Below are positions 1-64,000 of a DNA stretch of 64,000 nucleotides, in pieces. A program made the position numbers and the translations under genes. The stretch is from an uncultured Acidobacteriota bacterium (GTDB lineage Bacteria; Acidobacteriota; Blastocatellia; RBC074), in NCBI GenBank assembly GCA_963796275.1, contig CAWCKY010000003.1, positions 32,001 to 96,000 of the forward strand. Direction: 5' to 3'. The notes under the pieces were generated by a model. The model saw nothing but the letters and a program-made list of their open reading frames with translations, searched no databases and had not been told where the DNA came from. The stretch's first letter is position 1. Every line of letters starts with the position of its first letter.

Positions 1-102
1 CTGGATTTTTATTACAAGGGGTCGCGACAGCTCGCTGAAAGATCACATTGTCACGGCGATCATTTCCCTGAACATTGAATATAGACTATAGCGCGCGCTA
101 GA

Positions 103-1059
103 ATGACGCGCCATCCGCACAATTCCATGTTGGCCAAAAAAAATATGACACTCGCATCCATTTACAAATCCGTCAGACCTTCGATCGTCGCGTTCGTGTC
201 GAAGTTCGCTCCCGCTTATGACAAGACAGAACCGCCTCCGCTATTTCCGTCGATTATCGGTACTGGATTTATCGTGGATAGCCACGGCATCGTCGCAACA
301 AACTCACATGTTGTTCGTGCGATCGCCAATGTACCGAGACCATCGGATTTTCCTCCTGACAAATGGCCGGTTCACGCCATTCTTTTTCGCATCACCGAAG
401 CAGGCCAGCTCGAAATACCGCTTGAAGTGGCGGGTGTATCCCAGATCACCAAAATTAGTGCTGGAAAGGCATATTACGGGCCGAAAGAAGGACCGGACCT
501 TGGATTTGTCGTTTTGAAGGTGAAGGGCTTGGTGCCTTTGCAGATTGATGATGAGACCGAAGTCGAGGAGGGTATCGAAGTCGCTACTGCAGGTTACCCC
601 ATGGGCACGGATGCTCTAACAGCACCCGGTTGGTTGCATCAGCTCACTCCGACACTACAAAAGGGAATTGTTAGCGCCGTGCTCCCGTATCCATGCTCGC
701 GGCCGCACGGCTTCTCCATCAACATTATGACTCAGGGAGGCGCAAGTGGATCGCCAGTTTTTTCTTGCACGACAGGCCGGATCCTTGGCGTTCTCTATGC
801 AGGGCTCGACGATTTTGATGAGACATTGGATCAGAAAGATTTATACCGAGTGCCTACTGCAATCAGCTATGTCGTGCCTTCACATTACATTGCCCCAACT
901 CTCGAAAGTATGAAAGGCAATCCGGACTTTAAGATGCCAGCAGACGCAATTACCATCGACGAGATGCTGCAGCGAGGCACAATCATCAATACGTTGGAAG
1001 AGGGTCGAGAGTGGAAAGTATGGCAAGAAGCCAAAAAGCCCACCGATGAAGACCGCTAG
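103..1059 (+). CDS. Trypsin-like serine protease (S1 family), no PDZ domain or signal peptide; true start possibly 145
   Basis: GTGFIV, ATNSHVV (His), PDLGFV (Asp), AGYP and GASGSPVF (Ser) motifs. Confidence 0.9.
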   Translation: MTRHPHNSMLAKKNMTLASIYKSVRPSIVAFVSKFAPAYDKTEPPPLFPSIIGTGFIVDSHGIVATNSHVVRAIANVPRPSDFPPDKWPVHAILFRITEAGQLEIPLEVAGVSQITKISAGKAYYGPKEGPDLGFVVLKVKGLVPLQIDDETEVEEGIEVATAGYPMGTDALTAPGWLHQLTPTLQKGIVSAVLPYPCSRPHGFSINIMTQGGASGSPVFSCTTGRILGVLYAGLDDFDETLDQKDLYRVPTAISYVVPSHYIAPTLESMKGNPDFKMPADAITIDEMLQRGTIINTLEEGREWKVWQEAKKPTDEDR

Positions 1060-1071
1060 GGAAAGGGTCAA

Positions 1072-2007
1072 ATGTCTGTTCTTCAGAAAGTATTTCTACA
1101 CACACCAGCGCGCAGCCCGGCTGTTGTTCAAGACTACGAAAGACAACATCGTGAGGAAGGCGAACAACTTGACTTCAAGGCCATAGCCTGGGAGAAGGGC
1201 AAAAGTTTGGAGGCGGCAAAGGATGTGGCTGCTTTCGCTAACCATCTTGGTGGTGACATTATCATCGGCATTAACGACAAAGGAGACCGTGCCGATGGAT
1301 GGAACCCAATTCCGAACGCCGACATTCCCGCCACCATAAGAAACATTCGCGACTGGCTCATTAAACATATTCGCCCGCAAGAGGTTGCTGAAATAGTAGA
1401 CATAGAGCAGGTGGTAGCACCGCAGCCGGACTCTTCAGTGCTCGTAGTATCTATTCCACCCTTCCCCCAATTAGTCGGCATCGAGGACAGAGAGACAGAC
1501 AAGATCATCCTTCAATTTCCTATTCGCACCGGAAGGCGCATACGATGGCTTACTTTTGATGAGATTATGACCAGAACATCCACATCGACGCGAGGGACCT
1601 ATATCAAGCTCAAAGCATTGGCGGACAGCATTGGCCCTTACACTAGAATAAGTTTTACTAGTCCCGTTCTAGTTGTCGCCGGTGATGAACTGAAAGACCT
1701 ATTAAAGCAAGGCCGCATTCATTGCGAGATTGTTGAACTGACGCCCGATGTCATAAAAGTAACGATGAACGGCTCAGAAAACTCTTTACATGGACGACAA
1801 TGGCATCCTAATGGGACTGAGACCATGTCACACCCTGTGACCGTTGAGGCCGGTCATAAGCTAACGATTCCTCTTGAGTTCGTTAGAGCAGTCTGGAAAG
1901 ACCAAAAATCCATCTCGCAGATTGAACATTTGTCCATCGCCCTATCCGCTAACATTGTGTGGAATGGTGACTACTGGAGTTTTGTAACCGGCACACTCTC
2001 ACATTGA
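1072..2007 (+). CDS. Schlafen/AlbA_2 domain protein with unrecognised C-terminal domain
   Basis: EEGEQLDFK ... KDVAAFANHLGGDIIIGIND, the AlbA_2/Schlafen core signature. Confidence 0.85.
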   Translation: MSVLQKVFLHTPARSPAVVQDYERQHREEGEQLDFKAIAWEKGKSLEAAKDVAAFANHLGGDIIIGINDKGDRADGWNPIPNADIPATIRNIRDWLIKHIRPQEVAEIVDIEQVVAPQPDSSVLVVSIPPFPQLVGIEDRETDKIILQFPIRTGRRIRWLTFDEIMTRTSTSTRGTYIKLKALADSIGPYTRISFTSPVLVVAGDELKDLLKQGRIHCEIVELTPDVIKVTMNGSENSLHGRQWHPNGTETMSHPVTVEAGHKLTIPLEFVRAVWKDQKSISQIEHLSIALSANIVWNGDYWSFVTGTLSH

Positions 2008-2392
2008 TTGACGAGAAACACGGTCCAGTTGAGGTTCAATATAGGAAATTCCTGTTCAAGGTTCCAAATGGCCGAAAGTTGTGAGCGGGAAAAACTCCGG
2101 CGACAGTCCGAGTCGGCGCCGGTTTCATTTGCGCATCGTGCTCAGCTTGCCGCAGTGCGGCGCCGTTCAATCAAACCGTAAGAGTGAGCGCCCGTGAGTG
2201 GCAGGGATAGATGCGTATCCTTTCAGCCGAAAACTAATATCGTCCTCACTTTCTCCTTACGCCCTTTATTTTTCTTGAAAACAAAGCGGACAGCATCGCC
2301 GCGCATAATCTGATTGCTAACCGGCTTCGATGGATATTGGCCAAGCCTGCGCCTCGCAAACAACCGTTTTCAACAAGTGACAAGGAGGATCT

Positions 2393-2824
2393 ATGTCGGA
2401 AATAGATCGCGCTGAAAAACTGATCGTCGCATTGGGGCAACGAATCAGTGAGCAGAATGGAATACTCCAGATGATTGCGGAAAGTCTTCAAGGAGTTGAA
2501 TCACATCTGCGCCAGATTGCCATCTCATCAAACCCCGCTCCCAACTACCAGCGGCCTTTGAGCGAATATGCGGATTTTGACTGGCCCTCAATCGGCGCAA
2601 GCGTTCTCAATCGAGACGACGACGGTGTGACAGCCGTCGAATGGAACGGTCAGGTCTTCACGCGCCGGTCGCCCAACAATAAATTTGACGCCGCCGTATG
2701 GTTTTCGCGCCATCTTGGTTCGGATTCTGATGGCAATAAGCGGTATGCGCGGCTGATCACCTTCAGAGCCTTGAGCGATGCGGAGCCGATCGCCTCCAAG
2801 GCGAAGAAGGCGATCCGCACGTAA
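2393..2824 (+). CDS. DdrB-like single-stranded DNA binding/annealing protein
   Basis: YQRPLSEYADFDWPSIGA...G..FTRR...AAVWFSR...DG...YARLITFR is colinear with Deinococcus DdrB motifs as I recall them (YQFP...ADFDW..IGA...RR...AAI.YSR...Y..L..FR); AAGGAGG RBS. Confidence 0.72.
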   Translation: MSEIDRAEKLIVALGQRISEQNGILQMIAESLQGVESHLRQIAISSNPAPNYQRPLSEYADFDWPSIGASVLNRDDDGVTAVEWNGQVFTRRSPNNKFDAAVWFSRHLGSDSDGNKRYARLITFRALSDAEPIASKAKKAIRT

Positions 2825-2911
2825 TGTATTGGGGCTTTTGGGCGTTGGCCACAAATTGCGCGTGAATGTGATATATTGGAACTTAAAGCCAGCTTCAATT
2901 AAACATAAGTT

Positions 2912-3448
2912 ATGAATAATCTCACGTTAAAAGCCGGACAGGTGGCCGCCGCCCTAAACATTTCCACCAAGCGTTTACAGAACACAGTGGATGCTGGATA
3001 TCTGCGCCCGGCGAAGGCCGGTCGTGGACGCGGCAGCGAGCGGCGGTACAGTTTTGAGGATGTGGTGCGTATGCAGGCGTTAGAAATCCTGGTCAAATCT
3101 TACGGATTGGCAACGCCCCGCGCCGCGAGGATGCTCTCAGAGGTTTGGCCGAAGCGCTTTAATCCCCAGCGGCGTCTGCTTGTCATTCATCCCGAACCTG
3201 CCATACGCGGGGTCAAACTGGAGCCGATCAAACTTCCGCTCAGCGAGATAGCGGCGGCAGCCGAAACCCGCATTCAGCAAGTTCTGGTGGACTATAAGGA
3301 AAAGAAGCGCGGAAGGCCCGCCGGCTGGTCGGCTAAGTTCACCAAGACTTTGTTGCAGGTCTCCGATGCGTTGCAGGGCGCGAGCGACAAAGAAATTGAG
3401 GAGGAGATCGCCAAATATCGCCGGAAGCGGCGCGCGAGGAAAAAGTAG
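2912..3448 (+). CDS. MerR-type HTH protein, putative antitoxin/regulator
   Basis: N-terminal MerR HTH (AGQVAAALNISTKRLQN...GYLRP...RRYSFEDV); C-terminal SDKEIEEEIAKYRR; stop overlaps the PIN gene start. Confidence 0.75.
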   Translation: MNNLTLKAGQVAAALNISTKRLQNTVDAGYLRPAKAGRGRGSERRYSFEDVVRMQALEILVKSYGLATPRAARMLSEVWPKRFNPQRRLLVIHPEPAIRGVKLEPIKLPLSEIAAAAETRIQQVLVDYKEKKRGRPAGWSAKFTKTLLQVSDALQGASDKEIEEEIAKYRRKRRARKK

Positions 3449-3897
3449 TGGCGCGGCGTCGCCGGCTCGGGCGTGTAGTCGTTGACACATCTGTTGTAAT
3501 TCGCGCGGCGCGGGCATTCCGCCAGCAACCTCCGGAACCCGGCACACCCGAATTGCAGCTCGTGCTGGCCTGGCGTGATGATCCTGAGGTCTTCACTTGG
3601 CTCTACAGCCAAGAGATTCTGACCGAGTACCGTGAGATTTTGCGCCACCTCAAAGTCCCGCGCGATGCGGCGGGACGATTCATCAATTTGCTCGGCCAAG
3701 GCGGTGAGGAGATAACAGAACCTGCGACGGGAGAATTCTCGCCGGATCCGAAAGATGATCCTTTCTATCATTGCGCGCTCGGTGGCGACGCCGACTATAT
3801 CATCACCGACAACGTCCGAGACTTCCCACCAGTCCGAAACAGAAAACGCCCCGGTATAATTACACCCGCCGATGCGGTTGCGAAGCTTTGGTCTTAG
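3448..3897 (+). CDS. PIN-domain putative toxin (PIN_3-like)
   Basis: RVVVDTSV, EILTEYREIL, DPKDDPFYHCA, ADYIITDNVRDF acidic active-site motifs. Confidence 0.88.
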   Translation: MARRRRLGRVVVDTSVVIRAARAFRQQPPEPGTPELQLVLAWRDDPEVFTWLYSQEILTEYREILRHLKVPRDAAGRFINLLGQGGEEITEPATGEFSPDPKDDPFYHCALGGDADYIITDNVRDFPPVRNRKRPGIITPADAVAKLWS

Positions 3898-3956
3898 GCG
3901 CCATCGGAATAAGAACGGATATCTGATAATACGGTTCGGAATGGAGGCCAGCCAAG

Positions 3957-4295
3957 ATGTCCAACTACGGTCACGACCAACCCCCGTATGATAACGATGA
4001 TGACGAGCGGTTCTATGAGGAGACCGTCTACAACGAAGAGCACTATATAGAGCAGGAACAGGAGTTGATCAGGCAGTCAAATCTTGAACTCGAGCTTGAG
4101 AGACTTGAAGACGAAAATATACGAGAGATGCGGGAGGAAGGATTGCTTAGGCTGACACTGGTCAAGCCCGGCGAGAACAAGCCTGAAGACAATCAGCTGG
4201 AGCCTGCGAATTCTCTCGATGATTTGGCCGAAATGCCTTTTGAAAGCGATGGAGGGCGAGAATCCCAACTCGTTCTCGGCTTGATGTTGCATTAG
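3957..4295 (+). CDS. Small, highly acidic hypothetical protein
   Basis: 112-aa ORF with upstream GGAGG; very D/E-rich. Confidence 0.5.
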   Translation: MSNYGHDQPPYDNDDDERFYEETVYNEEHYIEQEQELIRQSNLELELERLEDENIREMREEGLLRLTLVKPGENKPEDNQLEPANSLDDLAEMPFESDGGRESQLVLGLMLH

Positions 4296-4731
4296 GTATA
4301 GATACCGAAATCTTTGATGTTGATACGAGCCGAATAAGAAAAAGCGCTTGCATCCGTGGGATAACTGCAAGCGCTTGAAATTTGGCGGCCACCTTCCTCA
4401 CCCTGGCAGCCCCCTGACACCGTTCAGTGGAGTTAACCACCTGGTATCTCGTTGCCCCACTTTGTCTATCGCAACGACGGTGCCAGAGAGTTCCACCTGG
4501 GGATGAACGCGAGAAGCCTAATAAAATCAGGCGTTCTGGTGTTCTTCGATATTTTCTCGTGTGGTCTCAACCGAGCATTCAAGCAATTCTTACACGATCC
4601 GCTGGGAAGTTTTTTCCTTACCGCAAACAAGAAGGGCCTACATGTTCGAAATCTGTGACTTCATGATCCGGATGCGCCAATCCTTGGGGCCACAGCGATG
4701 CCATTACATTCGCTAGGCCGCGGCCAGCCGA

Positions 4732-4758
4732 ACTGATCGAAAACGCGCCGAGTGCCAT
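4732..4758 (-). pseudogene. 5' remnant (MALGAFSIS) of a VOC/glyoxalase gene, cut at a GTT core
   Basis: ATG 33 bp after the attC site encodes MALGAFSIS, resembling the MxLGAFSISLAVKD start of a VOC subfamily; similarity stops at GTTCGGC. Confidence 0.45.
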
Positions 4759-4790
4759 GCTTTGCTTCTTTCCGTACGGTAGTGGTTAAA

Positions 4791-4858
4791 GCCGAACGGC
4801 AGACTTCACCTGCGCGCGGAGCAAAGCGAAGCGCGACAGGTGGAATCCATAGTTCGCT
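4791..4858 (-). other. Integron attC recombination site (68 bp)
   Basis: Minus strand AGCGAAC-TATGG-ATTCCACC-TGTCGCGCTTCGCTTTGCTCCGCGCGCA-GGTGAAG-TCTGCC-GTTCGGC: R'', 5-nt spacer, 8-nt L'' with extra C, second unpaired T, stem-loop, 7-nt L', 6-nt spacer, R'. Confidence 0.8.
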
Positions 4859-4875
4859 GGTATCAGCCCTTGCTG

Positions 4876-7800
4876 TCAGTACTTCATTTTATGGAGCTTG
4901 TTAATCGCACCAGGATAAAGCTTAAAATCCAGCGAGTTATCAATTCGGACGACCGCTGTCGTATGCAAATACTGGCTGCCTAGGCTACCAATGCCTTTTT
5001 CGTACCGACGCAGTCTGACGAGCACTAATAACTCTGCCCTTCGCTTCATCAGTACGTCTTTCAGGAAACCCGAACTGCAAACTAGTCGTTTGGCGCTAAT
5101 CGATTCTTCTTCGTCGTACGCAGAATTGCGGCCCCACGCCTCCGATCGCGCCGCTACTCGTCCTGTTGGATCGCCCCACGTTCGCCTAAAAGGGTCCAGC
5201 GGCTTCAGTGCGCCGATCTCGTTTATGGCCTTCGTGAAGTAAAGCCGCCGTACTGCAGCAGTCACGCCGAGTAGATCGGTTTCATCTAGTCCTGCCTCGA
5301 TGTGAGGCCAGACGACCCATGGCTCATAAGGCTCTTTCTCAGAGAGTGAGTATTCATCGCCATCGTCGCGTTCTTCGGCCCGCGGCAGCCACGCTCGAAA
5401 GGGGTCTTCTTGAGACAACTGAAGCGCCAATTTTTTAGCAAAGCGAGGAGGCGCCAAGGCTGACCAAATGTCAATCTCAATTCCATCAGCCGAGCGCCAG
5501 TCACCAGCGACTACAACTTCCTCTCCTATGGATGATTCGATATTCAAGAGAGATAGAAGCTTTGCCTTGTCACCGGTGAGGACGAGCCCTTTATCTCCTA
5601 TCTCATAGAGGTTAACTTGTGCGCCCACTGGTGGCCTATCGACTCCGTCTGCAAGCCACAGCCCGTTCCTTCTCGTGAGCGATTCGTGCCTCAGCCACTC
5701 GCGCCAGGGATCGTTGTCATCAAATGGACGCTGAACGACTGGATATTTTGCTAGGAACTCGCCCGCCACGAGGTAGAGCGCGTGCCATCCCAGTTGCTGC
5801 CCGTAGAGATGATACCGGTCGGTCATTTCTCTTAAGCGGTCTCGTTGACGGACAGCACGTCCGCCGCTTTCGTACATGCTCTTTACCTGCGGATCGTATT
5901 TTCGCACCCAGGCGGTTATGGCATCCTTTGTTTCCCACCTTGATCTGTCAAACATACCGCTCACCTTGGCGACATCATGTTTGTCGAAATCATAGTCCAG
6001 GTTGAAATCGAACCCTGGCTTCGGCATCGAGCCCGGGCGCTTCTTGTAAATTGAGTCGCGCTCGTACTGCTTCGTCTTTTTCATCGGGAAGGGCGAAGCG
6101 TTGACTCTCTTTAGCGCCTTGATGTCACCTTCCGACAGGACAATCCTACCGCCACTCACGCAGGCTAAGAGAGTACGCGCGGCGAAGTGGCGCATCAGTA
6201 CATGTGGCACATTCGTACCTAACGCGACGGTCTTCAGCGTATCGGCATACTTCGTTACATTCTGCGGATGATCGATTGCCACTCGGGCAAGCGCAATTAG
6301 CAGCCAAAGCCGCGCGTGCAGATAGTAAAAGGGCAGTTCCGGTGCTTGATACGGATGGGCGTCCGTGGAATGAAATCTTCCGATGAGCGCGTCGATCACT
6401 TCCCACTTACCAAGCCTTGCGAAGCATCGGATGCTGTGGGCCGCCCTCCAACGATGTGCAGCGGAAGGCGAGCCGAGCGTGCGCCACAAGAGGCCTGCCG
6501 TAATATCCGTTTCTCCGCCTTTCGGATAGAGACCGTCCCTCCATACGCCGTCAACTACTGTTGATGCCAACTTCGCAGAGTTGCTATTCAGCAATCGCTT
6601 GAGCGCGATTTGACCCTCGCCATGTTTGGCCTTCTCACAAATGATTGCCGTAAGACCCATCCAGGTTGATGCAGGCAAGTGTGAATCCGGTGACGCGAAA
6701 ATCGCGATCAATTCGAGTGCCAGTACTGGCACCGGGATCCCGGACAGTTCGGTAATATCCTTCAGTTTGGAACCGGAGAGATAGTCATGATTAACAAAGT
6801 CATTTGCGTGAATCTGAATAAGCGGCTCTGCGATATCGCGGAATACTTTTCGCAAAGCCGCTGAAGAGTCACTCCATTTCTCCTTGCACTCCCTCAACAC
6901 GCGCAGTTTTGTGTAGATATCGAGGATCTCAAGCCGAGAGATGATCTGGACATATTTCGGCCTTTCTTCATATTTGAGCTTTCCCCGAAATTTATCGAAA
7001 AACTCGTTCTTAAAGGCATAGACGTACTGCAAGTTATTCAATGCATCGATAGCCCGCGCCATTGACTCCTCGTCGGCCGGGTCCGTTTCATTACCAATCT
7101 TCTTCATGGCGCGCCGGGTTTCTTCTTCCTGGTCGTTTGCCGCCTCTGCGGAGCGGAGATATTGCGGGCCGCGATAGTTTCGGTTCTCACTCTCTTCGTT
7201 GCGCAGCTTCTCGAACTTCTGCGCGGCGATGGAGAGATAGGTCGTTAGCTCGGAGTCCTTGTCTAGTTCGCGCTCGGCAATTTTGCGGAGCGTTGCAAGA
7301 GTGCTAGGCATGAAAACGCCCGAGTGATTCTGTTCGAATTGCAAGATCAGCTCGGTCAATAGAGCCTTCGAATTCGGATATCGCTTTTCGGCGATTACTT
7401 CTGCAAGTTGTGCCGTACCGCAGGAGTACAGTTCTACAGGAGCCGATAGGCGAAGCAGCCCCAGAGCAATGGCCGGGTCGATCTTGTCCTGCTCAATGAG
7501 TGCCATGAGGTAAGGCAGCAACGTATAGTCCAGAGTACTCTTGTCGCGGTCATCCCAACGCCCTAGTTTCGCGAGCGACCTGCATCCTGAAGTCCTAGCC
7601 AATCCCCTTGCGAATTCCAGCCAGGGAAACTTATCTTGTTCATAGATGTTGAGTTCGCAAATGTTTGAAAGCGTGTGAAAGTCGCCTTCTTCAAGCTCGT
7701 CGCCCCGTAACTCCGCTGCATAGAGCAACAGTTCGCTAGTGAACTGGTAATCGCCTGAGCCTATAGCGTCCATCTGGTCAAGACCGAGGCGGAAGTAGGC

Positions 7801-10800
7801 GGCCGTCTCCTCGACACTTGCAGGCATGATCGCCCTGGACAACTCCGCGAATAGAGATGCCCGTCGACTGACTTCATCCTCGAGCTCAATAAGGGACTTC
7901 GCACTCAGCGCAATTTTCCCCGCCAGTTCCTGAAGGTCCAACCTTTTCGCGAGAATTGCGATGATCTTAACAAGCGTTGATACCGGTGCGATGCCTGCCT
8001 CGCTGACCTTCGCGACAAATACCTCAGTGGAAGAGCCTTTAAGATCGCTCCGCGCCCAGATAGCAAAAATCAACAACTGGCGGCCTAGCAGATCAAAAAA
8101 CAGGCTCCTTTCGTGACGGTCCGAGTAACGGTCCCGCTTCATTCTGAACTTTGCCCACAACTCAACCAACTCCAGGAATGGCTTGTCGCCCTTCCCGGCA
8201 CCAGAGGAGAGCATTTTCGTGAACGCCTGGGCCATCTCAAATAATGTCTCAAGCCGCTCATCGATAAAATGCTCCGCCTCCCTCTTAGTTTCATAGCGCA
8301 TGGGCTTCTTTTCGGCTGGCAATCCCTGGTGTGACTTGAATTCCTCCTCCAACTCTTTTTTGAGCGTCTTCCGGAAAGCCTCCCCTTTCGTACCCTTCGG
8401 AACGCGCGCACCGAAATCAACGAGTTCCTGTGGCAAAAGTGTATACTCAGCAATTGGTTGGCGCTCCACAGCAGCGCGAAGGGCCATATAGGCGATAAAA
8501 GGAAACACATCCTTAGTCGAAAAGTGATCCACGAAGTACCAGAGGCCCGGCCTTTCGTTGGAAATAGTTTCCGCGATTGCAAGCGCCTCTGCGCGCATTT
8601 TCATTGCGACCGCGACGGCGGTAGCTTTCAGCATGCCGTCTTGAATGGGATCCATTTCCCGGAGGAACCCCTCACTCTTTTCAATGGTTTTCTTCTTTTC
8701 GCAAGCTTTGGCAAGCTCTCGAATCATGCGTCGGCGCGCAGCGTTGTCGAGTTCCATGAAGGAGAGAGCGGCTGCGAGGATGCCGCGTTGCGATTTAAGC
8801 GAATCCAGAAAGCGGCGAATGTTGGCGGTCGGAACTGTTTCCATTCTCTCCGCTTGGTGCAGCAACGTGAAGATATGTTCAGCGACTTCGTATGCGTACC
8901 AATCCTTCCATCCTTTCATGAATTGCGCGGCATCTTGCCCTCGATCCTGGGCGACAAGGCATACGGGTATTGACGCGATGTCGAGCCTTTCCGGCCCGCT
9001 TCTGTCTCTGCGGTATTCATCGTCCTGCCGATAGAAGTGATGAATCCATTCATCGGCGTTTACAACATGCCGGTACGCGTCGCTTAAGTCGCCGGACAAG
9101 ACGCTTGCAATCGTAAGTCTTGCGTAGCGTGTTCCGGGCCATTGTGTACGCGTCTCGAATAGTCGTCTGGTCGCATCAATGTCGTGGGATGCTATAACCA
9201 GATCGGGATTGTCCAGCACATACTCCGTGCCACGCTGGTTAACAGCAGCGAGGGTTGATAGCTCCACCAGCAAATGGACAAGACGGTCGAAATCTTCCTT
9301 CCTGGCGGCATGAAGTACAGCGGCTTTGAGTCTTGCGTAGCGTATGTTCTGCTTGCCAACAGTGCTCGCGATCGCTGTTGGAAACCGCTCATCGAATGCC
9401 AACTTGAATAACAACTTCCCATCATTAAGCTTCTGAAGCAGGCCTGGAAGCGCGCTCGCCGCATATACCGATGTTCCTTGCTTTTTGAAGAGGTTCCTGG
9501 CGAGGGCGCGCAGAGTGTCTGCTTTGGCAGCGTAAACATCACGAACAACCGTTTCAGTGGGTTCATCGCGGAACATCAATCCATGTCTTGTCTGCTCTAG
9601 CAGAGGTGCCAAGTCCGTCGCGAAGCTTCTTACTGCGCTTAGGTCCATTCCGTGAGCATCTGCGTACTCATAAAGCGGAACGGGCGGCGGTAAGATCGAC
9701 AGACCGGCGAGAAACGCGTTGATTTCACGTTTCTTGTAGCCTCGTTTCAATGCTTCGCCGAGCGCCTTCTGAATGCGTTCCTTTAAGAGGTCGTCCAGTT
9801 TTATTACGTTATTGAGCTCCGCCGACTCAAGAAGGCCTCTGTCGCTCAGCGCAAGGTGTTCGAGTATTCGGGGGTTCCCTTCAGATCGTGAATAGGCGAC
9901 CTGAATTTGAGCATCGGTCACTTTCGGAATGCGGTCACGGAGATACTTCTCCGTTTCTGCGGGGCTGAAGGGATTTAGTTTGAATTCTTCACACGGAACG
10001 TCGCCTCTGGAGATGTCACGTCGGTAGGTTCGACAACTTACGATGAGCTGTACTCCGTCAACAGGGCCGCTATGGTGGAAGCTTTCGAGCAAAAGCCTCG
10101 GAAAAGTCGGCTCACCCTTGTCTTTTGCATGTTCGGCGGCGTTGTCTATAGCATCAATGAACAGCAGGAGTTGTTTGTCACCCGATCCTCTCTGCAGCGT
10201 GGCAACTGCCTGAGAGAGGCGGGCTCGGAAAGCTTTGACGAGTTCTTCAACGTTCTCATTGATTGGTAGGAGCGGATCGCACAAGCCATCGCACGCAAGG
10301 CTGTTAATGATGTGGATTAGGCCACGCTTCGGAAGATGCCGCGCATCTTCAGGCGCTCGGTAAGCGCCGCCGCCAAAGCAATCGAACAGAACTGTTTCGT
10401 GAGTCTCTCCCAGTATCATCGCGAGGCTTTGAAGAAAGACAGTTTTCCCAACGCCGCCATCGGCGTGAATCAGGAGCGGCTTGTCTAGTTTGGGAATTTT
10501 GCCGCCGAGGGCTGATAGCTGTTCGCGCTCAACGACATTGCCGACTTCAGGAAAGCTGGCCGGGCAAGGAAAGAGGTCATCGGGGCTTTGCAGTTCCAAG
10601 GCGTCGAGAACGTCTGTCCGCGTTATAACGTTTTGTCCTTCGCCTGCTAGGCCTGCCTTTTCCCGGAGCAACTGTCTCAAGTTGCCCAATCTGGCCCGCG
10701 CCATAGCGTCAGGAGCAACCGACCAATCGGCGAGAACGAGGGAAAGATGTTGCTTGTTTTGTCTCAAGCTACCAGCTAGGCCAGTGATCCTGACCTTCTG

Positions 10801-11349
10801 CGCGAACTGAGTGAGTTCCTTGCCCTTAATCCCACACGCGGACGCGAACTGAGTGGCTTGCCTTCTTGCGTCCGCTTTCAGCGGTTTTCCCACCGCCACA
10901 CCATCTATTGCTTCGTGGAATTCATGGGCGACGGGCCTGTTCGTTATCAGCTCAAAAGTGAGCTTTTTTTCTACATCTTTCGCCCCATACTTCCTCTTGA
11001 GGCTTCTGAATGCTGCCGCGAACTTGCGAATCGTCTTCCTGGCATCACTCACACGGTACGGAACTCTCTGCGAGCTTTTCGAGTATTTGACCTGGACAAT
11101 GACGACCGCGCCTGCATCTCTAAATGTCGGCCCCTTTCCGTAGTACAGAACAAGGTCAGCGATCTCAACTGTTTCCGCCGAAGCGCCTGCTTGGTCGGCA
11201 GGTGCGAGCCCTTCGACAGCAATTCCCACAAGTTCATCGGTTGGCATGACGAGCTGAAGCGCCTTGCGCGCCGCCCACGCCTCATGAAACTCGTGGCCGT
11301 CACGGGAAGCTCTTACCTTGTCTATTCGCGGACGAAGGGTTTTCATCAT
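4876..11349 (-). CDS. avs3a: AVAST type 3 (Avs3a-like) anti-phage STAND NTPase with N-terminal Cap4-like nuclease and C-terminal helical sensor
   Basis: VRASRDGHEFHEAWAARKAL, D...QVK nuclease motif, ITRTDVLDAL...DLFP, Walker A IHADGGVGKT, FDCFGGGAYR, Walker B IDAIDNA, NPR motif; about 2100 aa like SeAvs3. Confidence 0.85.
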   Translation of the reverse strand: MMKTLRPRIDKVRASRDGHEFHEAWAARKALQLVMPTDELVGIAVEGLAPADQAGASAETVEIADLVLYYGKGPTFRDAGAVVIVQVKYSKSSQRVPYRVSDARKTIRKFAAAFRSLKRKYGAKDVEKKLTFELITNRPVAHEFHEAIDGVAVGKPLKADARRQATQFASACGIKGKELTQFAQKVRITGLAGSLRQNKQHLSLVLADWSVAPDAMARARLGNLRQLLREKAGLAGEGQNVITRTDVLDALELQSPDDLFPCPASFPEVGNVVEREQLSALGGKIPKLDKPLLIHADGGVGKTVFLQSLAMILGETHETVLFDCFGGGAYRAPEDARHLPKRGLIHIINSLACDGLCDPLLPINENVEELVKAFRARLSQAVATLQRGSGDKQLLLFIDAIDNAAEHAKDKGEPTFPRLLLESFHHSGPVDGVQLIVSCRTYRRDISRGDVPCEEFKLNPFSPAETEKYLRDRIPKVTDAQIQVAYSRSEGNPRILEHLALSDRGLLESAELNNVIKLDDLLKERIQKALGEALKRGYKKREINAFLAGLSILPPPVPLYEYADAHGMDLSAVRSFATDLAPLLEQTRHGLMFRDEPTETVVRDVYAAKADTLRALARNLFKKQGTSVYAASALPGLLQKLNDGKLLFKLAFDERFPTAIASTVGKQNIRYARLKAAVLHAARKEDFDRLVHLLVELSTLAAVNQRGTEYVLDNPDLVIASHDIDATRRLFETRTQWPGTRYARLTIASVLSGDLSDAYRHVVNADEWIHHFYRQDDEYRRDRSGPERLDIASIPVCLVAQDRGQDAAQFMKGWKDWYAYEVAEHIFTLLHQAERMETVPTANIRRFLDSLKSQRGILAAALSFMELDNAARRRMIRELAKACEKKKTIEKSEGFLREMDPIQDGMLKATAVAVAMKMRAEALAIAETISNERPGLWYFVDHFSTKDVFPFIAYMALRAAVERQPIAEYTLLPQELVDFGARVPKGTKGEAFRKTLKKELEEEFKSHQGLPAEKKPMRYETKREAEHFIDERLETLFEMAQAFTKMLSSGAGKGDKPFLELVELWAKFRMKRDRYSDRHERSLFFDLLGRQLLIFAIWARSDLKGSSTEVFVAKVSEAGIAPVSTLVKIIAILAKRLDLQELAGKIALSAKSLIELEDEVSRRASLFAELSRAIMPASVEETAAYFRLGLDQMDAIGSGDYQFTSELLLYAAELRGDELEEGDFHTLSNICELNIYEQDKFPWLEFARGLARTSGCRSLAKLGRWDDRDKSTLDYTLLPYLMALIEQDKIDPAIALGLLRLSAPVELYSCGTAQLAEVIAEKRYPNSKALLTELILQFEQNHSGVFMPSTLATLRKIAERELDKDSELTTYLSIAAQKFEKLRNEESENRNYRGPQYLRSAEAANDQEEETRRAMKKIGNETDPADEESMARAIDALNNLQYVYAFKNEFFDKFRGKLKYEERPKYVQIISRLEILDIYTKLRVLRECKEKWSDSSAALRKVFRDIAEPLIQIHANDFVNHDYLSGSKLKDITELSGIPVPVLALELIAIFASPDSHLPASTWMGLTAIICEKAKHGEGQIALKRLLNSNSAKLASTVVDGVWRDGLYPKGGETDITAGLLWRTLGSPSAAHRWRAAHSIRCFARLGKWEVIDALIGRFHSTDAHPYQAPELPFYYLHARLWLLIALARVAIDHPQNVTKYADTLKTVALGTNVPHVLMRHFAARTLLACVSGGRIVLSEGDIKALKRVNASPFPMKKTKQYERDSIYKKRPGSMPKPGFDFNLDYDFDKHDVAKVSGMFDRSRWETKDAITAWVRKYDPQVKSMYESGGRAVRQRDRLREMTDRYHLYGQQLGWHALYLVAGEFLAKYPVVQRPFDDNDPWREWLRHESLTRRNGLWLADGVDRPPVGAQVNLYEIGDKGLVLTGDKAKLLSLLNIESSIGEEVVVAGDWRSADGIEIDIWSALAPPRFAKKLALQLSQEDPFRAWLPRAEERDDGDEYSLSEKEPYEPWVVWPHIEAGLDETDLLGVTAAVRRLYFTKAINEIGALKPLDPFRRTWGDPTGRVAARSEAWGRNSAYDEEESISAKRLVCSSGFLKDVLMKRRAELLVLVRLRRYEKGIGSLGSQYLHTTAVVRIDNSLDFKLYPGAINKLHKMKY

Positions 11350-11765
11350 CCTTCTTCAGTCTGATCGGATCCGTCGCAGTTGATCATCTACGGTATGCCG
11401 AAGCGATCGACGAGCATATCAATCGCGGGGCCCAGAGTCTTCTTGATCGGCATCACGACCTTACCGCCCTCGGTCAGCGTTAAAGATACGCTCGGCGTCG
11501 GTCGCGCTGTTGATCTGAAGAGTGAGCGAGAAGCCCTTTGGTTCCTCATAATGATCCGGTGCCGCGTCGGCGCCCATCAACACTTGGTCGCCGATTGTCA
11601 TGCTGCCGTGCATAACCTTGTCCGACCAGGCGGCCGGAACCTGATTCGACAGAGGCATCCCGGAGTAACGGAAGATCGCCCCGGGTTGGCTGCCGAGGCA
11701 CTGCTCATAGAAATTGATCGCTGCTTCGCATTCTCCCTTGAAACTCAGATACGGATTCACTGGAT
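11346..11765 (-). pseudogene. Degraded VOC/PhnB-family gene; stop overlaps the avs3a ATG
   Basis: VNPYLSFKGECEAAINFYEQCLG...KVMH...LMGAD...GFSLTL...GGKVVMP...MLVDRFGIP*MIN across frameshifts; start codon lost and TGG apparently changed to TAG. Confidence 0.8.
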
Positions 11766-11926
11766 GGTAAATATTTTTTCTACGATAGATTTCTGTTTTG
11801 CTATCAGCCCAGCCGAACGATGTGCGGTGGAACTCGGTCGGAGTCACCTCAATCACGCGCCACGAACTGGTTAATTCTAACGATCACTGCGCGGCTCCAA
11901 ACACCAAAAACGGCAAATTTATCCTT

Positions 11927-11962
11927 CAATGTTTCGCCATCCGGCAATGTTTCTCCATCCGG
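11927..11962. repeat. 18-bp tandem direct repeat
   Basis: CAATGTTTCGCCATCCGG followed directly by CAATGTTTCTCCATCCGG. Confidence 0.85.
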
Positions 11963-12069
11963 TCTCTTTTGTGAGTCATAGATTTTTGCTGTGAATAAAA
12001 AAATGAGCGTGGCTAGGCGAAGCGCAGGCACGCTCAAAACTAAATTAATTCGTAAAAGGAGAATAACAC

Positions 12070-13755
12070 ATGTCACGCAGAATCGAGAACACTCGTCGTT
12101 CAAATCACAGCATGTTCCTTCCGCAAAATTACGGATCGCCTTTCAACGACACAGCGGAGCATATCTCGGGTCTCGGCCTGGGACGGCTCGACTTCGAACG
12201 CGGCGCAGTCGTGGGAGAGGTGATTTACACCGTCGAGGGCGATTCGACGCCCACGAGCCAACAGGAGGAAGAAGCGCGCATCGCAACGCTTGCCTATGCG
12301 CTCAAGAAACTCGGTAATCCGGAGGATGCCGCAGAGTTCATGCGCTGCCTAAACGAAATCAGCAGAGAAGGTGACGCGCGCTACCGGCAAGTTGTGGCCT
12401 CCTACTACTACGGCGAGATCGCCGAGCGTGGCCTTGGCGTTGTCCTTAAAGAGATGGCGCTCATCGCCATGCACCTCGCCAGCCTCAATCCGGTTATGGA
12501 AGAAATGGGGAGCGACACCGAAATTGTCTATGCGTCGCATGGGGAATCGAAGCCGCGGTCGCTCTTCGATCTAGAAGTGGCTACAGTCAAACGGATGATC
12601 CGCGGTCGCCGAAAGAGCGCGCGATTTGTCCACGATGAGATGACAGAGTGGTTGAACGATCTGGAATCGAGCGGCGCAACCATCGATGAACTCGATGATG
12701 CATTCGCGCACGTCGAAGCGTTGGATCAATACGATGAGGGCGGCGCGATCATTCAGATGTCCGCGCACGAACGCACAGTCACCTGCGGACGCGTCGATCC
12801 CGAATTCTCGGTTGAAGACCTGCCAGAATGCGCTCGTTATCTTGCCTACGAACTTCGCCGCACCTACGCGAATGGGCTTGCAATCGAGAATATCGGGGAC
12901 GAGATCAACACGGAGCTCGAGATCATCTTTCCGATCAGTGTTAATCTCGATCTGCCCAAAGACAGCTTTCCGTCGAATCTGACGACGGGGCGCACCGAAC
13001 GGATCTCGATCTATCGCCGGCCGAGATTCATATCTCAGGCCAATCGCGAGCTTCAGCAATTTACCCGGCAGGCGCTCGAAGCCATCCTCAATGAATGCGA
13101 GCAAGATTTTCATATGACCGCGCTGCGCAATAATCGTTCATATCGCAACTTCTACACGAGGATTCGCCACGCGACCGATACCGAGACGATCAGCGAGTTG
13201 AAGAAGCAGGCATTTGATGCCCGTCAGAATGGCGAGATGTCAGTCAAACATTTCATCGCTCTCAATACGGCTGCGGATAATCAACGTGAACGGTTGTTGT
13301 CGATGCCGCTCTCAGCGCCTGCTTATAAGCTCATCGAGGAGATCGTCACCGCACTCGAGAGAAAGCTGGGGTATCTCGCCTGGGCGATGTACGGCGCCAA
13401 TCAACCCGCACATCAAATCCACATGCTTAATTCGAGTGAACAGACACGCGTTTGGGAGGTGATGACGGCTCGTAAGGCGGCGATTTTGCTCCCACGACTC
13501 TTTGCGAAGTTGCTCTCAACGTGGGGGCAGGCGCTCCCAGGCGACTGTTTTATCTTCCTGGCGGCGTTCAGTGAGTTCTTCGAACTGCCGCGACTGCGCA
13601 AAGCGTTAAGCGCCGTTCGGAACAAAAAGCGATTCTCTGTTCGGGAGGCCTCCTCGGCTCCGAGGCAGTCAGATCCAACACCTGGACACTCTGCGGTGAA
13701 AAGTGGCGCTGTCGCAAGATTGCGCACGCAGGCTGCGTCCTGCGTACAGCAATGA
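12070..13755 (+). CDS. Hypothetical protein (561 aa), probable ICE backbone gene
   Basis: Long ORF, AAGGAG RBS, directly upstream of ssb; no domain recognised. Confidence 0.75.
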   Translation: MSRRIENTRRSNHSMFLPQNYGSPFNDTAEHISGLGLGRLDFERGAVVGEVIYTVEGDSTPTSQQEEEARIATLAYALKKLGNPEDAAEFMRCLNEISREGDARYRQVVASYYYGEIAERGLGVVLKEMALIAMHLASLNPVMEEMGSDTEIVYASHGESKPRSLFDLEVATVKRMIRGRRKSARFVHDEMTEWLNDLESSGATIDELDDAFAHVEALDQYDEGGAIIQMSAHERTVTCGRVDPEFSVEDLPECARYLAYELRRTYANGLAIENIGDEINTELEIIFPISVNLDLPKDSFPSNLTTGRTERISIYRRPRFISQANRELQQFTRQALEAILNECEQDFHMTALRNNRSYRNFYTRIRHATDTETISELKKQAFDARQNGEMSVKHFIALNTAADNQRERLLSMPLSAPAYKLIEEIVTALERKLGYLAWAMYGANQPAHQIHMLNSSEQTRVWEVMTARKAAILLPRLFAKLLSTWGQALPGDCFIFLAAFSEFFELPRLRKALSAVRNKKRFSVREASSAPRQSDPTPGHSAVKSGAVARLRTQAASCVQQ

Positions 13756-13931
13756 TTAATCTCTTCAATGGCGCAGACCCGCCTCTGATGATTCCATCAG
13801 TTTCCACCATTCACTCAACTGCGTGATTCATAAATTGGAGCTGCGCGTAAGCCTGTGAGCGGGCGGGGCAAGCGCCTCGCCTCGCGCTCAACAATTTCAA
13901 TCTCAATCTTGATCTGAAAGGGGTATGAACA

Positions 13932-14423
13932 ATGTCTTTTAATAAGATTACCATCGTCGGGTATCTGGGGCGCGACCCGGAATTACGTTACACGCCGCAG
14001 GGAACGGCCGTTTGCAATATGTCTGTGGCGACGACCGAGAAACGCAGGAGCGCATCGGGCCAGGCCGAAGAGCACACGATTTGGTTCCGCATCACGGCCT
14101 GGGGGCGCCAGGCTGAGACGGCTGCCGAATACCTGGCTAAAGGGAGGCAGGTCTATATCGACGGGCGGTTGCGTCTCGAACAGTACACCGACCGTGAAGG
14201 CAATCTGCGCATCAGCCCAGAGGTCAATGCCACCGACATTCACTTTCTGGGTCAGAATGCCGGGTCTGTGGAGAAGGCCGAGGATATCCGCCAGGTCGAT
14301 GAAGAGACAGAGAACGGGGAGGCCCCAAAGCCCGCTACGTCCAGAAACGGTAAAAGGTCGACCTCGAAGCTTGCTTCAACCAAAGAGCCCGTCGGCATTG
14401 AGGCTGACGAAATTCCGTTCTAG
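13932..14423 (+). CDS. ssb: Single-stranded DNA-binding protein
   Basis: FNKITIVGYLGRDPELRYTPQG...YLAKGRQVYIDGRL; acidic tail DEIPF. Confidence 0.97.
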   Translation: MSFNKITIVGYLGRDPELRYTPQGTAVCNMSVATTEKRRSASGQAEEHTIWFRITAWGRQAETAAEYLAKGRQVYIDGRLRLEQYTDREGNLRISPEVNATDIHFLGQNAGSVEKAEDIRQVDEETENGEAPKPATSRNGKRSTSKLASTKEPVGIEADEIPF

Positions 14424-14491
14424 CGTGGGTACTTTGCTAAGTGTCCACTTATTCTCGCTGATATACGCAAAGTGTTATCAGGCAATGATGT

Positions 14492-14520
14492 AGCGCCGAG
14501 GAGACCTACTTCTCGGCGCT
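14492..14520 (+). terminator. Hairpin, probable terminator after ssb
   Basis: AGCGCCGAG / CTCGGCGCT stem, weak T tract. Confidence 0.5.
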
Positions 14521-14614
14521 TCCGGTTTATTTCTAAGAAAATGTGGTAGGGGATAATAACTATCTGCCCACTTTCCCATAAAGATGCTACTTTCCCGCAT
14601 GTTAGCTGGAAGGC

Positions 14615-16063
14615 TTGACCTCACGATTTAAACATGTGCGAGTGAAAGTGAACATCACGCAAAAAGTATCAACCCGTAGATTTTCTGTGATCAATATCGT
14701 TCTCGACAATGGAGAACGTCTTCCCTGTTTGGTGGACGCTGAAACCTGGGAACCTGTCCGCGTAGCGACCAGGTGGGCAGTTCGTTATCGGCGATATCAC
14801 GTACAATCCTCCACCCTTGCCAATAACCTTCGGATTCTCCGGCGTGTCTATGCTTGGGCTTCGGATGTGGGCCGGTTTGATCTCGATGATTTTCTGACCT
14901 CAGGTACTCGGCTCAACGCTCGTCAAATAGAATCCCTGGTTCATTATCTCCGCATCAAGGGAAGGACAGTAATTGCCGGAGTCATCACACCCAAAAATGA
15001 AGATCAACAACCGGAATCGATACTTGATGCAAATGAGTTCAATCACTGTCTCGATGTGGCTGGGGAGTTTTTCAAGTGGTCTCTCGACAGCGCCAACCGA
15101 GGCGGGGTTTCCAATTTCACCTTGGAACAATTGATGGCTGAGCGGGCCGCGCTGGAGAGAGCATTCCGATCACACCATATTCAGACACGAGCATCGGAGC
15201 GCATTCAACCTTTAGAAGAACATGAAATTGAGACTATCAGGCGTGTGATTGCTCCTAAACAAACTGACTCGGGTAGATGGGAATTCCCAGAGAAAATTTT
15301 CTCCACGGCCACGAGGCTCAGGAATTGGTTGATGTTTGAAACTGCTCTTGAGCTGGGTTTGCGCCGTGGAGAGTTGCTCAAACTGCGTCTTGATTGTTTG
15401 CCTCGAGGCAGTGATGACGGCATAAAAATCTTGAGGCACGCTGACGATCCGCACGATTCCAGAACTAAAGAGCCAGCCATGAAAACGACCGAAAGAGTAA
15501 TTCCATCTTCGCGCTCGCTACTCTTAGCCTTTCGCGCATATTTGACCATGCCTGCCCCAGAGGGTCGTGTCACAGGCAAAAGTCCGTATCTCTTCGTGAC
15601 TCAAACGGGCGCCCCTGTCTCAGAAGAGACCGCCAACGACATCATCGCCAAGATCGGGCGATACAGTGGAGTCGTTCTTTTATCTTGGCACCGCCTCCGT
15701 CATACCTGGGCTGAAAAATGCGCTGAAATTTATGCCGAGCAACCAAACGGCATGGACAAACTGATGTATCTCGGCGGATGGACCAATCCGCAATCACCCC
15801 GGCAATACATCAAACGTATTCTCGCCAGACAGGCAATTGAAACAATGCGAGCTGATTTCGATAATCTGATCCGCGATCTGGAAAATGAATTGGTGCTGGA
15901 ACGCGAGAAGAATAAAAAACTGGTCGCCAAAATCCAGATCATGGAAGCTAATGCTGGCAGGCTCGGCATTGATCCGGAAGAACTGCACAAGGTCATTCCC
16001 AAGCCGATTAGAACAGTCTCCAGAGCAGAATCATCTCACAAAAGATGGTTTGGCAAACGGTAG
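14615..16063 (+). CDS. Tyrosine recombinase with an extra C-terminal coiled-coil tail (true start probably a later GTG)
   Basis: GLRRGELL (R), K, WHRLRH (HxxR), GGW, PRQY (Y) catalytic set. Confidence 0.88.
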   Translation: MTSRFKHVRVKVNITQKVSTRRFSVINIVLDNGERLPCLVDAETWEPVRVATRWAVRYRRYHVQSSTLANNLRILRRVYAWASDVGRFDLDDFLTSGTRLNARQIESLVHYLRIKGRTVIAGVITPKNEDQQPESILDANEFNHCLDVAGEFFKWSLDSANRGGVSNFTLEQLMAERAALERAFRSHHIQTRASERIQPLEEHEIETIRRVIAPKQTDSGRWEFPEKIFSTATRLRNWLMFETALELGLRRGELLKLRLDCLPRGSDDGIKILRHADDPHDSRTKEPAMKTTERVIPSSRSLLLAFRAYLTMPAPEGRVTGKSPYLFVTQTGAPVSEETANDIIAKIGRYSGVVLLSWHRLRHTWAEKCAEIYAEQPNGMDKLMYLGGWTNPQSPRQYIKRILARQAIETMRADFDNLIRDLENELVLEREKNKKLVAKIQIMEANAGRLGIDPEELHKVIPKPIRTVSRAESSHKRWFGKR

Positions 16064-16072
16064 GTTAATGTC

Positions 16073-16558
16073 ATGGCCAAACGAAAGAGCACCCTGCTGG
16101 GATTGCAAAAGAGTGCACAGGCGAAAAGCCAAGCGGCTTTTGAACAGGCGAGCGAAGCCATCAGATCGCTCGGTGCACGAGGATTGCCGATCGACTTTCA
16201 GGCCGTCGCTAGGGAGGGGAATGTCTCAGTTGCGTTTCTATATAAGAATGACGACCTCAAAATGCTGATAGACGAACTTCGTGCAGTACAAAAAGTAAAC
16301 CGGTGTTTGTCCTCACTCGACTCTAGCAAGCTAAGCGGTTTGATGGTCGATCAATCGACGGAACTTCGGCGGTTGCGTGAAGAAAATGATGATCTACGGA
16401 AAGTCAATCAACAACTGAGGGAACAAAACCAGGAGTTGAAAGCTCAATCTTCTCTAGTCGCGGCCCTGGAGCGACAGATTTACAGATTGACCAAAGAGAA
16501 GAACCTTCTGATGAATAAGATTATGTTATTGAATGAAGGCCAGGCGAATGAGAGCTAG
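16073..16558 (+). CDS. Tn554 TnpC-like / DUF6262-type HTH-coiled-coil protein
   Basis: AIRSL...PIDFQAVAREGNVSVAFLYK...IDELR followed by a coiled coil; directly after the recombinase. Confidence 0.75.
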   Translation: MAKRKSTLLGLQKSAQAKSQAAFEQASEAIRSLGARGLPIDFQAVAREGNVSVAFLYKNDDLKMLIDELRAVQKVNRCLSSLDSSKLSGLMVDQSTELRRLREENDDLRKVNQQLREQNQELKAQSSLVAALERQIYRLTKEKNLLMNKIMLLNEGQANES

Positions 16559-16664
16559 ATCGAGTGTGGTGCATTGCAATTCTTTCCGATCCTTACGCGA
16601 AACCATCTTCAGCCGAACCAAAAGTTATTCTCCGATGCACTCATATAATCAGTCCGCTGTTTTC

Positions 16665-19304
16665 CTATTCTGATCGGAGAGTGAGCATCGGGTCCACTTT
16701 CGCCGCTCGGCGCGCGGGTAGATAACCGGCCATCGCCGCGATGGCGATCATCACCGATGTGGCCAGCGTAATCGTCAATGGATCATTGGCAGTGAGTCCG
16801 AACAACAGGCCCTTGGTCAACCGCGTCACAGCCAGAGCTACCGGCAGCCCGATTGCGATACCGATGGAGACAAGAAGCAGCGTCTCGCGCAGCACCAGCC
16901 ACAGGACGTTGCCGGCTTGAGCGCCCAATGCCATGCGGATACCGATCTCGCGCGTACGCCGAGCCACGGCGTAAGCCATCACGCCGTAGAGCCCGAGTCC
17001 GGCCAGGAGCAGAGCGAAGAGTCCGAAGAAGCTGGAGAGCAGCGCGATCATGCGCTCCCGGCTGATCGATTCATCGATTTGATCGGCGAAGGTTTTGATG
17101 TCGTGGACCGGCAAGTTCGGATCGAGCCGCCGGACCTCGTTACGAATAGCGGCAATGAGAGCGCCGGTGTCGCCCCTCGCGCGCACGCATAATCTCTGAT
17201 TAGCCAATAATGCCGTGAAAGCAGGATAGTAGACCGTGCGTGACATCGTCTCCTTGAGTGAGGTCAGCCTGGCGTTTCCGACCATGCCGACGATCTCGAA
17301 TTCAAAGCCGGCCACAGGGATGTGCTTGCCCAGCGGGTTTTCATTACCGAAGAAGTAGCGCGCGAAACTATCATTGATGATGACGACTTTGGGATCTCCT
17401 CCCACCGAGTCCTGCCAGTTGAAGTCACGCCCTTTCAGCAGCGGAATCCCGAAAGTGGCGAAGAACTGTGGCGTTATTGGGTGCATGAGCGCGGTGGGCT
17501 TTTCGTTCGGAGGGCTATGAGAGCCAGGGACTTCGAATTCTCCTTCTTCCTTGCCATATGGCTTCGGTTCGAGCGGCATTGAATTGGTGTAAGTGGCCGA
17601 CTTCACGCCTGGCAGCGCCATCAAGCGCTCGCTCAATTGTTGATAGATACTCAGCTGCTGATCGGTTTTGTAACCGCTCCTCCCGAGTGCGAGCGACATC
17701 GACACGATCTGATCAGACGTGTAACCGAGGTCCACCGCTTTCAAATTCTGCAAACTACGCACGAACAGACCTCCGCAGACCAGCAACACGAGCGAGAGCG
17801 CCACCTGCAGGACGACCAGCAACCGTCGCAATTCCCATTTACGCCTGACCCCTGCCGTGCCGGCGGCATCATTTTTGAGCGCCGGAATCAGATCGAAGCG
17901 CGTCGCCTGCAGAGCGGGAGCCAGGCCGAAGAGAACACCCGTCAATACCGTGACGACAAGCGTGATGCCGAGCATCCGCATATCGAGTTTGATTTCGCGC
18001 GTCAAGGGTATGAATCCGAGCAGCAGATCCGTTCCCACGCGGGCGAACATCAGCCCCAGTGCGCCGCCCAGAGCGGAGAGCAAAAAACCTTCGGTCAATA
18101 ATTGGCGGATAAGCCTGAGGCGGCCCGCGCCCACAGCCAGGCGCACGGCTATCTCCTTCCGACGAGCGGTCGCGCGCGCGAGCAGCAGGTTGGCGACATT
18201 GAGGCAGGCAATCAGTAGCACCATCCCTACCAGGCACAGCAGAAAGATGAGCGGTTGTAAATATCGGTCACGAAGTTCTGCAGCCGAGACGCCTCTGCCG
18301 GCGGGGCTGAGTTCAATGCGGCTCGCGTTGGAGTAACGGTTGGAGAGCGAGCTGGCGCTGTATTCCCGGATAATGCTTTGAAAGAGTGCGTCTGCAGCGA
18401 CTTGTGCCTGCTCGATGCTGATACCGGGTTTCAGACGAGCCATGACCGGTGTGTCGTTCCTGGGATCCTGCATCAGGTTCTTCATCATCATTGGGACGCG
18501 CAGAGCGGGAGCGGTGCTCACATCCACGTCTTTAAAGCCCTGCGCAGAGATTCCGATGATGGTGAAGGAGTGAGTATTAATGCTGATCTTCTTGCCGACG
18601 ATGTTTGGGTCGGCGCCGAAACGACTGCGCCAGTAGTCGTAGCTGATAACCGTCACGAAGTGCGCGCGCGGCGTTTGGTCATCAGCATCGGTAAAGACAC
18701 GCCCAAGATGCGGGCCTACGCCCAGAACATTAAAGAAATCGCCGGAGACTATCTGTGCCGACACCCGCTCTGCCTGGCTACCGTCATTCACGGTCGCCTC
18801 TACCCAGTTATAGGTGAAGATACCGGAAAAGACTGTATTCTTCTCGCTCATCTCCCGATAGACCGGATCGGGGTATTCGTAACCGAGGCCACCTACGTAG
18901 ACCAATTGCTCAGGATTTTTGACGGGCAGAGTCTTCAAGAGTAGAACGTCGAGCAGGCTGAAGATCGCCGTGTTCGCGCCGATGCCCAACGCCAGTGAAA
19001 GTGCGGCGACCGCGGTGAAAACTTTGTGCCTGAGCATCATTCGCAGGCCATAGCGTAAATCCTGCAGGGTTGTTTCCACTACAGGCAAGCCTCTGCGGGC
19101 TTGATAAACCTCTTTGATTTGCTCAACTCCACCAAATTTGCGTAAGGCTACAGACTGCGCTTCGTCGGGACTCATCCCCTGCCGCTGATTGTCCTCTATC
19201 TGCAGATCGAGATGAGAGCGGATTTCCTCCTCCAGCTCTCGCTCAAACCTGCGTTTCAGAAATATCCCACGTAAACGCTGAATGAGGACTCGTAACCAGG
19301 TCAT
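16665..19304 (-). CDS. ADOP-family duplicated ABC permease (MacB/FtsX-like)
   Basis: ELEEEIRSHL prefix, LALGIGANTAIFS, LLIACLNVANLLLAR, RRTREIGIRMALGA, PARRAAKVDP. Confidence 0.95.
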   Translation of the reverse strand: MTWLRVLIQRLRGIFLKRRFERELEEEIRSHLDLQIEDNQRQGMSPDEAQSVALRKFGGVEQIKEVYQARRGLPVVETTLQDLRYGLRMMLRHKVFTAVAALSLALGIGANTAIFSLLDVLLLKTLPVKNPEQLVYVGGLGYEYPDPVYREMSEKNTVFSGIFTYNWVEATVNDGSQAERVSAQIVSGDFFNVLGVGPHLGRVFTDADDQTPRAHFVTVISYDYWRSRFGADPNIVGKKISINTHSFTIIGISAQGFKDVDVSTAPALRVPMMMKNLMQDPRNDTPVMARLKPGISIEQAQVAADALFQSIIREYSASSLSNRYSNASRIELSPAGRGVSAAELRDRYLQPLIFLLCLVGMVLLIACLNVANLLLARATARRKEIAVRLAVGAGRLRLIRQLLTEGFLLSALGGALGLMFARVGTDLLLGFIPLTREIKLDMRMLGITLVVTVLTGVLFGLAPALQATRFDLIPALKNDAAGTAGVRRKWELRRLLVVLQVALSLVLLVCGGLFVRSLQNLKAVDLGYTSDQIVSMSLALGRSGYKTDQQLSIYQQLSERLMALPGVKSATYTNSMPLEPKPYGKEEGEFEVPGSHSPPNEKPTALMHPITPQFFATFGIPLLKGRDFNWQDSVGGDPKVVIINDSFARYFFGNENPLGKHIPVAGFEFEIVGMVGNARLTSLKETMSRTVYYPAFTALLANQRLCVRARGDTGALIAAIRNEVRRLDPNLPVHDIKTFADQIDESISRERMIALLSSFFGLFALLLAGLGLYGVMAYAVARRTREIGIRMALGAQAGNVLWLVLRETLLLVSIGIAIGLPVALAVTRLTKGLLFGLTANDPLTITLATSVMIAIAAMAGYLPARRAAKVDPMLTLRSE

Positions 19305-19648
19305 AGGCTTCCTCCCAAGGGGTCGATGAATCGGGTCAGAATTTCAGATATCTGCCGCCAATTATCTTCTTCAGCCACAAGCTGCTTCCGCCCGGCACGC
19401 GTAATCGAGTAATACTTCGCCCGCCGGTTGTTTTCCGACACGCCCCACTTGGATGATATCCACCCCATCTGCTCGAGGTGCAAAAGAGCGGGATACATCG
19501 TCCCTTGATTGAGCTGAAAGCGGTCGGCGCTGATCTGCTCAATGCGCCTGGCGATCCCATAGCCATGCAGCGGCCCGAGAGTCTCCAGGGTTTTGAGGAT
19601 CATTAGATTGAGAGTCCCGGGAAGCACCTGGCTCTTATTCTGTTCCAT
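19301..19648 (-). CDS. PadR-family transcriptional regulator (acidobacterial type)
   Basis: GTLNLMILKTL...HGYGIARRIEQ...GTMYPAL...W..SENNRRAKYYSIT. Confidence 0.95.
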   Translation of the reverse strand: MEQNKSQVLPGTLNLMILKTLETLGPLHGYGIARRIEQISADRFQLNQGTMYPALLHLEQMGWISSKWGVSENNRRAKYYSITRAGRKQLVAEEDNWRQISEILTRFIDPLGGSL

Positions 19649-19653
19649 TATTC

Positions 19654-19676
19654 CTCCTGTTGGTGAACAGCAGGAG
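19654..19676. promoter_or_regulatory. Palindromic putative PadR operator overlapping the padR RBS
   Basis: CTCCTGTTG-GTGAA-CAGCAGGAG inverted repeat. Confidence 0.6.
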
Positions 19677-20660
19677 AGTAAATCATATTCTGTCGGTAGT
19701 CAACACAAACGAGCGCGGTTCCCGTCGTAGCATGAAGGGAGTCAAAGTCCGGATTCAGACCGAAGTGAGCTCGTTCAGGAACGCTATATCGCCGGTCGTT
19801 GTGGAAATTGTTCTACGACATGGAGAGTTGGCTCAGTTAAATAGTATCCGGAGCCGCGGCTTGTAACCACCTGAAAATTGACACATTGGTGTTGGTGTTT
19901 GGTCTTATCTCGCAATGGTGGAATGAGTTGGGAAAGTGAACACATGGAGATTCCCGCAAAACCCTTTTAAGAGGGTGAGTCTTCGACCGTTCCCATGCTG
20001 AGGGGAGATCGTGCGCACGGTCTCCCTTCCGTGCTTCCATTACAGCCCAGTCAAGCCCTCTGTCGATCCACTCCCGATCACGCCTACTACTCATCTGCTC
20101 TTTTGGCTCGCGCTGAAACAACTAACCAATCTCAATCTCACCTCGTGGCGCAATGGAGTTGCAAACGTCAGAAACCGAAGGATCAGTTAATTTCAGTGTC
20201 GGGATATTGGATGCGCGTCTATCAACTATCATATTTACATTAATCACAGCGGTGAAAGTGGCGATTAATGCCTTAAAGACTTTTCAGCTCGTTTTTCCTG
20301 AGCGATTCGCGCTTGTCGGAATCGATGAGGAAATCAAGCAGTTAATGACTCAAGCCAATACCATTTTCAAAGCGTATGTGACAAGAATGGATTAAGCTGA
20401 CACGAGGTATCACTCGTTACAACGAATCACTCCATCTTCGCGACCCACAATCGGGAGGCTTACAAAGGAGTAATTCCTAAAGGGCGGCACGAAATCTGCG
20501 CGAGAGGCTCTGGGTTCACGAACATCATTCTTCTGCGTGTCGCTTTGTCGGGCGCTGGCGGCATTCGTGCCACTGCCAATGCAGACGTGTGAAAGCTGAG
20601 GCCGAGATAGAAGATAGGGCGGCGAGACAAAGGGCAAAATTTTGAGCGGACAGGATAGGA

Positions 20661-20821
20661 TTGTCTCGTTTGAATATCTTCCTGATGGATAAGGACTTCG
20701 AGGGAGACGAAATCAAAACGGCTCCTTATTTTGAGCAGAATCTGTCTTTTTTTGTCTCGTTTGTCTTTTTTATTTGTCTCACTTGAATATCTTATTGATG
20801 GATAAGAACTTCGAACAAGAC
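20661..20821. repeat. Two ~48-bp imperfect direct repeats in a cluster of GAGACAAA/TTTGTCTC motifs
   Basis: TTGTCTCGTTTGAATATCTTCCTGATGGATAAGGACTTCGAGGGAGAC (20661) and TTGTCTCACTTGAATATCTTATTGATGGATAAGAACTTCGAACAAGAC (20774). Confidence 0.85.
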
Positions 20822-20861
20822 AGAGGAAGAAATATCCAACCATTGCAGAAACTGAAAATAA

Positions 20862-22500
20862 TTAATTCTCTATTTTTCTCAGCTGACAGTTCTCAATCGT
20901 AATCCCCAGTTTTTCTGCGGCAGTTACGGCCTTGTCGCACTTAGCCGAGTTGAGCAAGAAACTCTGAAGGTTAGCAACGATTTGATCCTGAATTCGTCTT
21001 TGCACGTCCTTGTGGCTGCTCTGTTTCAAGATTTCAATCTCTTCTCTTGATATATGGAGTAGGGGGATTACCTGAAGGTCCGGACCACGCCAGCGAAACT
21101 TGACCGTGAATCGGTCTCTTTTCACACGCACATCCCACCAACCATTGGATGCATCCGGCATCACGCTTTTGAGCCATTGCGAGTGTTGTTCGTCAGGTAA
21201 TTGCTTGTCAGATTGGGAGGTTGTCGCCTGGTCTTCTGTTTGGTCACCACTGGATTGCTCATCCTCTTGCCGTTCGACTTGCTCACCCCTAAGTTGCTCA
21301 CCCCTGGTTTGCTCACCCCCGAGATGTTCTATTTGCTCACTCCCAGGCTGCTCACCCCCAGTATTCTCAAATCGCTCACCCCTGGATTGCTTACCCCCAA
21401 CTGTGACTTTGGATTGTTGCTCACCATTATGACCTTCTGTCTGCTCACCCCCGATGGGCAGGCGTTCTAAAGGAAGTTCCGCCTGTGGTTCCTGGGCCGA
21501 CGGTTTAACTTCACCGGCAACAGTGGGGCGTTGTTCACTCCAATGGCTCTCCAACTGCCCATCCCCATCCTGCTCACCCCCGGAAGCCTGCATGAGTTGT
21601 TCTATATGCGCTAGGCCCAATTGCTCACCTTCTGCGGCTCGATTGTTTTGCGCCGGAGAACCAGCTTGAAGTTGAAGGTGACCCTCAAGCCCTGATTCCG
21701 CGTTCACCGGCGCTGTCGTTTTCCCTCGATGTTTGTCATTATTTGGCGAGGAACTTTCTTTGTCCGCACACGATAGATACAAAGGCTGTGGATCAGAAGT
21801 GATCTCCTTGTTCTGGTGGGTGGAGACGTAAAGGATATTCCGATTGTCCCGGAGTAATACATACGCCAGCCTCATACCATCAAGCCACCCTCTTACCTTT
21901 GCGGCGAGCGACAAAAATGGGCTGTCTCCCGCGGCTGCTCTTCGGATAGAGATGAGATCCTGCTCAACGGAGTCCGCCTTCAACTCGCGAACCCGATTCT
22001 CCGCCACAGAGTCATAATCACGCACGGTTGAAACTCCGATGAGCCCGAGCGCAAAATGAATCACCAGTGCCCATGCATTCCAACGGGTGAGTATCTCAGG
22101 CAACCGAATGCCTGTCACCCAGGCACAGAAGACCATCGCGTTCAAAATAATTGTTAATTGAATTGTGCGATAGCAAAGTTTGGCAGCGAATCGTTGCTTC
22201 CTCGATTTATATACCGTGAGCAATCCATGTCCTGAGGGTGAAGTAGAACCGCTCGACGAACCCCATAATAAGGAGGGCCAGCACGGACGCGCCAAACCAC
22301 CCGAGCCGGTCCCGGTGGGCAAAGGCATTAACATACCCGCTGGCGACCGCACTTAATGTGATTACACAAAGTTGGATCTGTCCCAGACTCTTCTCATTCC
22401 GCTGGTAATCGTCGCCGCCCGCGATCCGATCATAGATGTTAGCGATTCGTGCCCGGATCCCTGACGATCCGTCAGGCTGATTGAGGTTAAGCCTTAGCAT
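20862..22500 (-). CDS. Membrane protein (about 4 TM) with GEQ-repeat region; one frameshift near 22230
   Basis: ORFs 22207-22620 (from M at 22500) and 20862-22352 join as ...FVERFYFTL/HGLLTVYKS... Confidence 0.7.
21279..21630. repeat. About 11 dispersed copies of TGCTCACCCC (encoding G-E-Q)
   Basis: Copies near 21280, 21295, 21310, 21334, 21349, 21373, 21388, 21418, 21442, 21571, 21622. Confidence 0.85.
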
Positions 22501-23011
22501 CTTTTTTCCCTTTCCGGATGGTTTCTCGCACTCTATCCAACAGTGCGGTAGCCTGCGCTTCCCATTCCCGCTGCAACGCCTGATACTTCGACTGAATCGT
22601 TTCCGGCGTCTGCTTGCCATTATTCGTACTGGATGTCTTGTGGTTCAAAAGCAGGTCCCTCGCGCCGTAGGCAGCCATGAAGATTTCAATCAGATAGCCA
22701 TGGTCCCGTCGCTTAACGTAGTCGAATTTATCGATAAATTCGTCGGCCTTCGCAGTGAGTTCATCGATGGCTTGTCGTAGGCCGTCGATCTTCGCCTCAA
22801 TAGTTCCTTCCTTTTCTGGTTGAGTAATGTCGCTTGCTCCCGTAGCAGCGCGGCGCATCTGCAACCATTCATCGAACGCATCACGCAACAGATCAGCCGG
22901 TTTACAGGGTTTTTCACCGCACAGTCTCATGAACTCTTCGTAGTTGTCCGCATACAACCGGGTCGATACTGAGTGCGGTGTGAGCAGGCGATGATGAGGA
23001 CTGTTCTTCAT
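22487..23011 (-). CDS. Hypothetical protein with ribbon-helix-helix-like N-terminus (possible relaxosome accessory)
   Basis: SVSTRLYADNYEEFMRLC...PADLLRDAFDEWL strand-helix-helix pattern; immediately downstream of the relaxase. Confidence 0.55.
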   Translation of the reverse strand: MKNSPHHRLLTPHSVSTRLYADNYEEFMRLCGEKPCKPADLLRDAFDEWLQMRRAATGASDITQPEKEGTIEAKIDGLRQAIDELTAKADEFIDKFDYVKRRDHGYLIEIFMAAYGARDLLLNHKTSSTNNGKQTPETIQSKYQALQREWEAQATALLDRVRETIRKGKKDAKA

Positions 23012-23057
23012 AGTGACTTCCGTTCTTCTCCTTAAAAATGAGCCGTTCAAATCCGGC

Positions 23058-26000
23058 TTATCGCGCACGCCCCATGTTGAGCGATTGTGATTCACGCGCG
23101 TACGCCGCTTCTTCCCTGCGATGATTCGCGTGATCGTGTGCAGCCTGGCGATCCGGAGTTGCGTCGCGATCCGAGTTGATGAAGGCTATACATTGATCAC
23201 GCTCCCTCTCGGTCAGCCGATTAATATATCTATCGATTAACGCTTGCTCCTTCGACGAGAACTCCGGAGCGGGGAGCGGCTCCTGCCTGCCGTTTCTCCT
23301 TTCAGCGGCGACCGTTCCAGTAATTTCACGCGCTGCTTCGTAGTAGTCCTGATGCTTCTTGCCGTCACCTTGGAGGCGCTGTTCCTGGCGCTCCAATGCC
23401 TGCCCGACTGCTTCGTTGAGCCTAATGTCTGCAGGCGTCTCGATGCGATCGCGAATTATCTTTTCGATGAACGACTGCGGTTGTGTATCCAGAAACCTGT
23501 AAGTGAGCAGCCGCCCGTCAATCTCGACCTGGAGAGGTTGGACCTGCCGCGTCGCTTGAAAGTCTGCCTGGCTCTTGGCGCTCTCATGAAGGAAGACCTT
23601 CGCCGTCACCTCACGGCCACGGGCTCGCGCCAGCCGTTCATCCAGCGAGATGCGCTCCTTCGGATCGGCATAGCTATTGAATCGCCGTTCGAACGTATTG
23701 AATTGCTTGAGCAGGGCGGCGCTTCGCAGCGTGGCGGCATTGTCTTCCATTGTTTTCAATTCCTTGAGAGTAAACTGCGGCTCCGGCATCGCTTGTCCAG
23801 TTTGCGACCGGTGCTCAGATTCGCGCTCGCGGGCCTGGGAGAGGATCTCAACCAGTTTCTTCGTTTCTTCTACTTTGCCGGAAAGTTCATCCCGTTGTGT
23901 GGAGATCATTCCAACAACCGCCTCTCTGACTACCATCCATCGCTCGGCCTCGATGGCAGCCTCCTTGCGGCCAAAGATGTGGATTTCGCCATCATTGCCG
24001 AAGACGGTCGTCCTACCGAGTGCAGCCTCGATCTTGCGGTCCACGTCGGCAAGTGACATCTTTTCGTCGCTGATCTCACCCTGTCGCAAATGTTGCGGGA
24101 TCTCCCATTTCCGCAAGTGGCGCGTCTGGCCATACTTCTCCAGGCGATCTTCTCTGACTCGAAGGTCGGTTCTCGCGACAAACAACTGCGCCCGGAGACG
24201 GGCAGCCTCCACATCGGTGCGGGCAGGACGGTTGAACTCCTGGGACTGCGCGAGGCGTATCTTTTCAAGCGCCTCGGTCTGTCCGACCAATCCTCGGTTG
24301 ATGACCTCTTCCTGCACTTCGCTCAGGATCTGTCGATCGATAAATGGGGTAGGGGACGGCTCTCCGCATTTCAGGTACTTGCCGGTGACTGCCTGTGCGT
24401 CACCTCGAGCTGCCTCATAAGCATCCGTGGCTTTACCTGCTTCCTCTTCGCGTTTATCGATCAGGCTCATCTGGATACTGCGGTGTTCGGCCAAACTCTC
24501 TAAATGGTGGTCGAGGTCCGTCGATGTGACTGTCTGCTTGATCTGATGGCGGTCCTCCGCACGTTGGGCTAGGCTTTCATTGGCTGCCCTTACACCTCGA
24601 GCACCCGCCCGTTGCTCAATGTCGTGCGCAGACAGCTTGCGGGTCCCTTTAGTGCTTTCATCATGAATCCGAAAGCGGAATGTATGCCCGAAATCCCGGG
24701 CCAACTCATGATCGAACCTGGCGGACTCATATCGCGCTTCCGCGACGACTACCTCTCCAAGGGTCATTCTGTCGCGCATGATCTCTTCAGCGCGGGCCTT
24801 CTCGATCTCCGCCCGCAGGCCGTCGATCGTCTCAAAGCCGCGGTACAGCTCCTCACGGGTCTTCTGGGCATAGTCGTTGAGCTGCCGGTATTTTTCCCTG
24901 ACATGCGGTTCAAGTTTGTCCAATGCCTTTTGGGGGACTCGACCGTCTTTGTATCCGTCGATATTTTTCGAGCTGAACTCTTCTAACACCCGGGTTGCCA
25001 GTGCGGCGCGAGGCTGCACCTCCTCCTGGAGCTTGGCGATGGTCTCACTGAGTCTCACCGCCGTCTCGCTGGGCTGAGGATCGAGAACTTCCTGCGGGAA
25101 CGAGCTGCCCCCAGGCGAGATTGCGCGCCCGCAGGCGCAAGTCGGCCTGTTCCTCACGCGAGAGGTTCTGGCCGTCTCCACGCCGAGAGAGGGCTTCATC
25201 GGTCAATCGCCGGTCGATCTCGCCCAGGGCAGCTATGTATTCCTGGTATGACTTGCTCCCATGAGGGACTGCGCCAAAAGACACGGCCGCCCGCCTGAGC
25301 GCGAGTTTTCGAGTCGAGGTGGGCAGGACGCACCTTGCTCGGAAGCTCTCGCTTCGCCTTCTCGGCCAGAAGATAGATATCGTCTTTCTCATGACTCAGG
25401 AGTCGCTGGTGCATCGAATAAAGAGGGAGCCTGCTCGGGTTGGCCATCTCTTCCGGCGGATTGAGCAGGGCTGCCTGAAATTGGCGTACCGATTCAACAT
25501 CACGGCGGCGGTCCAGGTCTCCACGGATCGCTTTGTATGCTGGTGATTGAGGGAGCTTTCCCTCGCGTAATGCCTGCCGGCGGCTCTTCTCTCGGCAAAC
25601 CCCAGGTCTGCCGCAGTTCGATCATCTCAGGTGTGTAATGCGCTGGGGGACGGGCGTTAAAGAGCAATTCACGCTGCCATTCACTGACTGGCTTGCCCTG
25701 CTGCTCAATCCTGCTCATGAAAGCGTGGGCCACGCGGTTGAGTTCTTCGGGAGTGCGCGCCCCATCGAGCGCCTTGCGAGTGTCACGGAATATCTCCTTA
25801 TCATGGGTGAGGCGAGTTTCGTGGTCTCCCATTCGCTCACGGACGTAACTTTTGAGAAACACGGCGACCTTTACTCGATGATCGTATTCCTGCTCCGTCA
25901 GCCCGTTGATCAGCGGAGCGCCTTCCCGGCTGGTTCGGGTATGAAGCTGGAGCCTGGCTCCGCTTGCCATCTTATCGATCTGGTCATAAACGCGGATATT

Positions 26001-28499
26001 GCTTACCGGCAGTCGAGGGGCCTTTGGGTTGTTCGAGATGCTCACATAGAGTCTGCCATCAGTAATGGGGACATCAGGCAGCGAATGCCGGTCTCCACCC
26101 GGCCCGGAGACGTGCGGCTCCAGTCCCTCGATCAACCTCTCGACTCTCGCCTGGCGTCTCGCCAGGTAACCTCGGTCCCCCTGGATATCACGACCCTCGG
26201 CGGCGGCGAGCCTGGCTCGCAGTGCACGATTGTTCTCCAGTTCGCGCCCTTCGTTAACGGCGAGCGCCAGCATCGTGCTTCGTGCTTCGGCGATCTCACG
26301 CTGATCGGCCGGACGGACCAGCGATTCTTCCCGATCGAAGCCTGCCGCCTTCGATACACGGTTGAGCAGTTCGGATCTATCGGGGCGAACCAGTCGATTG
26401 ATATCCGAGACGATTCCGGGCGCCGGACGCTGGCCGGTCTTGTCGATGACATCATGGAGTGGGTCTCCTCGATCGATCCTGCGGTCGATTTCAGGGATCT
26501 GACGTTCGATCAGCCATTCCAGCGTTACTTCCCTCAGCCCTTCGGGAAAGCGCAGGCGTTCGGCCGTGAGGTTGACCTTGCGCGAGGTGGTATTGAACTG
26601 CCAGGCCGCGGCGTCCGCTTCGCGCTCATCGTAGGCGTCCCCGATCGCGAATTCTTCCTCAAGTACGTCCAACTCCTGCGCGTCATCAACAATGTCGTAA
26701 TCCGCAGTCGTTTCATCGAGTGAATGTTCCTCTTCTTCTTCCAGACCGCTTTCGGGTCCCGCTGCCTTATCGGATGAAACGACGCCGTGGCCCGCCACTT
26801 CGTCGAAACCGACGACGCTATGAACGATTTCGGTATGTTCCAGGGGCTCCGGGATATCTTTCCCCTCGGCCGTCTTCTGCATCTCCTCCAACGTCCGGTC
26901 GATAGCCTCAAGCCTACCCGCCTCATTACCGTGAGCCAGCTTGTGCCCCTTATCGTCCCTATCCAGTTTCCAGTAGTAGAGAGCGAAGACAGCCGTCTCT
27001 CTTTGCTGATCGGTATCCGGTCCGGCGATCTTCTGGGCCAGTGAGTAGAACTCTGCGGCCCGCTCATAATCTTGAATATACCTGTAGACGTGAGACGGCT
27101 CTGTCATCGACGGGATGAGATCGATGCTTACTCTCGTTTCGCGCTGCGCCATTTCCATGGCCATCGACCGCATCTCCGCCAGCACCCGATCGAGCGATTC
27201 GGCCCATTGCTGCTCATAATTTTCGCTGCGGCGATCAAGCGGACGCCCTTCCGCATCGCGCTCGAGCTGGTCGTGGAAGTACTGGAATATCTCGATTTCG
27301 GTCTTGGTATCGGCGGTCTCTCCGGCTATGGTGCGGGCCAGGGAATGAAACTCGGCGGCGAGCTTACGGTCCTCGATCTTGTCATGAGCGTGCGAGATCT
27401 GAATGACACGCAAGTGGTCGCGCTCGCCCGGAACCTGATGCTCCTCGGCGGGAATAATAAGCGTGTCACCTATGATCTTCGCGCCATCCTCGTAGAGGGC
27501 GCGCAAGGTTGGACTGTGTCTTCCCAACTCCCGGGACTGCTCGGCCTGGGTGCGATACTCGCTATCATCGAGACTCCGATCGCGGAGGGCGGTGCGAATA
27601 TCATCCCTTGGATTGAACCGCGCGTCCGGCTCGGGCTTCGGCCCACGCTCGATGAGCTCCATCGTCAAATCGCGCCCCCCACGCGAGCGGGCGCGAGAGG
27701 CGGTCTCAATCATGCGGTCGATCCAGAGCGAATCATTCTGTTTGGCCAACTCCTTTCTGGCCAATTCCCCACCCATCGCTATATCTTTTCGCAGTTGCCG
27801 GCTGCGAATTGCTTCCGGGCTTAGCGGCTTTTGTTCAAGCTTCAGTTTCTCTTGTATCTCCGGTGGAATCATGGCCGCCTCTTCTCTGGCGCGATCCGCT
27901 GTTCGCGCCCGCGTTTGCGCCCGGTCCAGTGCTGCGTTGAAATGTTCTCCGATCTCTCCGGCGACCGGCCGAATGACGCCGTCCGGGCCCCGCTCGCTGT
28001 GCGGCAGCATACGCTTAGGAAAGTTGCCGAGATTGCGGAAGTTGCCGCGTTTACGGCGACCGGTCTCGCGATCCGGGATCTTCTTGTGGATGGCTATGTG
28101 CAGGTGCGGGTTACCGGTATTGAGATGTATACCGGCGACCCATCGCCAGTCTGCTACCCCGAGACCGGCTCGCGTCTGCTCCATCGCCTCGCGGGCAACC
28201 TCTCGAAGCGCCTCTTTACGTTCCGTGTCATTTGCGCCGAGGGCTTCGAAGTTTTCCTCGCGAAAGCTGACCACGACGTGAAACAGGTCTTGCTTGCGGA
28301 GAGTTTTGCTCCCCTTGCTCAGGTATCGATTGGCCTCACGGTAGGTCCGGTCTTCCCCGCTCAGGTCGTCGCCCTTCTCCGAAAACAATTGACGTCGGTT
28401 GCCTTCACGCTCGCGAATGATCCCTTCTTCCGCGATGTAGCGCGTGAGGCGGGAGGCACCCTTTCCGACCATTGACTTGACCGAGACGACAACACGCAT
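23058..28499 (-). CDS. Large conjugative relaxase (MOBP/MobL-like, about 1800 aa), split by several frameshifts at ~25100-25600
   Basis: N-terminal catalytic Tyr (LTRYIA), FHVVVSF, HUH motif WVAGIHLNTGNPHLHIAIH; the frames join across small ORFs 25045-25447 into 23058-25199. Confidence 0.85.
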
Positions 28500-28510
28500 G
28501 ATCGATAGGG

Positions 28511-29035
28511 TTACTTTCTGGCCAGCTTGATCTGCGGTTGCTCGGTCATCCCCAACAGGCTCATCTCACCGTACTGTGGCACGCCTCGCAGCTTGCCGAT
28601 CTCGTCGAGAGAGAGCGGCGCGCCCTTCCAGCGCCGCATGCTGTCCGGGGAGAGCAACAGGAAGTGGGTTGATCCTTCATCGCGGCGTGGGCCTGTCGGG
28701 ATGATCCAGATCGTGCAGGTGGTTCCATCCACGGGATAGTAAATGTAGTAATAATTGGCTACGGAAAGACTGCGCCCATCGGCCCCGAAATCGGGACGGG
28801 TTTTGTGTTTCCACACTCTCGCTTCAAGCTCATGGAAGTCGGCGGGGAACCGCCCCGTTTGTCTGTGGTGCGTCCTGAGGGCTTTGACCATACTATCGAC
28901 GGCCAGGCGCGGCGCCTGTTCGCGCCATCGGCGAGATTCCATGGCAGCGTCCACCGCGTAGCTCACTACGATCGCCACGGCCGTCGCACCGAGCAGTGCG
29001 AATGAAACTCGTATCCGTCCCTTCGTGGTATTCAT
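28511..29035 (-). CDS. Single-TM pseudopilin-like protein
   Basis: N-terminal hydrophobic helix, then MVKALRTHHRQTGRFPADFHEL, reminiscent of GspG/type IV pilin globular starts. Confidence 0.55.
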   Translation of the reverse strand: MNTTKGRIRVSFALLGATAVAIVVSYAVDAAMESRRWREQAPRLAVDSMVKALRTHHRQTGRFPADFHELEARVWKHKTRPDFGADGRSLSVANYYYIYYPVDGTTCTIWIIPTGPRRDEGSTHFLLLSPDSMRRWKGAPLSLDEIGKLRGVPQYGEMSLLGMTEQPQIKLARK

Positions 29036-29040
29036 CGCCT

Positions 29041-31026
29041 CTACTCCTCGTTAATCTGGTTCAGAACTGCTTTCCCGCCGCGTGGATATGAGGAGCTATT
29101 TGATGGCCGCTTCTCGGCCATCGAAAATAGCACGGCGTCTTCTGGGAAGAGTCGCACATCGCCCTCATCCGGACTCTGATCCAGATCGCCGTCAGACAGA
29201 GTGTCATCCGTATTGTGATTGCTCCCGGAAGTCGTCAGGTGAGTGGTCTCGCTCTCTCCCCCTTTGCCAGGCGCCGTTTCTGCCGACTCCGTCTCTCGTG
29301 CTGTCTCTGCTGCCTTTTCGGCCTCCGCCAGCGTTATCGGTATTGCCAGCTCGCGCGGCAGCACACGAGCGATCCGACCTCCCTTGGCGCACTCTGGAAA
29401 ACTGAATTTAACAGGCGGGGCCGATCCGATAATGGCGATCGCTTGGGTGTATTCAGCCATCTGCCGCAGTTCTGCGGGATCGATAAGGTCACGTCCGGTC
29501 TCGGCCAGCCGCTCGTTGTCATACGTGGACCCGGGCGCGTCGACATTTGTATGCTGCAGAACAGTGGTGCGCCCGATTCTCTTGACCGCATATTGAGCCG
29601 TTTCAGAATCCAATCCTGGGAGGAATATCTGCGTGCCGATTGAGCCTAAGATAGCCTGCGTGCCGTCCCTGCCGTGCTGCTTAAACAATTGCCCGACGTT
29701 CTGATAGCCCAACACCAGCGCGAAACGCCGGCCGCGCCCGACACCCAGGATCTCGCTGAGGTTGTGCAGAGGGATATTGCCCGCTTCATCAAGTGCGAGC
29801 AGGACGGGAGCGCCGGATTCCTCATGACTGGTTTTCCGCGCGACGCTGGCCACCAGCCCGAAGAGAATGGATAGGATGATCTTATATCGTGTTGCGTCGC
29901 CTTCAGGAATCACGACATAGATGGCCGTGCCGGGCTTGCGCAAATCATATAAATCGATCTCGCGCAGCCCGCGAGCCCGCTCTTCACCACTGACGGATTG
30001 CAGAACGGCCAAGGCATGGGGTGATCTGAAGGGATCGAGTTTCACTCCCAATCCGGTGAAGACTCCTCCCTGTGTCTTTTCCTTGTCGGCTTTTTTGAAA
30101 AGCCCCCAGTGGATTCTGGCCTCCCTATCAGGCGAGCGGGAGAGCTCATCGTCCGTTTCCTTCAAATCGCGATCGGCGATGAATTCGGCGATCTGTGCCG
30201 GCGTCGCGCTCTCAGCGATCTGCGGAAGGTGCAGCAGCAGCGCGGTCGCAAGTGCAGTCTCGGCTTGCTGCCAGAAGGGATCATAGTTGACGTGCTTGTT
30301 GGGGTCATAACCGACGATGATCGAGGCCACCTCGTGAGCCAACTCCGCGTCGCCCTTGCAGGCAGGTACGAAGTTCCACCTGTCGGAGTATTTCGGATCG
30401 GCCAGGTCGAGCCGGTAGACGTACCTGAAATGCTGTGCGGTGTATGCGAACAGCTCGCCCTTGGGGTCGAGGAAGATTGCCGAACCGTGTTGCGCCCAAT
30501 CTCGCGCGATCGACATAAAGAAGCTCGCCGATTTGCCGGCGCCAGGCGGGCCAAAGATCGCCGCATGGCGGAGGACCTGGTTGAGCGGCAATGCCAGATC
30601 GTGCCTGCGTGTGAGCCGGCCGATCCTCAGTGCGCCGGATGGTAATAAGCCACGCTTATCGTAAGCCAGTTTCAAGTCTTTGAGTGTTTTGACATCGGCC
30701 CAGCGTGCCGACCCGTGTGTGAGTCTTTGCGTGAGGCGGTAGTACGGAAGAGCGAGCGACATCGCTTCGGCCGCGCTGATCAGCAGGGCGACCGGCATAG
30801 CGATCAGCATGTAGTCGTGAATCTCGACGCCCACTCGCAGCAGGACATTGGCGAGATGCCACAGAAGACAGGCGGTGGTTATCCCGCAGGCGACGAGCAG
30901 CAGCCCCTGGCTGATATCGCGCATCAGGCGGGCGGCTGCCTGAAATGAATCGAGATGAAGTGCATCAGCCGGACGGGGGATGCGATAACGGGCGTCTATT
31001 CTTTTAAGAGACTGATCGAGCGACAT
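29041..31026 (-). CDS. virD4: Type IV coupling protein (VirD4/TraG family)
   Basis: Two N-terminal TMs, HGSARWA, Walker A GPPGAGKS, DPKGEL, DPFW, Walker B LDEAGN. Confidence 0.93.
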   Translation of the reverse strand: MSLDQSLKRIDARYRIPRPADALHLDSFQAAARLMRDISQGLLLVACGITTACLLWHLANVLLRVGVEIHDYMLIAMPVALLISAAEAMSLALPYYRLTQRLTHGSARWADVKTLKDLKLAYDKRGLLPSGALRIGRLTRRHDLALPLNQVLRHAAIFGPPGAGKSASFFMSIARDWAQHGSAIFLDPKGELFAYTAQHFRYVYRLDLADPKYSDRWNFVPACKGDAELAHEVASIIVGYDPNKHVNYDPFWQQAETALATALLLHLPQIAESATPAQIAEFIADRDLKETDDELSRSPDREARIHWGLFKKADKEKTQGGVFTGLGVKLDPFRSPHALAVLQSVSGEERARGLREIDLYDLRKPGTAIYVVIPEGDATRYKIILSILFGLVASVARKTSHEESGAPVLLALDEAGNIPLHNLSEILGVGRGRRFALVLGYQNVGQLFKQHGRDGTQAILGSIGTQIFLPGLDSETAQYAVKRIGRTTVLQHTNVDAPGSTYDNERLAETGRDLIDPAELRQMAEYTQAIAIIGSAPPVKFSFPECAKGGRIARVLPRELAIPITLAEAEKAAETARETESAETAPGKGGESETTHLTTSGSNHNTDDTLSDGDLDQSPDEGDVRLFPEDAVLFSMAEKRPSNSSSYPRGGKAVLNQINEE

Positions 31027-31168
31027 CTTGCGTTCTCTGTTATTCCTCGAAGCGGACCGGTGAGAATCTGTTGAGAAGTTCTTGCTGAAGCGGCGACGGT
31101 TGCCTGCGTGCTACCTGTTTCACCATAAGTGTTTGCTTCAATTCTTCCGATTCAGTGACCGTCCAGCA

Positions 31169-31833
31169 TCATTTGAGCGACCGCCAGCGTTCCTGCGACC
31201 ATCCGAACGCGATCACTTCAGCGGTTGGCGCGAACGGATCAGGGACTTTCACGCCTGCCAGGCTGTTTGCAATAAATAATGCCGCTTCACCCTGCACTGA
31301 TGTTTCATCGGGAAGGCGCACGATCAACGCAGGTCCGTCATCGGCAATGCTGCCGACGGAGACAACCTCAATCCCCAAAGGTGTTGGACGATAGCGAATC
31401 GACAAGACCCCACAGTTAGCTGTCGGAGCTCCGCAGGGTGAGACGAGCACTCCTTCGGCCTCGGTAAGCATGAGGCCAGGGGGAACAGGTTTCGCTCTAC
31501 GATACCGGCGACCAAATCACGAACAGTGCGCGGAGTACGCCCCTGGAATTGTTCATTTGCCGCATACATGCAGGCCGCTAAGGCCAACGCCGTTGTCTCG
31601 CCGATACGCTCCGCCGTCCGCGCTACCTCACTGTTCATCATTACCGGAGCGATGGCTATCGGCGCAGCAGTTGAGTTGCCTGCCTCTCTCTCTCGGCGCA
31701 CGATCATCACATGAGGATCGACGACTTTAGTGCCACGCCTGAAATAGCTAGCAATGGAAAACGCCACGAAGAGACTTAGTGCCGTCCCACAAATTACTGC
31801 AATAGGTGATAGTGCTGGTCTCCTCAGGTTCAT
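31169..31833 (-). CDS. Single-TM hypothetical protein (pilin-like), frameshift near 31480
   Basis: MNLRRPALSP...TM...YAANEQFQGRTPRTVRDL joins ORF 31169-31471. Confidence 0.55.
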
Positions 31834-31846
31834 GCTTTCCTCCGGT

Positions 31847-32876
31847 TCAAGCTGCTTGTTCCAGTACACAGGCATCATCCTCAAAGGCCCACGCCACCCA
31901 TTCATCGATTTCGTGATCCGGCTGGTGCGCGGCAAATTCCAATCTCGCGATGCCCTGTCGCAGGTTGAGCAGTTCCTTATGCCGTTTGCCTAGATAACAT
32001 AGGTGTTCGTCGATCACCTCTCCAGTCAGTTTCTTGAACCCACCCAGGGTCAGAGCCCGGATCAGGTCGATCGATTCGCGTATTCCGGGTTTGTCCCGGA
32101 CTGCCGGCATGTCCCGCCTGATGCAATTGATCAACTTCGCGACGCAGGTCAATAACTCACGGCTCGCTAGTGGAGCCCGAGCCCGCAGGATTCGCACCTC
32201 CTCCTTCGGTGTAGGCGGATCGAGCCAGGCGTAGAGGCAGCGCGAGCGCAACGGAGCCGATAGATCGTGTCGAATGTCGTTCGAGAGCAGGATCACGACC
32301 GGCCATCGGTAGGGTCTCTCATGCCGACGTCACCGAAACGCGGGACGTGGGCATAGCCTCGGCCAAGCAGTTGAAGGAGCATGTCCTCGACCTTCTCCTG
32401 AAGCTTGTCGGCCTCGTCGATAATCAATATTGGAACGTCGTCATGCGAACCGGCATAATCGAAGGCCCCCAGGGCTTCTCCCAAAATCAAATATTCGCGC
32501 GTGAATTGTTTGTCCTGAGCATCTTTGAGTCTCGTTCCAGCGGCCAGTTCCTGCCTGACCATCTGTGTCTGCCCTTCGCGATCCCAGTCATACAAGACAT
32601 CAGCCAGGGTCAGCCCCTCCATTCCCTGCAGGTAGAAGACCGGCAGATTGCAGGCTTCGGCCATCGCTTCGGCCATCGCTGTCTTGCCTCCACCTCTCGG
32701 ACCTTCGATCAGCAGCGGCTTACGGCTGCGGATTGTGTGCGCGAGGTCGATCAGTAACCGGCGTTGGATCAGATAGCCGGTGGTGGCAAGCGTTTCGGCC
32801 AGCTCGTCGATTCCTTCCCGCTCCAGCAGAGCGACGCGGATTGATGCTCGGTCTTGAATGAGTCTTTCGGTTGCAT
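31847..32876 (-). CDS. MoxR-family AAA+ ATPase, frameshifts near 32840 and 32310
   Basis: GYLI...KPLLIEGPRGGGKTAMAEA, LQGMEGL...VLYDW, Walker B ILIIDEADK, VILLSN...DLSAPLRSRCLY; GGAGG RBS. Confidence 0.85.
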
Positions 32877-32883
32877 TATTTGT

Positions 32884-34277
32884 CTAGCCTCCTTCAATGC
32901 TCATCTCGGCGATCCGCCGTAATTCGGGACTCAATGCGAGGGATTGCTTTGCGAATTGCCTCCGGCGAACCGGATTCAAGCAGCCCGGCTACCTCTTCGT
33001 CGGAGAGCGCACTGTCCGCATTGTTGTTGAAAGAATGAGGTTGATTTCTCTGCCGCGCTGGCCGTGATCTGCGGCGAATCGACGCCTTGCGCCTGTTCCG
33101 GCAGGCGAGTGATCAAACGTAAGCGGGCGAAGCCGCCGGCACCTCCACGAACTCGCGGCGGCTCGTCGATGTGAGAGAGGTCAGCTCCGGAGCTACTGCG
33201 CCGGGCAAAACTACGGTGGTCGAGTTTCCTCTTGAGAGAGCCGCCTGGCCCAGAGGCGACGCCACTCGTTACCGCGCGGTCGAGGATTCGTTTCCAGGTG
33301 GTGCTTACTTTATGCAGCTTGCCCTTGAGTCCCGGCGCACCGTCAGCTCCGAGGAGATCGCCGTCGAGCTTTACCAGTTTCCCTGATGCCGGATCTATGA
33401 ACCCGGTCAGGCGGATGTAGGCGCGGTCTTGCTCGCTTCCTTGTAACTGTCCGATGAGAAGCGTGCCTTTCTGCAGATCCCATCCTTGTCCACGTACGTC
33501 TCGCGTCAGTTCGAAGCGGGCCGGGCTCTGGCGCAGGGTGTAGATCGCTCCTAACGTCCTGACCGGAAAAACGCACCGAACGGCGGCAGCGCTACACGCG
33601 CATCGAGCGCAGGTGTGAACATGACGGGGTCCGGTAAGGGCTGCTTAGTCACCCCTCCGGCGATTGGTTGACGCGCCGGGACAGGAGTGGGAGTCGGGGC
33701 GCAGCGGATTGAGCGCTCAGGATTACGTTCCTCGCGCCTGGCCGCGGCGGCCGCTCCCGAAGAGGCGTCACTCTGCCTGGTGGCGGTCTCGGTCGCGGAT
33801 GGCCGGGCGCTCACTGACTCCATCCATCGCAATCGTGACCGGGGTCGTCGGGGTCACGGTTGCCCCCTTCACTCCTGTCGGGGGAACAGGTGATCCGGAC
33901 GGCGCCGGCGTCGGAGTCACGATCGCGTTTCGGATATCCTTGATAGCCTCCGCCGTCATGCTGCCGTCATTATTGCTTCGGGTATTTGTTGGCTCGGATT
34001 TCCTGCCAGGTTCGCGCACCGGGATCCGTATCTTCATCCGTTCGTTGGAAAACAGCCACACGGCTGCTCCCGCTGCGGCCAGGACAAGGATAATGAGTAT
34101 CACTCCAATCAGCCGTTTGCTTCTCCGTTTGCGGGCAGGTTCCAGCTCTTTGGCATCAGCCTTTTCTTCCTCGTCATCCTCGAAGTTCAGGTACTCACTG
34201 CTTTCCGTGCCAGGAGCCTCTTGAGTGAGGCCGGCTGCGCCGTTTTGGAGGAGTCCGTTTTTTTCATTCAAGTCCAT
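32884..34277 (-). CDS. VirB10/TrbI-like protein, multiple frameshifts
   Basis: N-terminal TM, Pro/Thr-rich linker, beta-rich domain (LPPFG...VRTLGAIYTLR...KGTLLIG...DGAPGLKG...FVEVPA); follows the VirB8/9-like genes. Confidence 0.65.
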
Positions 34278-34307
34278 TTGCTATACCTTCCTCCTGACGG
34301 TTGTGGG

Positions 34308-35543
34308 TCAACGGTTGGATGAGGTCAGATTCACTGTCGCGGGCTCATCGGCTGCAGTAATCTGACCGACGGAAACACGCAATCTTTGTCGCGCTCCCAT
34401 GATCGGAGTTTCATAAACGACCGCGTAATATTTGATCTCGCCGGGTGGAATCACCTCATCCTCGACTGTTGTTTCCACGGCGAGCTTCCGAATTGCTTCG
34501 ATCTGAATAGGCCTTTTTTTGCTGTCGAACGTTTCGAGATAGATTCCTGGCTGATCCGGTACGATACGCGCATTTCTCTTCCTTGTGTTTTTGACCGCTA
34601 TGACCACGAGTTGCGAGCGCTTACTCACATCACGAACGGGTGAGACCGACAGTGAAAGCCCATGAACCGTCTCGCTCCACTTCTTGAAACTTCCAGGAGT
34701 CTTGGTCGCTTCGGTCAAGGCGAGGCTGGCGGCGCGGGCCGGATCACTGCTCTTTCCTAGGCGCTTAGCTGGAGGCTCAGAAGTATCGACCTCGGCCAGA
34801 TCGGCCACGGCTCTGGGGGGTTGGGGTGCCGGAGCCTGTGTGGGAATTTTTTCGTCCAGCGCGGTCGATTCGGATGACGTGGTAATTCGCAGGGATGTGG
34901 TGCGCGGCTTAGTGGCGCCAGTCGTGCTATCGAGATTGACGGCCAGCCCCGCCGCGCGCCTTGCTGCTTCTACTTCGTTCCGGTCATATGTAATGACAAC
35001 TCGATGTGCCTGTTCGGCAAGTTGTTGAACCGGATAGAAAAGAAAAGTGATCACCAGTCCGCTTTGCATCTGCACGATGACCGACGTAATGGGAGCGCGT
35101 CGAGCCTGCGCCATCATAGTTGGAGAAGCGAATCCGTCCCCCGGGCGAGCAATAATAAAACGATCGGTGTCTTTGGTCGGCGATTCCTCGACCGTCACTA
35201 GGTTGCTGTTGCCTGGGATAATATTGAAGAGCCGATCCGCGGACGGGAATTCGATAATCGTCGCGCCATTCGGTGACAGCCCCAAACGGATGATCGGATT
35301 TCGATTGCCACTCACCGCGACATTCGCTTCACCGCTGATGAAATCCGCGCCAGGCAGCTCGACGAGTTTGACTGAGGCGGGCGTATTTACGCTCCCCAGT
35401 TTCGGGCCCTGCTTCGTCGAGCCCGTCGTTTCTGTTGCAGCGATACTCCTCTGGCGCTTCTCCTGCGCATTGACGGGCAGGCTGATGGCCAACATCAACA
35501 TGAATGGCGCGAAAATTGAGACACTACGACTACCAAGAGGCAT
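34308..35543 (-). CDS. VirB9-like secreted T4SS component
   Basis: Signal peptide; IRLGLSPNGATIIEFPSADR...PGN pattern; gene order. Confidence 0.55.
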   Translation of the reverse strand: MPLGSRSVSIFAPFMLMLAISLPVNAQEKRQRSIAATETTGSTKQGPKLGSVNTPASVKLVELPGADFISGEANVAVSGNRNPIIRLGLSPNGATIIEFPSADRLFNIIPGNSNLVTVEESPTKDTDRFIIARPGDGFASPTMMAQARRAPITSVIVQMQSGLVITFLFYPVQQLAEQAHRVVITYDRNEVEAARRAAGLAVNLDSTTGATKPRTTSLRITTSSESTALDEKIPTQAPAPQPPRAVADLAEVDTSEPPAKRLGKSSDPARAASLALTEATKTPGSFKKWSETVHGLSLSVSPVRDVSKRSQLVVIAVKNTRKRNARIVPDQPGIYLETFDSKKRPIQIEAIRKLAVETTVEDEVIPPGEIKYYAVVYETPIMGARQRLRVSVGQITAADEPATVNLTSSNR

Positions 35544-35583
35544 AAACCCTCCTCAGATCGAAAACAAATTGAGATGTTGATAG

Positions 35584-36363
35584 CTACTGAGAAGCAGCTG
35601 GACTACTCTCCGACTCCACTTCCTTCTCATCGAACCAGGCGACAAGAAAGCCTGTTCGTTTGTTATGGTCTGCCCGGCCCTGCGGATCAGCCGCGAGCTT
35701 GAGCGTGAGAGACAGTCGGCGGGTCTCCTGCTGCGCGGCGCCGGAGACCAGCTTCGTGATCTGCTGCCTGCCGAGTATCCGCAGCAGGTAGGGATCAGTC
35801 CGATCGACCTCTGTGTTCTGCTCGGTCCAGACGGTTTGCCAGCTTTCGGCTCGCTGTTTATCCAGTATCCCGGTCTCTTTGAGCCACCTGGCGAACTTAA
35901 CTGCGGAGCCGGGGACCATCATGCGTATTGCCTGCTCCATATCTTTGGCCCTCGTGGCCGGGTCGATTCCATAGATCATCCTGACGAACTCGCGACTGAT
36001 GTATTTTTTATCGTCAGCTGTGAGCCTGTCCGGGCCGAGTTGCACGGCATCAGTCGCGCCGTACTCCCGATCGTTAATCATCAGGACCTTCCCTGACGAA
36101 CGGTCCACAACGATGCGGTCCGGGCGGCGCATGTACTGGTAGATATTCAAGCCGACACTCATGAGCAGCAGCACCGTAAACAGGAGCCCCATCCAGGTGA
36201 GACTCAGGATCGTCCTGATATCCGTAGGGTCCCGGTGCAAGGTCAGGGGAACCGGGAGCGTTAATGCCCCTCCGGCAATCCCACCATGACCTGGCGGTTG
36301 CTTCGCCTCACTCGAATCCCCATCGAGAGTAGCGGGCCTGAGAGTGTTCGCCTTTGCGCTCAT
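35584..36363 (-). CDS. VirB8/TraK-like inner-membrane T4SS protein
   Basis: Single TM, PDRIVVDRSSG, NTF2-like C-terminus ending GFLVAWFDE. Confidence 0.65.
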   Translation of the reverse strand: MSAKANTLRPATLDGDSSEAKQPPGHGGIAGGALTLPVPLTLHRDPTDIRTILSLTWMGLLFTVLLLMSVGLNIYQYMRRPDRIVVDRSSGKVLMINDREYGATDAVQLGPDRLTADDKKYISREFVRMIYGIDPATRAKDMEQAIRMMVPGSAVKFARWLKETGILDKQRAESWQTVWTEQNTEVDRTDPYLLRILGRQQITKLVSGAAQQETRRLSLTLKLAADPQGRADHNKRTGFLVAWFDEKEVESESSPAASQ

Positions 36364-36464
36364 GCGATTCTCCTTCTTGCTTCACACAGTGGTGTTGATT
36401 GACGACAAATAAGCTCCAACGAATCCGGCGCTGTTTTCTAGCGCTGAGTTCGATGCCAGCCTGA

Positions 36465-36485
36465 TGATCAACAATTCGCGTGCCA
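36465..36485 (-). promoter_or_regulatory. Sigma54-like box upstream of the VirB8-like gene
   Basis: TGGCACG-CGAA-TTGTTGATCA. Confidence 0.55.
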
Positions 36486-36516
36486 CGGTGCGAGCCCTCT
36501 GTCGTCACGATGGATA

Positions 36517-36867
36517 TCAACGCTTGCCTGGCCTTCGAGAACGCCTGCTTTTCCCATGCTCATATACCTGTGGTCCATCGGAACTATTGCTCACGAGTTC
36601 CAATCCCTTTGACTCCATCTTCAAGCTCGTATCGGCTGGGAGATGAATGTACCGGTTCTCGTCCAGCCTTAGCACCCAGCCTACATTGACGATGAAAAGG
36701 CCGACTGCGGTTATCGTTCGTTTAGAGTCAAGCAGGGATGCGTCCCCACCAGCCTGCGCTCGCCGGCCCATAAACTCATCCAGAAGGCGCAGCAAATCCT
36801 TTTCGTTGTATGTTTCTTCATCGTCGTGTGTGTATTCTCTCACTTCCATCACCTCCCCATTCGTCAT
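36517..36867 (-). CDS. Hypothetical protein, first gene of the leftward tra operon
   Basis: 116-aa ORF with AAGGAGG RBS. Confidence 0.6.
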   Translation of the reverse strand: MTNGEVMEVREYTHDDEETYNEKDLLRLLDEFMGRRAQAGGDASLLDSKRTITAVGLFIVNVGWVLRLDENRYIHLPADTSLKMESKGLELVSNSSDGPQVYEHGKSRRSRRPGKR

Positions 36868-36906
36868 CGAGTGCCTCCTTGTGCGCTATAGTTTTTCTTC
36901 GAGCCT

Positions 36907-36927
36907 TGATCAACAATCCTCGTGCCA
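36907..36927 (-). promoter_or_regulatory. Sigma54-like box upstream of the leftward tra operon
   Basis: TGGCACG-AGGA-TTGTTGATCA, same flanks as 36465-36485. Confidence 0.6.
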
Positions 36928-37230
36928 GATATCCTCTAACATCGAACTGCCTCTGCCGGTCAGCAGGAGGAACATCGATTACGATGTGGCGATCGCACCG
37001 GAAAGCTGGCCTCACAATGGTCAATCAATAACCCGCTTGCGAAGGTGGATGATCTATCCCGGCAAACTCCACTTCTCGAATTGACGATCGCAGGAGCGTG
37101 ATAAATTTCCCGGTCATCGAAATTGAATGGATGGGAGGAGATGCCCGTTTATCGTGTAGCTTTTTTAAGGATTGTTGTAGACGCAATTGGTAGTGGTTGA
37201 GATAAACCAAATTGCGCTAGATCTTGTACA

Positions 37231-37339
37231 TTTCCAAAATGGAAATTAGTCGCTCTGACAAGCCTCAGGGTTTGAAGAGAGTTTTCCTGTCGTATTTCGA
37301 CATTTCCATTTTGAAAAGCCATTTTTTCCATTTTGGAAA
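37231..37339. repeat. Three quasi-palindromic TTTCCA-WWW-TGGAAA boxes
   Basis: TTTCCAAAATGGAAA 37231, TTTCCATTTTGAAAA 37303, TTTCCATTTTGGAAA 37325. Confidence 0.8.
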
Positions 37340-37481
37340 AGTTTTGGTCGTAAAGACGGCACCTCGGATGCCGGACCGCGTTCGCACGATCACCACAGAT
37401 TACAGCTCTCGCTGCTCTCGGCTCTCCGGGGAATGAACAGTTAAAGATACGGAGTGGCTGGTATGAGTTTTCCACGAATGG

Positions 37482-38258
37482 TTATTCGATGGGTTTAGGT
37501 GAGCGGATATAGATAGATCGAGTCAGAGGCTTCCGGTCAGGAGGGGCTAAGGGGGCAAGCAGCGTTGGTCCAAGGTCTGTGCCGGGGCGTGGAGATGTGG
37601 GATCTTGAGGTTGGAATCTACCGATAAGAGTTGCCGCCTGGGCCAGCTCTCCCCTGGTGATCTTCCGGTCGTTATCCGTGTCGAGCCATTTATTTAGCCC
37701 ATAAATCCGTTGTTCTTTGCGTGAGTTGTCGAGTGGAGAGATGACGGTTTCGTCTTTCCCTTCAATGATGAAGCCTCGAAAGACAGCCATATAAACGTCG
37801 GCCATGCTGTTGAGACGCCCGCGAAACGATGCAAAATACTTTTCTACCAGGCGCAACTGTCCAACCGGATCCATCTCCCTGATAGCCGCAGTAGTCGTTC
37901 CCAGACGGCTTGCTGTCTCTTTTACGAATTGCAGCAAGCCGCTCGCGGACTGTCCGGGTAGGGAGTTACGGGCTGAAGGGTCAAAGAGTGATTCAGCCGC
38001 CATAACGTTGAGCAGCCACGCAGGCTGCGTTTTCAGCCGTTCCGCAACTGCGTGAAGCTGCGGCCAGAACTGAGGATGTTCGCGCAATATCTTAAGGAGA
38101 TTTTGCCGTGAGCGAAGATGCTTCGCCTCGCTGCGAGCCACTATTCTCCGCCGGTGATCACCCGTCTCTTTGTTTTGAGCTATTGCTGTCGGCGCCACGA
38201 GCAGGGCCGCTGCCACGCCGATCGATTTCAATCTTTTCGTCCGGTTTCCATCATCCAT
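37482..38258 (-). CDS. Lytic transglycosylase (VirB1-like)
   Basis: Signal peptide; LLNVMAAESLFDPSARN...ASGLLQF SLT motif. Confidence 0.85.
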   Translation of the reverse strand: MDDGNRTKRLKSIGVAAALLVAPTAIAQNKETGDHRRRIVARSEAKHLRSRQNLLKILREHPQFWPQLHAVAERLKTQPAWLLNVMAAESLFDPSARNSLPGQSASGLLQFVKETASRLGTTTAAIREMDPVGQLRLVEKYFASFRGRLNSMADVYMAVFRGFIIEGKDETVISPLDNSRKEQRIYGLNKWLDTDNDRKITRGELAQAATLIGRFQPQDPTSPRPGTDLGPTLLAPLAPPDRKPLTRSIYIRSPKPIE

Positions 38259-38272
38259 CGACAGGTCACGTC

Positions 38273-38319
38273 AGCAACCACGATGCCGGGCCAAAACAGC
38301 GGCACGGAAGTTGATAGAT
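38273..38319. promoter_or_regulatory. Divergent pair of sigma54-like boxes
   Basis: Minus strand CGGCATC-GTGG-TTGCT (38273-38288, GG-N10-GC); plus strand CGGCACG-GAAG-TTGATAGAT (38300-38319). Confidence 0.5.
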
Positions 38320-38444
38320 AGCCTCAGCGAAACGACCCGCCGCGGATTCGAGGCTTTCCCAAAGCTTCGGTGACTTGTTCTGTGGTCCGATGGAAATGGC
38401 GGTCATTTAAAGCGAATAAATTGTTTCAATGAAGGAGTGGAGCC

Positions 38445-38915
38445 ATGAAAGTGAAAGGCTTGAGATGGATAGGTCTGTCTATAGGAAGCTGCAAAGTGGA
38501 TAACGACCTGCTCGAACGCTCGGCAGCCGCGAGAGCAGGTCATCGTGTAATTCAGTTAGCCGTGCTTGTTCGATCGATCGAGCCGGCGTTGGTGCTCACC
38601 ACTGCACTGTTGTTGATGGGTGTTACGCTTGTGCAGCCGGCGTTCGCGCAGGTGCAGGGCGGCACTATCTTCGGACAGAACGACCAGGCAGTCGGGAGCG
38701 GAGTGCGAGAAGCGATCAGGTGGGGGAGAAATTTACTCTTCCTGCTCGGCGTCGTCGGCGTCAGCTGGGGAGCAATGAATATCTGGTTGGAGAAAGGGTG
38801 GGGTAAACAGATGCTCGGCGGAGGCCTTTGCATGGGAATAGGCGGCGTCTTGTCGCTCATCTACAGCTTCTCGCAAGGCAATGCCGTCAATCTCGACACT
38901 GACCTGGGCAATTAA
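38445..38915 (+). CDS. VirB2/TrbC-like pilin
   Basis: Long leader ending PAFAQ, two hydrophobic helices; first gene of the B2-B3-B4 order. Confidence 0.7.
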   Translation: MKVKGLRWIGLSIGSCKVDNDLLERSAAARAGHRVIQLAVLVRSIEPALVLTTALLLMGVTLVQPAFAQVQGGTIFGQNDQAVGSGVREAIRWGRNLLFLLGVVGVSWGAMNIWLEKGWGKQMLGGGLCMGIGGVLSLIYSFSQGNAVNLDTDLGN

Positions 38916-38925
38916 AAGGGGGGCA

Positions 38926-39273
38926 ATGATGCGGCTCAGACCCATCAGACCGAATGTCTACTTGCCGGTGGCGCGGTTCGGCGTGCGGATCGAGGACTGG
39001 AAGTTCGTCTTTGCCGCAGCACTCGTCAGCTATACGGTGCCCTTTCTACTCAACTTGAGACTATGGGGAGTGCCGCTGGAGTTATGGTGCGGACTGGGAG
39101 CAGGGGCATTCTCCATAGCATTTTTCAACTATGCGCGAATCGGTCGACGACCGTACTGGTTGCAGCACCGAGTGCGCGCCGTCTTTACCAGCCCGATCGA
39201 GCGACGCTCGCTTCCGATTGATGAGGAGAAGCGGCCGAAGCGGGCATGGATCATCAACGCAAAAAGGAACTGA
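38926..39273 (+). CDS. VirB3-like membrane protein
   Basis: Small 2-TM protein (PVARFGV...) between pilin and VirB4. Confidence 0.65.
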   Translation: MMRLRPIRPNVYLPVARFGVRIEDWKFVFAAALVSYTVPFLLNLRLWGVPLELWCGLGAGAFSIAFFNYARIGRRPYWLQHRVRAVFTSPIERRSLPIDEEKRPKRAWIINAKRN

Positions 39274-39274
39274 C

Positions 39275-42139
39275 ATGGAACCCATTACGATCATCGGCGG
39301 TATCGCCGCGGGCGCAGGTGTCGGGCTTGGCATCGGCACTGCGATACGCTTGCTGCCTGTGCTGCGTCAGGCTCATCGAGACATAACAGCCTGGAGCCTG
39401 AGTTACGAGGCTCGCCTGTACGAAAGCATAGCGAAGGATGAGGAAGTGAGAATGGAATTGGCGAAGCCTTCTGGGCGAAAGCGTGACTCTTCAATTGTGG
39501 GCTTTTGCGAAGGTGCTTTGAGGCACATCGATGGATCATATAGCTGCGCATGGGAGGCGCAGCTCGCTCCGACGATGCTCGCGCACGAGCATACCGTAGA
39601 ATCCCGCTATGACGCACTGGCGCGGATGCTGGCGGTCGAGAAGCCGCCTGGTACCGTGATCCAATTCCGCTATTCGTCCGGCCCCGATCCGGGGCACGCG
39701 ATCCTCGCGCATCTCACGGCGCGGGGAGACGGAGAGTTGGCGCATCCTGAGGCCGCGGAACTCCACATGAACAATGTGGAGTTCTATCGCAGTGCCGCGG
39801 CTGTGGGAGTTTACCGTCACCAGACGCTCTCGATCTGGGTGCGAGTACCGGTCCGGCAAAAAGGGGACGATACCAGCAGCGGCCTGAGCGCTTTTATTCC
39901 CGCTGCTGGGAAGGCGTTTGGCAAACAGAGATTCAAAGACCTTCTCCACATACTGCGCAGAAAGTGGGCGGAGACGGCTGATGATGGCGTGGTGCGGCGA
40001 ATTCTCGCCGATGAACGCGAAGCGAGAAGGAGGGCGGAGAAGGTCTTCCGCCTGATCGAACGCGAATGCCCGTTGTCGTTGCGACGCTTTGGACAGGAGA
40101 AATTGTGGGAAGCCGTCTACCTCGGGCACCTGCAGAACGCGCGTTCTATTCCACTCTTGCCTGACGTTCTCGGATGCGATCTCCGGGATTATCTGTGTGG
40201 CGAGACGATTCGTGCGGAGGGGGATTACGTTATGCATGGTTTGCACCCGGGGGCCATCGTCTCGATGTTCACTCCGCCGCAGCCGGCAGTTGCGGCAGAT
40301 GCACTGCGTGTCTTGACGTTGAACCCCGTGCTCAATTTCCGGCACACGATCATTGCGGAGTGCATCTATCCCGACCAGAGCAAAGCCACGAAGCGCCTCG
40401 ACCGGCGAATTAAGCAGGTAAGACGCTCGCACATTCGTGCCGACGGAAGAGTGAAACAATCGCCGGAATCGAGAGTAGCGCTCGCCGACCTCGAGACTGT
40501 ACGCGAGCACGTGACCGGATCGCGAGAAGCGTTGGTGGATATGCGCTTCTACGCACTCATCTATGGCCCACCGGCGCGGACGCGGGAAGAGAAGATGGAG
40601 TCGCTCACGATTCTCGACAACTATTGCGAACAGATGGTGACAACGATGAAGGCTATCCCCGGTGTGGAAGCGGCGCGTGAGGACCCGGACGGCATACGCG
40701 CCATCTATCACCGAGGGCTGGCGGGTGAAGCGGACCGGCGGCCCACAGGGAGGGAGATCACAGAAGTCGCCGGCTCACTCGCCGCGCTCATTCCAACCGA
40801 ATCGAGCTGGAGTGGGGCCAGGAGACCTCACACATTGTGTTCAACACCGTCGGGGAGATTGATTGGTCTGGACTTCTTCGACCGCGGAGAGATCGCTTCT
40901 CCGCTTGCCGTAGTGTTAGGGCAGCCCGGCGCCGGCAAATCAGTGCTCATGGCCCGAATCATCAACGATGTGCTGGCGACCTTAGCTGAAGCTAGAGTGC
41001 GAGCGGTCGATTTCGGCGAATCGCTCGGCCCGCACGTGGATGTGGTGGGAGGCCGCCATCTGCGTTTCATCGCCGGAGAGCCTCGCACAATCAATATTTG
41101 GGATTACCCGGGGCTGGAACTGGGCGATCCGCCCGACGAGACCCAGATCGCTTTCGTGGTAGGCGACGCGATGCGTTTGGCGAGAGTCAAGCCCGATGAC
41201 AGCATCGCCGAGGACATCCTGACCAATGTGGTGACTGAGGTCTACAGGAACGAGGTTCCCCGCAACGGCCTCGGGAAGCCGAAACATGAGCCGACCCATT
41301 CGCACTTGCTGGCGATGCTAGATAGCTATCCCTTCCAGGCGCCGGCAGTGAGAGATCGCGCTGCGACGCTGGCAGTGGCGCTTGAGAAGTATCGCGCCCA
41401 TCCCTGGATCGATGCGCCCACGCATCCTGATTTCGCTACTGATTCTCCATATGACGTGTATGAGCTCGATAGCCTGGATAACTTTCAGCAAGACGTAAGA
41501 GAGACTTTGGCCGGACGAGTTGCTGCCCGTGTAGTTCGCTCTATCGGGCGGCTGAAAGAAGACGGGACGCGTGCGCCGGTGTTACTCGTCTTTGATGAGG
41601 TCTGGAAGATCAGGGATAAGTACCCCCACATTCTAGCTGTCATCAAACGAGGTGCACGACAAGGGCGCAAAGAGAACGCAGTGACGATGCTGGCGACACA
41701 GGCTTATGAGGATTTCGAGGAGTTGCACGATATTACCAGGACCGCCGGGATAAAGGTCATCGGCAAACAAATAGGTGATTGCTCGAAGCTCATTGATGAC
41801 GCCGGACTGTCGGACAACGCTGCTGCAGCGATAGGCACTATCAGGAATGTTCGAGGCGAATACGCCCAGTATGTATTGGTGCTGGGGTCCGGCTTCGACC
41901 AGATCGTCGAAATGATCCAGATGGACCTCTCACCGGCCGAGCTATGGACATTCGCCACAAACCCGGATGAACGCAACGCCAGAGCGCGGGTGCGATCGCT
42001 TACCGGCTGGCCGCTGGCTGCTGTGATCGGATGGCTCGCCGCTGTCTATCCGAGAGGGCTGGCTGCTGCAGGACAGATCGAAGTTGATGAATCGCTTTTA
42101 GGCTTTCAACATAAAACCCTCAGAGGAGGGAAGCAATGA
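39275..42139 (+). CDS. virB4: VirB4-family T4SS ATPase
   Basis: Walker A GQPGAGKS, VDFGES, INIWD, Walker B LVFDEVW, RQGRKENAV..LATQ. Confidence 0.9.
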   Translation: MEPITIIGGIAAGAGVGLGIGTAIRLLPVLRQAHRDITAWSLSYEARLYESIAKDEEVRMELAKPSGRKRDSSIVGFCEGALRHIDGSYSCAWEAQLAPTMLAHEHTVESRYDALARMLAVEKPPGTVIQFRYSSGPDPGHAILAHLTARGDGELAHPEAAELHMNNVEFYRSAAAVGVYRHQTLSIWVRVPVRQKGDDTSSGLSAFIPAAGKAFGKQRFKDLLHILRRKWAETADDGVVRRILADEREARRRAEKVFRLIERECPLSLRRFGQEKLWEAVYLGHLQNARSIPLLPDVLGCDLRDYLCGETIRAEGDYVMHGLHPGAIVSMFTPPQPAVAADALRVLTLNPVLNFRHTIIAECIYPDQSKATKRLDRRIKQVRRSHIRADGRVKQSPESRVALADLETVREHVTGSREALVDMRFYALIYGPPARTREEKMESLTILDNYCEQMVTTMKAIPGVEAAREDPDGIRAIYHRGLAGEADRRPTGREITEVAGSLAALIPTESSWSGARRPHTLCSTPSGRLIGLDFFDRGEIASPLAVVLGQPGAGKSVLMARIINDVLATLAEARVRAVDFGESLGPHVDVVGGRHLRFIAGEPRTINIWDYPGLELGDPPDETQIAFVVGDAMRLARVKPDDSIAEDILTNVVTEVYRNEVPRNGLGKPKHEPTHSHLLAMLDSYPFQAPAVRDRAATLAVALEKYRAHPWIDAPTHPDFATDSPYDVYELDSLDNFQQDVRETLAGRVAARVVRSIGRLKEDGTRAPVLLVFDEVWKIRDKYPHILAVIKRGARQGRKENAVTMLATQAYEDFEELHDITRTAGIKVIGKQIGDCSKLIDDAGLSDNAAAAIGTIRNVRGEYAQYVLVLGSGFDQIVEMIQMDLSPAELWTFATNPDERNARARVRSLTGWPLAAVIGWLAAVYPRGLAAAGQIEVDESLLGFQHKTLRGGKQ

Positions 42140-42987
42140 AAAAGGCATCTATGCTTCATCGGCTCATACCTGGGTTGTTCATCTGCATTCTGCTCATCCC
42201 TCACGAGGCGGCGTACGCGCAATGGACTGTCTACGATCCTGCTCAGTACGTGCTTCAAGTCGAAAAGAAAGTCGAAGAGGCGGCTCGGTGGATGGAGCAC
42301 TACCAGAAGTTAGTAGAGCAGCTCACAACACTGGGTGGAGTACTTAAAGCCGCCGATGATCTCGTCGCCAAGCAGAACAATGCAATCGCCACCATGAGCA
42401 ACATAGGAAGGACGGTCCGCGCTTCCTTCCAGTTAAAGGATCAGCTTGAAGCGATTGTTACCACGCGCCTGAACATGATCAAGCGGATCGACGAACGGCT
42501 TCGCAACGGTATCTTTGATCCGGAAGCCGATCTGCGAGACCTTGATGAGTATTTAAGAGAATCTATCGGCCGGAGCAGTCAAGATACGATCGCGAATCGC
42601 GAACGGCTTGTTCGGATGGACAACCAGATCGCGATGTGGCAACGCGAAATGAGTCTCAAGGAGCAGAAGAAAGCATGGGCAAAGGGGGAGCAGAAAATAA
42701 CGGCAGACTTACTTTACGTGGAGGAACGGAAGCCTGACGCGCAGAAATGTGCTTCGTGTATCGCCAGTCTCAAGGATGAACTGGCCAGTTACGAGATACT
42801 GATCGCACAGCTTGAGGTGGAGATATTAGATCTCCGATGCCAAATCGAGAATCGCATGAAGCAATACAACATTCGTATGGAGGAGCGCGTCAAGTTCGGG
42901 GAGCAGGTACAGTCGATGAATAAGGCATGGTCAGAATTCAATAATGCGCTCGACGAGCTTCAAAGGACGCTCAGCAAAGTCGACTAG
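42136..42987 (+). CDS. VirB5/TrbJ-like secreted protein
   Basis: Signal peptide followed by AQWTVYDP, then coiled coils. Confidence 0.7.
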   Translation: MKKASMLHRLIPGLFICILLIPHEAAYAQWTVYDPAQYVLQVEKKVEEAARWMEHYQKLVEQLTTLGGVLKAADDLVAKQNNAIATMSNIGRTVRASFQLKDQLEAIVTTRLNMIKRIDERLRNGIFDPEADLRDLDEYLRESIGRSSQDTIANRERLVRMDNQIAMWQREMSLKEQKKAWAKGEQKITADLLYVEERKPDAQKCASCIASLKDELASYEILIAQLEVEILDLRCQIENRMKQYNIRMEERVKFGEQVQSMNKAWSEFNNALDELQRTLSKVD

Positions 42988-43023
42988 AGCCTATCTATTA
43001 GAAGATAGGATCAAGGAGCAATC

Positions 43024-45009
43024 ATGCGTGCAAGCAAACTCAGGCGATCAACACTGTCCATCCTGCACATTACTGCGGTAATTGTTTGTGTGAGCCTGCC
43101 CATGCTCGCTCAGACGCCCACGCCTATACCGTCCCCCGCGCCTGCGAATCCTGCAGGTAGTGGCTTATCGGATATCTTCCGGGCGTTAATCGGCCATGCC
43201 GGCGCCCTCATACCGCTCCTACAAAACGAGATCGAAGGCCCTCTCATGCCGTGGTTGGAGAAAGTGTCCTGGACACTGGCTGCGCTCGTCATCATGTTCG
43301 GCTTCGCCAGGCTGTGGCGCGAAAACGCGGGAGCCGGTGTGGATGTTTTCTGGTGGTTCGGGAGAGTTGGGATCATCTTCGCGCTGATGGGAACCGGCCC
43401 GACCATCATCAACACGCTCGATACTATCGGCCAGGAGATCGCCTGGAGTGGAAGCAGCAGAAACGGCGATACCGCCGTTCTCCACAGATTCTACGACAAC
43501 CAGCGTAAAACCTTCGAAGAAGGCTACCGCAGATTCACCAAAGGGCATTTCACTGTTGAGCCAACTGGCGAAAATCTCAAACCGCCTCCGGGTGGAGAAG
43601 AGGCAGTTCTGGGAGTGCTCCTCGACGTGGTCTCTTCGCCTCAGGGGATCAATAACAAGTTCGAGAGCCTTTCGCACAATATGCCGTTCCTCTTTTCGTT
43701 GCTGAGCTTCGCGCGCGGGATAATCGCTTTCGGGGACCTGTGGCTTCTGTTGCTCGGGGGATTTCTGATGATCGCCGTCAGGCTTGCGGCGCCGGTGATG
43801 ATTGCCCTGGCGATCGATCGGAACCTGGCTCAGAAGATATCCTATCCATTTACCTGGGGCGTTATCGTTCTGACACTGGTGTGGCCGGTTGTCTCTCAAT
43901 TGATCAGGGGGCTCGCCTATATGGGAGGCAACCTCGCGATGAGTCTGAGTAGAAGTGATGCCGTCTATCAATGGAATCCGCAAACGATGCAGGAAATCAT
44001 GTCTTCTGGCGCAGAGCCTTATCACACTGTCATTTTGGCAGTCTTGATTATGGCCGTCGCCGGACTGTCACTGTGGGCTTCGCCGATGATCGCCTACAAA
44101 GTGGCGAGCGGCCAGATCTACGAAAGCGTATCGTCCACCATCTCGGGATGGATGGGGGCGATTGTCGGAGCTGGAGTTGAATTCTACAGCGCGTCAGCTG
44201 CGGCACAGATTACTAACATGGCCGATCAGATGCAGGCGCTGGGGGGATTTGGAGCCGAGATGATGCGCGCTGAAGCGGGGAAGGATGCGGGCAATCTGGG
44301 CATTCGCGCCAGGCAGAGTGAGAAACTCGCACAGCTCTTCGCGCAGCGGGACCAGCAGATCGGCCTCGCCAAGGCAGGGCGTGACTTCCAGAATAACGCC
44401 GCTTACCAGCAATACATGCACACCTATCGCACCATGATGGCGGGTCGCACTAAAGAGAACAATGACAATAGGGTCGCGGGCCATCAGCAACGGGAGATGC
44501 AAAAGTGGGGCGCGATCAGCGAGGCATTGACTATCGGTGGAAGAAACATGAGCCCCTTCGGCATGGGTGGGAACAAAATAGGAGATGGAGCCTTTATAGG
44601 CCTTACCATTCAACATGGCGGCAATTTCATCAGGTGGTTGGGTCAGGGACAGGCAGTTATCAAAGGCGCCGGAGGGCGCACCAAGAACATCGAAGAATAT
44701 TACAATGATCTGAATAAAAGCTGGGGTACCTACACCAAAAATATGTATGGTCTTCACGGCGATTTCGCAAACGCCCAGATCGATACTGCCAAAGCATATG
44801 CGAATCAAACTGCTGGCGGGGTCAACCAGGCTGCAGCGCTCGAGAGACAAGCAAACCTCTTCACCTACGAAGGCGCGGTCGGGGCGGCTAAGGAAGTGCG
44901 GGATGCATCGCTCCAGGCAGCCCAGTTGCGCGCAGTCGCAGCCCTGATGAGCGCTATGGGCCATAACATCGCGCGTAGTGCTGAGCAGGGCATGGCGCTG
45001 CGGTATTAA
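43024..45009 (+). CDS. VirB6/TrbL-like polytopic membrane protein
   Basis: Multiple TMs, LAAPVMIAL motif, Ala/Gly-rich tail; follows the VirB5-like gene. Confidence 0.7.
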   Translation: MRASKLRRSTLSILHITAVIVCVSLPMLAQTPTPIPSPAPANPAGSGLSDIFRALIGHAGALIPLLQNEIEGPLMPWLEKVSWTLAALVIMFGFARLWRENAGAGVDVFWWFGRVGIIFALMGTGPTIINTLDTIGQEIAWSGSSRNGDTAVLHRFYDNQRKTFEEGYRRFTKGHFTVEPTGENLKPPPGGEEAVLGVLLDVVSSPQGINNKFESLSHNMPFLFSLLSFARGIIAFGDLWLLLLGGFLMIAVRLAAPVMIALAIDRNLAQKISYPFTWGVIVLTLVWPVVSQLIRGLAYMGGNLAMSLSRSDAVYQWNPQTMQEIMSSGAEPYHTVILAVLIMAVAGLSLWASPMIAYKVASGQIYESVSSTISGWMGAIVGAGVEFYSASAAAQITNMADQMQALGGFGAEMMRAEAGKDAGNLGIRARQSEKLAQLFAQRDQQIGLAKAGRDFQNNAAYQQYMHTYRTMMAGRTKENNDNRVAGHQQREMQKWGAISEALTIGGRNMSPFGMGGNKIGDGAFIGLTIQHGGNFIRWLGQGQAVIKGAGGRTKNIEEYYNDLNKSWGTYTKNMYGLHGDFANAQIDTAKAYANQTAGGVNQAAALERQANLFTYEGAVGAAKEVRDASLQAAQLRAVAALMSAMGHNIARSAEQGMALRY

Positions 45010-45155
45010 GAGTAGTTTTCAAAATGATAACGCTATTAGACCATCAAAGTCAGAATTGGGTGATATCCGCTTCCCTGGCGGAAGCGCTTGGGGGCTATTT
45101 GATAGTGATTGTGGGAGAGTGTTGCCAGGACCACTAGACCTAGGAGTGCAGGAAT

Positions 45156-45485
45156 ATGAGTGAGATCGATATAGATCGCATCAACACGGAAATTGAAGGA
45201 AAGATCAAAAGGTACGCCAGCAAGGTTGAGTTGGTTGATGATGAGGCGGTGCTGCGTGTAACCATCCCGGATGATGTCGTGTTGGACCGGGAATTCCATA
45301 TAAATTGGTGGCTTGATTTCATTGGTCAATCCGTATTTCAGTGGTGCGGCCGAACCTTCTACTGCTGTGATGTCGAGACGACAGAAGACGCGCACATTTG
45401 GATCTGCCACTTATCGGAGTTGCCTGACGATCCTCTTCTGCAAATGGCGCAGGAAATCAATGACGAAGCTGTTCCGCAATCCTGA
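45156..45485 (+). CDS. Hypothetical acidic protein
   Basis: 109-aa ORF with purine-rich RBS. Confidence 0.5.
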   Translation: MSEIDIDRINTEIEGKIKRYASKVELVDDEAVLRVTIPDDVVLDREFHINWWLDFIGQSVFQWCGRTFYCCDVETTEDAHIWICHLSELPDDPLLQMAQEINDEAVPQS

Positions 45486-45542
45486 GTCTATTGACCAATG
45501 ACTCACGATATAGAGCATAACCGAAACTGTAGGGGATAAACG

Positions 45543-45749
45543 ATGAATACGGAGACAGGCAAAACAACTCGATCATCCGTCACTCTGCCAAAATTTCTGA
45601 CGGTAGAAGAGGTGGCCGCGCTACTGCGCATCAAGGTCCGCACGGTCTATGAGATGGTCTCGCAAAATCGGATTCCGTTTCGCAAGGCCGGCCGCCGCAC
45701 GGTCTTCTTGCTCGAAGAGATTATGGAATGGACCTGCCGGCAAAAATGA
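45543..45749 (+). CDS. xis: Excisionase-like HTH protein
   Basis: FLTVEEVAALLRIKVRTVYEMV...IPFRKAGRRTVF...IMEW; directly upstream of the integrase. Confidence 0.85.
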   Translation: MNTETGKTTRSSVTLPKFLTVEEVAALLRIKVRTVYEMVSQNRIPFRKAGRRTVFLLEEIMEWTCRQK

Positions 45750-45843
45750 TCTACTAGCCTTTCGAGAACTCGACCGAATGCCAATTATCGCGGTAATATA
45801 AAAACCGCTCTGACCCGTGGCTGCAACTCGGGAAGGGAGCAAC

Positions 45844-46929
45844 ATGGCAGTAAAAAAACGCGGAGGTCGTTGGCACTACGACTTCATGATCAAACATAAG
45901 CGCTATCGCGGAGTGGTTCCCGAAGCGCGAACCAAGGCTCAGGCCGAACAAGCCGAGACTCAGATTCGCCAGGATGTTTATGACTCGAAATATGGCAAGG
46001 CTATAGAGTCGCCAATCTTCGAAACCTTCGTCGAGGAGGTTTATCTCCCCTGGGCGAAGTTAAATAAACGCTCCTGGAGATCTGATGTCGAATACGTTGA
46101 AGTGCTCATCGGTGAGTTCGGAGATAAGAAACTAGATGAGATCACGCCGGCGATGATTGAGAAATTCAAGAGCAAGCGGCGTGAATCGATCACGCGGCGG
46201 GGCAAAAAACGCGCCCCGGCATCGGTCAATCGCGAGCTTGAGGCGCTCTCACGCATATACACTCTCGCAACCGATCAGGATCTGGCGGCAGTCAATCCCT
46301 GTCACAAGGTCAAAAAGCTGTTGATGGATAATGCGCGAACCCGCTACTTATCCGTTGAAGAAGAAGAGAGATTGTTGGAAGTGATGACAGGAAGGATCAC
46401 TCACCTGGGTCCAATCGTCATCATCGCGATCGACACGGGGCTGCGGCGTGGAGAATTGCTGAGTCTTGAAAAGGAACAGGTCGATTTTATCCTTAATGTG
46501 ATCAATGTGAAGAGAACAAAGAGTGGAAAAGGCAGAACCGTGCCAATGACTCCGAGAGTATCGGAGGAACTGAAGCGGCTCTGCGAAAACAGCGACAGTC
46601 GTTACCTTTTTGGCAACCCGGACACCGGCAAAGCGATCACTGACGTGAAGCATTCATTCACTTCAGCCGCCCGTGCTGCAGGTATCGAGGATTTCACTTT
46701 TCACGACTTGAGGCACACGTTTGGAACACGCCTCGCCGCATCCGGCGCGGACGTGGTCAAGATCAAGGAGTTGATGGGCCACTCTTCGATCACAACCACG
46801 ATGCGCTATATGCACGCGAGCGATTCCGGCAAGCATGAGGCCATCGCCAGAATGGCGGCGACCCACGCTCAAAAGAATTGTCACAAGATTGTCACAAAAG
46901 AAAAAAGGCAGGATGTTCAACCTGCCTAA
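45844..46929 (+). CDS. int: Phage-type tyrosine integrase
   Basis: Arm-binding N-terminus, ASVNREL, TGLRRGELL, TKSG, FHDLRHTFGT, LMGHSSITTTMRY. Confidence 0.95.
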   Translation: MAVKKRGGRWHYDFMIKHKRYRGVVPEARTKAQAEQAETQIRQDVYDSKYGKAIESPIFETFVEEVYLPWAKLNKRSWRSDVEYVEVLIGEFGDKKLDEITPAMIEKFKSKRRESITRRGKKRAPASVNRELEALSRIYTLATDQDLAAVNPCHKVKKLLMDNARTRYLSVEEEERLLEVMTGRITHLGPIVIIAIDTGLRRGELLSLEKEQVDFILNVINVKRTKSGKGRTVPMTPRVSEELKRLCENSDSRYLFGNPDTGKAITDVKHSFTSAARAAGIEDFTFHDLRHTFGTRLAASGADVVKIKELMGHSSITTTMRYMHASDSGKHEAIARMAATHAQKNCHKIVTKEKRQDVQPA

Positions 46930-46939
46930 ACCATTGATT
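46877..46939. promoter_or_regulatory. att-site accessory elements: tandem arm-type repeats and IHF consensus
   Basis: ATTGTCACAA twice (46877, 46888); TAAACCATTGATT (46927-46939) matches IHF YAANNNNTTGATW. Confidence 0.65.
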
Positions 46940-46945
46940 CTATTT

Positions 46946-47020
<75 letters not shown>

Positions 47021-47175
47021 TTTTTACGAACGCGAATTGTGCCACCTCATTTACACCAATGTCAACTAGGAGTTTACGCATGGCAAACATTGTGTTTATC
47101 TTGTGGCGTCTTCCGTCTTTCACTGCCTTCTATCTCCCATACCCATATTCATACCCATAAATTTTCAACTATTGC

Positions 47176-47391
47176 CTACTTTTGCGGTTTACTAGAATTT
47201 CGTTTGGATTTAGATTTCTTGCGGATCAGTAGAGCTTCAATTGCAAGCTCAACTATCTTTGATATCGGTTGCTCTCCTCTCTCCCATCTAGCAACCGTGT
47301 TTTTCGTGACTCCCAGTTCTTCAGCAAATTCAGTCTGGGTCATCTCTAGTTCTTGTCTGTGAGTTCTCAGTTGTTTTCCCTTCTCGTTCAT
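47176..47391 (-). CDS. XRE-family HTH protein
   Basis: LRTHRQELEMTQTEFAEELGVTKNTVARWERGE. Confidence 0.88.
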   Translation of the reverse strand: MNEKGKQLRTHRQELEMTQTEFAEELGVTKNTVARWERGEQPISKIVELAIEALLIRKKSKSKRNSSKPQK

Positions 47392-47506
47392 CAGATGGAT
47401 CTAAACCAATGAACGGTATACGTCAAGTACACTTTGAACTTGATTATTGAGTATACATTATGTATACCGCGTCTTGTCAACATCAATTACAGAGGAGCAA
47501 GAACCA

Positions 47507-47746
47507 ATGATCAGTTCAAAAAACAAACAATCGAGAATTGGAAGTCGCGAACCGTTCGGAAGAGTGACGAAGTTGGAGCAAATACCATCAGCGTTGTTTG
47601 AAGTCCTGCATCTGGCTAGGAAGATTAAGACGCCAGAGGGTAAACAGATCGCCACGATAATTGATGATATTATCACCGTTGCCCTGGCTGATTCTGAAGC
47701 CTGGATAAAACTAAAATTAGAATTCCCGCAAGTTGCTGATAAATAA
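47507..47746 (+). CDS. Small hypothetical protein divergent from the XRE gene
   Basis: AGAGGAG RBS before ATG 47507; hairpin follows. Confidence 0.5.
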   Translation: MISSKNKQSRIGSREPFGRVTKLEQIPSALFEVLHLARKIKTPEGKQIATIIDDIITVALADSEAWIKLKLEFPQVADK

Positions 47747-47764
47747 AGCGCTTCTGAATATCAC

Positions 47765-47799
47765 GCCAATAGGCGCGAAATGAATTTCCGCCTATTGGC
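47765..47799 (+). terminator. Hairpin
   Basis: GCCAATAGGCG / CGCCTATTGGC 11-bp stem. Confidence 0.55.
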
Positions 47800-48202
47800 A
47801 AACTTGAATTATCCGCCTCGGCAATATTGATGTGAGATATGCAAGATGATGAGATCGATGATCCAGGTTACCGATCATCCTCGACTAAGGATTTGTATTT
47901 TCTGTGAAGAGTGGAGAGAAAAGAGCGAGTTCAATAGTACTGATTGCATCTGTCTGTATCCACTGTTCACACGATGATTGCGGTTATGGTTTAGAAAGTC
48001 CGTTCAAAGCTTAAACTGCTACATCTTGAAATGATCGATATGCGCGCTCGCGGATGTGCAGCGCGCATATCTGTTTTATGTAGAGGTGTATTCGTGTTTG
48101 ATGATGAAGTCTGGTGATCAGCGACAATTAGAAATCCCTGGGTGATTCGCTGGCCCTGAAAGTAAGATTTTTAATTGAGGCAATATGGAGTGGAAAAAGT
48201 AA

Positions 48203-48598
48203 TTGACGCTGAACACGTATTGTAAATTTGAACTTGAGAACCATAGAATGAACTACCATAACTCGTGCAAACAACTAGCAGATGACTTCACTAGTACAAT
48301 TCCATCTTCATTGGCTGACATCATTCGAAGAACCAAGAAGCGATGCGAGAAGGATTCTATAGAGTGGAAACTAGGAACAGATATTGAAGCAATGCGCCAT
48401 TTACTAGATTTGTATGAAGCGCAGTCTGGTATCGATCCTTTGACTAATCTCGAAATGAGCGTAGATATTGATGGTGAATTTAAGTTCCTGATGAAGCCAT
48501 CGTTAGATCGAATTGACAATAATCTAGGATACGAAGCTGGAAATATCAGGCTTACAAACAATCTGGTCGAATCTTCAGCGAAACCTCTTGAACGATGA
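48203..48598 (+). CDS. Phage-like HNH/His-Me endonuclease fragment
   Basis: KPSLDRIDNNLGYEAGNIRL motif; expected C-terminal CN motif missing. Confidence 0.55.
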   Translation: MTLNTYCKFELENHRMNYHNSCKQLADDFTSTIPSSLADIIRRTKKRCEKDSIEWKLGTDIEAMRHLLDLYEAQSGIDPLTNLEMSVDIDGEFKFLMKPSLDRIDNNLGYEAGNIRLTNNLVESSAKPLER

Positions 48599-49111
48599 AC
48601 AATTTTATTTTCTATCAAAGCAGGTAGTGGATACGTTCGAGAAAAAGAATAAGCGAGACAAATCCAGAAAGAAGTGATGCGATGCTCTGGGCATATGCTC
48701 ACACGCCTAGAGCTTCGCAATGTAGCTTGTTAAGATTGTTCCTGGTCACTAACGCAATCCTAGCCAAAGAATGAAGGCTACGGCTCCAACCGTGATTCCA
48801 ATGATTTCTAGCTTATAAACGTTTTTCCAATTGAGTTTCATAAGCAACCTCGCAAGAAAAAGAAACTGTCTGCAATTCCCTAGCGATGACCGAGCAGATT
48901 GTAGTGGGTTTGGCTGGCAGGTGTCTAGAGCACGGAGGCAAATTCAAGGCTCTCGTCCGATACTCAAATTTCATGAAATTAGCCTGCTGGTGACGTTTTT
49001 CTGGTCTGGCACGAGTAAATCCATTCTCGACTATACCAGACTAATACAGAGCCTTATTTTCGATTAGTGCATGAAATTAATACAAAGGTACTTCAACAGC
49101 TACATAAATAG

Positions 49112-49145
49112 CGATAGCCGACAAGCGGAGTGCTGTCGGCTATCG
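49112..49145. terminator. Hairpin
   Basis: CGATAGCCGACA / TGTCGGCTATCG 12-bp stem. Confidence 0.55.
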
Positions 49146-49453
49146 TATATTGGAAGGTTATGGGCTAGTTGATAAACCTGGATTCAAGGTGATCATCTTG
49201 AATCTGCTGTTCTCTATTCTGCTCTGCTGCTAAAGCTTCATTGAACTGATATTCAGCAAGTTGATTCGCGATCTTTTTTGCCACCTCATTCACACCTATG
49301 TCAACCAATCATCTGCTATTCAAAAGGTCTATTCTCGATTGAGCCATCGGATGCTGCTTGTTGAGACGGTTTTGTACCGTTTTGTAATGTCAAAATCGAG
49401 GAAGAGCTTTCCGGATTTGGCGTTAATGCGAAATCCATGAGACAGTATCTTTT

Positions 49454-49933
49454 ATGAACGACGACCTCCAACACCTCAGGTATCTCACTCTAGGACACTA
49501 CATCGGCGCGGCAATCACGGCGCTATTCGCCTGCTTTCCCCTCATTCACTTCTCGATCGGACTGACAATGCTGCTCATGCCACCAGAGATGGTGGGCGTC
49601 GAGCCATTCCCGACGCGATGGTTGGGACTGATGTTCGCTTTGATTGGCGGCGCGGCCGTGTTATTCGGCTGGGCCTTTGCGGTGCTCATCTTCATAGCAG
49701 GGCGGTCGCTCGCGGCGCGTAAGCGATATATGTTCTGCTTCGTCATAGCGGCGCTCTGTTGCGCGTTCATCCCTTTAGGAACGGTGCTGGGAGTCTTTAC
49801 GATCCTGGTCTTGATGCGGCCCACGGTCAAAGCGATGTTCCAGGAACAGCCGGTTCTCGGCGTTCCGCCTGAGAGAGTTCCGCGGGCTGGGGCATGGCGT
49901 GATCAGGTGGTCGCTGATCGAAGCGACAGCTAA
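49454..49933 (+). CDS. Membrane protein of unknown function
   Basis: HLRYLTLGHYI...PLGTVLGVFTILVLMRPTVKAMF; about 4 TMs. Confidence 0.8.
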   Translation: MNDDLQHLRYLTLGHYIGAAITALFACFPLIHFSIGLTMLLMPPEMVGVEPFPTRWLGLMFALIGGAAVLFGWAFAVLIFIAGRSLAARKRYMFCFVIAALCCAFIPLGTVLGVFTILVLMRPTVKAMFQEQPVLGVPPERVPRAGAWRDQVVADRSDS

Positions 49934-50091
49934 TCAGCCGACGTAAATCGATTGTCGCCGACTCGCAAGGGTGAATCTTCCGGTCTCTGTACCTGACGGC
50001 GAGCGCTTGGTTGAGCGTCAGGGCTAACGCGAGCTTCGCCTCACAGCGAAAGGGATGGTCTGCTTACGTAGCCCTGCTTTTTTCCACGGGG

Positions 50092-53000
50092 TCAGAAAAC
50101 TATCCGAGCCTCGAACTGCATATTGCGCGGGCCGAATCGTGCGCCCGTAATCCTCCCGAATTGCGCGTTGGTGACATCGGTCACCGGATTTCCACGGCCA
50201 GCGCGGTTGAACGCATTGAACATATCGATGCGGAATTCAAGCCGCGTTTCCTCGCTGAAAGAGAAGCTCTTCTTCACGCCGAAGTCTTCCGAATAAACGC
50301 CCGGGCCGAATATTCCCGGCATGCGGGGAGGCGCCGTGCCAAGCCGGAACGGCACGTTATCGTCCGTCACGGTAACCTTCTGGAATGCCCTGGGATCAGG
50401 TATAGCTGGCCGCTTCCGTCGGTCTTGACGTCGGCGTCGCCATTGACGATCACCGGAACACCTGAAATCCAGTCGGGCCGAATAGTCCCGTTGAAGAGTG
50501 CCGTACGTGGTCCGCTGGCGCTGATCGAAAGTATATCTCCTGATCGGTAGTTATGGATGCCGGTCAGCGTCCATCCTCCGATGACGTGCCCCAGCACTCT
50601 GCCCGGATTCCACTTGCGGCCTTTGCCGATCGGCAGATCAAGAACCCACGTCAGTTTAAAAATGTGCGGCATGCTGAAGCTGGTAATCGTTCGCTCGAGA
50701 TGCCGCTGGTTGACATCCTGTGAGGCGGCCGAATCGATCGCGCTGTCTGAACCCAAGAAGATCGCTTTCGACCAGGTGTAAGCGCCCATGATGGCCAGAC
50801 CGCGAGTCAGGTGACGCGTCATCTGGACCTGCAGCGAGTTATAGTTTGATGTTCCGAAATTGGCGAAGATCCGGCCGATGTTGCCGTACTGCGGATATGG
50901 CCGCAATGCCTGAGCTACTGTGCCCGTGAACCCCGGGTAGGGAAGTGGAACGAGCCCCGGATTGTCCGAAAGATTCTCGATCAGATCATCTCCGTATTTG
51001 AGGGCGTTTAAGGGCAACTGATTTAAATTATCCAGGCCGCCAATATCCAGACGAGTCCCCTTGTTGCCAATATAACTGACCTCCATGACTACCTCAGCCG
51101 GTAGCTGATACTGGAAGCCGAGATTGTAATTCTGCGTGTAGCCGACGCGGTTGGAATCGGGCGCTATGTACCCGATGCCCTGATTATTCGCCAGAGCCGG
51201 ATTCCTGTTGGGCAATGTGTCATTGAAAGGCGGGAAGGGACTCTGCAGATACATCACCGGTTCCTGTGGAAATCGCAGCGTGGCCGCGTTCGTAATCGAA
51301 TTGACCGCGATATTGCCGTTATAACCGAATGTCCCGGGTGTGCTGAAATTCGCGACAAACGGCGAGTTATTGATTCCATAGCCGCCTCGCACTACCAGCT
51401 TTTTATCGACCGCGTATGCAAATCCCACGCGCGGACTGATCATGTAATAGTAGGTGTCATGAAAACCTTTGCGCCCCAGCTCATCGGCAAAGACAAGAGC
51501 ACCCGGTCGATTGCCTGCGCCCGGGTTGGGCATGGTCAGGTCAATCCCGCTCTCGCGTCCCGCGACTTCGTTGAAGCCGCCGATGATCTCCCAACGCAGG
51601 CCGAGGTTCAGCGTCAGCTTCTGTGTTACCTTCCAGTCATCCATGAAATAGAATCCGGGCTGCGTAACGCGATAGCCAAAATTGGCGGCCGCTATCCCAC
51701 GACTGGCATCGTTGACCGCGCCCAGCAGGAAGCTCGCGAAAGAATGGCCCGTGCTGTCCGCAAATCCCGGTAATCCGGTCTGAATCGGGTTGAAATTGAA
51801 ATTTCCGGACCCCGACCTATTACGGATATTGTAGTAATACTTCCGCAGTTCAAATCCTGTCTTGAAATTGTGAGCGCCGCGGACGATTGTCAGGTCATCC
51901 ATGAAGATCGTGCTGCCATTGTAACTGCCGCCCGCATTGCCAGAGCCGAGCCTTCCGCCAGCTCCAATACCGCCGCCCTGATAGACTGGGCCACCGAAAA
52001 CCAGCGTCGGAAAGTGAGTCTGGTCGACGTTCTGCAGGCCGATCATCGAAGGCCAGTCCTGATCTACGAAGACGCTCTGGTTCAGATTACCGAAACGGTT
52101 GTAACCGATAGCCGCGTGGTTGATCACATTCGGACTGATCGTCCAGTCATAAGCGGCGCGGACCATGCGGCCCGGCGTGTATTGCAACTGATAAACACCG
52201 GTCGGCGTGTTCGGCGGTTCGCCCCAGCGCCCATTGGGCGAATTGTTGCGCAGCCGGTAGGTGTGATTGTAGTACGCCGAAATGCGGTGTTTCTCCGTAA
52301 ACTGATGTTCGACTTTAGCGGCATAGAGGCGCTGATCGAATACAGGGCAACACGTTGCGATCGACGGATAGTTGAGCTGCATCCGGCTGTTGATCGGATC
52401 GGTTATTGGTGCCAGATTGAGAATGTTGCGGCTCACCGCGCTCCATTCCGATTGCGGGATGATGTTACCCGGGAATGTATCGCGCACCCATTGACCGTTA
52501 GCCAATCGGGTGGCATTCCGCGGATCGTAGAGCTGACCGAATCTAACTTGCTGGCCCGATGGGTCAAGAGCCAGAGGCTGGTTTGGATTGCAGAAATTGT
52601 TATCTACATCTGCGACTCTCACCAGTTGGCCAGAGCATGGGTTCCCGGTGAAAGCCGGATCAAACAATTTGGAGAAATCACCGCGTTTGAAATCCGCGGT
52701 CGGCAGCGTAGTCAACCCGGTCGAGACGAAGTCGCGCACCCGCGTGATCTCCATATTCGTGAAGAAAAACGTTTTATTGCGCCCGTCGTACCCCAGCGGA
52801 CCGAAGACCTTCTTCGGCAGCCATACCGGGCCGCCGAGGCCGAAACCGTAATTTAAAAGCTTATATGGTGCTCGGGGTCTGATCTCATTGCCGGCGGAAT
52901 CTCTGCCGAAGGATTTATTGGTGAAGCTGTTGGCGCGCAGGATTTCATTCTGGATATAGGTAAACCCCGTCCCGTGCAGTTGATTGGTTCCCGACCTGAT

Positions 53001-53726
53001 AGCGAAATTGGCTACGCTCGTCTGTCCGCCGCCATATTGCGCTCCCATCGTTCCGGTCTGCAGTTTGAACTCGCTCACCGCGTCGGCGCTCGGACTGAAC
53101 TCATTGTTGCTGCCGCCTTGCAGATCGAACCTTCCCAGCGGTATGCCTTCGATCAATATCTCGTGCGAGTAATACTGCCCTCCATTTATAGATCCCTGAA
53201 ATGTATTGCCCACCGAGCCGGGCAGACTTGAAAAGATGAATGTCTGAATCTGCCGGTGCCCGTCTCCGACCGCCACCGGCCATGTATCGAACTCCTGTTT
53301 ACTCACGTAGCGCCCGATCTCAGCCGTGCTCGATTCAAGCAGAGGAGTCGAGGCTGACACCGTCACCGTATCTGAGACCTGCCCTGCTTGTAGTTTGATA
53401 TCCACGGTCAGGGTCTGCGCGACTCGCAGCGTGATGTCATCCGCGACCGCAGTCTGGAACCCTGAGGCCCTGACCGAGATCTTGTAAGTCCCCATCGGCA
53501 GATAGGGCATGCGGTAAACGCCCGCGTCGGTTGTCATCGCCCTGGTCTCGATGTTCGTCTCTTTATTCAATGCCACGACCTCGGCGTTAGGTACTACCGC
53601 GCCCGTCGGATCAGTTACGATTCCGTTGAATGTACCTCGTTCGCCCTGAGCGAATGCTGATGAAGTTAGGATCGAAAGGAGAATGATGGATAGAGGTGCG
53701 AACCAGTATCTCAGATGTTCTCTCAT
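50092..53726 (-). CDS. TonB-dependent receptor (Oar-like, carboxypeptidase-regulatory N-domain); frameshift near 50385
   Basis: GIVTDPTGAVVPNA, LTLNLGLRWE, SPRVGFAY; C-terminus in ORF 50092-50370 ends RNMQFEARIVF. Confidence 0.92.
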
Positions 53727-53742
53727 TGGGCCTCCTCTGAAA

Positions 53743-53806
53743 ATAGTTTTTAGTTTTTAGTTGGGCCGTCTCGATCGGCGACTAAAAACTAGAAACTAAA
53801 AACTAT
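53743..53806. repeat. Intergenic palindrome built from (TAGTTTT)n / (AAAACTA)n heptamers
   Basis: ATAGTTTTTAGTTTTTAGT...ACTAAAAACTAGAAACTAAAAACTAT. Confidence 0.75.
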
Positions 53807-53908
53807 CTTCTTTTCAGTGTGTTGTTTGTGCTGACATAGACGACTCTCCTCTCCGCAGGTCGGACAACCTGCGATACAGGGATTGCCACAGTGTTCTTCT
53901 TTGCGTCT

Positions 53909-54793
53909 TTAGCGGCGCAACCCGTAAGGTGAAGGTATGGGATGTTTTTTCAGTTCATCGAATTGGGCGAAGGTCTCTTTCGCGAGCTTCTCTTCGCCCG
54001 TCTTTTGATAAAAGCGGGCGAGCAGGTAATACGCCTCGCTGTAACCCGGATCGAGACCGATCGCCACGAGCAACGCCTCTTTTACTTCGAAGCTCGGCGC
54101 TTTCTGATATAACGCTTTCGCATAGTGATACCAGGCATGCGGTGATTGCGGATCATTTCGCCTCGCGCGATAGAGCCATCCGACGCCTCGCTCATAATCG
54201 CCTTCGTTGATCAACCATTCACCCAGATCGGTGAATGGCCAGGCGTATCTCACCTTCGAGCGTTCAATGATGCGGATCGCAGCCTGGAACTCGCGTTTCA
54301 CTCCCTCGCCGTCATTCTCACCTTTATGCACCAACCCAGCGTAGTAACGCGCCTTATAGTGCTCCGGCTGAATCCTGATCGACTCGCGGAAAGCCTCCAT
54401 CGCCTCGCGGTATCTCTTCTCTTCGAAGAAGCGCCGCCCCAGGTGATAACGCGCGTCGGCATCCATCGGGTTCAACCTGATCGCCTCGCGTAAATGGGTC
54501 TCGAACCTGTCGAACTTCCCGAGCAGGTATTCGACCATTGCGAGACGCTTGTATGTCTCCGCGGCCTGTATCTGCCCCCCATCAAGCGAGAGCGCCTTCT
54601 CCAACGAAGCAGCAGCGCCTGCCAAATCTCCCCGCTCCAAGCTTGTCTGCGCCTTCTCCAGCAATCGACTGACTGAACTGTTTCGTGTATCGTTATCGAT
54701 TTTTGGCGACACATATGGCTGTTCCTGTGCGCCAGCCCATGTTGGCAAAAAGACAAAAGATAAAATTCCCAATATCCTGGTTATCGTCCACAC
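53909..54793 (-). CDS. Tetratricopeptide repeat protein, secreted
   Basis: Signal peptide, repeated A..LNP..A.A.Y.LG motifs. Confidence 0.85.
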   Translation of the reverse strand: MWTITRILGILSFVFLPTWAGAQEQPYVSPKIDNDTRNSSVSRLLEKAQTSLERGDLAGAAASLEKALSLDGGQIQAAETYKRLAMVEYLLGKFDRFETHLREAIRLNPMDADARYHLGRRFFEEKRYREAMEAFRESIRIQPEHYKARYYAGLVHKGENDGEGVKREFQAAIRIIERSKVRYAWPFTDLGEWLINEGDYERGVGWLYRARRNDPQSPHAWYHYAKALYQKAPSFEVKEALLVAIGLDPGYSEAYYLLARFYQKTGEEKLAKETFAQFDELKKHPIPSPYGLRR

Positions 54794-54987
54794 GACGTCC
54801 TGGCCTCGGGATACAACTACGCATCCCCTTCATTCCATTTTATCTATGCTATCTTAGCTAAGCTATTTCTATTAGATTTTTAGTTGATGATTTGGTTAGT
54901 TTATTTATAACGCCGGCTTTATAGCACACTCCTTACCCGCTGGCTATAGCTATGCTACATTTTTGAGTTGATCCATCGCTTTTATTT

Positions 54988-55740
54988 ATGAAATCGAAGG
55001 CGAAAAAAGAACGGCTCGATAACCTGTTGGTCATCCGTGGGCTGGCGGAGTCGCGCACAAAAGCACAATCGCTCATCCTGGCGGGTCAGGTTTTCTCACG
55101 GGAGCAGAGACTAGATAAGGCAGGCAAGCTCGTCCCTCCCGAAATTGAATTGACGATCAAAGAACCCCTCCCATATGTCAGTCGCGGCGGTCTAAAACTC
55201 GCCGCCGCGCTCGATCATTTCAACCTCGAAGTAACTGGATCGATCTGTCTCGATATAGGAGCCTCGACCGGCGGTTTCACCGACTGCCTGCTTCAGCGGG
55301 GTGCCGCACGTGTCCTTGCGCTCGACGTCGGCTATGGGCAGTTGGCGTGGAAGCTGCGCGAAGACCCGCGGGTCGAAGTCCGCGAAAATATCAATGCCCG
55401 CTATCTCAGTCCCGATGATTTCGATCTGCGTTTCGATCTTGTCGTCGTCGATGTCTCGTTCATCTCCCTGACCAAAATCCTTCCCGTCATCCCGCCCCTG
55501 GCCCGGCCGGAAGCCAGGATAATCACCCTCATTAAGCCGCAATTCGAGGTCGGCCGCGATGAAGTAGGCAAAGGCGGCATCGTACGCGAAGAGGCTCATC
55601 AAGAGAGAGTCGTTCTGGAGATCGCTAATTTCGGTCAGAGATTGGGGTTAGAGCTTATGGGGATTATCCAATCGCCCATCCTCGGGGCAGAGGGGAATCG
55701 TGAATTTTTATCGTGCTTCGTTATTAATGCACAGCATTAA
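54988..55740 (+). CDS. tlyA: TlyA-family rRNA methyltransferase
   Basis: S4 domain RLD..LV..GLAESR, YVSRGGLKL, DIGASTGGFTD, DVSFISL, LIKPQFE, GNREF. Confidence 0.95.
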   Translation: MKSKAKKERLDNLLVIRGLAESRTKAQSLILAGQVFSREQRLDKAGKLVPPEIELTIKEPLPYVSRGGLKLAAALDHFNLEVTGSICLDIGASTGGFTDCLLQRGAARVLALDVGYGQLAWKLREDPRVEVRENINARYLSPDDFDLRFDLVVVDVSFISLTKILPVIPPLARPEARIITLIKPQFEVGRDEVGKGGIVREEAHQERVVLEIANFGQRLGLELMGIIQSPILGAEGNREFLSCFVINAQH

Positions 55741-55886
55741 TCCACAGCATTAATTCTGACATCAGATTGGTCTCATTTTTGTTATTTTATTGCAATTCAT
55801 ATTGTCAAATGACTAAAATGGGTAACGAGCGCCAATAGATATAATCAGGCAAACTGATCTAAAAAACGGGGACTTAAGGAGGCACT

Positions 55887-56732
55887 ATGGGAAGGACACA
55901 TCTCGCTACCCTCATTATCTGTCTGTGCGGCCTTGCAATGACGGTACAGGCACAAAAAGCTTACAGGATATCCGATGATACGGTCGGAGACCGGATTCAC
56001 CGGCTCGCAGATTCCGCAAGGGATTACAACAATGCTTTGAATAAAGGTCTGAAAAAATCGATATACGCAAGCGCGAGAGATGAAAAGATCCTCCGCCAGG
56101 CCGGCGAATTTGAAGTATCAACGTTTCGTCTCAAGGAGCGGTTTGATAAAGACCGGTATGATAGCGAGCGATCCCTATCGGATGATGTTCGCCTCGTGTT
56201 GCGCCGCGCGACAAATGTGAACAGCTATATGGTCAGAAATTTCGGACGCACGGGCGCAGATGAAAGGTGGGCGGTGGTCAAAACGAACCTCGAACTCCTC
56301 GCTCGGAGTTACAATGTGGGATGGGTAGGCTATGGCATCTCAAATCGCCCCTATCGCATGGATGATCAAGATGCCAGAGAATTGCTCGAACGAATCAAGG
56401 CCGATGCCGAGCTCTTCCGTAAAGGGATGGAGTCATATCTCAAAGTCGATCGTTCAATCGACCGATACACGAGAGATGACATTAACGGTGAAGTTAAGTA
56501 TTTTATCAGCACAGCGTCGCGCTTGAGGGGGCGGGTTGATGATAAGGACGCTGGTGCCGCGGAATTTAACGAGCTGATGAACAGTATGGTAAAAATAAAT
56601 AGTTTCCTAAACAGCAAGGGATACCGTTTACCACGCCAGATTAAGGATGATTGGAGGGGTATCACTAACAATCTACGGAAGCTAGCCTCTGGCTATAAGG
56701 TCACCACCCGGTCATATAATTATAATTACTAA
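55887..56732 (+). CDS. Secreted protein with two internal helical repeats
   Basis: Signal peptide; YRISDD...W...NL..LA.SYNV repeated as YRMDD...W...NL..LA.GYKV. Confidence 0.75.
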   Translation: MGRTHLATLIICLCGLAMTVQAQKAYRISDDTVGDRIHRLADSARDYNNALNKGLKKSIYASARDEKILRQAGEFEVSTFRLKERFDKDRYDSERSLSDDVRLVLRRATNVNSYMVRNFGRTGADERWAVVKTNLELLARSYNVGWVGYGISNRPYRMDDQDARELLERIKADAELFRKGMESYLKVDRSIDRYTRDDINGEVKYFISTASRLRGRVDDKDAGAAEFNELMNSMVKINSFLNSKGYRLPRQIKDDWRGITNNLRKLASGYKVTTRSYNYNY

Positions 56733-56749
56733 TTACTAGAGGCCTTTTA

Positions 56750-58414
56750 TTGCAGATGGCAAAACACAATTTTAACGTAACGCCTCGCTTTAAAAAGCCT
56801 ACGGAAAACGGAAAAGGCAAAAAGTTGCAGAGAAGACAAATCTTATTTGTCTTCTTTGCTATTTTTTGCCTTTTTTGTTTCCCCTTGACCGCCCAAATGA
56901 AGAACCGGGCGACAGCCGCTCAACAGCGAGCGTCACGGGGCACAACTCCTAAACCCCGTCTTGTCATCGGGATCGTAATCGATCAATTCCGCTATGAGTA
57001 TCTGACACGATTTGAGAAATCATTCGGCGAAGGAGGATTCAAGCGCCTGCTCAGACGAGGAGCGGTCTTCGCCAATGCAAACTATATCCACACACCGACT
57101 TATACAGCTTGCGGCCATGCGACATTCATGAGCGGGACCACTCCTGCCCACAACGGTATCGTCGGAAACGAATGGTTCGATCGGGAAACGGGAAATCGCG
57201 TGACGAGTGTTTCCGATAATTCGGTCAAGCTGCTCGGCGGAACCAACGATCAGAGCGGGATGTCACCACACAGGCTGATCGGTTCGACCATCGGCGACGA
57301 GCTGAAATTAGCAACACGCGGCCAGTCGAAAGTGATCGGCATTTCATTGAAAGACCGCTCCGCCATACTTCCCGCGGGTAAGCGGCCGAACGGTGCATAC
57401 TGGTTCGACGCAAAATCCGGTAGTCTTGTCTCGAGCACCTATTATTTCGCCGATCTGCCCGAATGGGTCAAGAAGTTCAACCGCGAACAGAAACCCGACC
57501 GCTACCTGAACGAGGGTAACGGGGGCAATGGTGGCAACGGAGGCTCGGAAGGATCATCCCGTTCTTTCGAAGCCACGCCATTCGCGAACGACTACCTTAT
57601 CGATTTCGCAAAAGCAGCGATCGAAAACGAAAAGCTGGGCACTGATGAGAGCACAGACCTGCTGACGATCAGCTTTTCGGCAAACGATCTGATCGGGCAT
57701 ACCTACGGCCCGTACAGCAAGGAAGTCGAGGAGGTGACGCTTCATACTGACAAATTGCTGGCACAATTTTTCAATTACCTAGATCACAAGATCGGGTTCG
57801 AGCGTCTGGTGATCGCATTAACGGCGGACCATGGCGTTGCGCCGGTTCCCGAGCAGATGCAGGAGTTGGGCTTGGGAGGGCGGTTGAATGCCAGGGCCGT
57901 GGCAGAGAGCATTGAATCGGCGCTCGATCGTCAATTCGAGGACGAGAAATGGATCATCTCATACGTCAATAGCAATGTGTATTTTGATGCCTCGATCATT
58001 GAAAGGCGCAAGGTATCGACTGAGGAATTAGAGCGAGCTGCCTGTCTGGCAGCGCTCAAAAACCCGGGAATCGCCGCATGTTTCACTAGCTCGCAACTCA
58101 TCTCGGGGGCGTTGCCTTCTACGATTATCGCTCGCAGTGTGGCGAACGGGTTTTATGCCAGGCGGAATGGCAACATCGTGGTCGTGCCTCAACCTTTCCA
58201 TTTCTTCAGCGAAGGATCGGGCACGACGCACGGGACGCCTTACAGTTATGACACGCACGTTCCGGTGATCTTCTATGGCGCTGGGATTCATGCGGGAATT
58301 TACTACGGCGTCAGCAGTCCCGCCGATATCGCGCCAACGTTGGCCGCGCTGCTCAAAATCGAAATCCCGAGTAATAGCAGCGGGAGAATACTGAGTGAGG
58401 CGATAAGGGAATAA
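56750..58414 (+). CDS. Alkaline phosphatase family protein (PafA-like); start uncertain
   Basis: IVIDQFR, PTYTACGHAT (Thr nucleophile), SLKDRSA, DLIGH, TADHG, THGTPYSYDTHVP. Confidence 0.92.
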   Translation: MQMAKHNFNVTPRFKKPTENGKGKKLQRRQILFVFFAIFCLFCFPLTAQMKNRATAAQQRASRGTTPKPRLVIGIVIDQFRYEYLTRFEKSFGEGGFKRLLRRGAVFANANYIHTPTYTACGHATFMSGTTPAHNGIVGNEWFDRETGNRVTSVSDNSVKLLGGTNDQSGMSPHRLIGSTIGDELKLATRGQSKVIGISLKDRSAILPAGKRPNGAYWFDAKSGSLVSSTYYFADLPEWVKKFNREQKPDRYLNEGNGGNGGNGGSEGSSRSFEATPFANDYLIDFAKAAIENEKLGTDESTDLLTISFSANDLIGHTYGPYSKEVEEVTLHTDKLLAQFFNYLDHKIGFERLVIALTADHGVAPVPEQMQELGLGGRLNARAVAESIESALDRQFEDEKWIISYVNSNVYFDASIIERRKVSTEELERAACLAALKNPGIAACFTSSQLISGALPSTIIARSVANGFYARRNGNIVVVPQPFHFFSEGSGTTHGTPYSYDTHVPVIFYGAGIHAGIYYGVSSPADIAPTLAALLKIEIPSNSSGRILSEAIRE

Positions 58415-58421
58415 AGAGAGC

Positions 58422-58528
58422 TCATTTTACATTGTTCATAATAGATTTTACATTTGTCATTTATTCACACCAATTGAATCATGCAACCAATGACAAATGT
58501 AAAATCTAATATGAACAATGTAAAATGA
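58422..58528. repeat. Long AT-rich inverted repeat (REP-like/bidirectional terminator) between convergent genes
   Basis: TCATTTTACATTGTTCATA-ATAGATTTTACATTTGTCATT ... AATGACAAATGTAAAATCTA-ATATGAACAATGTAAAATGA. Confidence 0.85.
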
Positions 58529-58546
58529 TTTTGCCTTTTGGTTTCT

Positions 58547-59950
58547 TCACTCTTCCCCAATCTCTTCCTCTTCCTCCTCATCGCCTCCTCTACCTCGATT
58601 TGGCCGTTTGATGCCGAACTTATCCAATCGATATTGCATTGTCCTGAATGAGAGGCCCAATAGTTTGGCGGCGCGCGTGATGTTCCAGCCGGTCTGCTCC
58701 ATCGCCTGAATGATCATCGATTTTTCAAGTTCTTCAAAAGAGATACCTTCGGGTGGAAGCTTGAATCCGCCGGTGCTTTCGGATTGTGTAGCGGATCGGA
58801 TCTCGACGGGCAAATCTTCGGCTGTAACCTCATCTCCTTCAGCAAGCAGCAAAGCGCGTTCAATGGCCGATTCGAGCTGGCGCACATTGCCCGGCCAGGT
58901 ATATTCCATAATCAGCCTCTTTGCTTCCGGAGATAGGTTTATCGAGCGAGCTAGATTCGCGCTGTGTTTGCGCAGGAAGTGATCGGTCAGTATCTGAAGG
59001 TCGTCGCGGCGTTGTCGCAGCGGAGGAATATTTATGGGAATGACATTCAGACGGTAATACAGGTCCTCACGAAAACGCCCGTCTTTGACCATAGCCTCCA
59101 GGTCGCGGTTGGTTGCAGCAAGCACCCTGACATCGACTTTGATGGGCCTGGTCCCGCCGACGCGCATGACCTCCTTCTCCTGCAAGGCCCGCAGCAGTTT
59201 GGCCTGCATGCTTACATTGATCTCGCCGATCTCATCGAGGAAGAGCGTTCCCTTATCTGCAATTTCGAAGAGTCCTTTCTTTTCACCGACCGCGCCCGTG
59301 AACGAGCCCTTTTCGTGGCCGAAGAGCTCCGATTCAAGCAGGTTTTCGTTAATGGCGGCGCAATTGACCGCCTGGAACCGTTCGTTGACGCGCGGGCTCG
59401 CTTTGTGCATCGCGCGGGCGATCCGCTCTTTACCGGTTCCGGACTCCCCGCGGATGAGGACAGTGGAATTCGAGACGGCGACTTTGACGATCATCTTCTT
59501 AACGCGCTCCATCGCATCCGATACGCCCACGATCTCTTCTTCCACTGCCCTCATTTGTGAGACCGCTTTAGACAGCACCGCGAGTAGTTTCGCCCGGTCG
59601 AGCGGCTTCTCCAGGTAATCGAAGGCACCGCCGCGCAGCGCTTCTTTGACTGAGTTTATGGAGCCGTGCGCAGTCATGAGGATTACCGGCGTCGAGCTGT
59701 CGAGCTGCGAAAGCTCGTTGAGAAGCTGGATGCCGTCCATGCCTGACATCTTCAAATCGGTCAAAACCAGATCGAAACTTTCATGTTTGAAAAAGCGCAA
59801 TGCTTCCTGACCTGAACTGGCGGTCTTCACCTCATAGAGTTGAGAGCCCGCTTCATCGCGCTCGCCTGAAAGGATCAATTGCAAAATGTCGCGCTGGTTT
59901 TTTTCGTCATCTACAACAAGGATTTTCCTGGGAGACATGTTTTTCTCCAT
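58547..59950 (-). CDS. Sigma54-dependent response regulator (NtrC/AtoC family)
   Basis: Receiver domain, [31 protein letters not shown], Fis HTH. Confidence 0.96.
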
Positions 59951-60007
59951 TGTTGATTACGGATTGTGAATGAAGATCCGCCACAAACTGGATCTTGATC
60001 CCCAACC

Positions 60008-61510
60008 TTATTGGGATTCACGTGGCAAACGGGGCAATACGACCGTGAAGGTTGCCCCACTTTCGGGTTCGCTCTTGACCGAAATCTGTCCGCCGTGTTC
60101 TTCGATGATTTTTTTGGTCAACGGCAATCCGAGGCCGATCCCGGTCTCTTTGGTCGAATAGTAAGGTTCGAATATCTGCTCCAGAGCATCTGAATCAATT
60201 CCGGGACCGTTATCTGCGAACTCCACCTCGACCAGAGACGAATTGGGACTCAGCGTGACGTTCAGCGATCCGCCGTCGGGCATAGCCTGAACTGCATTGA
60301 TCATCAGGTTGGAAAAACAGGTTTTCAGCAGTTCCGCATCTGCCTGCAAGATGGTATTTCCGTTGCCATTTTGTTGAATGTTGATGGTGACGCTCTGTTG
60401 TTCCGAATGGGCAGCCACCAGCATGCGTACTTCCTCAATCAAAGTGCGCGCGTCCACCTCGCGCAGCTTGAGCTTGGCCGGACGCCCATAACTTAAAAAG
60501 TCGGTGACCAGCCGATTGAGCCGCGCCAGCTCGTCTTTTATGGTCGTCAGGATGCGCGTGTATTCGGCGCGCGGGTCATCAGTCTGCGGCGCGAACTTCT
60601 CCTTCAGGTAGTCGATTGAAAGATTGATGAAGTTGAGTGGATTGCGTATCTCGTGCGCGATGCCCGAGGCCAGGCGCCCCACTACAGCCGAACGTTCGGC
60701 GCGCTGCAGCTGCTCTTCCAGATCGCGGTTCCGGCGCAACCCGACAATCATATCGTTGAATGTGCCTGAGAGCCTGCTTATCTCTTCCGGACCGCCCACG
60801 GGCACTTCGAATCCGAGATCGCCCGCCGTGACGCGCTGCGCGGCCTGACTGAGTTCGGTAACCGGTCGAGTAAAACGCCTGCTGAAAGCAAAGAGTAGCG
60901 CGACCATCAATAATCCCAGCAAACCGATGACGATCAACCGGTCGCGTGCAGTAGTCGCGATGACTCGATCGATACGTTTCATCGACACAACGATGATCAC
61001 GGTGCGCTTGGTCCTCTCGGTCTCGAAGGCAACCTCGATCTTTTTAGCTCGATCGCCATTCTGGTCAATATCGTCATCCCCCAACTCATCGAGCACCATG
61101 AGCGGAAGGCCGGTGATATCGTCATCGACCGGGTTCTTGATATCGTTTTGATCGGTGCTGTTATCCATCACACCCGTCAGGGAATCGATTACGACAATCT
61201 TTCGAATAATACTGTCAGCGTTGACCTGCAGAGTGCCACCCCTATTCGGATCAATCATCTCATAGAGGAACTCATCTCCCGCAAGAGAGCGAAGCGCCAG
61301 CTCGACAGCCTGACCGGTCGCTTGCACATAATCCTTCATCTGCTGCGTTATCAGATTCTCCGATCGCGAGTTGAATACGTAAAGGGTGAAGGTCGTCAGG
61401 ATCAGCATTCCTGCGATGAATGCCATGAGCTGAGAGCGGAAGCTTGAAAAAGTTTTGGCTATTTCATTGAATATCATATTTGTCGGGGCAGATTTGGGAT
61501 TTCCGATCAC
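60008..61510 (-). CDS. HAMP-domain sensor histidine kinase
   Basis: Two TMs, HAMP, AHEIRNPL, N box, DNGPGI, GIGLGL. Confidence 0.95.
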   Translation of the reverse strand: MIGNPKSAPTNMIFNEIAKTFSSFRSQLMAFIAGMLILTTFTLYVFNSRSENLITQQMKDYVQATGQAVELALRSLAGDEFLYEMIDPNRGGTLQVNADSIIRKIVVIDSLTGVMDNSTDQNDIKNPVDDDITGLPLMVLDELGDDDIDQNGDRAKKIEVAFETERTKRTVIIVVSMKRIDRVIATTARDRLIVIGLLGLLMVALLFAFSRRFTRPVTELSQAAQRVTAGDLGFEVPVGGPEEISRLSGTFNDMIVGLRRNRDLEEQLQRAERSAVVGRLASGIAHEIRNPLNFINLSIDYLKEKFAPQTDDPRAEYTRILTTIKDELARLNRLVTDFLSYGRPAKLKLREVDARTLIEEVRMLVAAHSEQQSVTINIQQNGNGNTILQADAELLKTCFSNLMINAVQAMPDGGSLNVTLSPNSSLVEVEFADNGPGIDSDALEQIFEPYYSTKETGIGLGLPLTKKIIEEHGGQISVKSEPESGATFTVVLPRLPRESQ

Positions 61511-62286
61511 AGCTTGTTGAGCAACTGCCGCGCTTTTTCCTGAGTACTCCGCTCGGATTTCGCGCGAGAAGGATTGATCTGTCGTCCGATGATATCCTGC
61601 AGCTGGCGGTGCGCATCTTCCTTTCGTCCTGCGTCTTTATAAGCCTGAGCCAGCACAAATTTCATTTGCAGGTTGTCCGGCGCTATTTTCACTCCCTGTT
61701 CCAGCCTTTCGATCGCCCTCTGCAGATTCCCGCCGAAGAGGCGCGGCAACTGGCGATCCATCTCTCCCAACGCGTGATATGCACTGGCTTCATGATAGCG
61801 GTCGTTCAGTCGCAGTACGGTCTCCATTTCGGCGCGAATCTTCTTGACCATCCGCAAAGCCTTGAAGACGCCTTTCTGCTCGGCGTATCCTCCATAATTT
61901 ACAGCCAGCCAGAAGTGCGCTTCAACCGCATTCGGTTGCTGGGAAATGGCGCGCTCTCCCAATTGGATCCCGCGATCGAAATGACGGAGTTTATCGTTAT
62001 TGCCCGCCCCTTCGCCTACGAAGTAGCAGGCGCGCGCCACACGCCATAACCATTGGTAATTGCCGCCATTGCCGGCCAGAGCCTTCTCGGCAATTGCTAG
62101 CGATCGTTTGTCACGCTCGACGTCTTCGCCGAAAGTCATCAGGCTGTCAACTTCCTGAAATGGGTTGACATAGGTAGCCGCCTTCGAGGCCTCCGCCAGG
62201 GTGGTTTTCGACTGTGAGAAGACATGTGAAGGAGAAATCACAGGGGCTAATAATAAAAAAATTACCGGAATACAAGCCCTTTTCAT
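61507..62286 (-). CDS. Secreted TPR protein (TatT-like), operonic with the two-component system
   Basis: Signal peptide, LWRVARA, AHFWLA, LPRLFGG motifs. Confidence 0.75.
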   Translation of the reverse strand: MKRACIPVIFLLLAPVISPSHVFSQSKTTLAEASKAATYVNPFQEVDSLMTFGEDVERDKRSLAIAEKALAGNGGNYQWLWRVARACYFVGEGAGNNDKLRHFDRGIQLGERAISQQPNAVEAHFWLAVNYGGYAEQKGVFKALRMVKKIRAEMETVLRLNDRYHEASAYHALGEMDRQLPRLFGGNLQRAIERLEQGVKIAPDNLQMKFVLAQAYKDAGRKEDAHRQLQDIIGRQINPSRAKSERSTQEKARQLLNKL

Positions 62287-62412
62287 CGTTTACAACCTAA
62301 CAACCTGATTTGAGTTTGGCAAGCGGCAGGTCACTGCTGCGAGCGGGGCTTATTTGCCAAATTACACCACATAGTTAAAATAGCGTTTTCTCTGGCAAAG
62401 GAAAAGGAACGC

Positions 62413-64000
<1,588 letters not shown>

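What the first reader, a model, noticed from the sequence alone, without database searches (positions are those of the whole stretch)
4726..11818. Avs3 anti-phage NLR-like gene appears to be a ~7 kb integron cassette inside an ICE, with no integron integrase in view
Seen: 17 bp after the avs3a stop, on the same strand, is a 68-bp site with attC architecture (R'' AGCGAAC, 5-nt spacer, L'' ATTCCACC with extra C, second unpaired T, GCTTCGC-containing stem-loop, L' GGTGAAG, 6-nt spacer, R' GTTCGGC). Upstream of the VOC-pseudogene/avs3a unit, GTTCGGCTGG (minus, 11809-11818) is complementary to CCAGCGAAC at the far end apart from one base, as expected for the two ends of one cassette. After the attC come a 9-codon VOC gene start and another GTTCGGCT at 4726-4733. 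Established: cassettes are gene + attC and are usually under 1.5 kb; Avs3 senses phage terminase and degrades DNA. Inference: a very large defence cassette was captured by an ICE, probably by a host IntI acting in trans at secondary sites.
Basis: partly seen in the sequence, partly recalled or inferred. Interest (0 to 1): 0.88.

Follow-up and report, generated by a model that had tools for sequence, protein, structure and literature searches.

The report
Giant Avs3 integron-cassette relic in an ICE

Summary
The 68-nt site at 4858-4791 (minus strand), 17 nt after the avs3a stop, is a real attC. A covariance model built from 85 attC sites of relatives, with the candidate left out, scores it 26.4 bits (E about 2e-4, full length). 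The next best hit in the 64-kb window scores 12.6 bits.

The host has its own chromosomal integron with related attC sites, but its intI is a pseudogene.

The upstream decayed VOC gene carries a leader that, in relative G030, directly follows a canonical attC. The window keeps a GTTAG core there (11881-11875).

A sister ICE in the same genome shows that the ICE cargo slot runs 4242-11949, so the ICE breakpoints are not at GTT cores.

Best reading: a fragment of a cassette array (decayed VOC fused to avs3a, one attC, then a short ORF that may be a truncated next cassette) sits in an ICE hotspot and cannot move in this host.

None of 14 close avs3 homologue loci has an attC. Two distant homologues (L101, L105) are cassettes of about 6.66 kb and about 6.9 kb with attCs on both sides (the L105 downstream site was seen only by eye). 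Interest is moderate.

The parts
4791..4858 (-). attC site. R'' AGCGAAC 4858-4852; L'' ATTCCACC with an extra C; L' GGTGAAG; R' GTTCGGC 4797-4791, with the expected crossover between G4797 and T4796.
   Evidence: Read. R1 model (6 host attCs): 14.0 bits, top hit of the window. R2 model (85 attCs of relatives): 26.4 bits, E 2e-4, full length. Bottom-strand fold -15.8 kcal/mol, z -2.1. The minority features occur in real attCs: R' position 4 = C in 8 of 83, R'' position 4 = G in 10 of 83, bulged C in 29 of 84.
4876..11349 (-). avs3a, an intact 2157-aa STAND/NACHT anti-phage NLR-like gene. By homology the native start is the second ATG (11346-11344), which overlaps the VOC stop by 1 nt.
   Evidence: ORF and translation. 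PADLOC Avs3a 699 bits, residues 11-842. NACHT E 3.3e-8. Full-length homologues in 70 loci. Start compared with the G029 copy.
11346..11760 (-). Decayed VOC/PhnB-like gene: ATG lost, one frameshift, and a TGG-to-TAG stop.
   Evidence: Pfam PF06983 and PF00903 on the longest frame. tblastn of the intact G029 protein splits into two frames with an in-frame stop. Start region compared.
11761..11881 (-). Cassette leader, beginning at an R'-type core (GTTAGAA 11881-11875; the alternative register is ATTAACC 11875-11869).
   Evidence: 84% identical over 111 nt to G030 L025 3974-4084. That stretch begins in the last 18 nt of a canonical attC (L025 3910-3991; 51.5 bits with R2, whose training set included this site).
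11882..11949 (-). 68 nt between the ICE backbone and the R' core. It may be a decayed 3' half of a preceding attC (CAGTGATC / GTTAGA / ATTAACC register), and it starts with an 18-nt tandem repeat that spans the backbone junction.
   Evidence: Read. Unique in the genome and the fetched loci. No R2 hit at E<=10. The attC-half reading is inference only.
4618..4790 (-). Sequence after the attC: 32-nt spacer, then a 46-codon ORF (ATG 4758) that contains GTTCGGCT (4733-4726). It may be the truncated start of the next cassette.
   Evidence: No homologue was found, so its identity is open.
4242..11949 (.). Variable cargo slot of the ICE. The sister ICE on contig C4 holds a 1.05-kb segment here instead, with a PIN-domain gene.
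   Evidence: Backbone homology stops at 11950 and resumes at 4241. PIN domain PF01850. The two ICEs are collinear from 25 kb left of the window to window 44190.

Best explanation
The stretch 11881 to 4791 (minus strand, about 7.08 kb) is a relic of an integron cassette array that now lies in the variable cargo slot (4242-11949) of a tRNA-Arg-integrated ICE.

It has four parts:
1. An R'-type core and a cassette leader.
2. A decayed VOC gene.
3. An intact avs3a whose start overlaps the VOC stop.
4. One genuine attC, followed by a short ORF that may be the start of the next cassette.

Most likely two neighbouring cassettes (VOC and avs3a) fused when the VOC attC and the avs3a 5' UTR were lost. 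Alternatively, avs3a landed between VOC and its attC. Either way, the array fragment reached the ICE with bits of its neighbours, not as a single clean IntI insertion.

Inferred from the family, not shown here: Avs3a acts as a STAND sensor of a phage protein that oligomerises and switches on its N-terminal nuclease.

The attC would fold as a bottom-strand hairpin and be cut by an integron integrase between G4797 and T4796. In this host that cannot happen, because intI is a pseudogene. The unit could be excised or copied only in an IntI-positive host reached by ICE transfer.

Shown: the attC, the leader homology, the ICE slot, the dead host intI, and Avs3 cassettes elsewhere. Inferred: the fusion history, the route into the ICE, and any present-day mobility.
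For: - attC: R2 26.4 bits, E 2e-4, full length, minus strand only; next hit 12.6 bits. It is also the top hit with the 6-sequence host model R1. Canonical spacing and a bulged L box.
- Each of its minority features occurs in real attCs. The L box TTCCACC/GGTGAA is found in L046, which comes from the host's genus, and the R box GCCGAAC/GTTCGGC in L048.
- Integron background: the host has an array of about 90-nt attCs at C6:1951969-1967261 beside an intI remnant. This attC family is found in 42 of 61 relatives searched.
- Leader: window 11886-11776 matches G030 DNA that starts inside the end of a canonical attC.
- ICE slot: sister ICE breakpoints at 11950 and 4241. There are no attC hits in the own-genome sister locus, and 0 of 11 sister variable regions in relatives have one.
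- Precedent: in L101, avs3 (2986-9459) is flanked by attCs at 2860-2948 (22.5 bits) and 9546-9604 (27.1 bits). R'' ACATAAC is the exact complement of the upstream R' GTTATGT, giving a 6656-nt cassette, and an IntI fragment lies about 1 kb upstream. L105 carries the same cassette at 89% nucleotide identity.
Against: - Only one attC reaches significance in the window. No second attC, attI or intI is present.
- R'' AGCGAAC is not complementary to the inferred cassette start (TTAGAA), as a textbook cassette would require.
- 0 of 14 loci of close avs3 homologues have an attC. These are L057-L063, L065, L066, L070, L072 and L106 (64-78% amino-acid identity), plus L022 and L026 (77-80% nucleotide identity). 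In this subclade, therefore, the link to an attC is unique to this locus and could be secondary.
- Homology to the G029 copy ends 13 nt after the stop, just before the attC.
- E-values from the shortened calibration are rough.
- The model is clade-specific. IntegronFinder's own model could not be run.
- No recombination evidence exists.
Confidence: 0.7

Rival explanations
1. One reading: one 7.02-kb cassette (decayed VOC + avs3a + attC) that starts at G|TTCGGCTGG (11818) and ends at the attC R' (4797). An integron integrase acting in trans inserted it at a secondary GTT site of the ICE.
For: - TTCGGCTGG is complementary to CCAGC-GAA of R'', apart from one base.
- Three GTTCGGCT copies lie on one strand within 7.1 kb. 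The genome-wide density is 436 per 9.46 Mb on both strands.
- attC x genome-site insertion is documented (passages of 10.1101/2022.09.11.507474).
Against: - In G030 the DNA on both sides of 11818 is contiguous, has no GTT there, and starts 60 nt or more upstream at an attC.
- G029 shares the GGCTGATAGC part as the end of a GNAT gene.
- The ICE breakpoints are at 11950 and 4241, not at the cores.
- The repeat is not significant locally: 23 of 300 shuffles reach it.
- There is no attC-like fold upstream of 11818 or 4733.
- The host intI is dead.
Confidence: 0.08
2. The attC is real but belonged to the VOC cassette. avs3a was never a cassette of its own; a bare avs3a gene was inserted between the VOC stop and the VOC attC.
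For: - 0 of 14 close avs3 homologue loci carry an attC.
- Homology to the G029 copy is confined to the ORF plus 13 nt.
- The same gene sits inside a split TPR-like gene in G029 with minimal flanks. The TPR reading comes from the sequence, not from a family search.
Against: - It needs two near-exact junctions and has no known mechanism.
- R'' AGCGAAC does not pair with the VOC cassette start (TTAGAA).
- VOC homologues in G029 and G021 have no attC right after them, so there is nothing to compare with.
Confidence: 0.17
3. The hairpin is not an attC. It is a chance imperfect palindrome, or the transcription terminator of avs3a.
For: - Single site, with R boxes that depart from RYYYAAC/GTTRRRY.
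- It pairs only 5 of 7 R-box positions.
- The fold z-score is modest (-2.1).
- R1 alone gave E 0.09.
Against: - The R2 score is twice the background maximum over about 395 kb.
- The ends of the match coincide exactly with the predicted R'' and R'.
- The spacers and L box match the clade consensus.
- There is no T-run, and the terminator scan makes no call there.
- The neighbouring leader has a cassette origin.
Confidence: 0.05

Closest known systems
attC sites and cassettes of sedentary chromosomal integrons; CALIN/SALIN elements (IntegronFinder terms)
   Same: R''-L''-stem-L'-R' architecture, one bulged L'' base, 5/6-nt spacers, position just after an ORF on the same strand, and a single attC with no integrase nearby (SALIN as defined in passages of 10.1101/2022.09.11.507474).
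   Different: The unit is about 7.08 kb and holds two ORFs (one decayed). The R boxes are the minority GAAC/GTTC type. R'' does not match the unit's first bases. It lies in an ICE cargo slot with extra non-backbone DNA on both sides.
Phage-defence integron cassettes (Darracq et al., bioRxiv 10.1101/2024.07.02.601686; Kieffer et al. and Getz et al., seen only as references)
   Same: An anti-phage gene associated with an attC.
   Different: Those systems are described as streamlined, with one or two short genes, and 'long cassettes recombine poorly' (section 5 and passages). A 4-kb cassette was not recovered in a capture assay (passage of 10.64898/2026.03.17.712381). Here the gene alone is 6.5 kb. 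Avs is not named as integron-borne in the text read; the supplementary tables could not be seen.
Avs3 / AVAST type III STAND NTPase
   Same: Strong PADLOC Avs3a match over the N-terminal 840 residues, a NACHT domain and a Walker A motif (GGVGKT).
   Different: The C-terminal 1300 residues lie outside the best-scoring matched stretch of the PADLOC profile. The trigger (large terminase) and the nuclease effector are recalled from the literature and were not tested here.
attC x attG insertion of cassettes outside integrons (Loot et al., 10.1101/2022.09.11.507474)
   Same: It could explain a cassette with its attC at a non-integron site.
   Different: The expected product is backbone-G|TT-cassette-attC-G|WT-backbone. 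Here neither flank is ICE backbone.
Avs3 cassettes in L101 (Aminicenantes MAG record) and L105 (Desulfobulbaceae MAG record), found here
   Same: A full-length Avs3 homologue followed by an attC on the same strand.
   Different: Those two have an attC on both sides, R'' exactly complementary to the upstream R', a single gene, and 6656 nt (L101). The proteins are about 47% identical to the window's, and the attCs are not alike in sequence.

Membership tests
integron attC site | Match to an attC covariance model | tested here: met
   R2, built from 85 attCs out of 33 loci searched and without the candidate: 26.4 bits, E 2e-4, positions 1-89. IntegronFinder's own model is not available here.
integron attC site | Inverted cores R'' RYYYAAC and R' GTTRRRY | tested here: inconclusive
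   AGCGAAC and GTTCGGC keep AAC/GTT and pair at 5 of 7 positions. They depart from the consensus at R'' positions 2 and 4 and at R' position 4. The same variants occur in 10 of 83 and 8 of 83 clade attCs.
integron attC site | L''/L' box with an extrahelical base, 5-nt and 6-nt spacers, and a bottom-strand hairpin | tested here: met
   ATT(C)CACC / GGTGAA with spacers TATGG and TCTGCC. MFE fold of the bottom strand with a bulge, -15.8 kcal/mol, z -2.1.
integron attC site | Recombined by an integron integrase | not testable with these tools
   Needs a conjugation-based attC x attI assay.
integron gene cassette | Starts at the TT of a preceding R' core | tested here: inconclusive
   GTTAGAA at 11881-11875 aligns with the R' of a canonical attC in G030. 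The rest of that preceding attC is not detectable in the window.
integron gene cassette | The cassette's own R'' is complementary to its first six bases | tested here: not met
   AGCGAA against TTAGAA. It is met in L101: ACATAA against TTATGT.
integron gene cassette | Lies in an array with other attCs, or next to intI/attI | tested here: not met
   One attC in 64 kb. No IntI in the window.
Avs3 (AVAST type III) | Profile match plus a STAND/NACHT NTPase | tested here: met
   PADLOC PDLC02167, 699 bits. NACHT at 293-473.
Avs3 (AVAST type III) | N-terminal nuclease effector and a terminase-sensing C-terminus | not tested
   A D...QVK motif is visible in the translation, but no family call was made. 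The sensor's specificity needs an experiment.
integrative conjugative element | Relaxase, coupling protein, VirB4-type ATPase, and an integrase next to a tRNA | tested here: met
   A collinear sister element is on C4. No att direct repeat was found.

The most novel reading that the evidence does not exclude
Avs3-type NLR genes move as integron cassettes of 6.6-7 kb, several times the size thought workable. They do so across phyla: the L101 and L105 cassettes, from MAGs of two different phyla, are 89% identical. ICEs such as this one carry these cassettes between soil bacteria whose genomes are full of attC arrays. In that case the cassette size limit is soft, and integrons plus ICEs together form a route for spreading full-size immune receptors.
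Probability: 0.3. Interest if true: 0.7.

Novelty: new variant of a known kind. Interest (0 to 1): 0.55.

Why it matters
Current work describes integron-borne defence genes as miniaturised, because long cassettes recombine poorly. A full-length 2157-aa Avs3 next to a genuine attC runs against that picture, as do the two clean Avs3 cassettes of about 6.66 kb and about 6.9 kb found in other phyla. These loci give concrete substrates for measuring the size limit of IntI recombination. The locus also shows cassette-array DNA riding on a conjugative element in Acidobacteriota-type soil bacteria, where attC sites are common (42 of 61 relatives) but intact integrases are rare (1 of 5 genomes checked).

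Tried and rejected
- Rfam over the window at gathering thresholds found only tRNA-Arg. Rfam has no match for this site.
- Default Infernal filters missed the candidate. The all-70-loci scan is therefore a weak negative. Only 16 of those 70 loci were searched with filters off.
- My own rule-based attC scanner recovered only 24 of 85 true sites, failed on the candidate, and gave 1290 genome hits. I dropped it.
- I looked for ICE att repeats of the tRNA-Arg end and found none of 14 nt or more.
- The attC and the flanks 4617-4866 and 11884-11950 have no second copy in the host genome or the fetched loci.
- The 46-codon ORF has no homologue.
- The downstream DNA of the G034 and G029 avs3 copies shows no significant likeness to the window's attC region.
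- The promoter and terminator scan over 4200-12200 found nothing above shuffles, and no terminator call at the attC.
- Base composition over 1-20000 shows no anomaly.
- Sequencing runs: no RNA holder is listed. One soil-metagenome run holds 12% of the sampled words. Nine small contigs were laid and none covers a junction, so they say nothing about excision or empty sites.
- Supplementary tables of the integron-defence papers are closed. Table S4 of 10.1101/2024.07.02.601686 may list Avs in integrons.
- Print search: 'integron' + 'attC' + 'Avs' as whole words returned 1 paper, in which Avs is mentioned once and unrelated to cassettes.
- G004 is flagged as unpublished. It is among the 61 genomes counted, and one locus (L019) was fetched automatically. 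No claim here rests on it.
Full report
**What is there.** The window is G000:C3:32001-96000. A 2157-aa ORF runs 11349 to 4876 on the minus strand. It matches the PADLOC Avs3a profile (E 2.8e-210, residues 11-842) and Pfam NACHT, and it has full-length homologues in 70 loci from many phyla. The GTTCGGCTGG at 11818-11809 and the GTTCGGCT at 4733-4726 are also present.

**Is the site an attC?** Rfam holds no attC family, so I built models from real sites.
- The host genome has a chromosomal integron on contig C6. It has a GTTAGGC attI-like core next to an intI remnant, then an array of attCs of about 90 nt (GCCTAAC...GTTAGGC) from 1951969 to about 1967261.
- A model of six of these sites (R1) found further attCs in the host and in relatives. 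This attC family is present in 42 of 61 related genomes.
- With filters off, R1's best hit in the whole window, on either strand, was 4858-4791 (14.0 bits, E 0.09).
- A broader model (R2) was built from the 85 attC matches found by searching 33 loci (host array and relatives), with the candidate excluded. It scored the site 26.4 bits (E about 2e-4), end to end on model positions 1-89 and only on the avs3a strand. The next hit scored 12.6 bits.
- About 395 kb were searched with filters off. Everything at or above 17 bits was a training attC or its reverse-strand echo (17.3 and 29.2 bits), the candidate, or an attC-like site in L101 or L105. Other sequence scored 15.4 bits or less.
- The bottom strand folds into an R box, an unpaired spacer, a bulged L box and a stem (-15.8 kcal/mol, z -2.1, 6 of 200 shuffles as stable).
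- The unusual letters are minority states of real attCs. R' position 4 is C in 8 of 83, R'' position 4 is G in 10 of 83, and the bulged base is C in 29 of 84. The same L box occurs in attCs from the host's genus (L046), and the same R box occurs in L048.
- There is no T-run and no terminator call at the site.

I conclude that the attC is genuine.

**Where the unit starts.**
- The decayed VOC gene (11760-11346) has lost its ATG, has a frameshift, and has a TGG-to-TAG stop when compared with the intact G029 homologue.
- Upstream of it, window 11886-11776 is 84% identical to G030 DNA. That DNA begins in the last 18 nt of a canonical attC (L025 3910-3991, 51.5 bits with R2, which was trained on it) and runs on without a break.
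- At the aligned place the window has GTTAGAA (11881-11875). In MAFFT's register the match is ATTAACC (11875-11869).
In G030 it reads CCTTCGGCTTGG, and in G029 the GGCTGATAGC part is the end of a GNAT gene. So 11818 is not a junction.
- The 13/14-nt likeness between 11821-11809 and 4737-4724 is reached by 23 of 300 shuffles.
- Neither GTT core has an attC-like fold upstream of it.

**The ICE and its slot.**
- The window carries a relaxase, a coupling protein, a VirB4-like ATPase, a lytic transglycosylase, and an integrase that abuts tRNA-Arg.
- A sister element on contig C4 is collinear from 25 kb left of the window to window 44190.
- Between the two copies, homology stops at window 11950 and resumes at 4241. 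The sister holds 1.05 kb there, including a PIN-domain gene.
- The cargo slot is therefore 4242-11949. On the left, 68 nt (11949-11882) belong neither to the backbone nor to the cassette. On the right, 549 nt (4790-4242) do the same, and they include a multi-copy RNA-like element.
- This is not the clean product expected from attC x genome-site insertion (passages of 10.1101/2022.09.11.507474).
- No attC was found in the own-genome sister locus. None was found in 11 equivalent regions of related elements either (76.4 kb).

**Integrase.** No match in the host genome reaches the TIGR02249 cut-off. The integron-type pieces on C6 are in different frames and contain stops. Against an intact IntI from G034 (454 bits), the host copy shows frameshifts, in-frame stops and a missing N-terminus. 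Of five relatives checked, one has an intact IntI. Recombination in the present host is therefore not expected.

**Was avs3a a cassette?**
- Against: close homologues have no attC within 3 kb. Twelve fetched loci (L057-L063, L065, L066, L070, L072, L106) share 64-78% amino-acid identity, and L022 and L026 share 77-80% nucleotide identity; 0 of these 14 has one. Homology to the G029 copy ends 13 nt after the stop, and homology to the G034 copy ends at the stop. By my reading of the sequence, the G029 copy sits inside a split TPR-like gene, and it is itself cut by an IS1-family element.
- For: two distant homologues (about 47% identity) are textbook cassettes. In L101 an attC at 2860-2948 (R' GTTATGT) precedes the gene (2986-9459), and an attC at 9546-9604 follows it. 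Its R'' ACATAAC is the exact complement of that R'. The cassette is 6656 nt, and an IntI C-terminal fragment lies about 1 kb upstream.
- L105 has the same gene at 89% nucleotide identity, an upstream attC with the same R', and, by eye, a downstream ACATAAC...GTTAACA hairpin that R2 did not score.
- In the window, R'' AGCGAAC does not pair with the unit's first bases (TTAGAA). The attC therefore probably did not originate with the VOC cassette. I favour fusion of two neighbouring cassettes, but insertion of avs3a next to a pre-existing attC remains open (0.17).

**Comparison with what is known.** Defence cassettes in integrons are reported to be small, with one or two short genes, and long cassettes are said to recombine poorly (10.1101/2024.07.02.601686, section 5 and passages). 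A 4-kb cassette was not recovered in a capture assay (10.64898/2026.03.17.712381, passage). Single attCs outside integrons (SALINs) and attG insertion are known. The kind is therefore known. What is new is the size, the NLR-type cargo and the ICE location. The search for 'integron', 'attC' and 'Avs' returned one paper, and it does not describe an Avs cassette. Supplements could not be read.

**Verdict.** Interest 0.55.

Noticed in passing
window 4332-4500 (+), extending to about 4616: A conserved, multi-copy element that looks like a structured RNA. It is about 75-82% identical to copies in most relatives, with several copies per genome. Eleven copies align with 29 predicted pairs, 4 of which have compensatory changes, including a long-range GTGGG/CCCAC pairing. 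Rfam gives only a weak Hrs10 match (24.7 bits against a gathering score of 108).
   Followed up: partly
G000:C6:1951126-1967261 (L010): The host's chromosomal integron: an intI pseudogene (frameshifts, stops, N-terminus missing), an attI-like GTTAGGC core, and at least 15 attC sites. By reading the translations, the cassettes include a VOC/glyoxalase and a RibD-C/DHFR-like gene. More attCs of the same family lie far from it (C1:1006857, C7:672384, C6:60788).
   Followed up: partly
L101 2860-9604 and L105 2666-9670: Avs3 integron cassettes of about 6.66 kb (L101) and about 6.9 kb (L105) with an attC on both sides (the downstream L105 site seen only by eye), in an Aminicenantes MAG record and a Desulfobulbaceae MAG record. 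They are 89% identical to each other over the gene. L101 also has an IntI C-terminal fragment at about 1629-1964 and a DUF4145 cassette upstream.
   Followed up: partly
L022 (G029:C1) 6798-16354: The Acidobacteriota homologue of avs3a is interrupted by a roughly 3-kb insert that encodes an IS1-family transposase. By reading the sequence, the whole gene appears to be inserted inside a TPR-like gene whose two halves flank it.
   Followed up: partly
window 11927-11962 (-): An 18-nt tandem repeat, CCGGATGGNGAAACATTG x2, sits exactly at the junction between ICE backbone and cargo. The sister ICE has one copy-like stretch and then diverges.
   Followed up: no
G000:C4:1503129-1607132: A second, collinear ICE of the same family in the same genome, 65-87% identical block by block, with different cargo.
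   Followed up: partly
window 103-3897: Other defence-like or addiction-like cargo lies to the left of the slot: a trypsin-like peptidase next to a Schlafen/AlbA_2 protein, a DdrB-like protein, and a MerR-type HTH gene that ends where a PIN_3 gene starts (a shared 3448 boundary).
   Followed up: no
window 14615-16558 (+): A second tyrosine recombinase (482 aa) is followed by a DUF6262 gene inside the ICE. It gave no integron-integrase (TIGR02249) match.
   Followed up: no

Follow-up and report, generated by a model that had tools for sequence, protein, structure and literature searches.

Sigma-54-type boxes precede all three transfer-gene units of a soil acidobacterial ICE

The transfer region and its genes

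The window, i.e. the whole stretch of 64,000 nucleotides that was analysed, carries an ICE with a type IV secretion mating apparatus, as a relaxase, a coupling protein, a VirB4 ATPase and a tRNA-side integrase are all present. The genes of the element and the four boxes under study are the following:

20460..36363, minus strand: leftward transfer operon (Pfam and NCBIfam matches), encoding a 259-aa membrane protein, a 411-aa protein and further ORFs
25500-28499, minus strand: relaxase
29041-31026, minus strand: coupling protein
31160-34277, minus strand: frame-split VirB10-like and MoxR-like AAA genes
36465..36485, minus strand: box 1, TGGCACG-CGAA-TTGTTGATCA; full sequence TGGCACGCGAATTGTTGATCA
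36517..36867, minus strand: 116-aa ORF, first gene behind box 2
36907..36927, minus strand: box 2, TGGCACG-AGGA-TTGTTGATCA; full sequence TGGCACGAGGATTGTTGATCA
37482..38258, minus strand: lytic transglycosylase (SLT domain; PF01464, E 6e-7), behind box 4
38273..38288, minus strand: box 4, CGGCATCG-TGG-TTGCT; sequence CGGCATCGTGGTTGCT; canonical GC at -12
38300..38320, plus strand: box 3, CGGCACG-GAAG-TTGAT; sequence of 38300-38319 CGGCACGGAAGTTGATAGAT; A at the "-12 C" position
38445..45009, plus strand: rightward operon behind box 3, encoding a pilin-like 156-aa, a 115-aa, a TrbJ-like 283-aa and a 661-aa protein
39275-42139, plus strand: VirB4-family ATPase (VirB4/TraC families)
45817-46929, plus strand: tyrosine integrase, right end of the element
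46947-47020, minus strand: tRNA-Arg(ACG), abutting the integrase at the right end of the element

The region 20460..36363 was taken as one operon because of the tight packing of its genes on the same strand, and the pilin and VirB3 roles are predicted solely from position and hydrophobic pattern. The same genome harbours two other copies of the element (C2 and C4). The 116-aa protein is 54% identical to its homologue in the C2 copy; neither this protein nor the 259-aa protein had a match in Pfam, NCBIfam, PADLOC or the PDB sequences. Judged against the C2 copy, several Mpf genes of the window copy are frame-split, through real frameshifts or long-read indel errors. No repeat of at least 15 nt of the tRNA-Arg end, which would mark the left end of the element, was detected in C3:1-130000, C3 being the contig of the window. 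Known RNA families were not found in 35500-39500.

Position and sequence of the four boxes

Sigma-54 promoters are characterised by a GG at -24 within TGGCAC, a GC at -12 within TTGC and a fixed spacing. A first-pass annotation of the sequence had described four sigma-54-like boxes, each oriented toward a downstream tra gene. All four were located exactly where it had placed them, and each one points at the next gene. Box 2 lies 40 nt ahead of the ATG of the ORF 36517-36867 (116 aa), with which the leftward transfer operon begins, and box 1, which is identical to it at 18 of 21 positions, lies between the 116-aa and the 259-aa genes, about 100 nt ahead of the ORF 35584-36363. Boxes 3 and 4 are arranged back-to-back with their GG dinucleotides 14 nt apart, the former about 125 nt ahead of the ORF 38445-38915 and the latter 15 nt ahead of the ATG annotated for the transglycosylase gene (SLT domain; 37482-38258). 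Use of the ATG at 38258 would make for a very short leader behind box 4; the start of the C4 copy is located further downstream. Predicted start sites lie near 36459 (box 1), 36901 (box 2), 38326 (box 3) and 38262 (box 4).

The GG at -24 is present in all four boxes (TGGCACG twice, CGGCACG and CGGCATC once each). The GC at -12 within TTGC is replaced in three of them (by GT, GT and GA), the transglycosylase box being the only one with GC. No sigma-70-like promoter toward these genes was found, the one chance-level match being within the SLT gene and pointing the wrong way.

Conservation in paralogues and relatives

The C2 and C4 copies share 50-87% DNA identity with the window copy, and the boxes are kept while their flanks have diverged. 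The counterpart of box 1 in the C2 copy reads TGGCACACGGATTGTTGATCG, and that of box 3 in the C4 copy reads TGGCACGAGGTTTGAT amid diverged flanks. Box 2 is kept in the C2 paralogue and in the closest relative (L014), where it forms the longest invariant block of an otherwise divergent upstream region. Box 1 is present in the C2 copy but missing from L014 owing to a difference of about 75 nt, and is therefore regarded as a putative lineage-specific internal promoter.

Of the related loci, 64 offer 800 nt or more of upstream DNA. In 56 of these an equivalent of box 2, a same-strand GGCAY-N5-TTG, lies no more than 800 nt ahead of the p259 homologue, and six of the remaining eight carry the box farther out, at 809-944 nt. 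On the opposite strand of the same upstream regions the motif was detected in none of the 64. Across 88 loci (402,689 nt) the N5 gap gave 153 matches, versus 6-38 for the other gaps from N2 to N9, with about 25 expected. The fixed spacing between the two elements (GG-N10-G) is retained, N5 being the only enriched gap; the conservation of this spacing in homologous elements, on which the first-pass annotation had staked its reading, thus proved to be strong. The spacers themselves vary freely, with 34, 16 and 16 variants in the three promoter classes described below. Lineage independence was gauged by these distinct spacers, clustering of the flanks at 60% identity being too lenient.

Three promoter classes and the base at -12

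The boxes of the family fall into three classes:

Mpf/T4CP/relaxase operon: TGGCACG-N4-TTGTT
Pilin-VirB4 operon: (T/C)GGCACG-N4-TTGA
Transglycosylase: CGGCATCG-N3-TTGCT, back-to-back with the pilin box

In the 32 back-to-back pairs the base after TTG is A in 26 and T in six of the pilin-class boxes, never C, and C in all 32 boxes of the transglycosylase class. The nearest boxes upstream of the p259 homologue have a C at this position in none of 56 cases. The absence of the consensus C from both large-operon classes would be unexpected if ordinary RpoN recognition were the sole constraint. A T before the GG, a position that had not been selected for, was seen in 91% and 83% of the boxes of the TTGT/TTGA classes. 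The back-to-back pair is absent from the seven Blastocatellia genome loci and from L093.

The core TGGCACG-N4-TTGT is also found in E. coli, 46-60 nt upstream of pspA, where the region reads TGGCACGCAAATTGT and pspF is annotated beside pspA. We take this sequence to be the PspF/sigma-54 promoter. It is identical to the boxes of the large leftward operon in this core, including the T for C at -12; unlike them, it serves a stress operon of the chromosome, beside which a DNA-binding enhancer-binding protein (EBP) dedicated to it is encoded.

The host genome contains one intact rpoN gene (a single PF04552 match, scoring 198 bits and lying in a 548-aa open frame) and, according to a Pfam PF00158 scan, about 45 full EBPs. 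TGGCAY-N5-TTGC boxes are non-coding in 48 of 63 cases. Boxes with GT (19/40 non-coding) and GA (17/49 non-coding) also exceed the background and face genes on the chromosome, an enrichment that is modest and based on a crude gene caller. Two paralogous chromosomal genes are preceded by identical GA boxes. The doubt raised earlier about the variant -12 of three boxes of the element (GT, GT and GA) is eased by the GT of pspA and by the GT and GA boxes of the host.

Upstream palindromes and the search for an activator

Candidate sites for a regulator were detected upstream of box 2:

37228..37342, no strand assigned: three TTTCCA-(A/T)3-4-TGGAAA palindromes, 300-410 nt upstream of box 2

These palindromes are situated in an AT-rich non-coding stretch of 550 nt, and might represent an enhancer, an operator or a part of oriT. 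In its strict form the palindrome occurs at only two places in the 9.46-Mb genome, both among those listed. All three copies are retained in L014, and none was found in the other 96 loci. Other subfamilies have palindromes of their own: six relatives (L025, L029, L041, L048, L061 and L082) carry them between -88 and -143, each arm being 8-24 nt long. These long palindromes, 88-143 nt upstream of the box, are possible enhancers; in the window, clear candidate enhancer sites were seen only 300-410 nt upstream of the box. With only about 14 nt between them, the back-to-back pilin and transglycosylase boxes would leave no room for a shared upstream enhancer.

The first-pass annotation had seen no activator in the visible part of the ICE, and this holds for the core element: neither the PF00158 genome scan nor a six-frame search for GAFTGA-type motifs (C3:1-96000, C2:680-725 kb and C4:1498-1612 kb) revealed a canonical EBP or a GAFTGA frame in the core of the three copies. 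The GAFTGA-type frames in C3:1-96000 were limited to a frame-split small EBP and an NtrC-type regulator, the one intact EBP in the window:

58547..59950, minus strand: NtrC-type response-regulator EBP, chromosomal, outside the element
60008-61510: histidine kinase partner of the NtrC-type EBP

The neighbours of this regulator are housekeeping genes (TlyA-like methyltransferase, Met-tRNA ligase). The small EBP forms a frame-split pair with an XRE gene at C3:6378-8001, 25 kb left of the window, within a block common to the C4 element and adjoining ABC-3C genes. Another candidate, the AAA protein conserved in the transfer operon, was rejected as an EBP, since it is MoxR-like and lacks the GAFTGA motif. 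In five related genomes no consistent linkage to an EBP was found, the nearest one among the matches listed being 51-164 kb off, and the element-bearing contigs of two related genomes had no EBP among the matches listed. The 80 loci from metagenomes were covered within 3-kb flanks.

Proposed sigma-54 control and its alternatives

The sigma-54-like reading of the first-pass annotation is supported by the match to the extended -24 element TGGCACG-N4-TTG and by the conserved spacing. The four boxes are probably genuine sigma-54 (RpoN) promoters which jointly control every transfer unit of the element. RpoN dependence of the transfer genes appears well supported by the sequence, and RpoN is predicted to bind the boxes with transcription starting about 12 nt downstream of them. 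RpoN-RNA polymerase would be parked as a closed complex on the boxes ahead of the lytic transglycosylase gene, the pilin-VirB4 operon and the long VirB10-like/coupling protein/relaxase operon, and would fire only upon ATP hydrolysis by an AAA+ EBP. Since firing needs such an activator, transfer would be off by default and licensed by a signal. The activator may be encoded by the host, or may be an unrecognised protein of the element that binds the subfamily-specific upstream palindromes.

The notion that the boxes are chance matches without function deserves practically no credence. The 64 kb contain exact TGGCACG-N4-TTG at two places, both of them boxes of this set; with one mismatch allowed the count (7 against 4.03 expected) is not significant, as 13 of 100 shuffles reach 7, and this would agree with a chance origin. 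However, GGCAY-N5-TTG occurs 12 times in the window against 4.5 expected, a number reached by none of 100 shuffles, and the decisive argument is the conservation of the boxes: the comparative counts in the relatives (56/64), strand-specific and spacing-specific, already refute this explanation.

It also seems unlikely that an element-encoded DNA-binding regulator uses the boxes as operators which only look like a -24/-12 promoter, with transcription proceeding from another, unrecognised promoter type. Such operators would be consistent with the systematic lack of the "-12 C" in two classes, with the subfamily-specific palindromes, which hint at element-specific regulators, and with the failure to find an activator in the element. 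Furthermore, conservation in the window subfamily extends to TTGTTGATCA, which contains the palindrome TGATCA, and an inverted copy of AGGATTGTTG is located 250 nt upstream. However, the TGATCA extension is lost outside the window subfamily, an inverted 10-nt copy would turn up by chance about 0.8 times in such a search (an estimate) and family-wide dyad symmetry is absent. What is conserved is no more than the two half-sites of sigma-54, always 5 nt apart and with a freely varying spacer, one bipartite motif serves three promoter contexts in both orientations, and no candidate regulator was identified. Even less probable appears a scenario in which RpoN-polymerase is bound but rarely or never activated, the closed complexes acting as a lock or roadblock and the few transcripts arising by read-through or activator-independent leakage. 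Changes at -12 have been reported to raise activator-independent transcription in vitro, and the conserved non-consensus -12, the cognate activator that was not found and the frame changes in the Mpf genes of the window copy, which may be decaying, could be explained in this way. A pure lock, however, would not need a box before every operon in the correct orientation and with the correct leader length. Several subfamilies have palindromes at enhancer-like distances, and the retention of all three promoters in so large and varied a family points to productive use.

Relation to known systems and biological meaning

Conjugation control is usually described via repressors, sigma-70 activators, quorum sensing or RpoS. 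RteB of the Bacteroides element CTnDOT belongs to the NtrC/sigma-54 activator family, and in sigma-54/PilR-dependent type IV pilin promoters a pilin gene lies behind a -24/-12 promoter, much as the pilin-like gene lies behind box 3; those pili, however, are type II secretion-like and have a dedicated PilS/PilR pair, unlike a conjugative type IV secretion pilin operon. According to excerpts from the ICE review PMC5812530, transfer of CTnDOT is switched on via the two-component pair RteA/RteB, a regulator that is encoded by the element and acts at one early promoter (rteC), the tra operon being switched by Xis2d/Exc. In contrast, each of the three transfer units of the acidobacterial element is itself fitted with such boxes, and an activator was not seen in the element. 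SetR/SetCD, ImmR, TciR/BisDC and quorum sensing, as covered in these excerpts, share a default-off transfer released by a signal, but the regulators named there are repressors, sigma-70-type activators or RpoS; sigma-54 terms are absent from the review, the lone "RpoN" belonging to a reference title. The NifA-RpoN regulon of ICEMlSymR7A, as far as excerpts from PMC3538637 describe it, also involves ICE genes with RpoN promoters, but this element encodes an rpoN2 and a nifA itself, and its RpoN promoters serve symbiosis cargo instead of transfer genes. Full-text literature searches yielded, judged by titles and abstract openings, no account of transfer operons directly behind sigma-54 promoters.

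The arrangement of the boxes suggests that DNA transfer here may wait for the signal of an ATP-driven activator, an unusual form of conjugation control. As sigma-54 promoters are silent without such an activator, the element would be kept tightly off and have one switch that responds to a signal. More tentatively, and with less than even confidence, we envisage a widespread family of conjugative elements in soil acidobacteria that has its whole transfer machinery on sigma-54 without a canonical activator, with T or A, but never the consensus C, at -12 of the two large operons and with the consensus base at the transglycosylase, and that is licensed by a host EBP or by a new element-encoded activator acting on subfamily-specific palindromes. 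If this is true, licensing by a host EBP would mean that the element eavesdrops on a signal pathway of its host, and the choice of the -12 base would set how leaky the promoters are or in which order they fire. The family-wide shunning of the consensus C at -12 provides a natural data set on the in vivo role of this base, and sigma-54 wiring would gate gene flow in a dominant soil phylum by one signal.

The conjugative element and its transfer boxes

According to Pfam and NCBIfam scans of its gene content, the window holds a predicted conjugative element with the following genes and -24/-12-like boxes:

25500-28499, relaxase (Pfam/NCBIfam)
29041-31026, coupling protein (Pfam/NCBIfam)
39275-42139, VirB4-family ATPase (Pfam/NCBIfam)
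45817-46929, tyrosine integrase, abutting tRNA-Arg(ACG)
36465-36485, minus, box 1, facing the 259-aa ORF 35584-36363
36907-36927, minus, box 2, facing the 116-aa ORF 36517-36867
38300-38319, plus, box 3, CGGCACGGAAGTTGATAGAT, facing the pilin-like ORF 38445-38915
38273-38288, minus, box 4, CGGCATCGTGGTTGCT, facing the SLT transglycosylase gene 37482-38258

The scans also detected genes for a TrbJ-like protein, an SLT enzyme and an HTH_17 small protein; a search for the left border came up empty. The transfer genes form three units, namely the transglycosylase alone, a rightward unit from the pilin to a 661-aa gene and a tightly packed leftward unit of about 16 kb. Judging from gene packing only, each multi-gene unit would be a single operon; boxes precede all three units.

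The boxes were recovered with the sequences and coordinates of the first-pass annotation, which had also described them as gene-facing; every box does point at a gene. Boxes 1 and 2 have 18 of 21 bases in common (TGGCACG, N3, ATTGTTGATCA) and are the only exact TGGCACG-N4-TTG sites in a window-wide search. The 116-aa ORF behind box 2 has a predicted leader of 34 nt and the ribosome site AAGGAGG. No sigma-70-like promoter facing the transfer genes was found by a promoter scan, and no Rfam family matched in the box region. Among the sequencing runs listed as containing this DNA, none was an RNA run. A terminator-like hairpin (36417-36433, minus) falls inside the leader predicted for the 259-aa gene behind box 1; such hairpins, this one included, are at chance level in the scan's own control (3 found versus 2.8 expected).

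In the left part of the window, mobile and defence genes form a mosaic next to the transfer core: a 2157-aa NACHT NTPase (4876-11349, minus), a second tyrosine recombinase, partnered by a DUF6262 gene (14615-16558, plus), and DdrB-like, SSB and PIN genes. At 4330-4485 (minus) the canonical box TGGCACCGTCGTTGC lies in a gene-free gap and is followed about 110-150 nt downstream by a hairpin and T-run, resembling a small RNA under sigma-54 control. A stretch at C3:1402389-1402585 on the same contig is 74% similar and has a canonical box too.

Related elements in the host genome

The assembly (9.46 Mb, 7 contigs), in which the window occupies C3:32001-96000, contains two more elements of this kind (65-87% identity, blastn), one at C2:686-711 kb and the other at C4:1503-1548 kb. 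The C2 copy retains box 2 as TGGCACGCTGATTGTTAATTG and box 1 as TGGCACACGGATTGTTGATCG, their surrounding flanks being past alignment, and the C4 copy has TGGCACATAGCTTGTT ahead of two small genes that precede the homologue of the 259-aa membrane protein (p259). In all three copies the two strands of the divergent pilin/SLT region carry GGCACG-N4-TTGAT and GGCAT-N5-TTGCTGA, respectively; the pilin box of the C4 copy, TGGCACG, is better than the window version.

A VirB10-like (TrbI/TraM) region and a MoxR-like AAA ATPase share one 815-aa frame in the C2 copy (L002:12206-14653) and are two genes in the C4 and Blastocatellia loci. In the window (31160-34277) they are broken into four frame segments, and the gene that follows into two. 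To read them and that gene as in the C2 copy, several frame changes are needed, attributable either to decay or to indel errors of long reads.

Conservation of the boxes in homologous loci

A species-genome scan yielded 8 Blastocatellia loci and a metagenome scan 80 loci, the latter with p259 homologues of 50-90% identity. Among the 64 loci whose upstream sequence spans 800 nt or more, GGCAY-N5-TTG occurs on the same strand within 800 nt of the p259 start in 56 and on the opposite strand in none. The base after TTG in these 56 nearest boxes is T (44) or A (12), never C or G. Six of the eight loci without a box inside 800 nt have one at 809-944 nt; L065 and L070 have none. Box 1 is missing in the closest relative, L014, and would therefore be a lineage-specific internal promoter.

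Back-to-back pilin/SLT pairs were found in 21 of the 40 loci that have 2600 nt or more of upstream sequence, and a lone pilin-type box in 10 more. L077 has only a lone GC-type box, whose class is uncertain, and the eight loci with neither pair nor lone box are the seven Blastocatellia genome loci of this subset and L093. In L012, one Blastocatellia locus that was inspected, the divergent gap measures no more than about 35 nt. Back-to-back pairs number 32 in total; the base after TTG is A (26) or T (6) on their pilin side and C throughout (32/32) on their SLT side.

Chance matches are a very improbable explanation of the boxes. One-mismatch TGGCACG-N4-TTG is not significant in the window (7 matches versus 4.03 expected), because 7 was reached in 13 of 100 shuffles; GGCAY-N5-TTG gave 12 matches versus 4.5 expected, a number reached in 0 of 100 shuffles. 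Spacing conservation in homologous elements had been set beforehand as a test, and over the 88 loci (402,689 nt) the N5 spacing gave 153 matches (101 plus, 52 minus) versus 6-38 for the other spacings from N2 to N9 (rough expectation 25). The sigma-54 reading of the first-pass annotation thus withstood the comparison. Spacers are free (34, 16 and 16 variants across the tra-operon, pilin and SLT classes) and tra-operon flanks show 0.0-0.7 bits of conservation; some pilin- and SLT-class flank positions reach 1.2-1.6 bits, the loci being closely related. Ahead of GG, the unselected base is mostly T (91% and 83% in the two large classes).

Two short conserved blocks, set at a fixed distance with a freely varying spacer and pointing at genes, are the hallmark of sigma-54 and not of a dyad operator, so that a look-alike operator seems unlikely. 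Based on these sequence features, the boxes are probably genuine RpoN promoters.

Host machinery and the variant -12

The host has one rpoN, and PF00158 has 60 matches in its genome, of which about 45 are full-length. TGGCAY-N5-TT-xy was counted genome-wide using a crude in-house gene caller (6884 genes, 82% coverage).

Genome-wide box counts by -12 dinucleotide (last value: non-coding, co-oriented and at most 300 nt from a gene)
GC: total 63; non-coding 48; co-oriented within 300 nt 28
GT: total 40; non-coding 19; co-oriented within 300 nt 13 (5 in elements)
GA: total 49; non-coding 17; co-oriented within 300 nt 10 (1 in elements)
12 dinucleotides not starting with G, pooled: total 330; co-oriented within 300 nt 31

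Identical GA boxes precede two paralogous ~985-aa genes with unlike flanks. In E. coli K-12, TGGCACGCAAATTGT lies upstream of pspA beside pspF, which we take to be a sigma-54 promoter. Together with the host-gene boxes it indicates that GT is a usable -12 variant and GA probably one. At the two large-operon promoters some lineages have T and others A, the two classes being even swapped in L073, L090 and L092, and C never occurs, which suggests selection against the consensus. This departure at -12 is conserved and surprising. Changes at -12 are linked to altered basal activity in vitro. That the boxes are mainly silencing in role appears less likely still than a look-alike operator.

Near-identical GA-type boxes, cgTGGCATACnGATTGAAA, at C2:278437 and C2:287990 precede a DnaK-like 635-aa gene and a 188-aa gene (identities from N-terminal sequence only), hinting at -24/-12 control of chaperone genes or overlap with a heat-shock-type -35 element. 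At C6:2.85-2.90 Mb and C7:112-143 kb, GC, GT and GA boxes are densely clustered near several genes for enhancer-binding proteins (EBPs) and precede universal-stress-like and ~985-aa paralogous genes, possibly a stress or dormancy regulon.

Search for an activator

The absence of an activator from the element core, proposed earlier, was borne out by all three copies, which contain neither a PF00158 match nor a GAFTGA-type frame. The transfer operon's conserved AAA protein was rejected as activator, being MoxR-like. The sole intact EBP of the window, an NtrC-type response regulator with kinase (58547-59950), is surrounded by housekeeping genes outside the element. Among the matches listed for five related genomes, the nearest EBPs lie 51-164 kb off the element, and two element-bearing contigs have none.

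An XRE-type HTH gene and, behind it, a small EBP are located at C3:6378-8001, 25 kb to the left of the window. The EBP is split over three frames and has a GAFTGA motif, AAA lid and HTH_8-like tail. It has no counterpart in the C2 copy, lies in a block colinear with C4:1606-1607 kb and adjoins ABC-3C-type genes, which it may serve instead of transfer. The wider locus (C3:6378-12301, L095) includes these ABC-3C-type genes (CTD7, DUF3732) and has a homologous block at C4:1606082-1607132. Colinearity of C3:6956-30597 with C4:1607132-1573464 suggests that each element may be a composite of 70-100 kb.

Six relatives (L025, L029, L041, L048, L061 and L082) carry palindromes, with arms of 8-24 nt, at a distance of 88-143 nt upstream from the box. 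The window has three TTTCCA-W3-4-TGGAAA sites 300-410 nt upstream of box 2, which are kept in L014 and, in strict form, occur nowhere else in the genome. These palindromes are candidate enhancer sites and could equally be operators or oriT parts; their differences between subfamilies fit element-specific binding proteins.

No description of conjugative transfer operons directly behind sigma-54 promoters was found in the titles and abstract starts of the papers listed by full-text searches. In the accessible part of an ICE review, RpoS is the only sigma factor named in the text and "RpoN" appears once only, inside a reference title (PMC5812530); for the family of RteB, the accessible part of PMC1976400 contains nothing bearing on the point. 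Read as RpoN promoters, the boxes represent ordinary promoter chemistry doing an unusual job throughout a large uncultured family.
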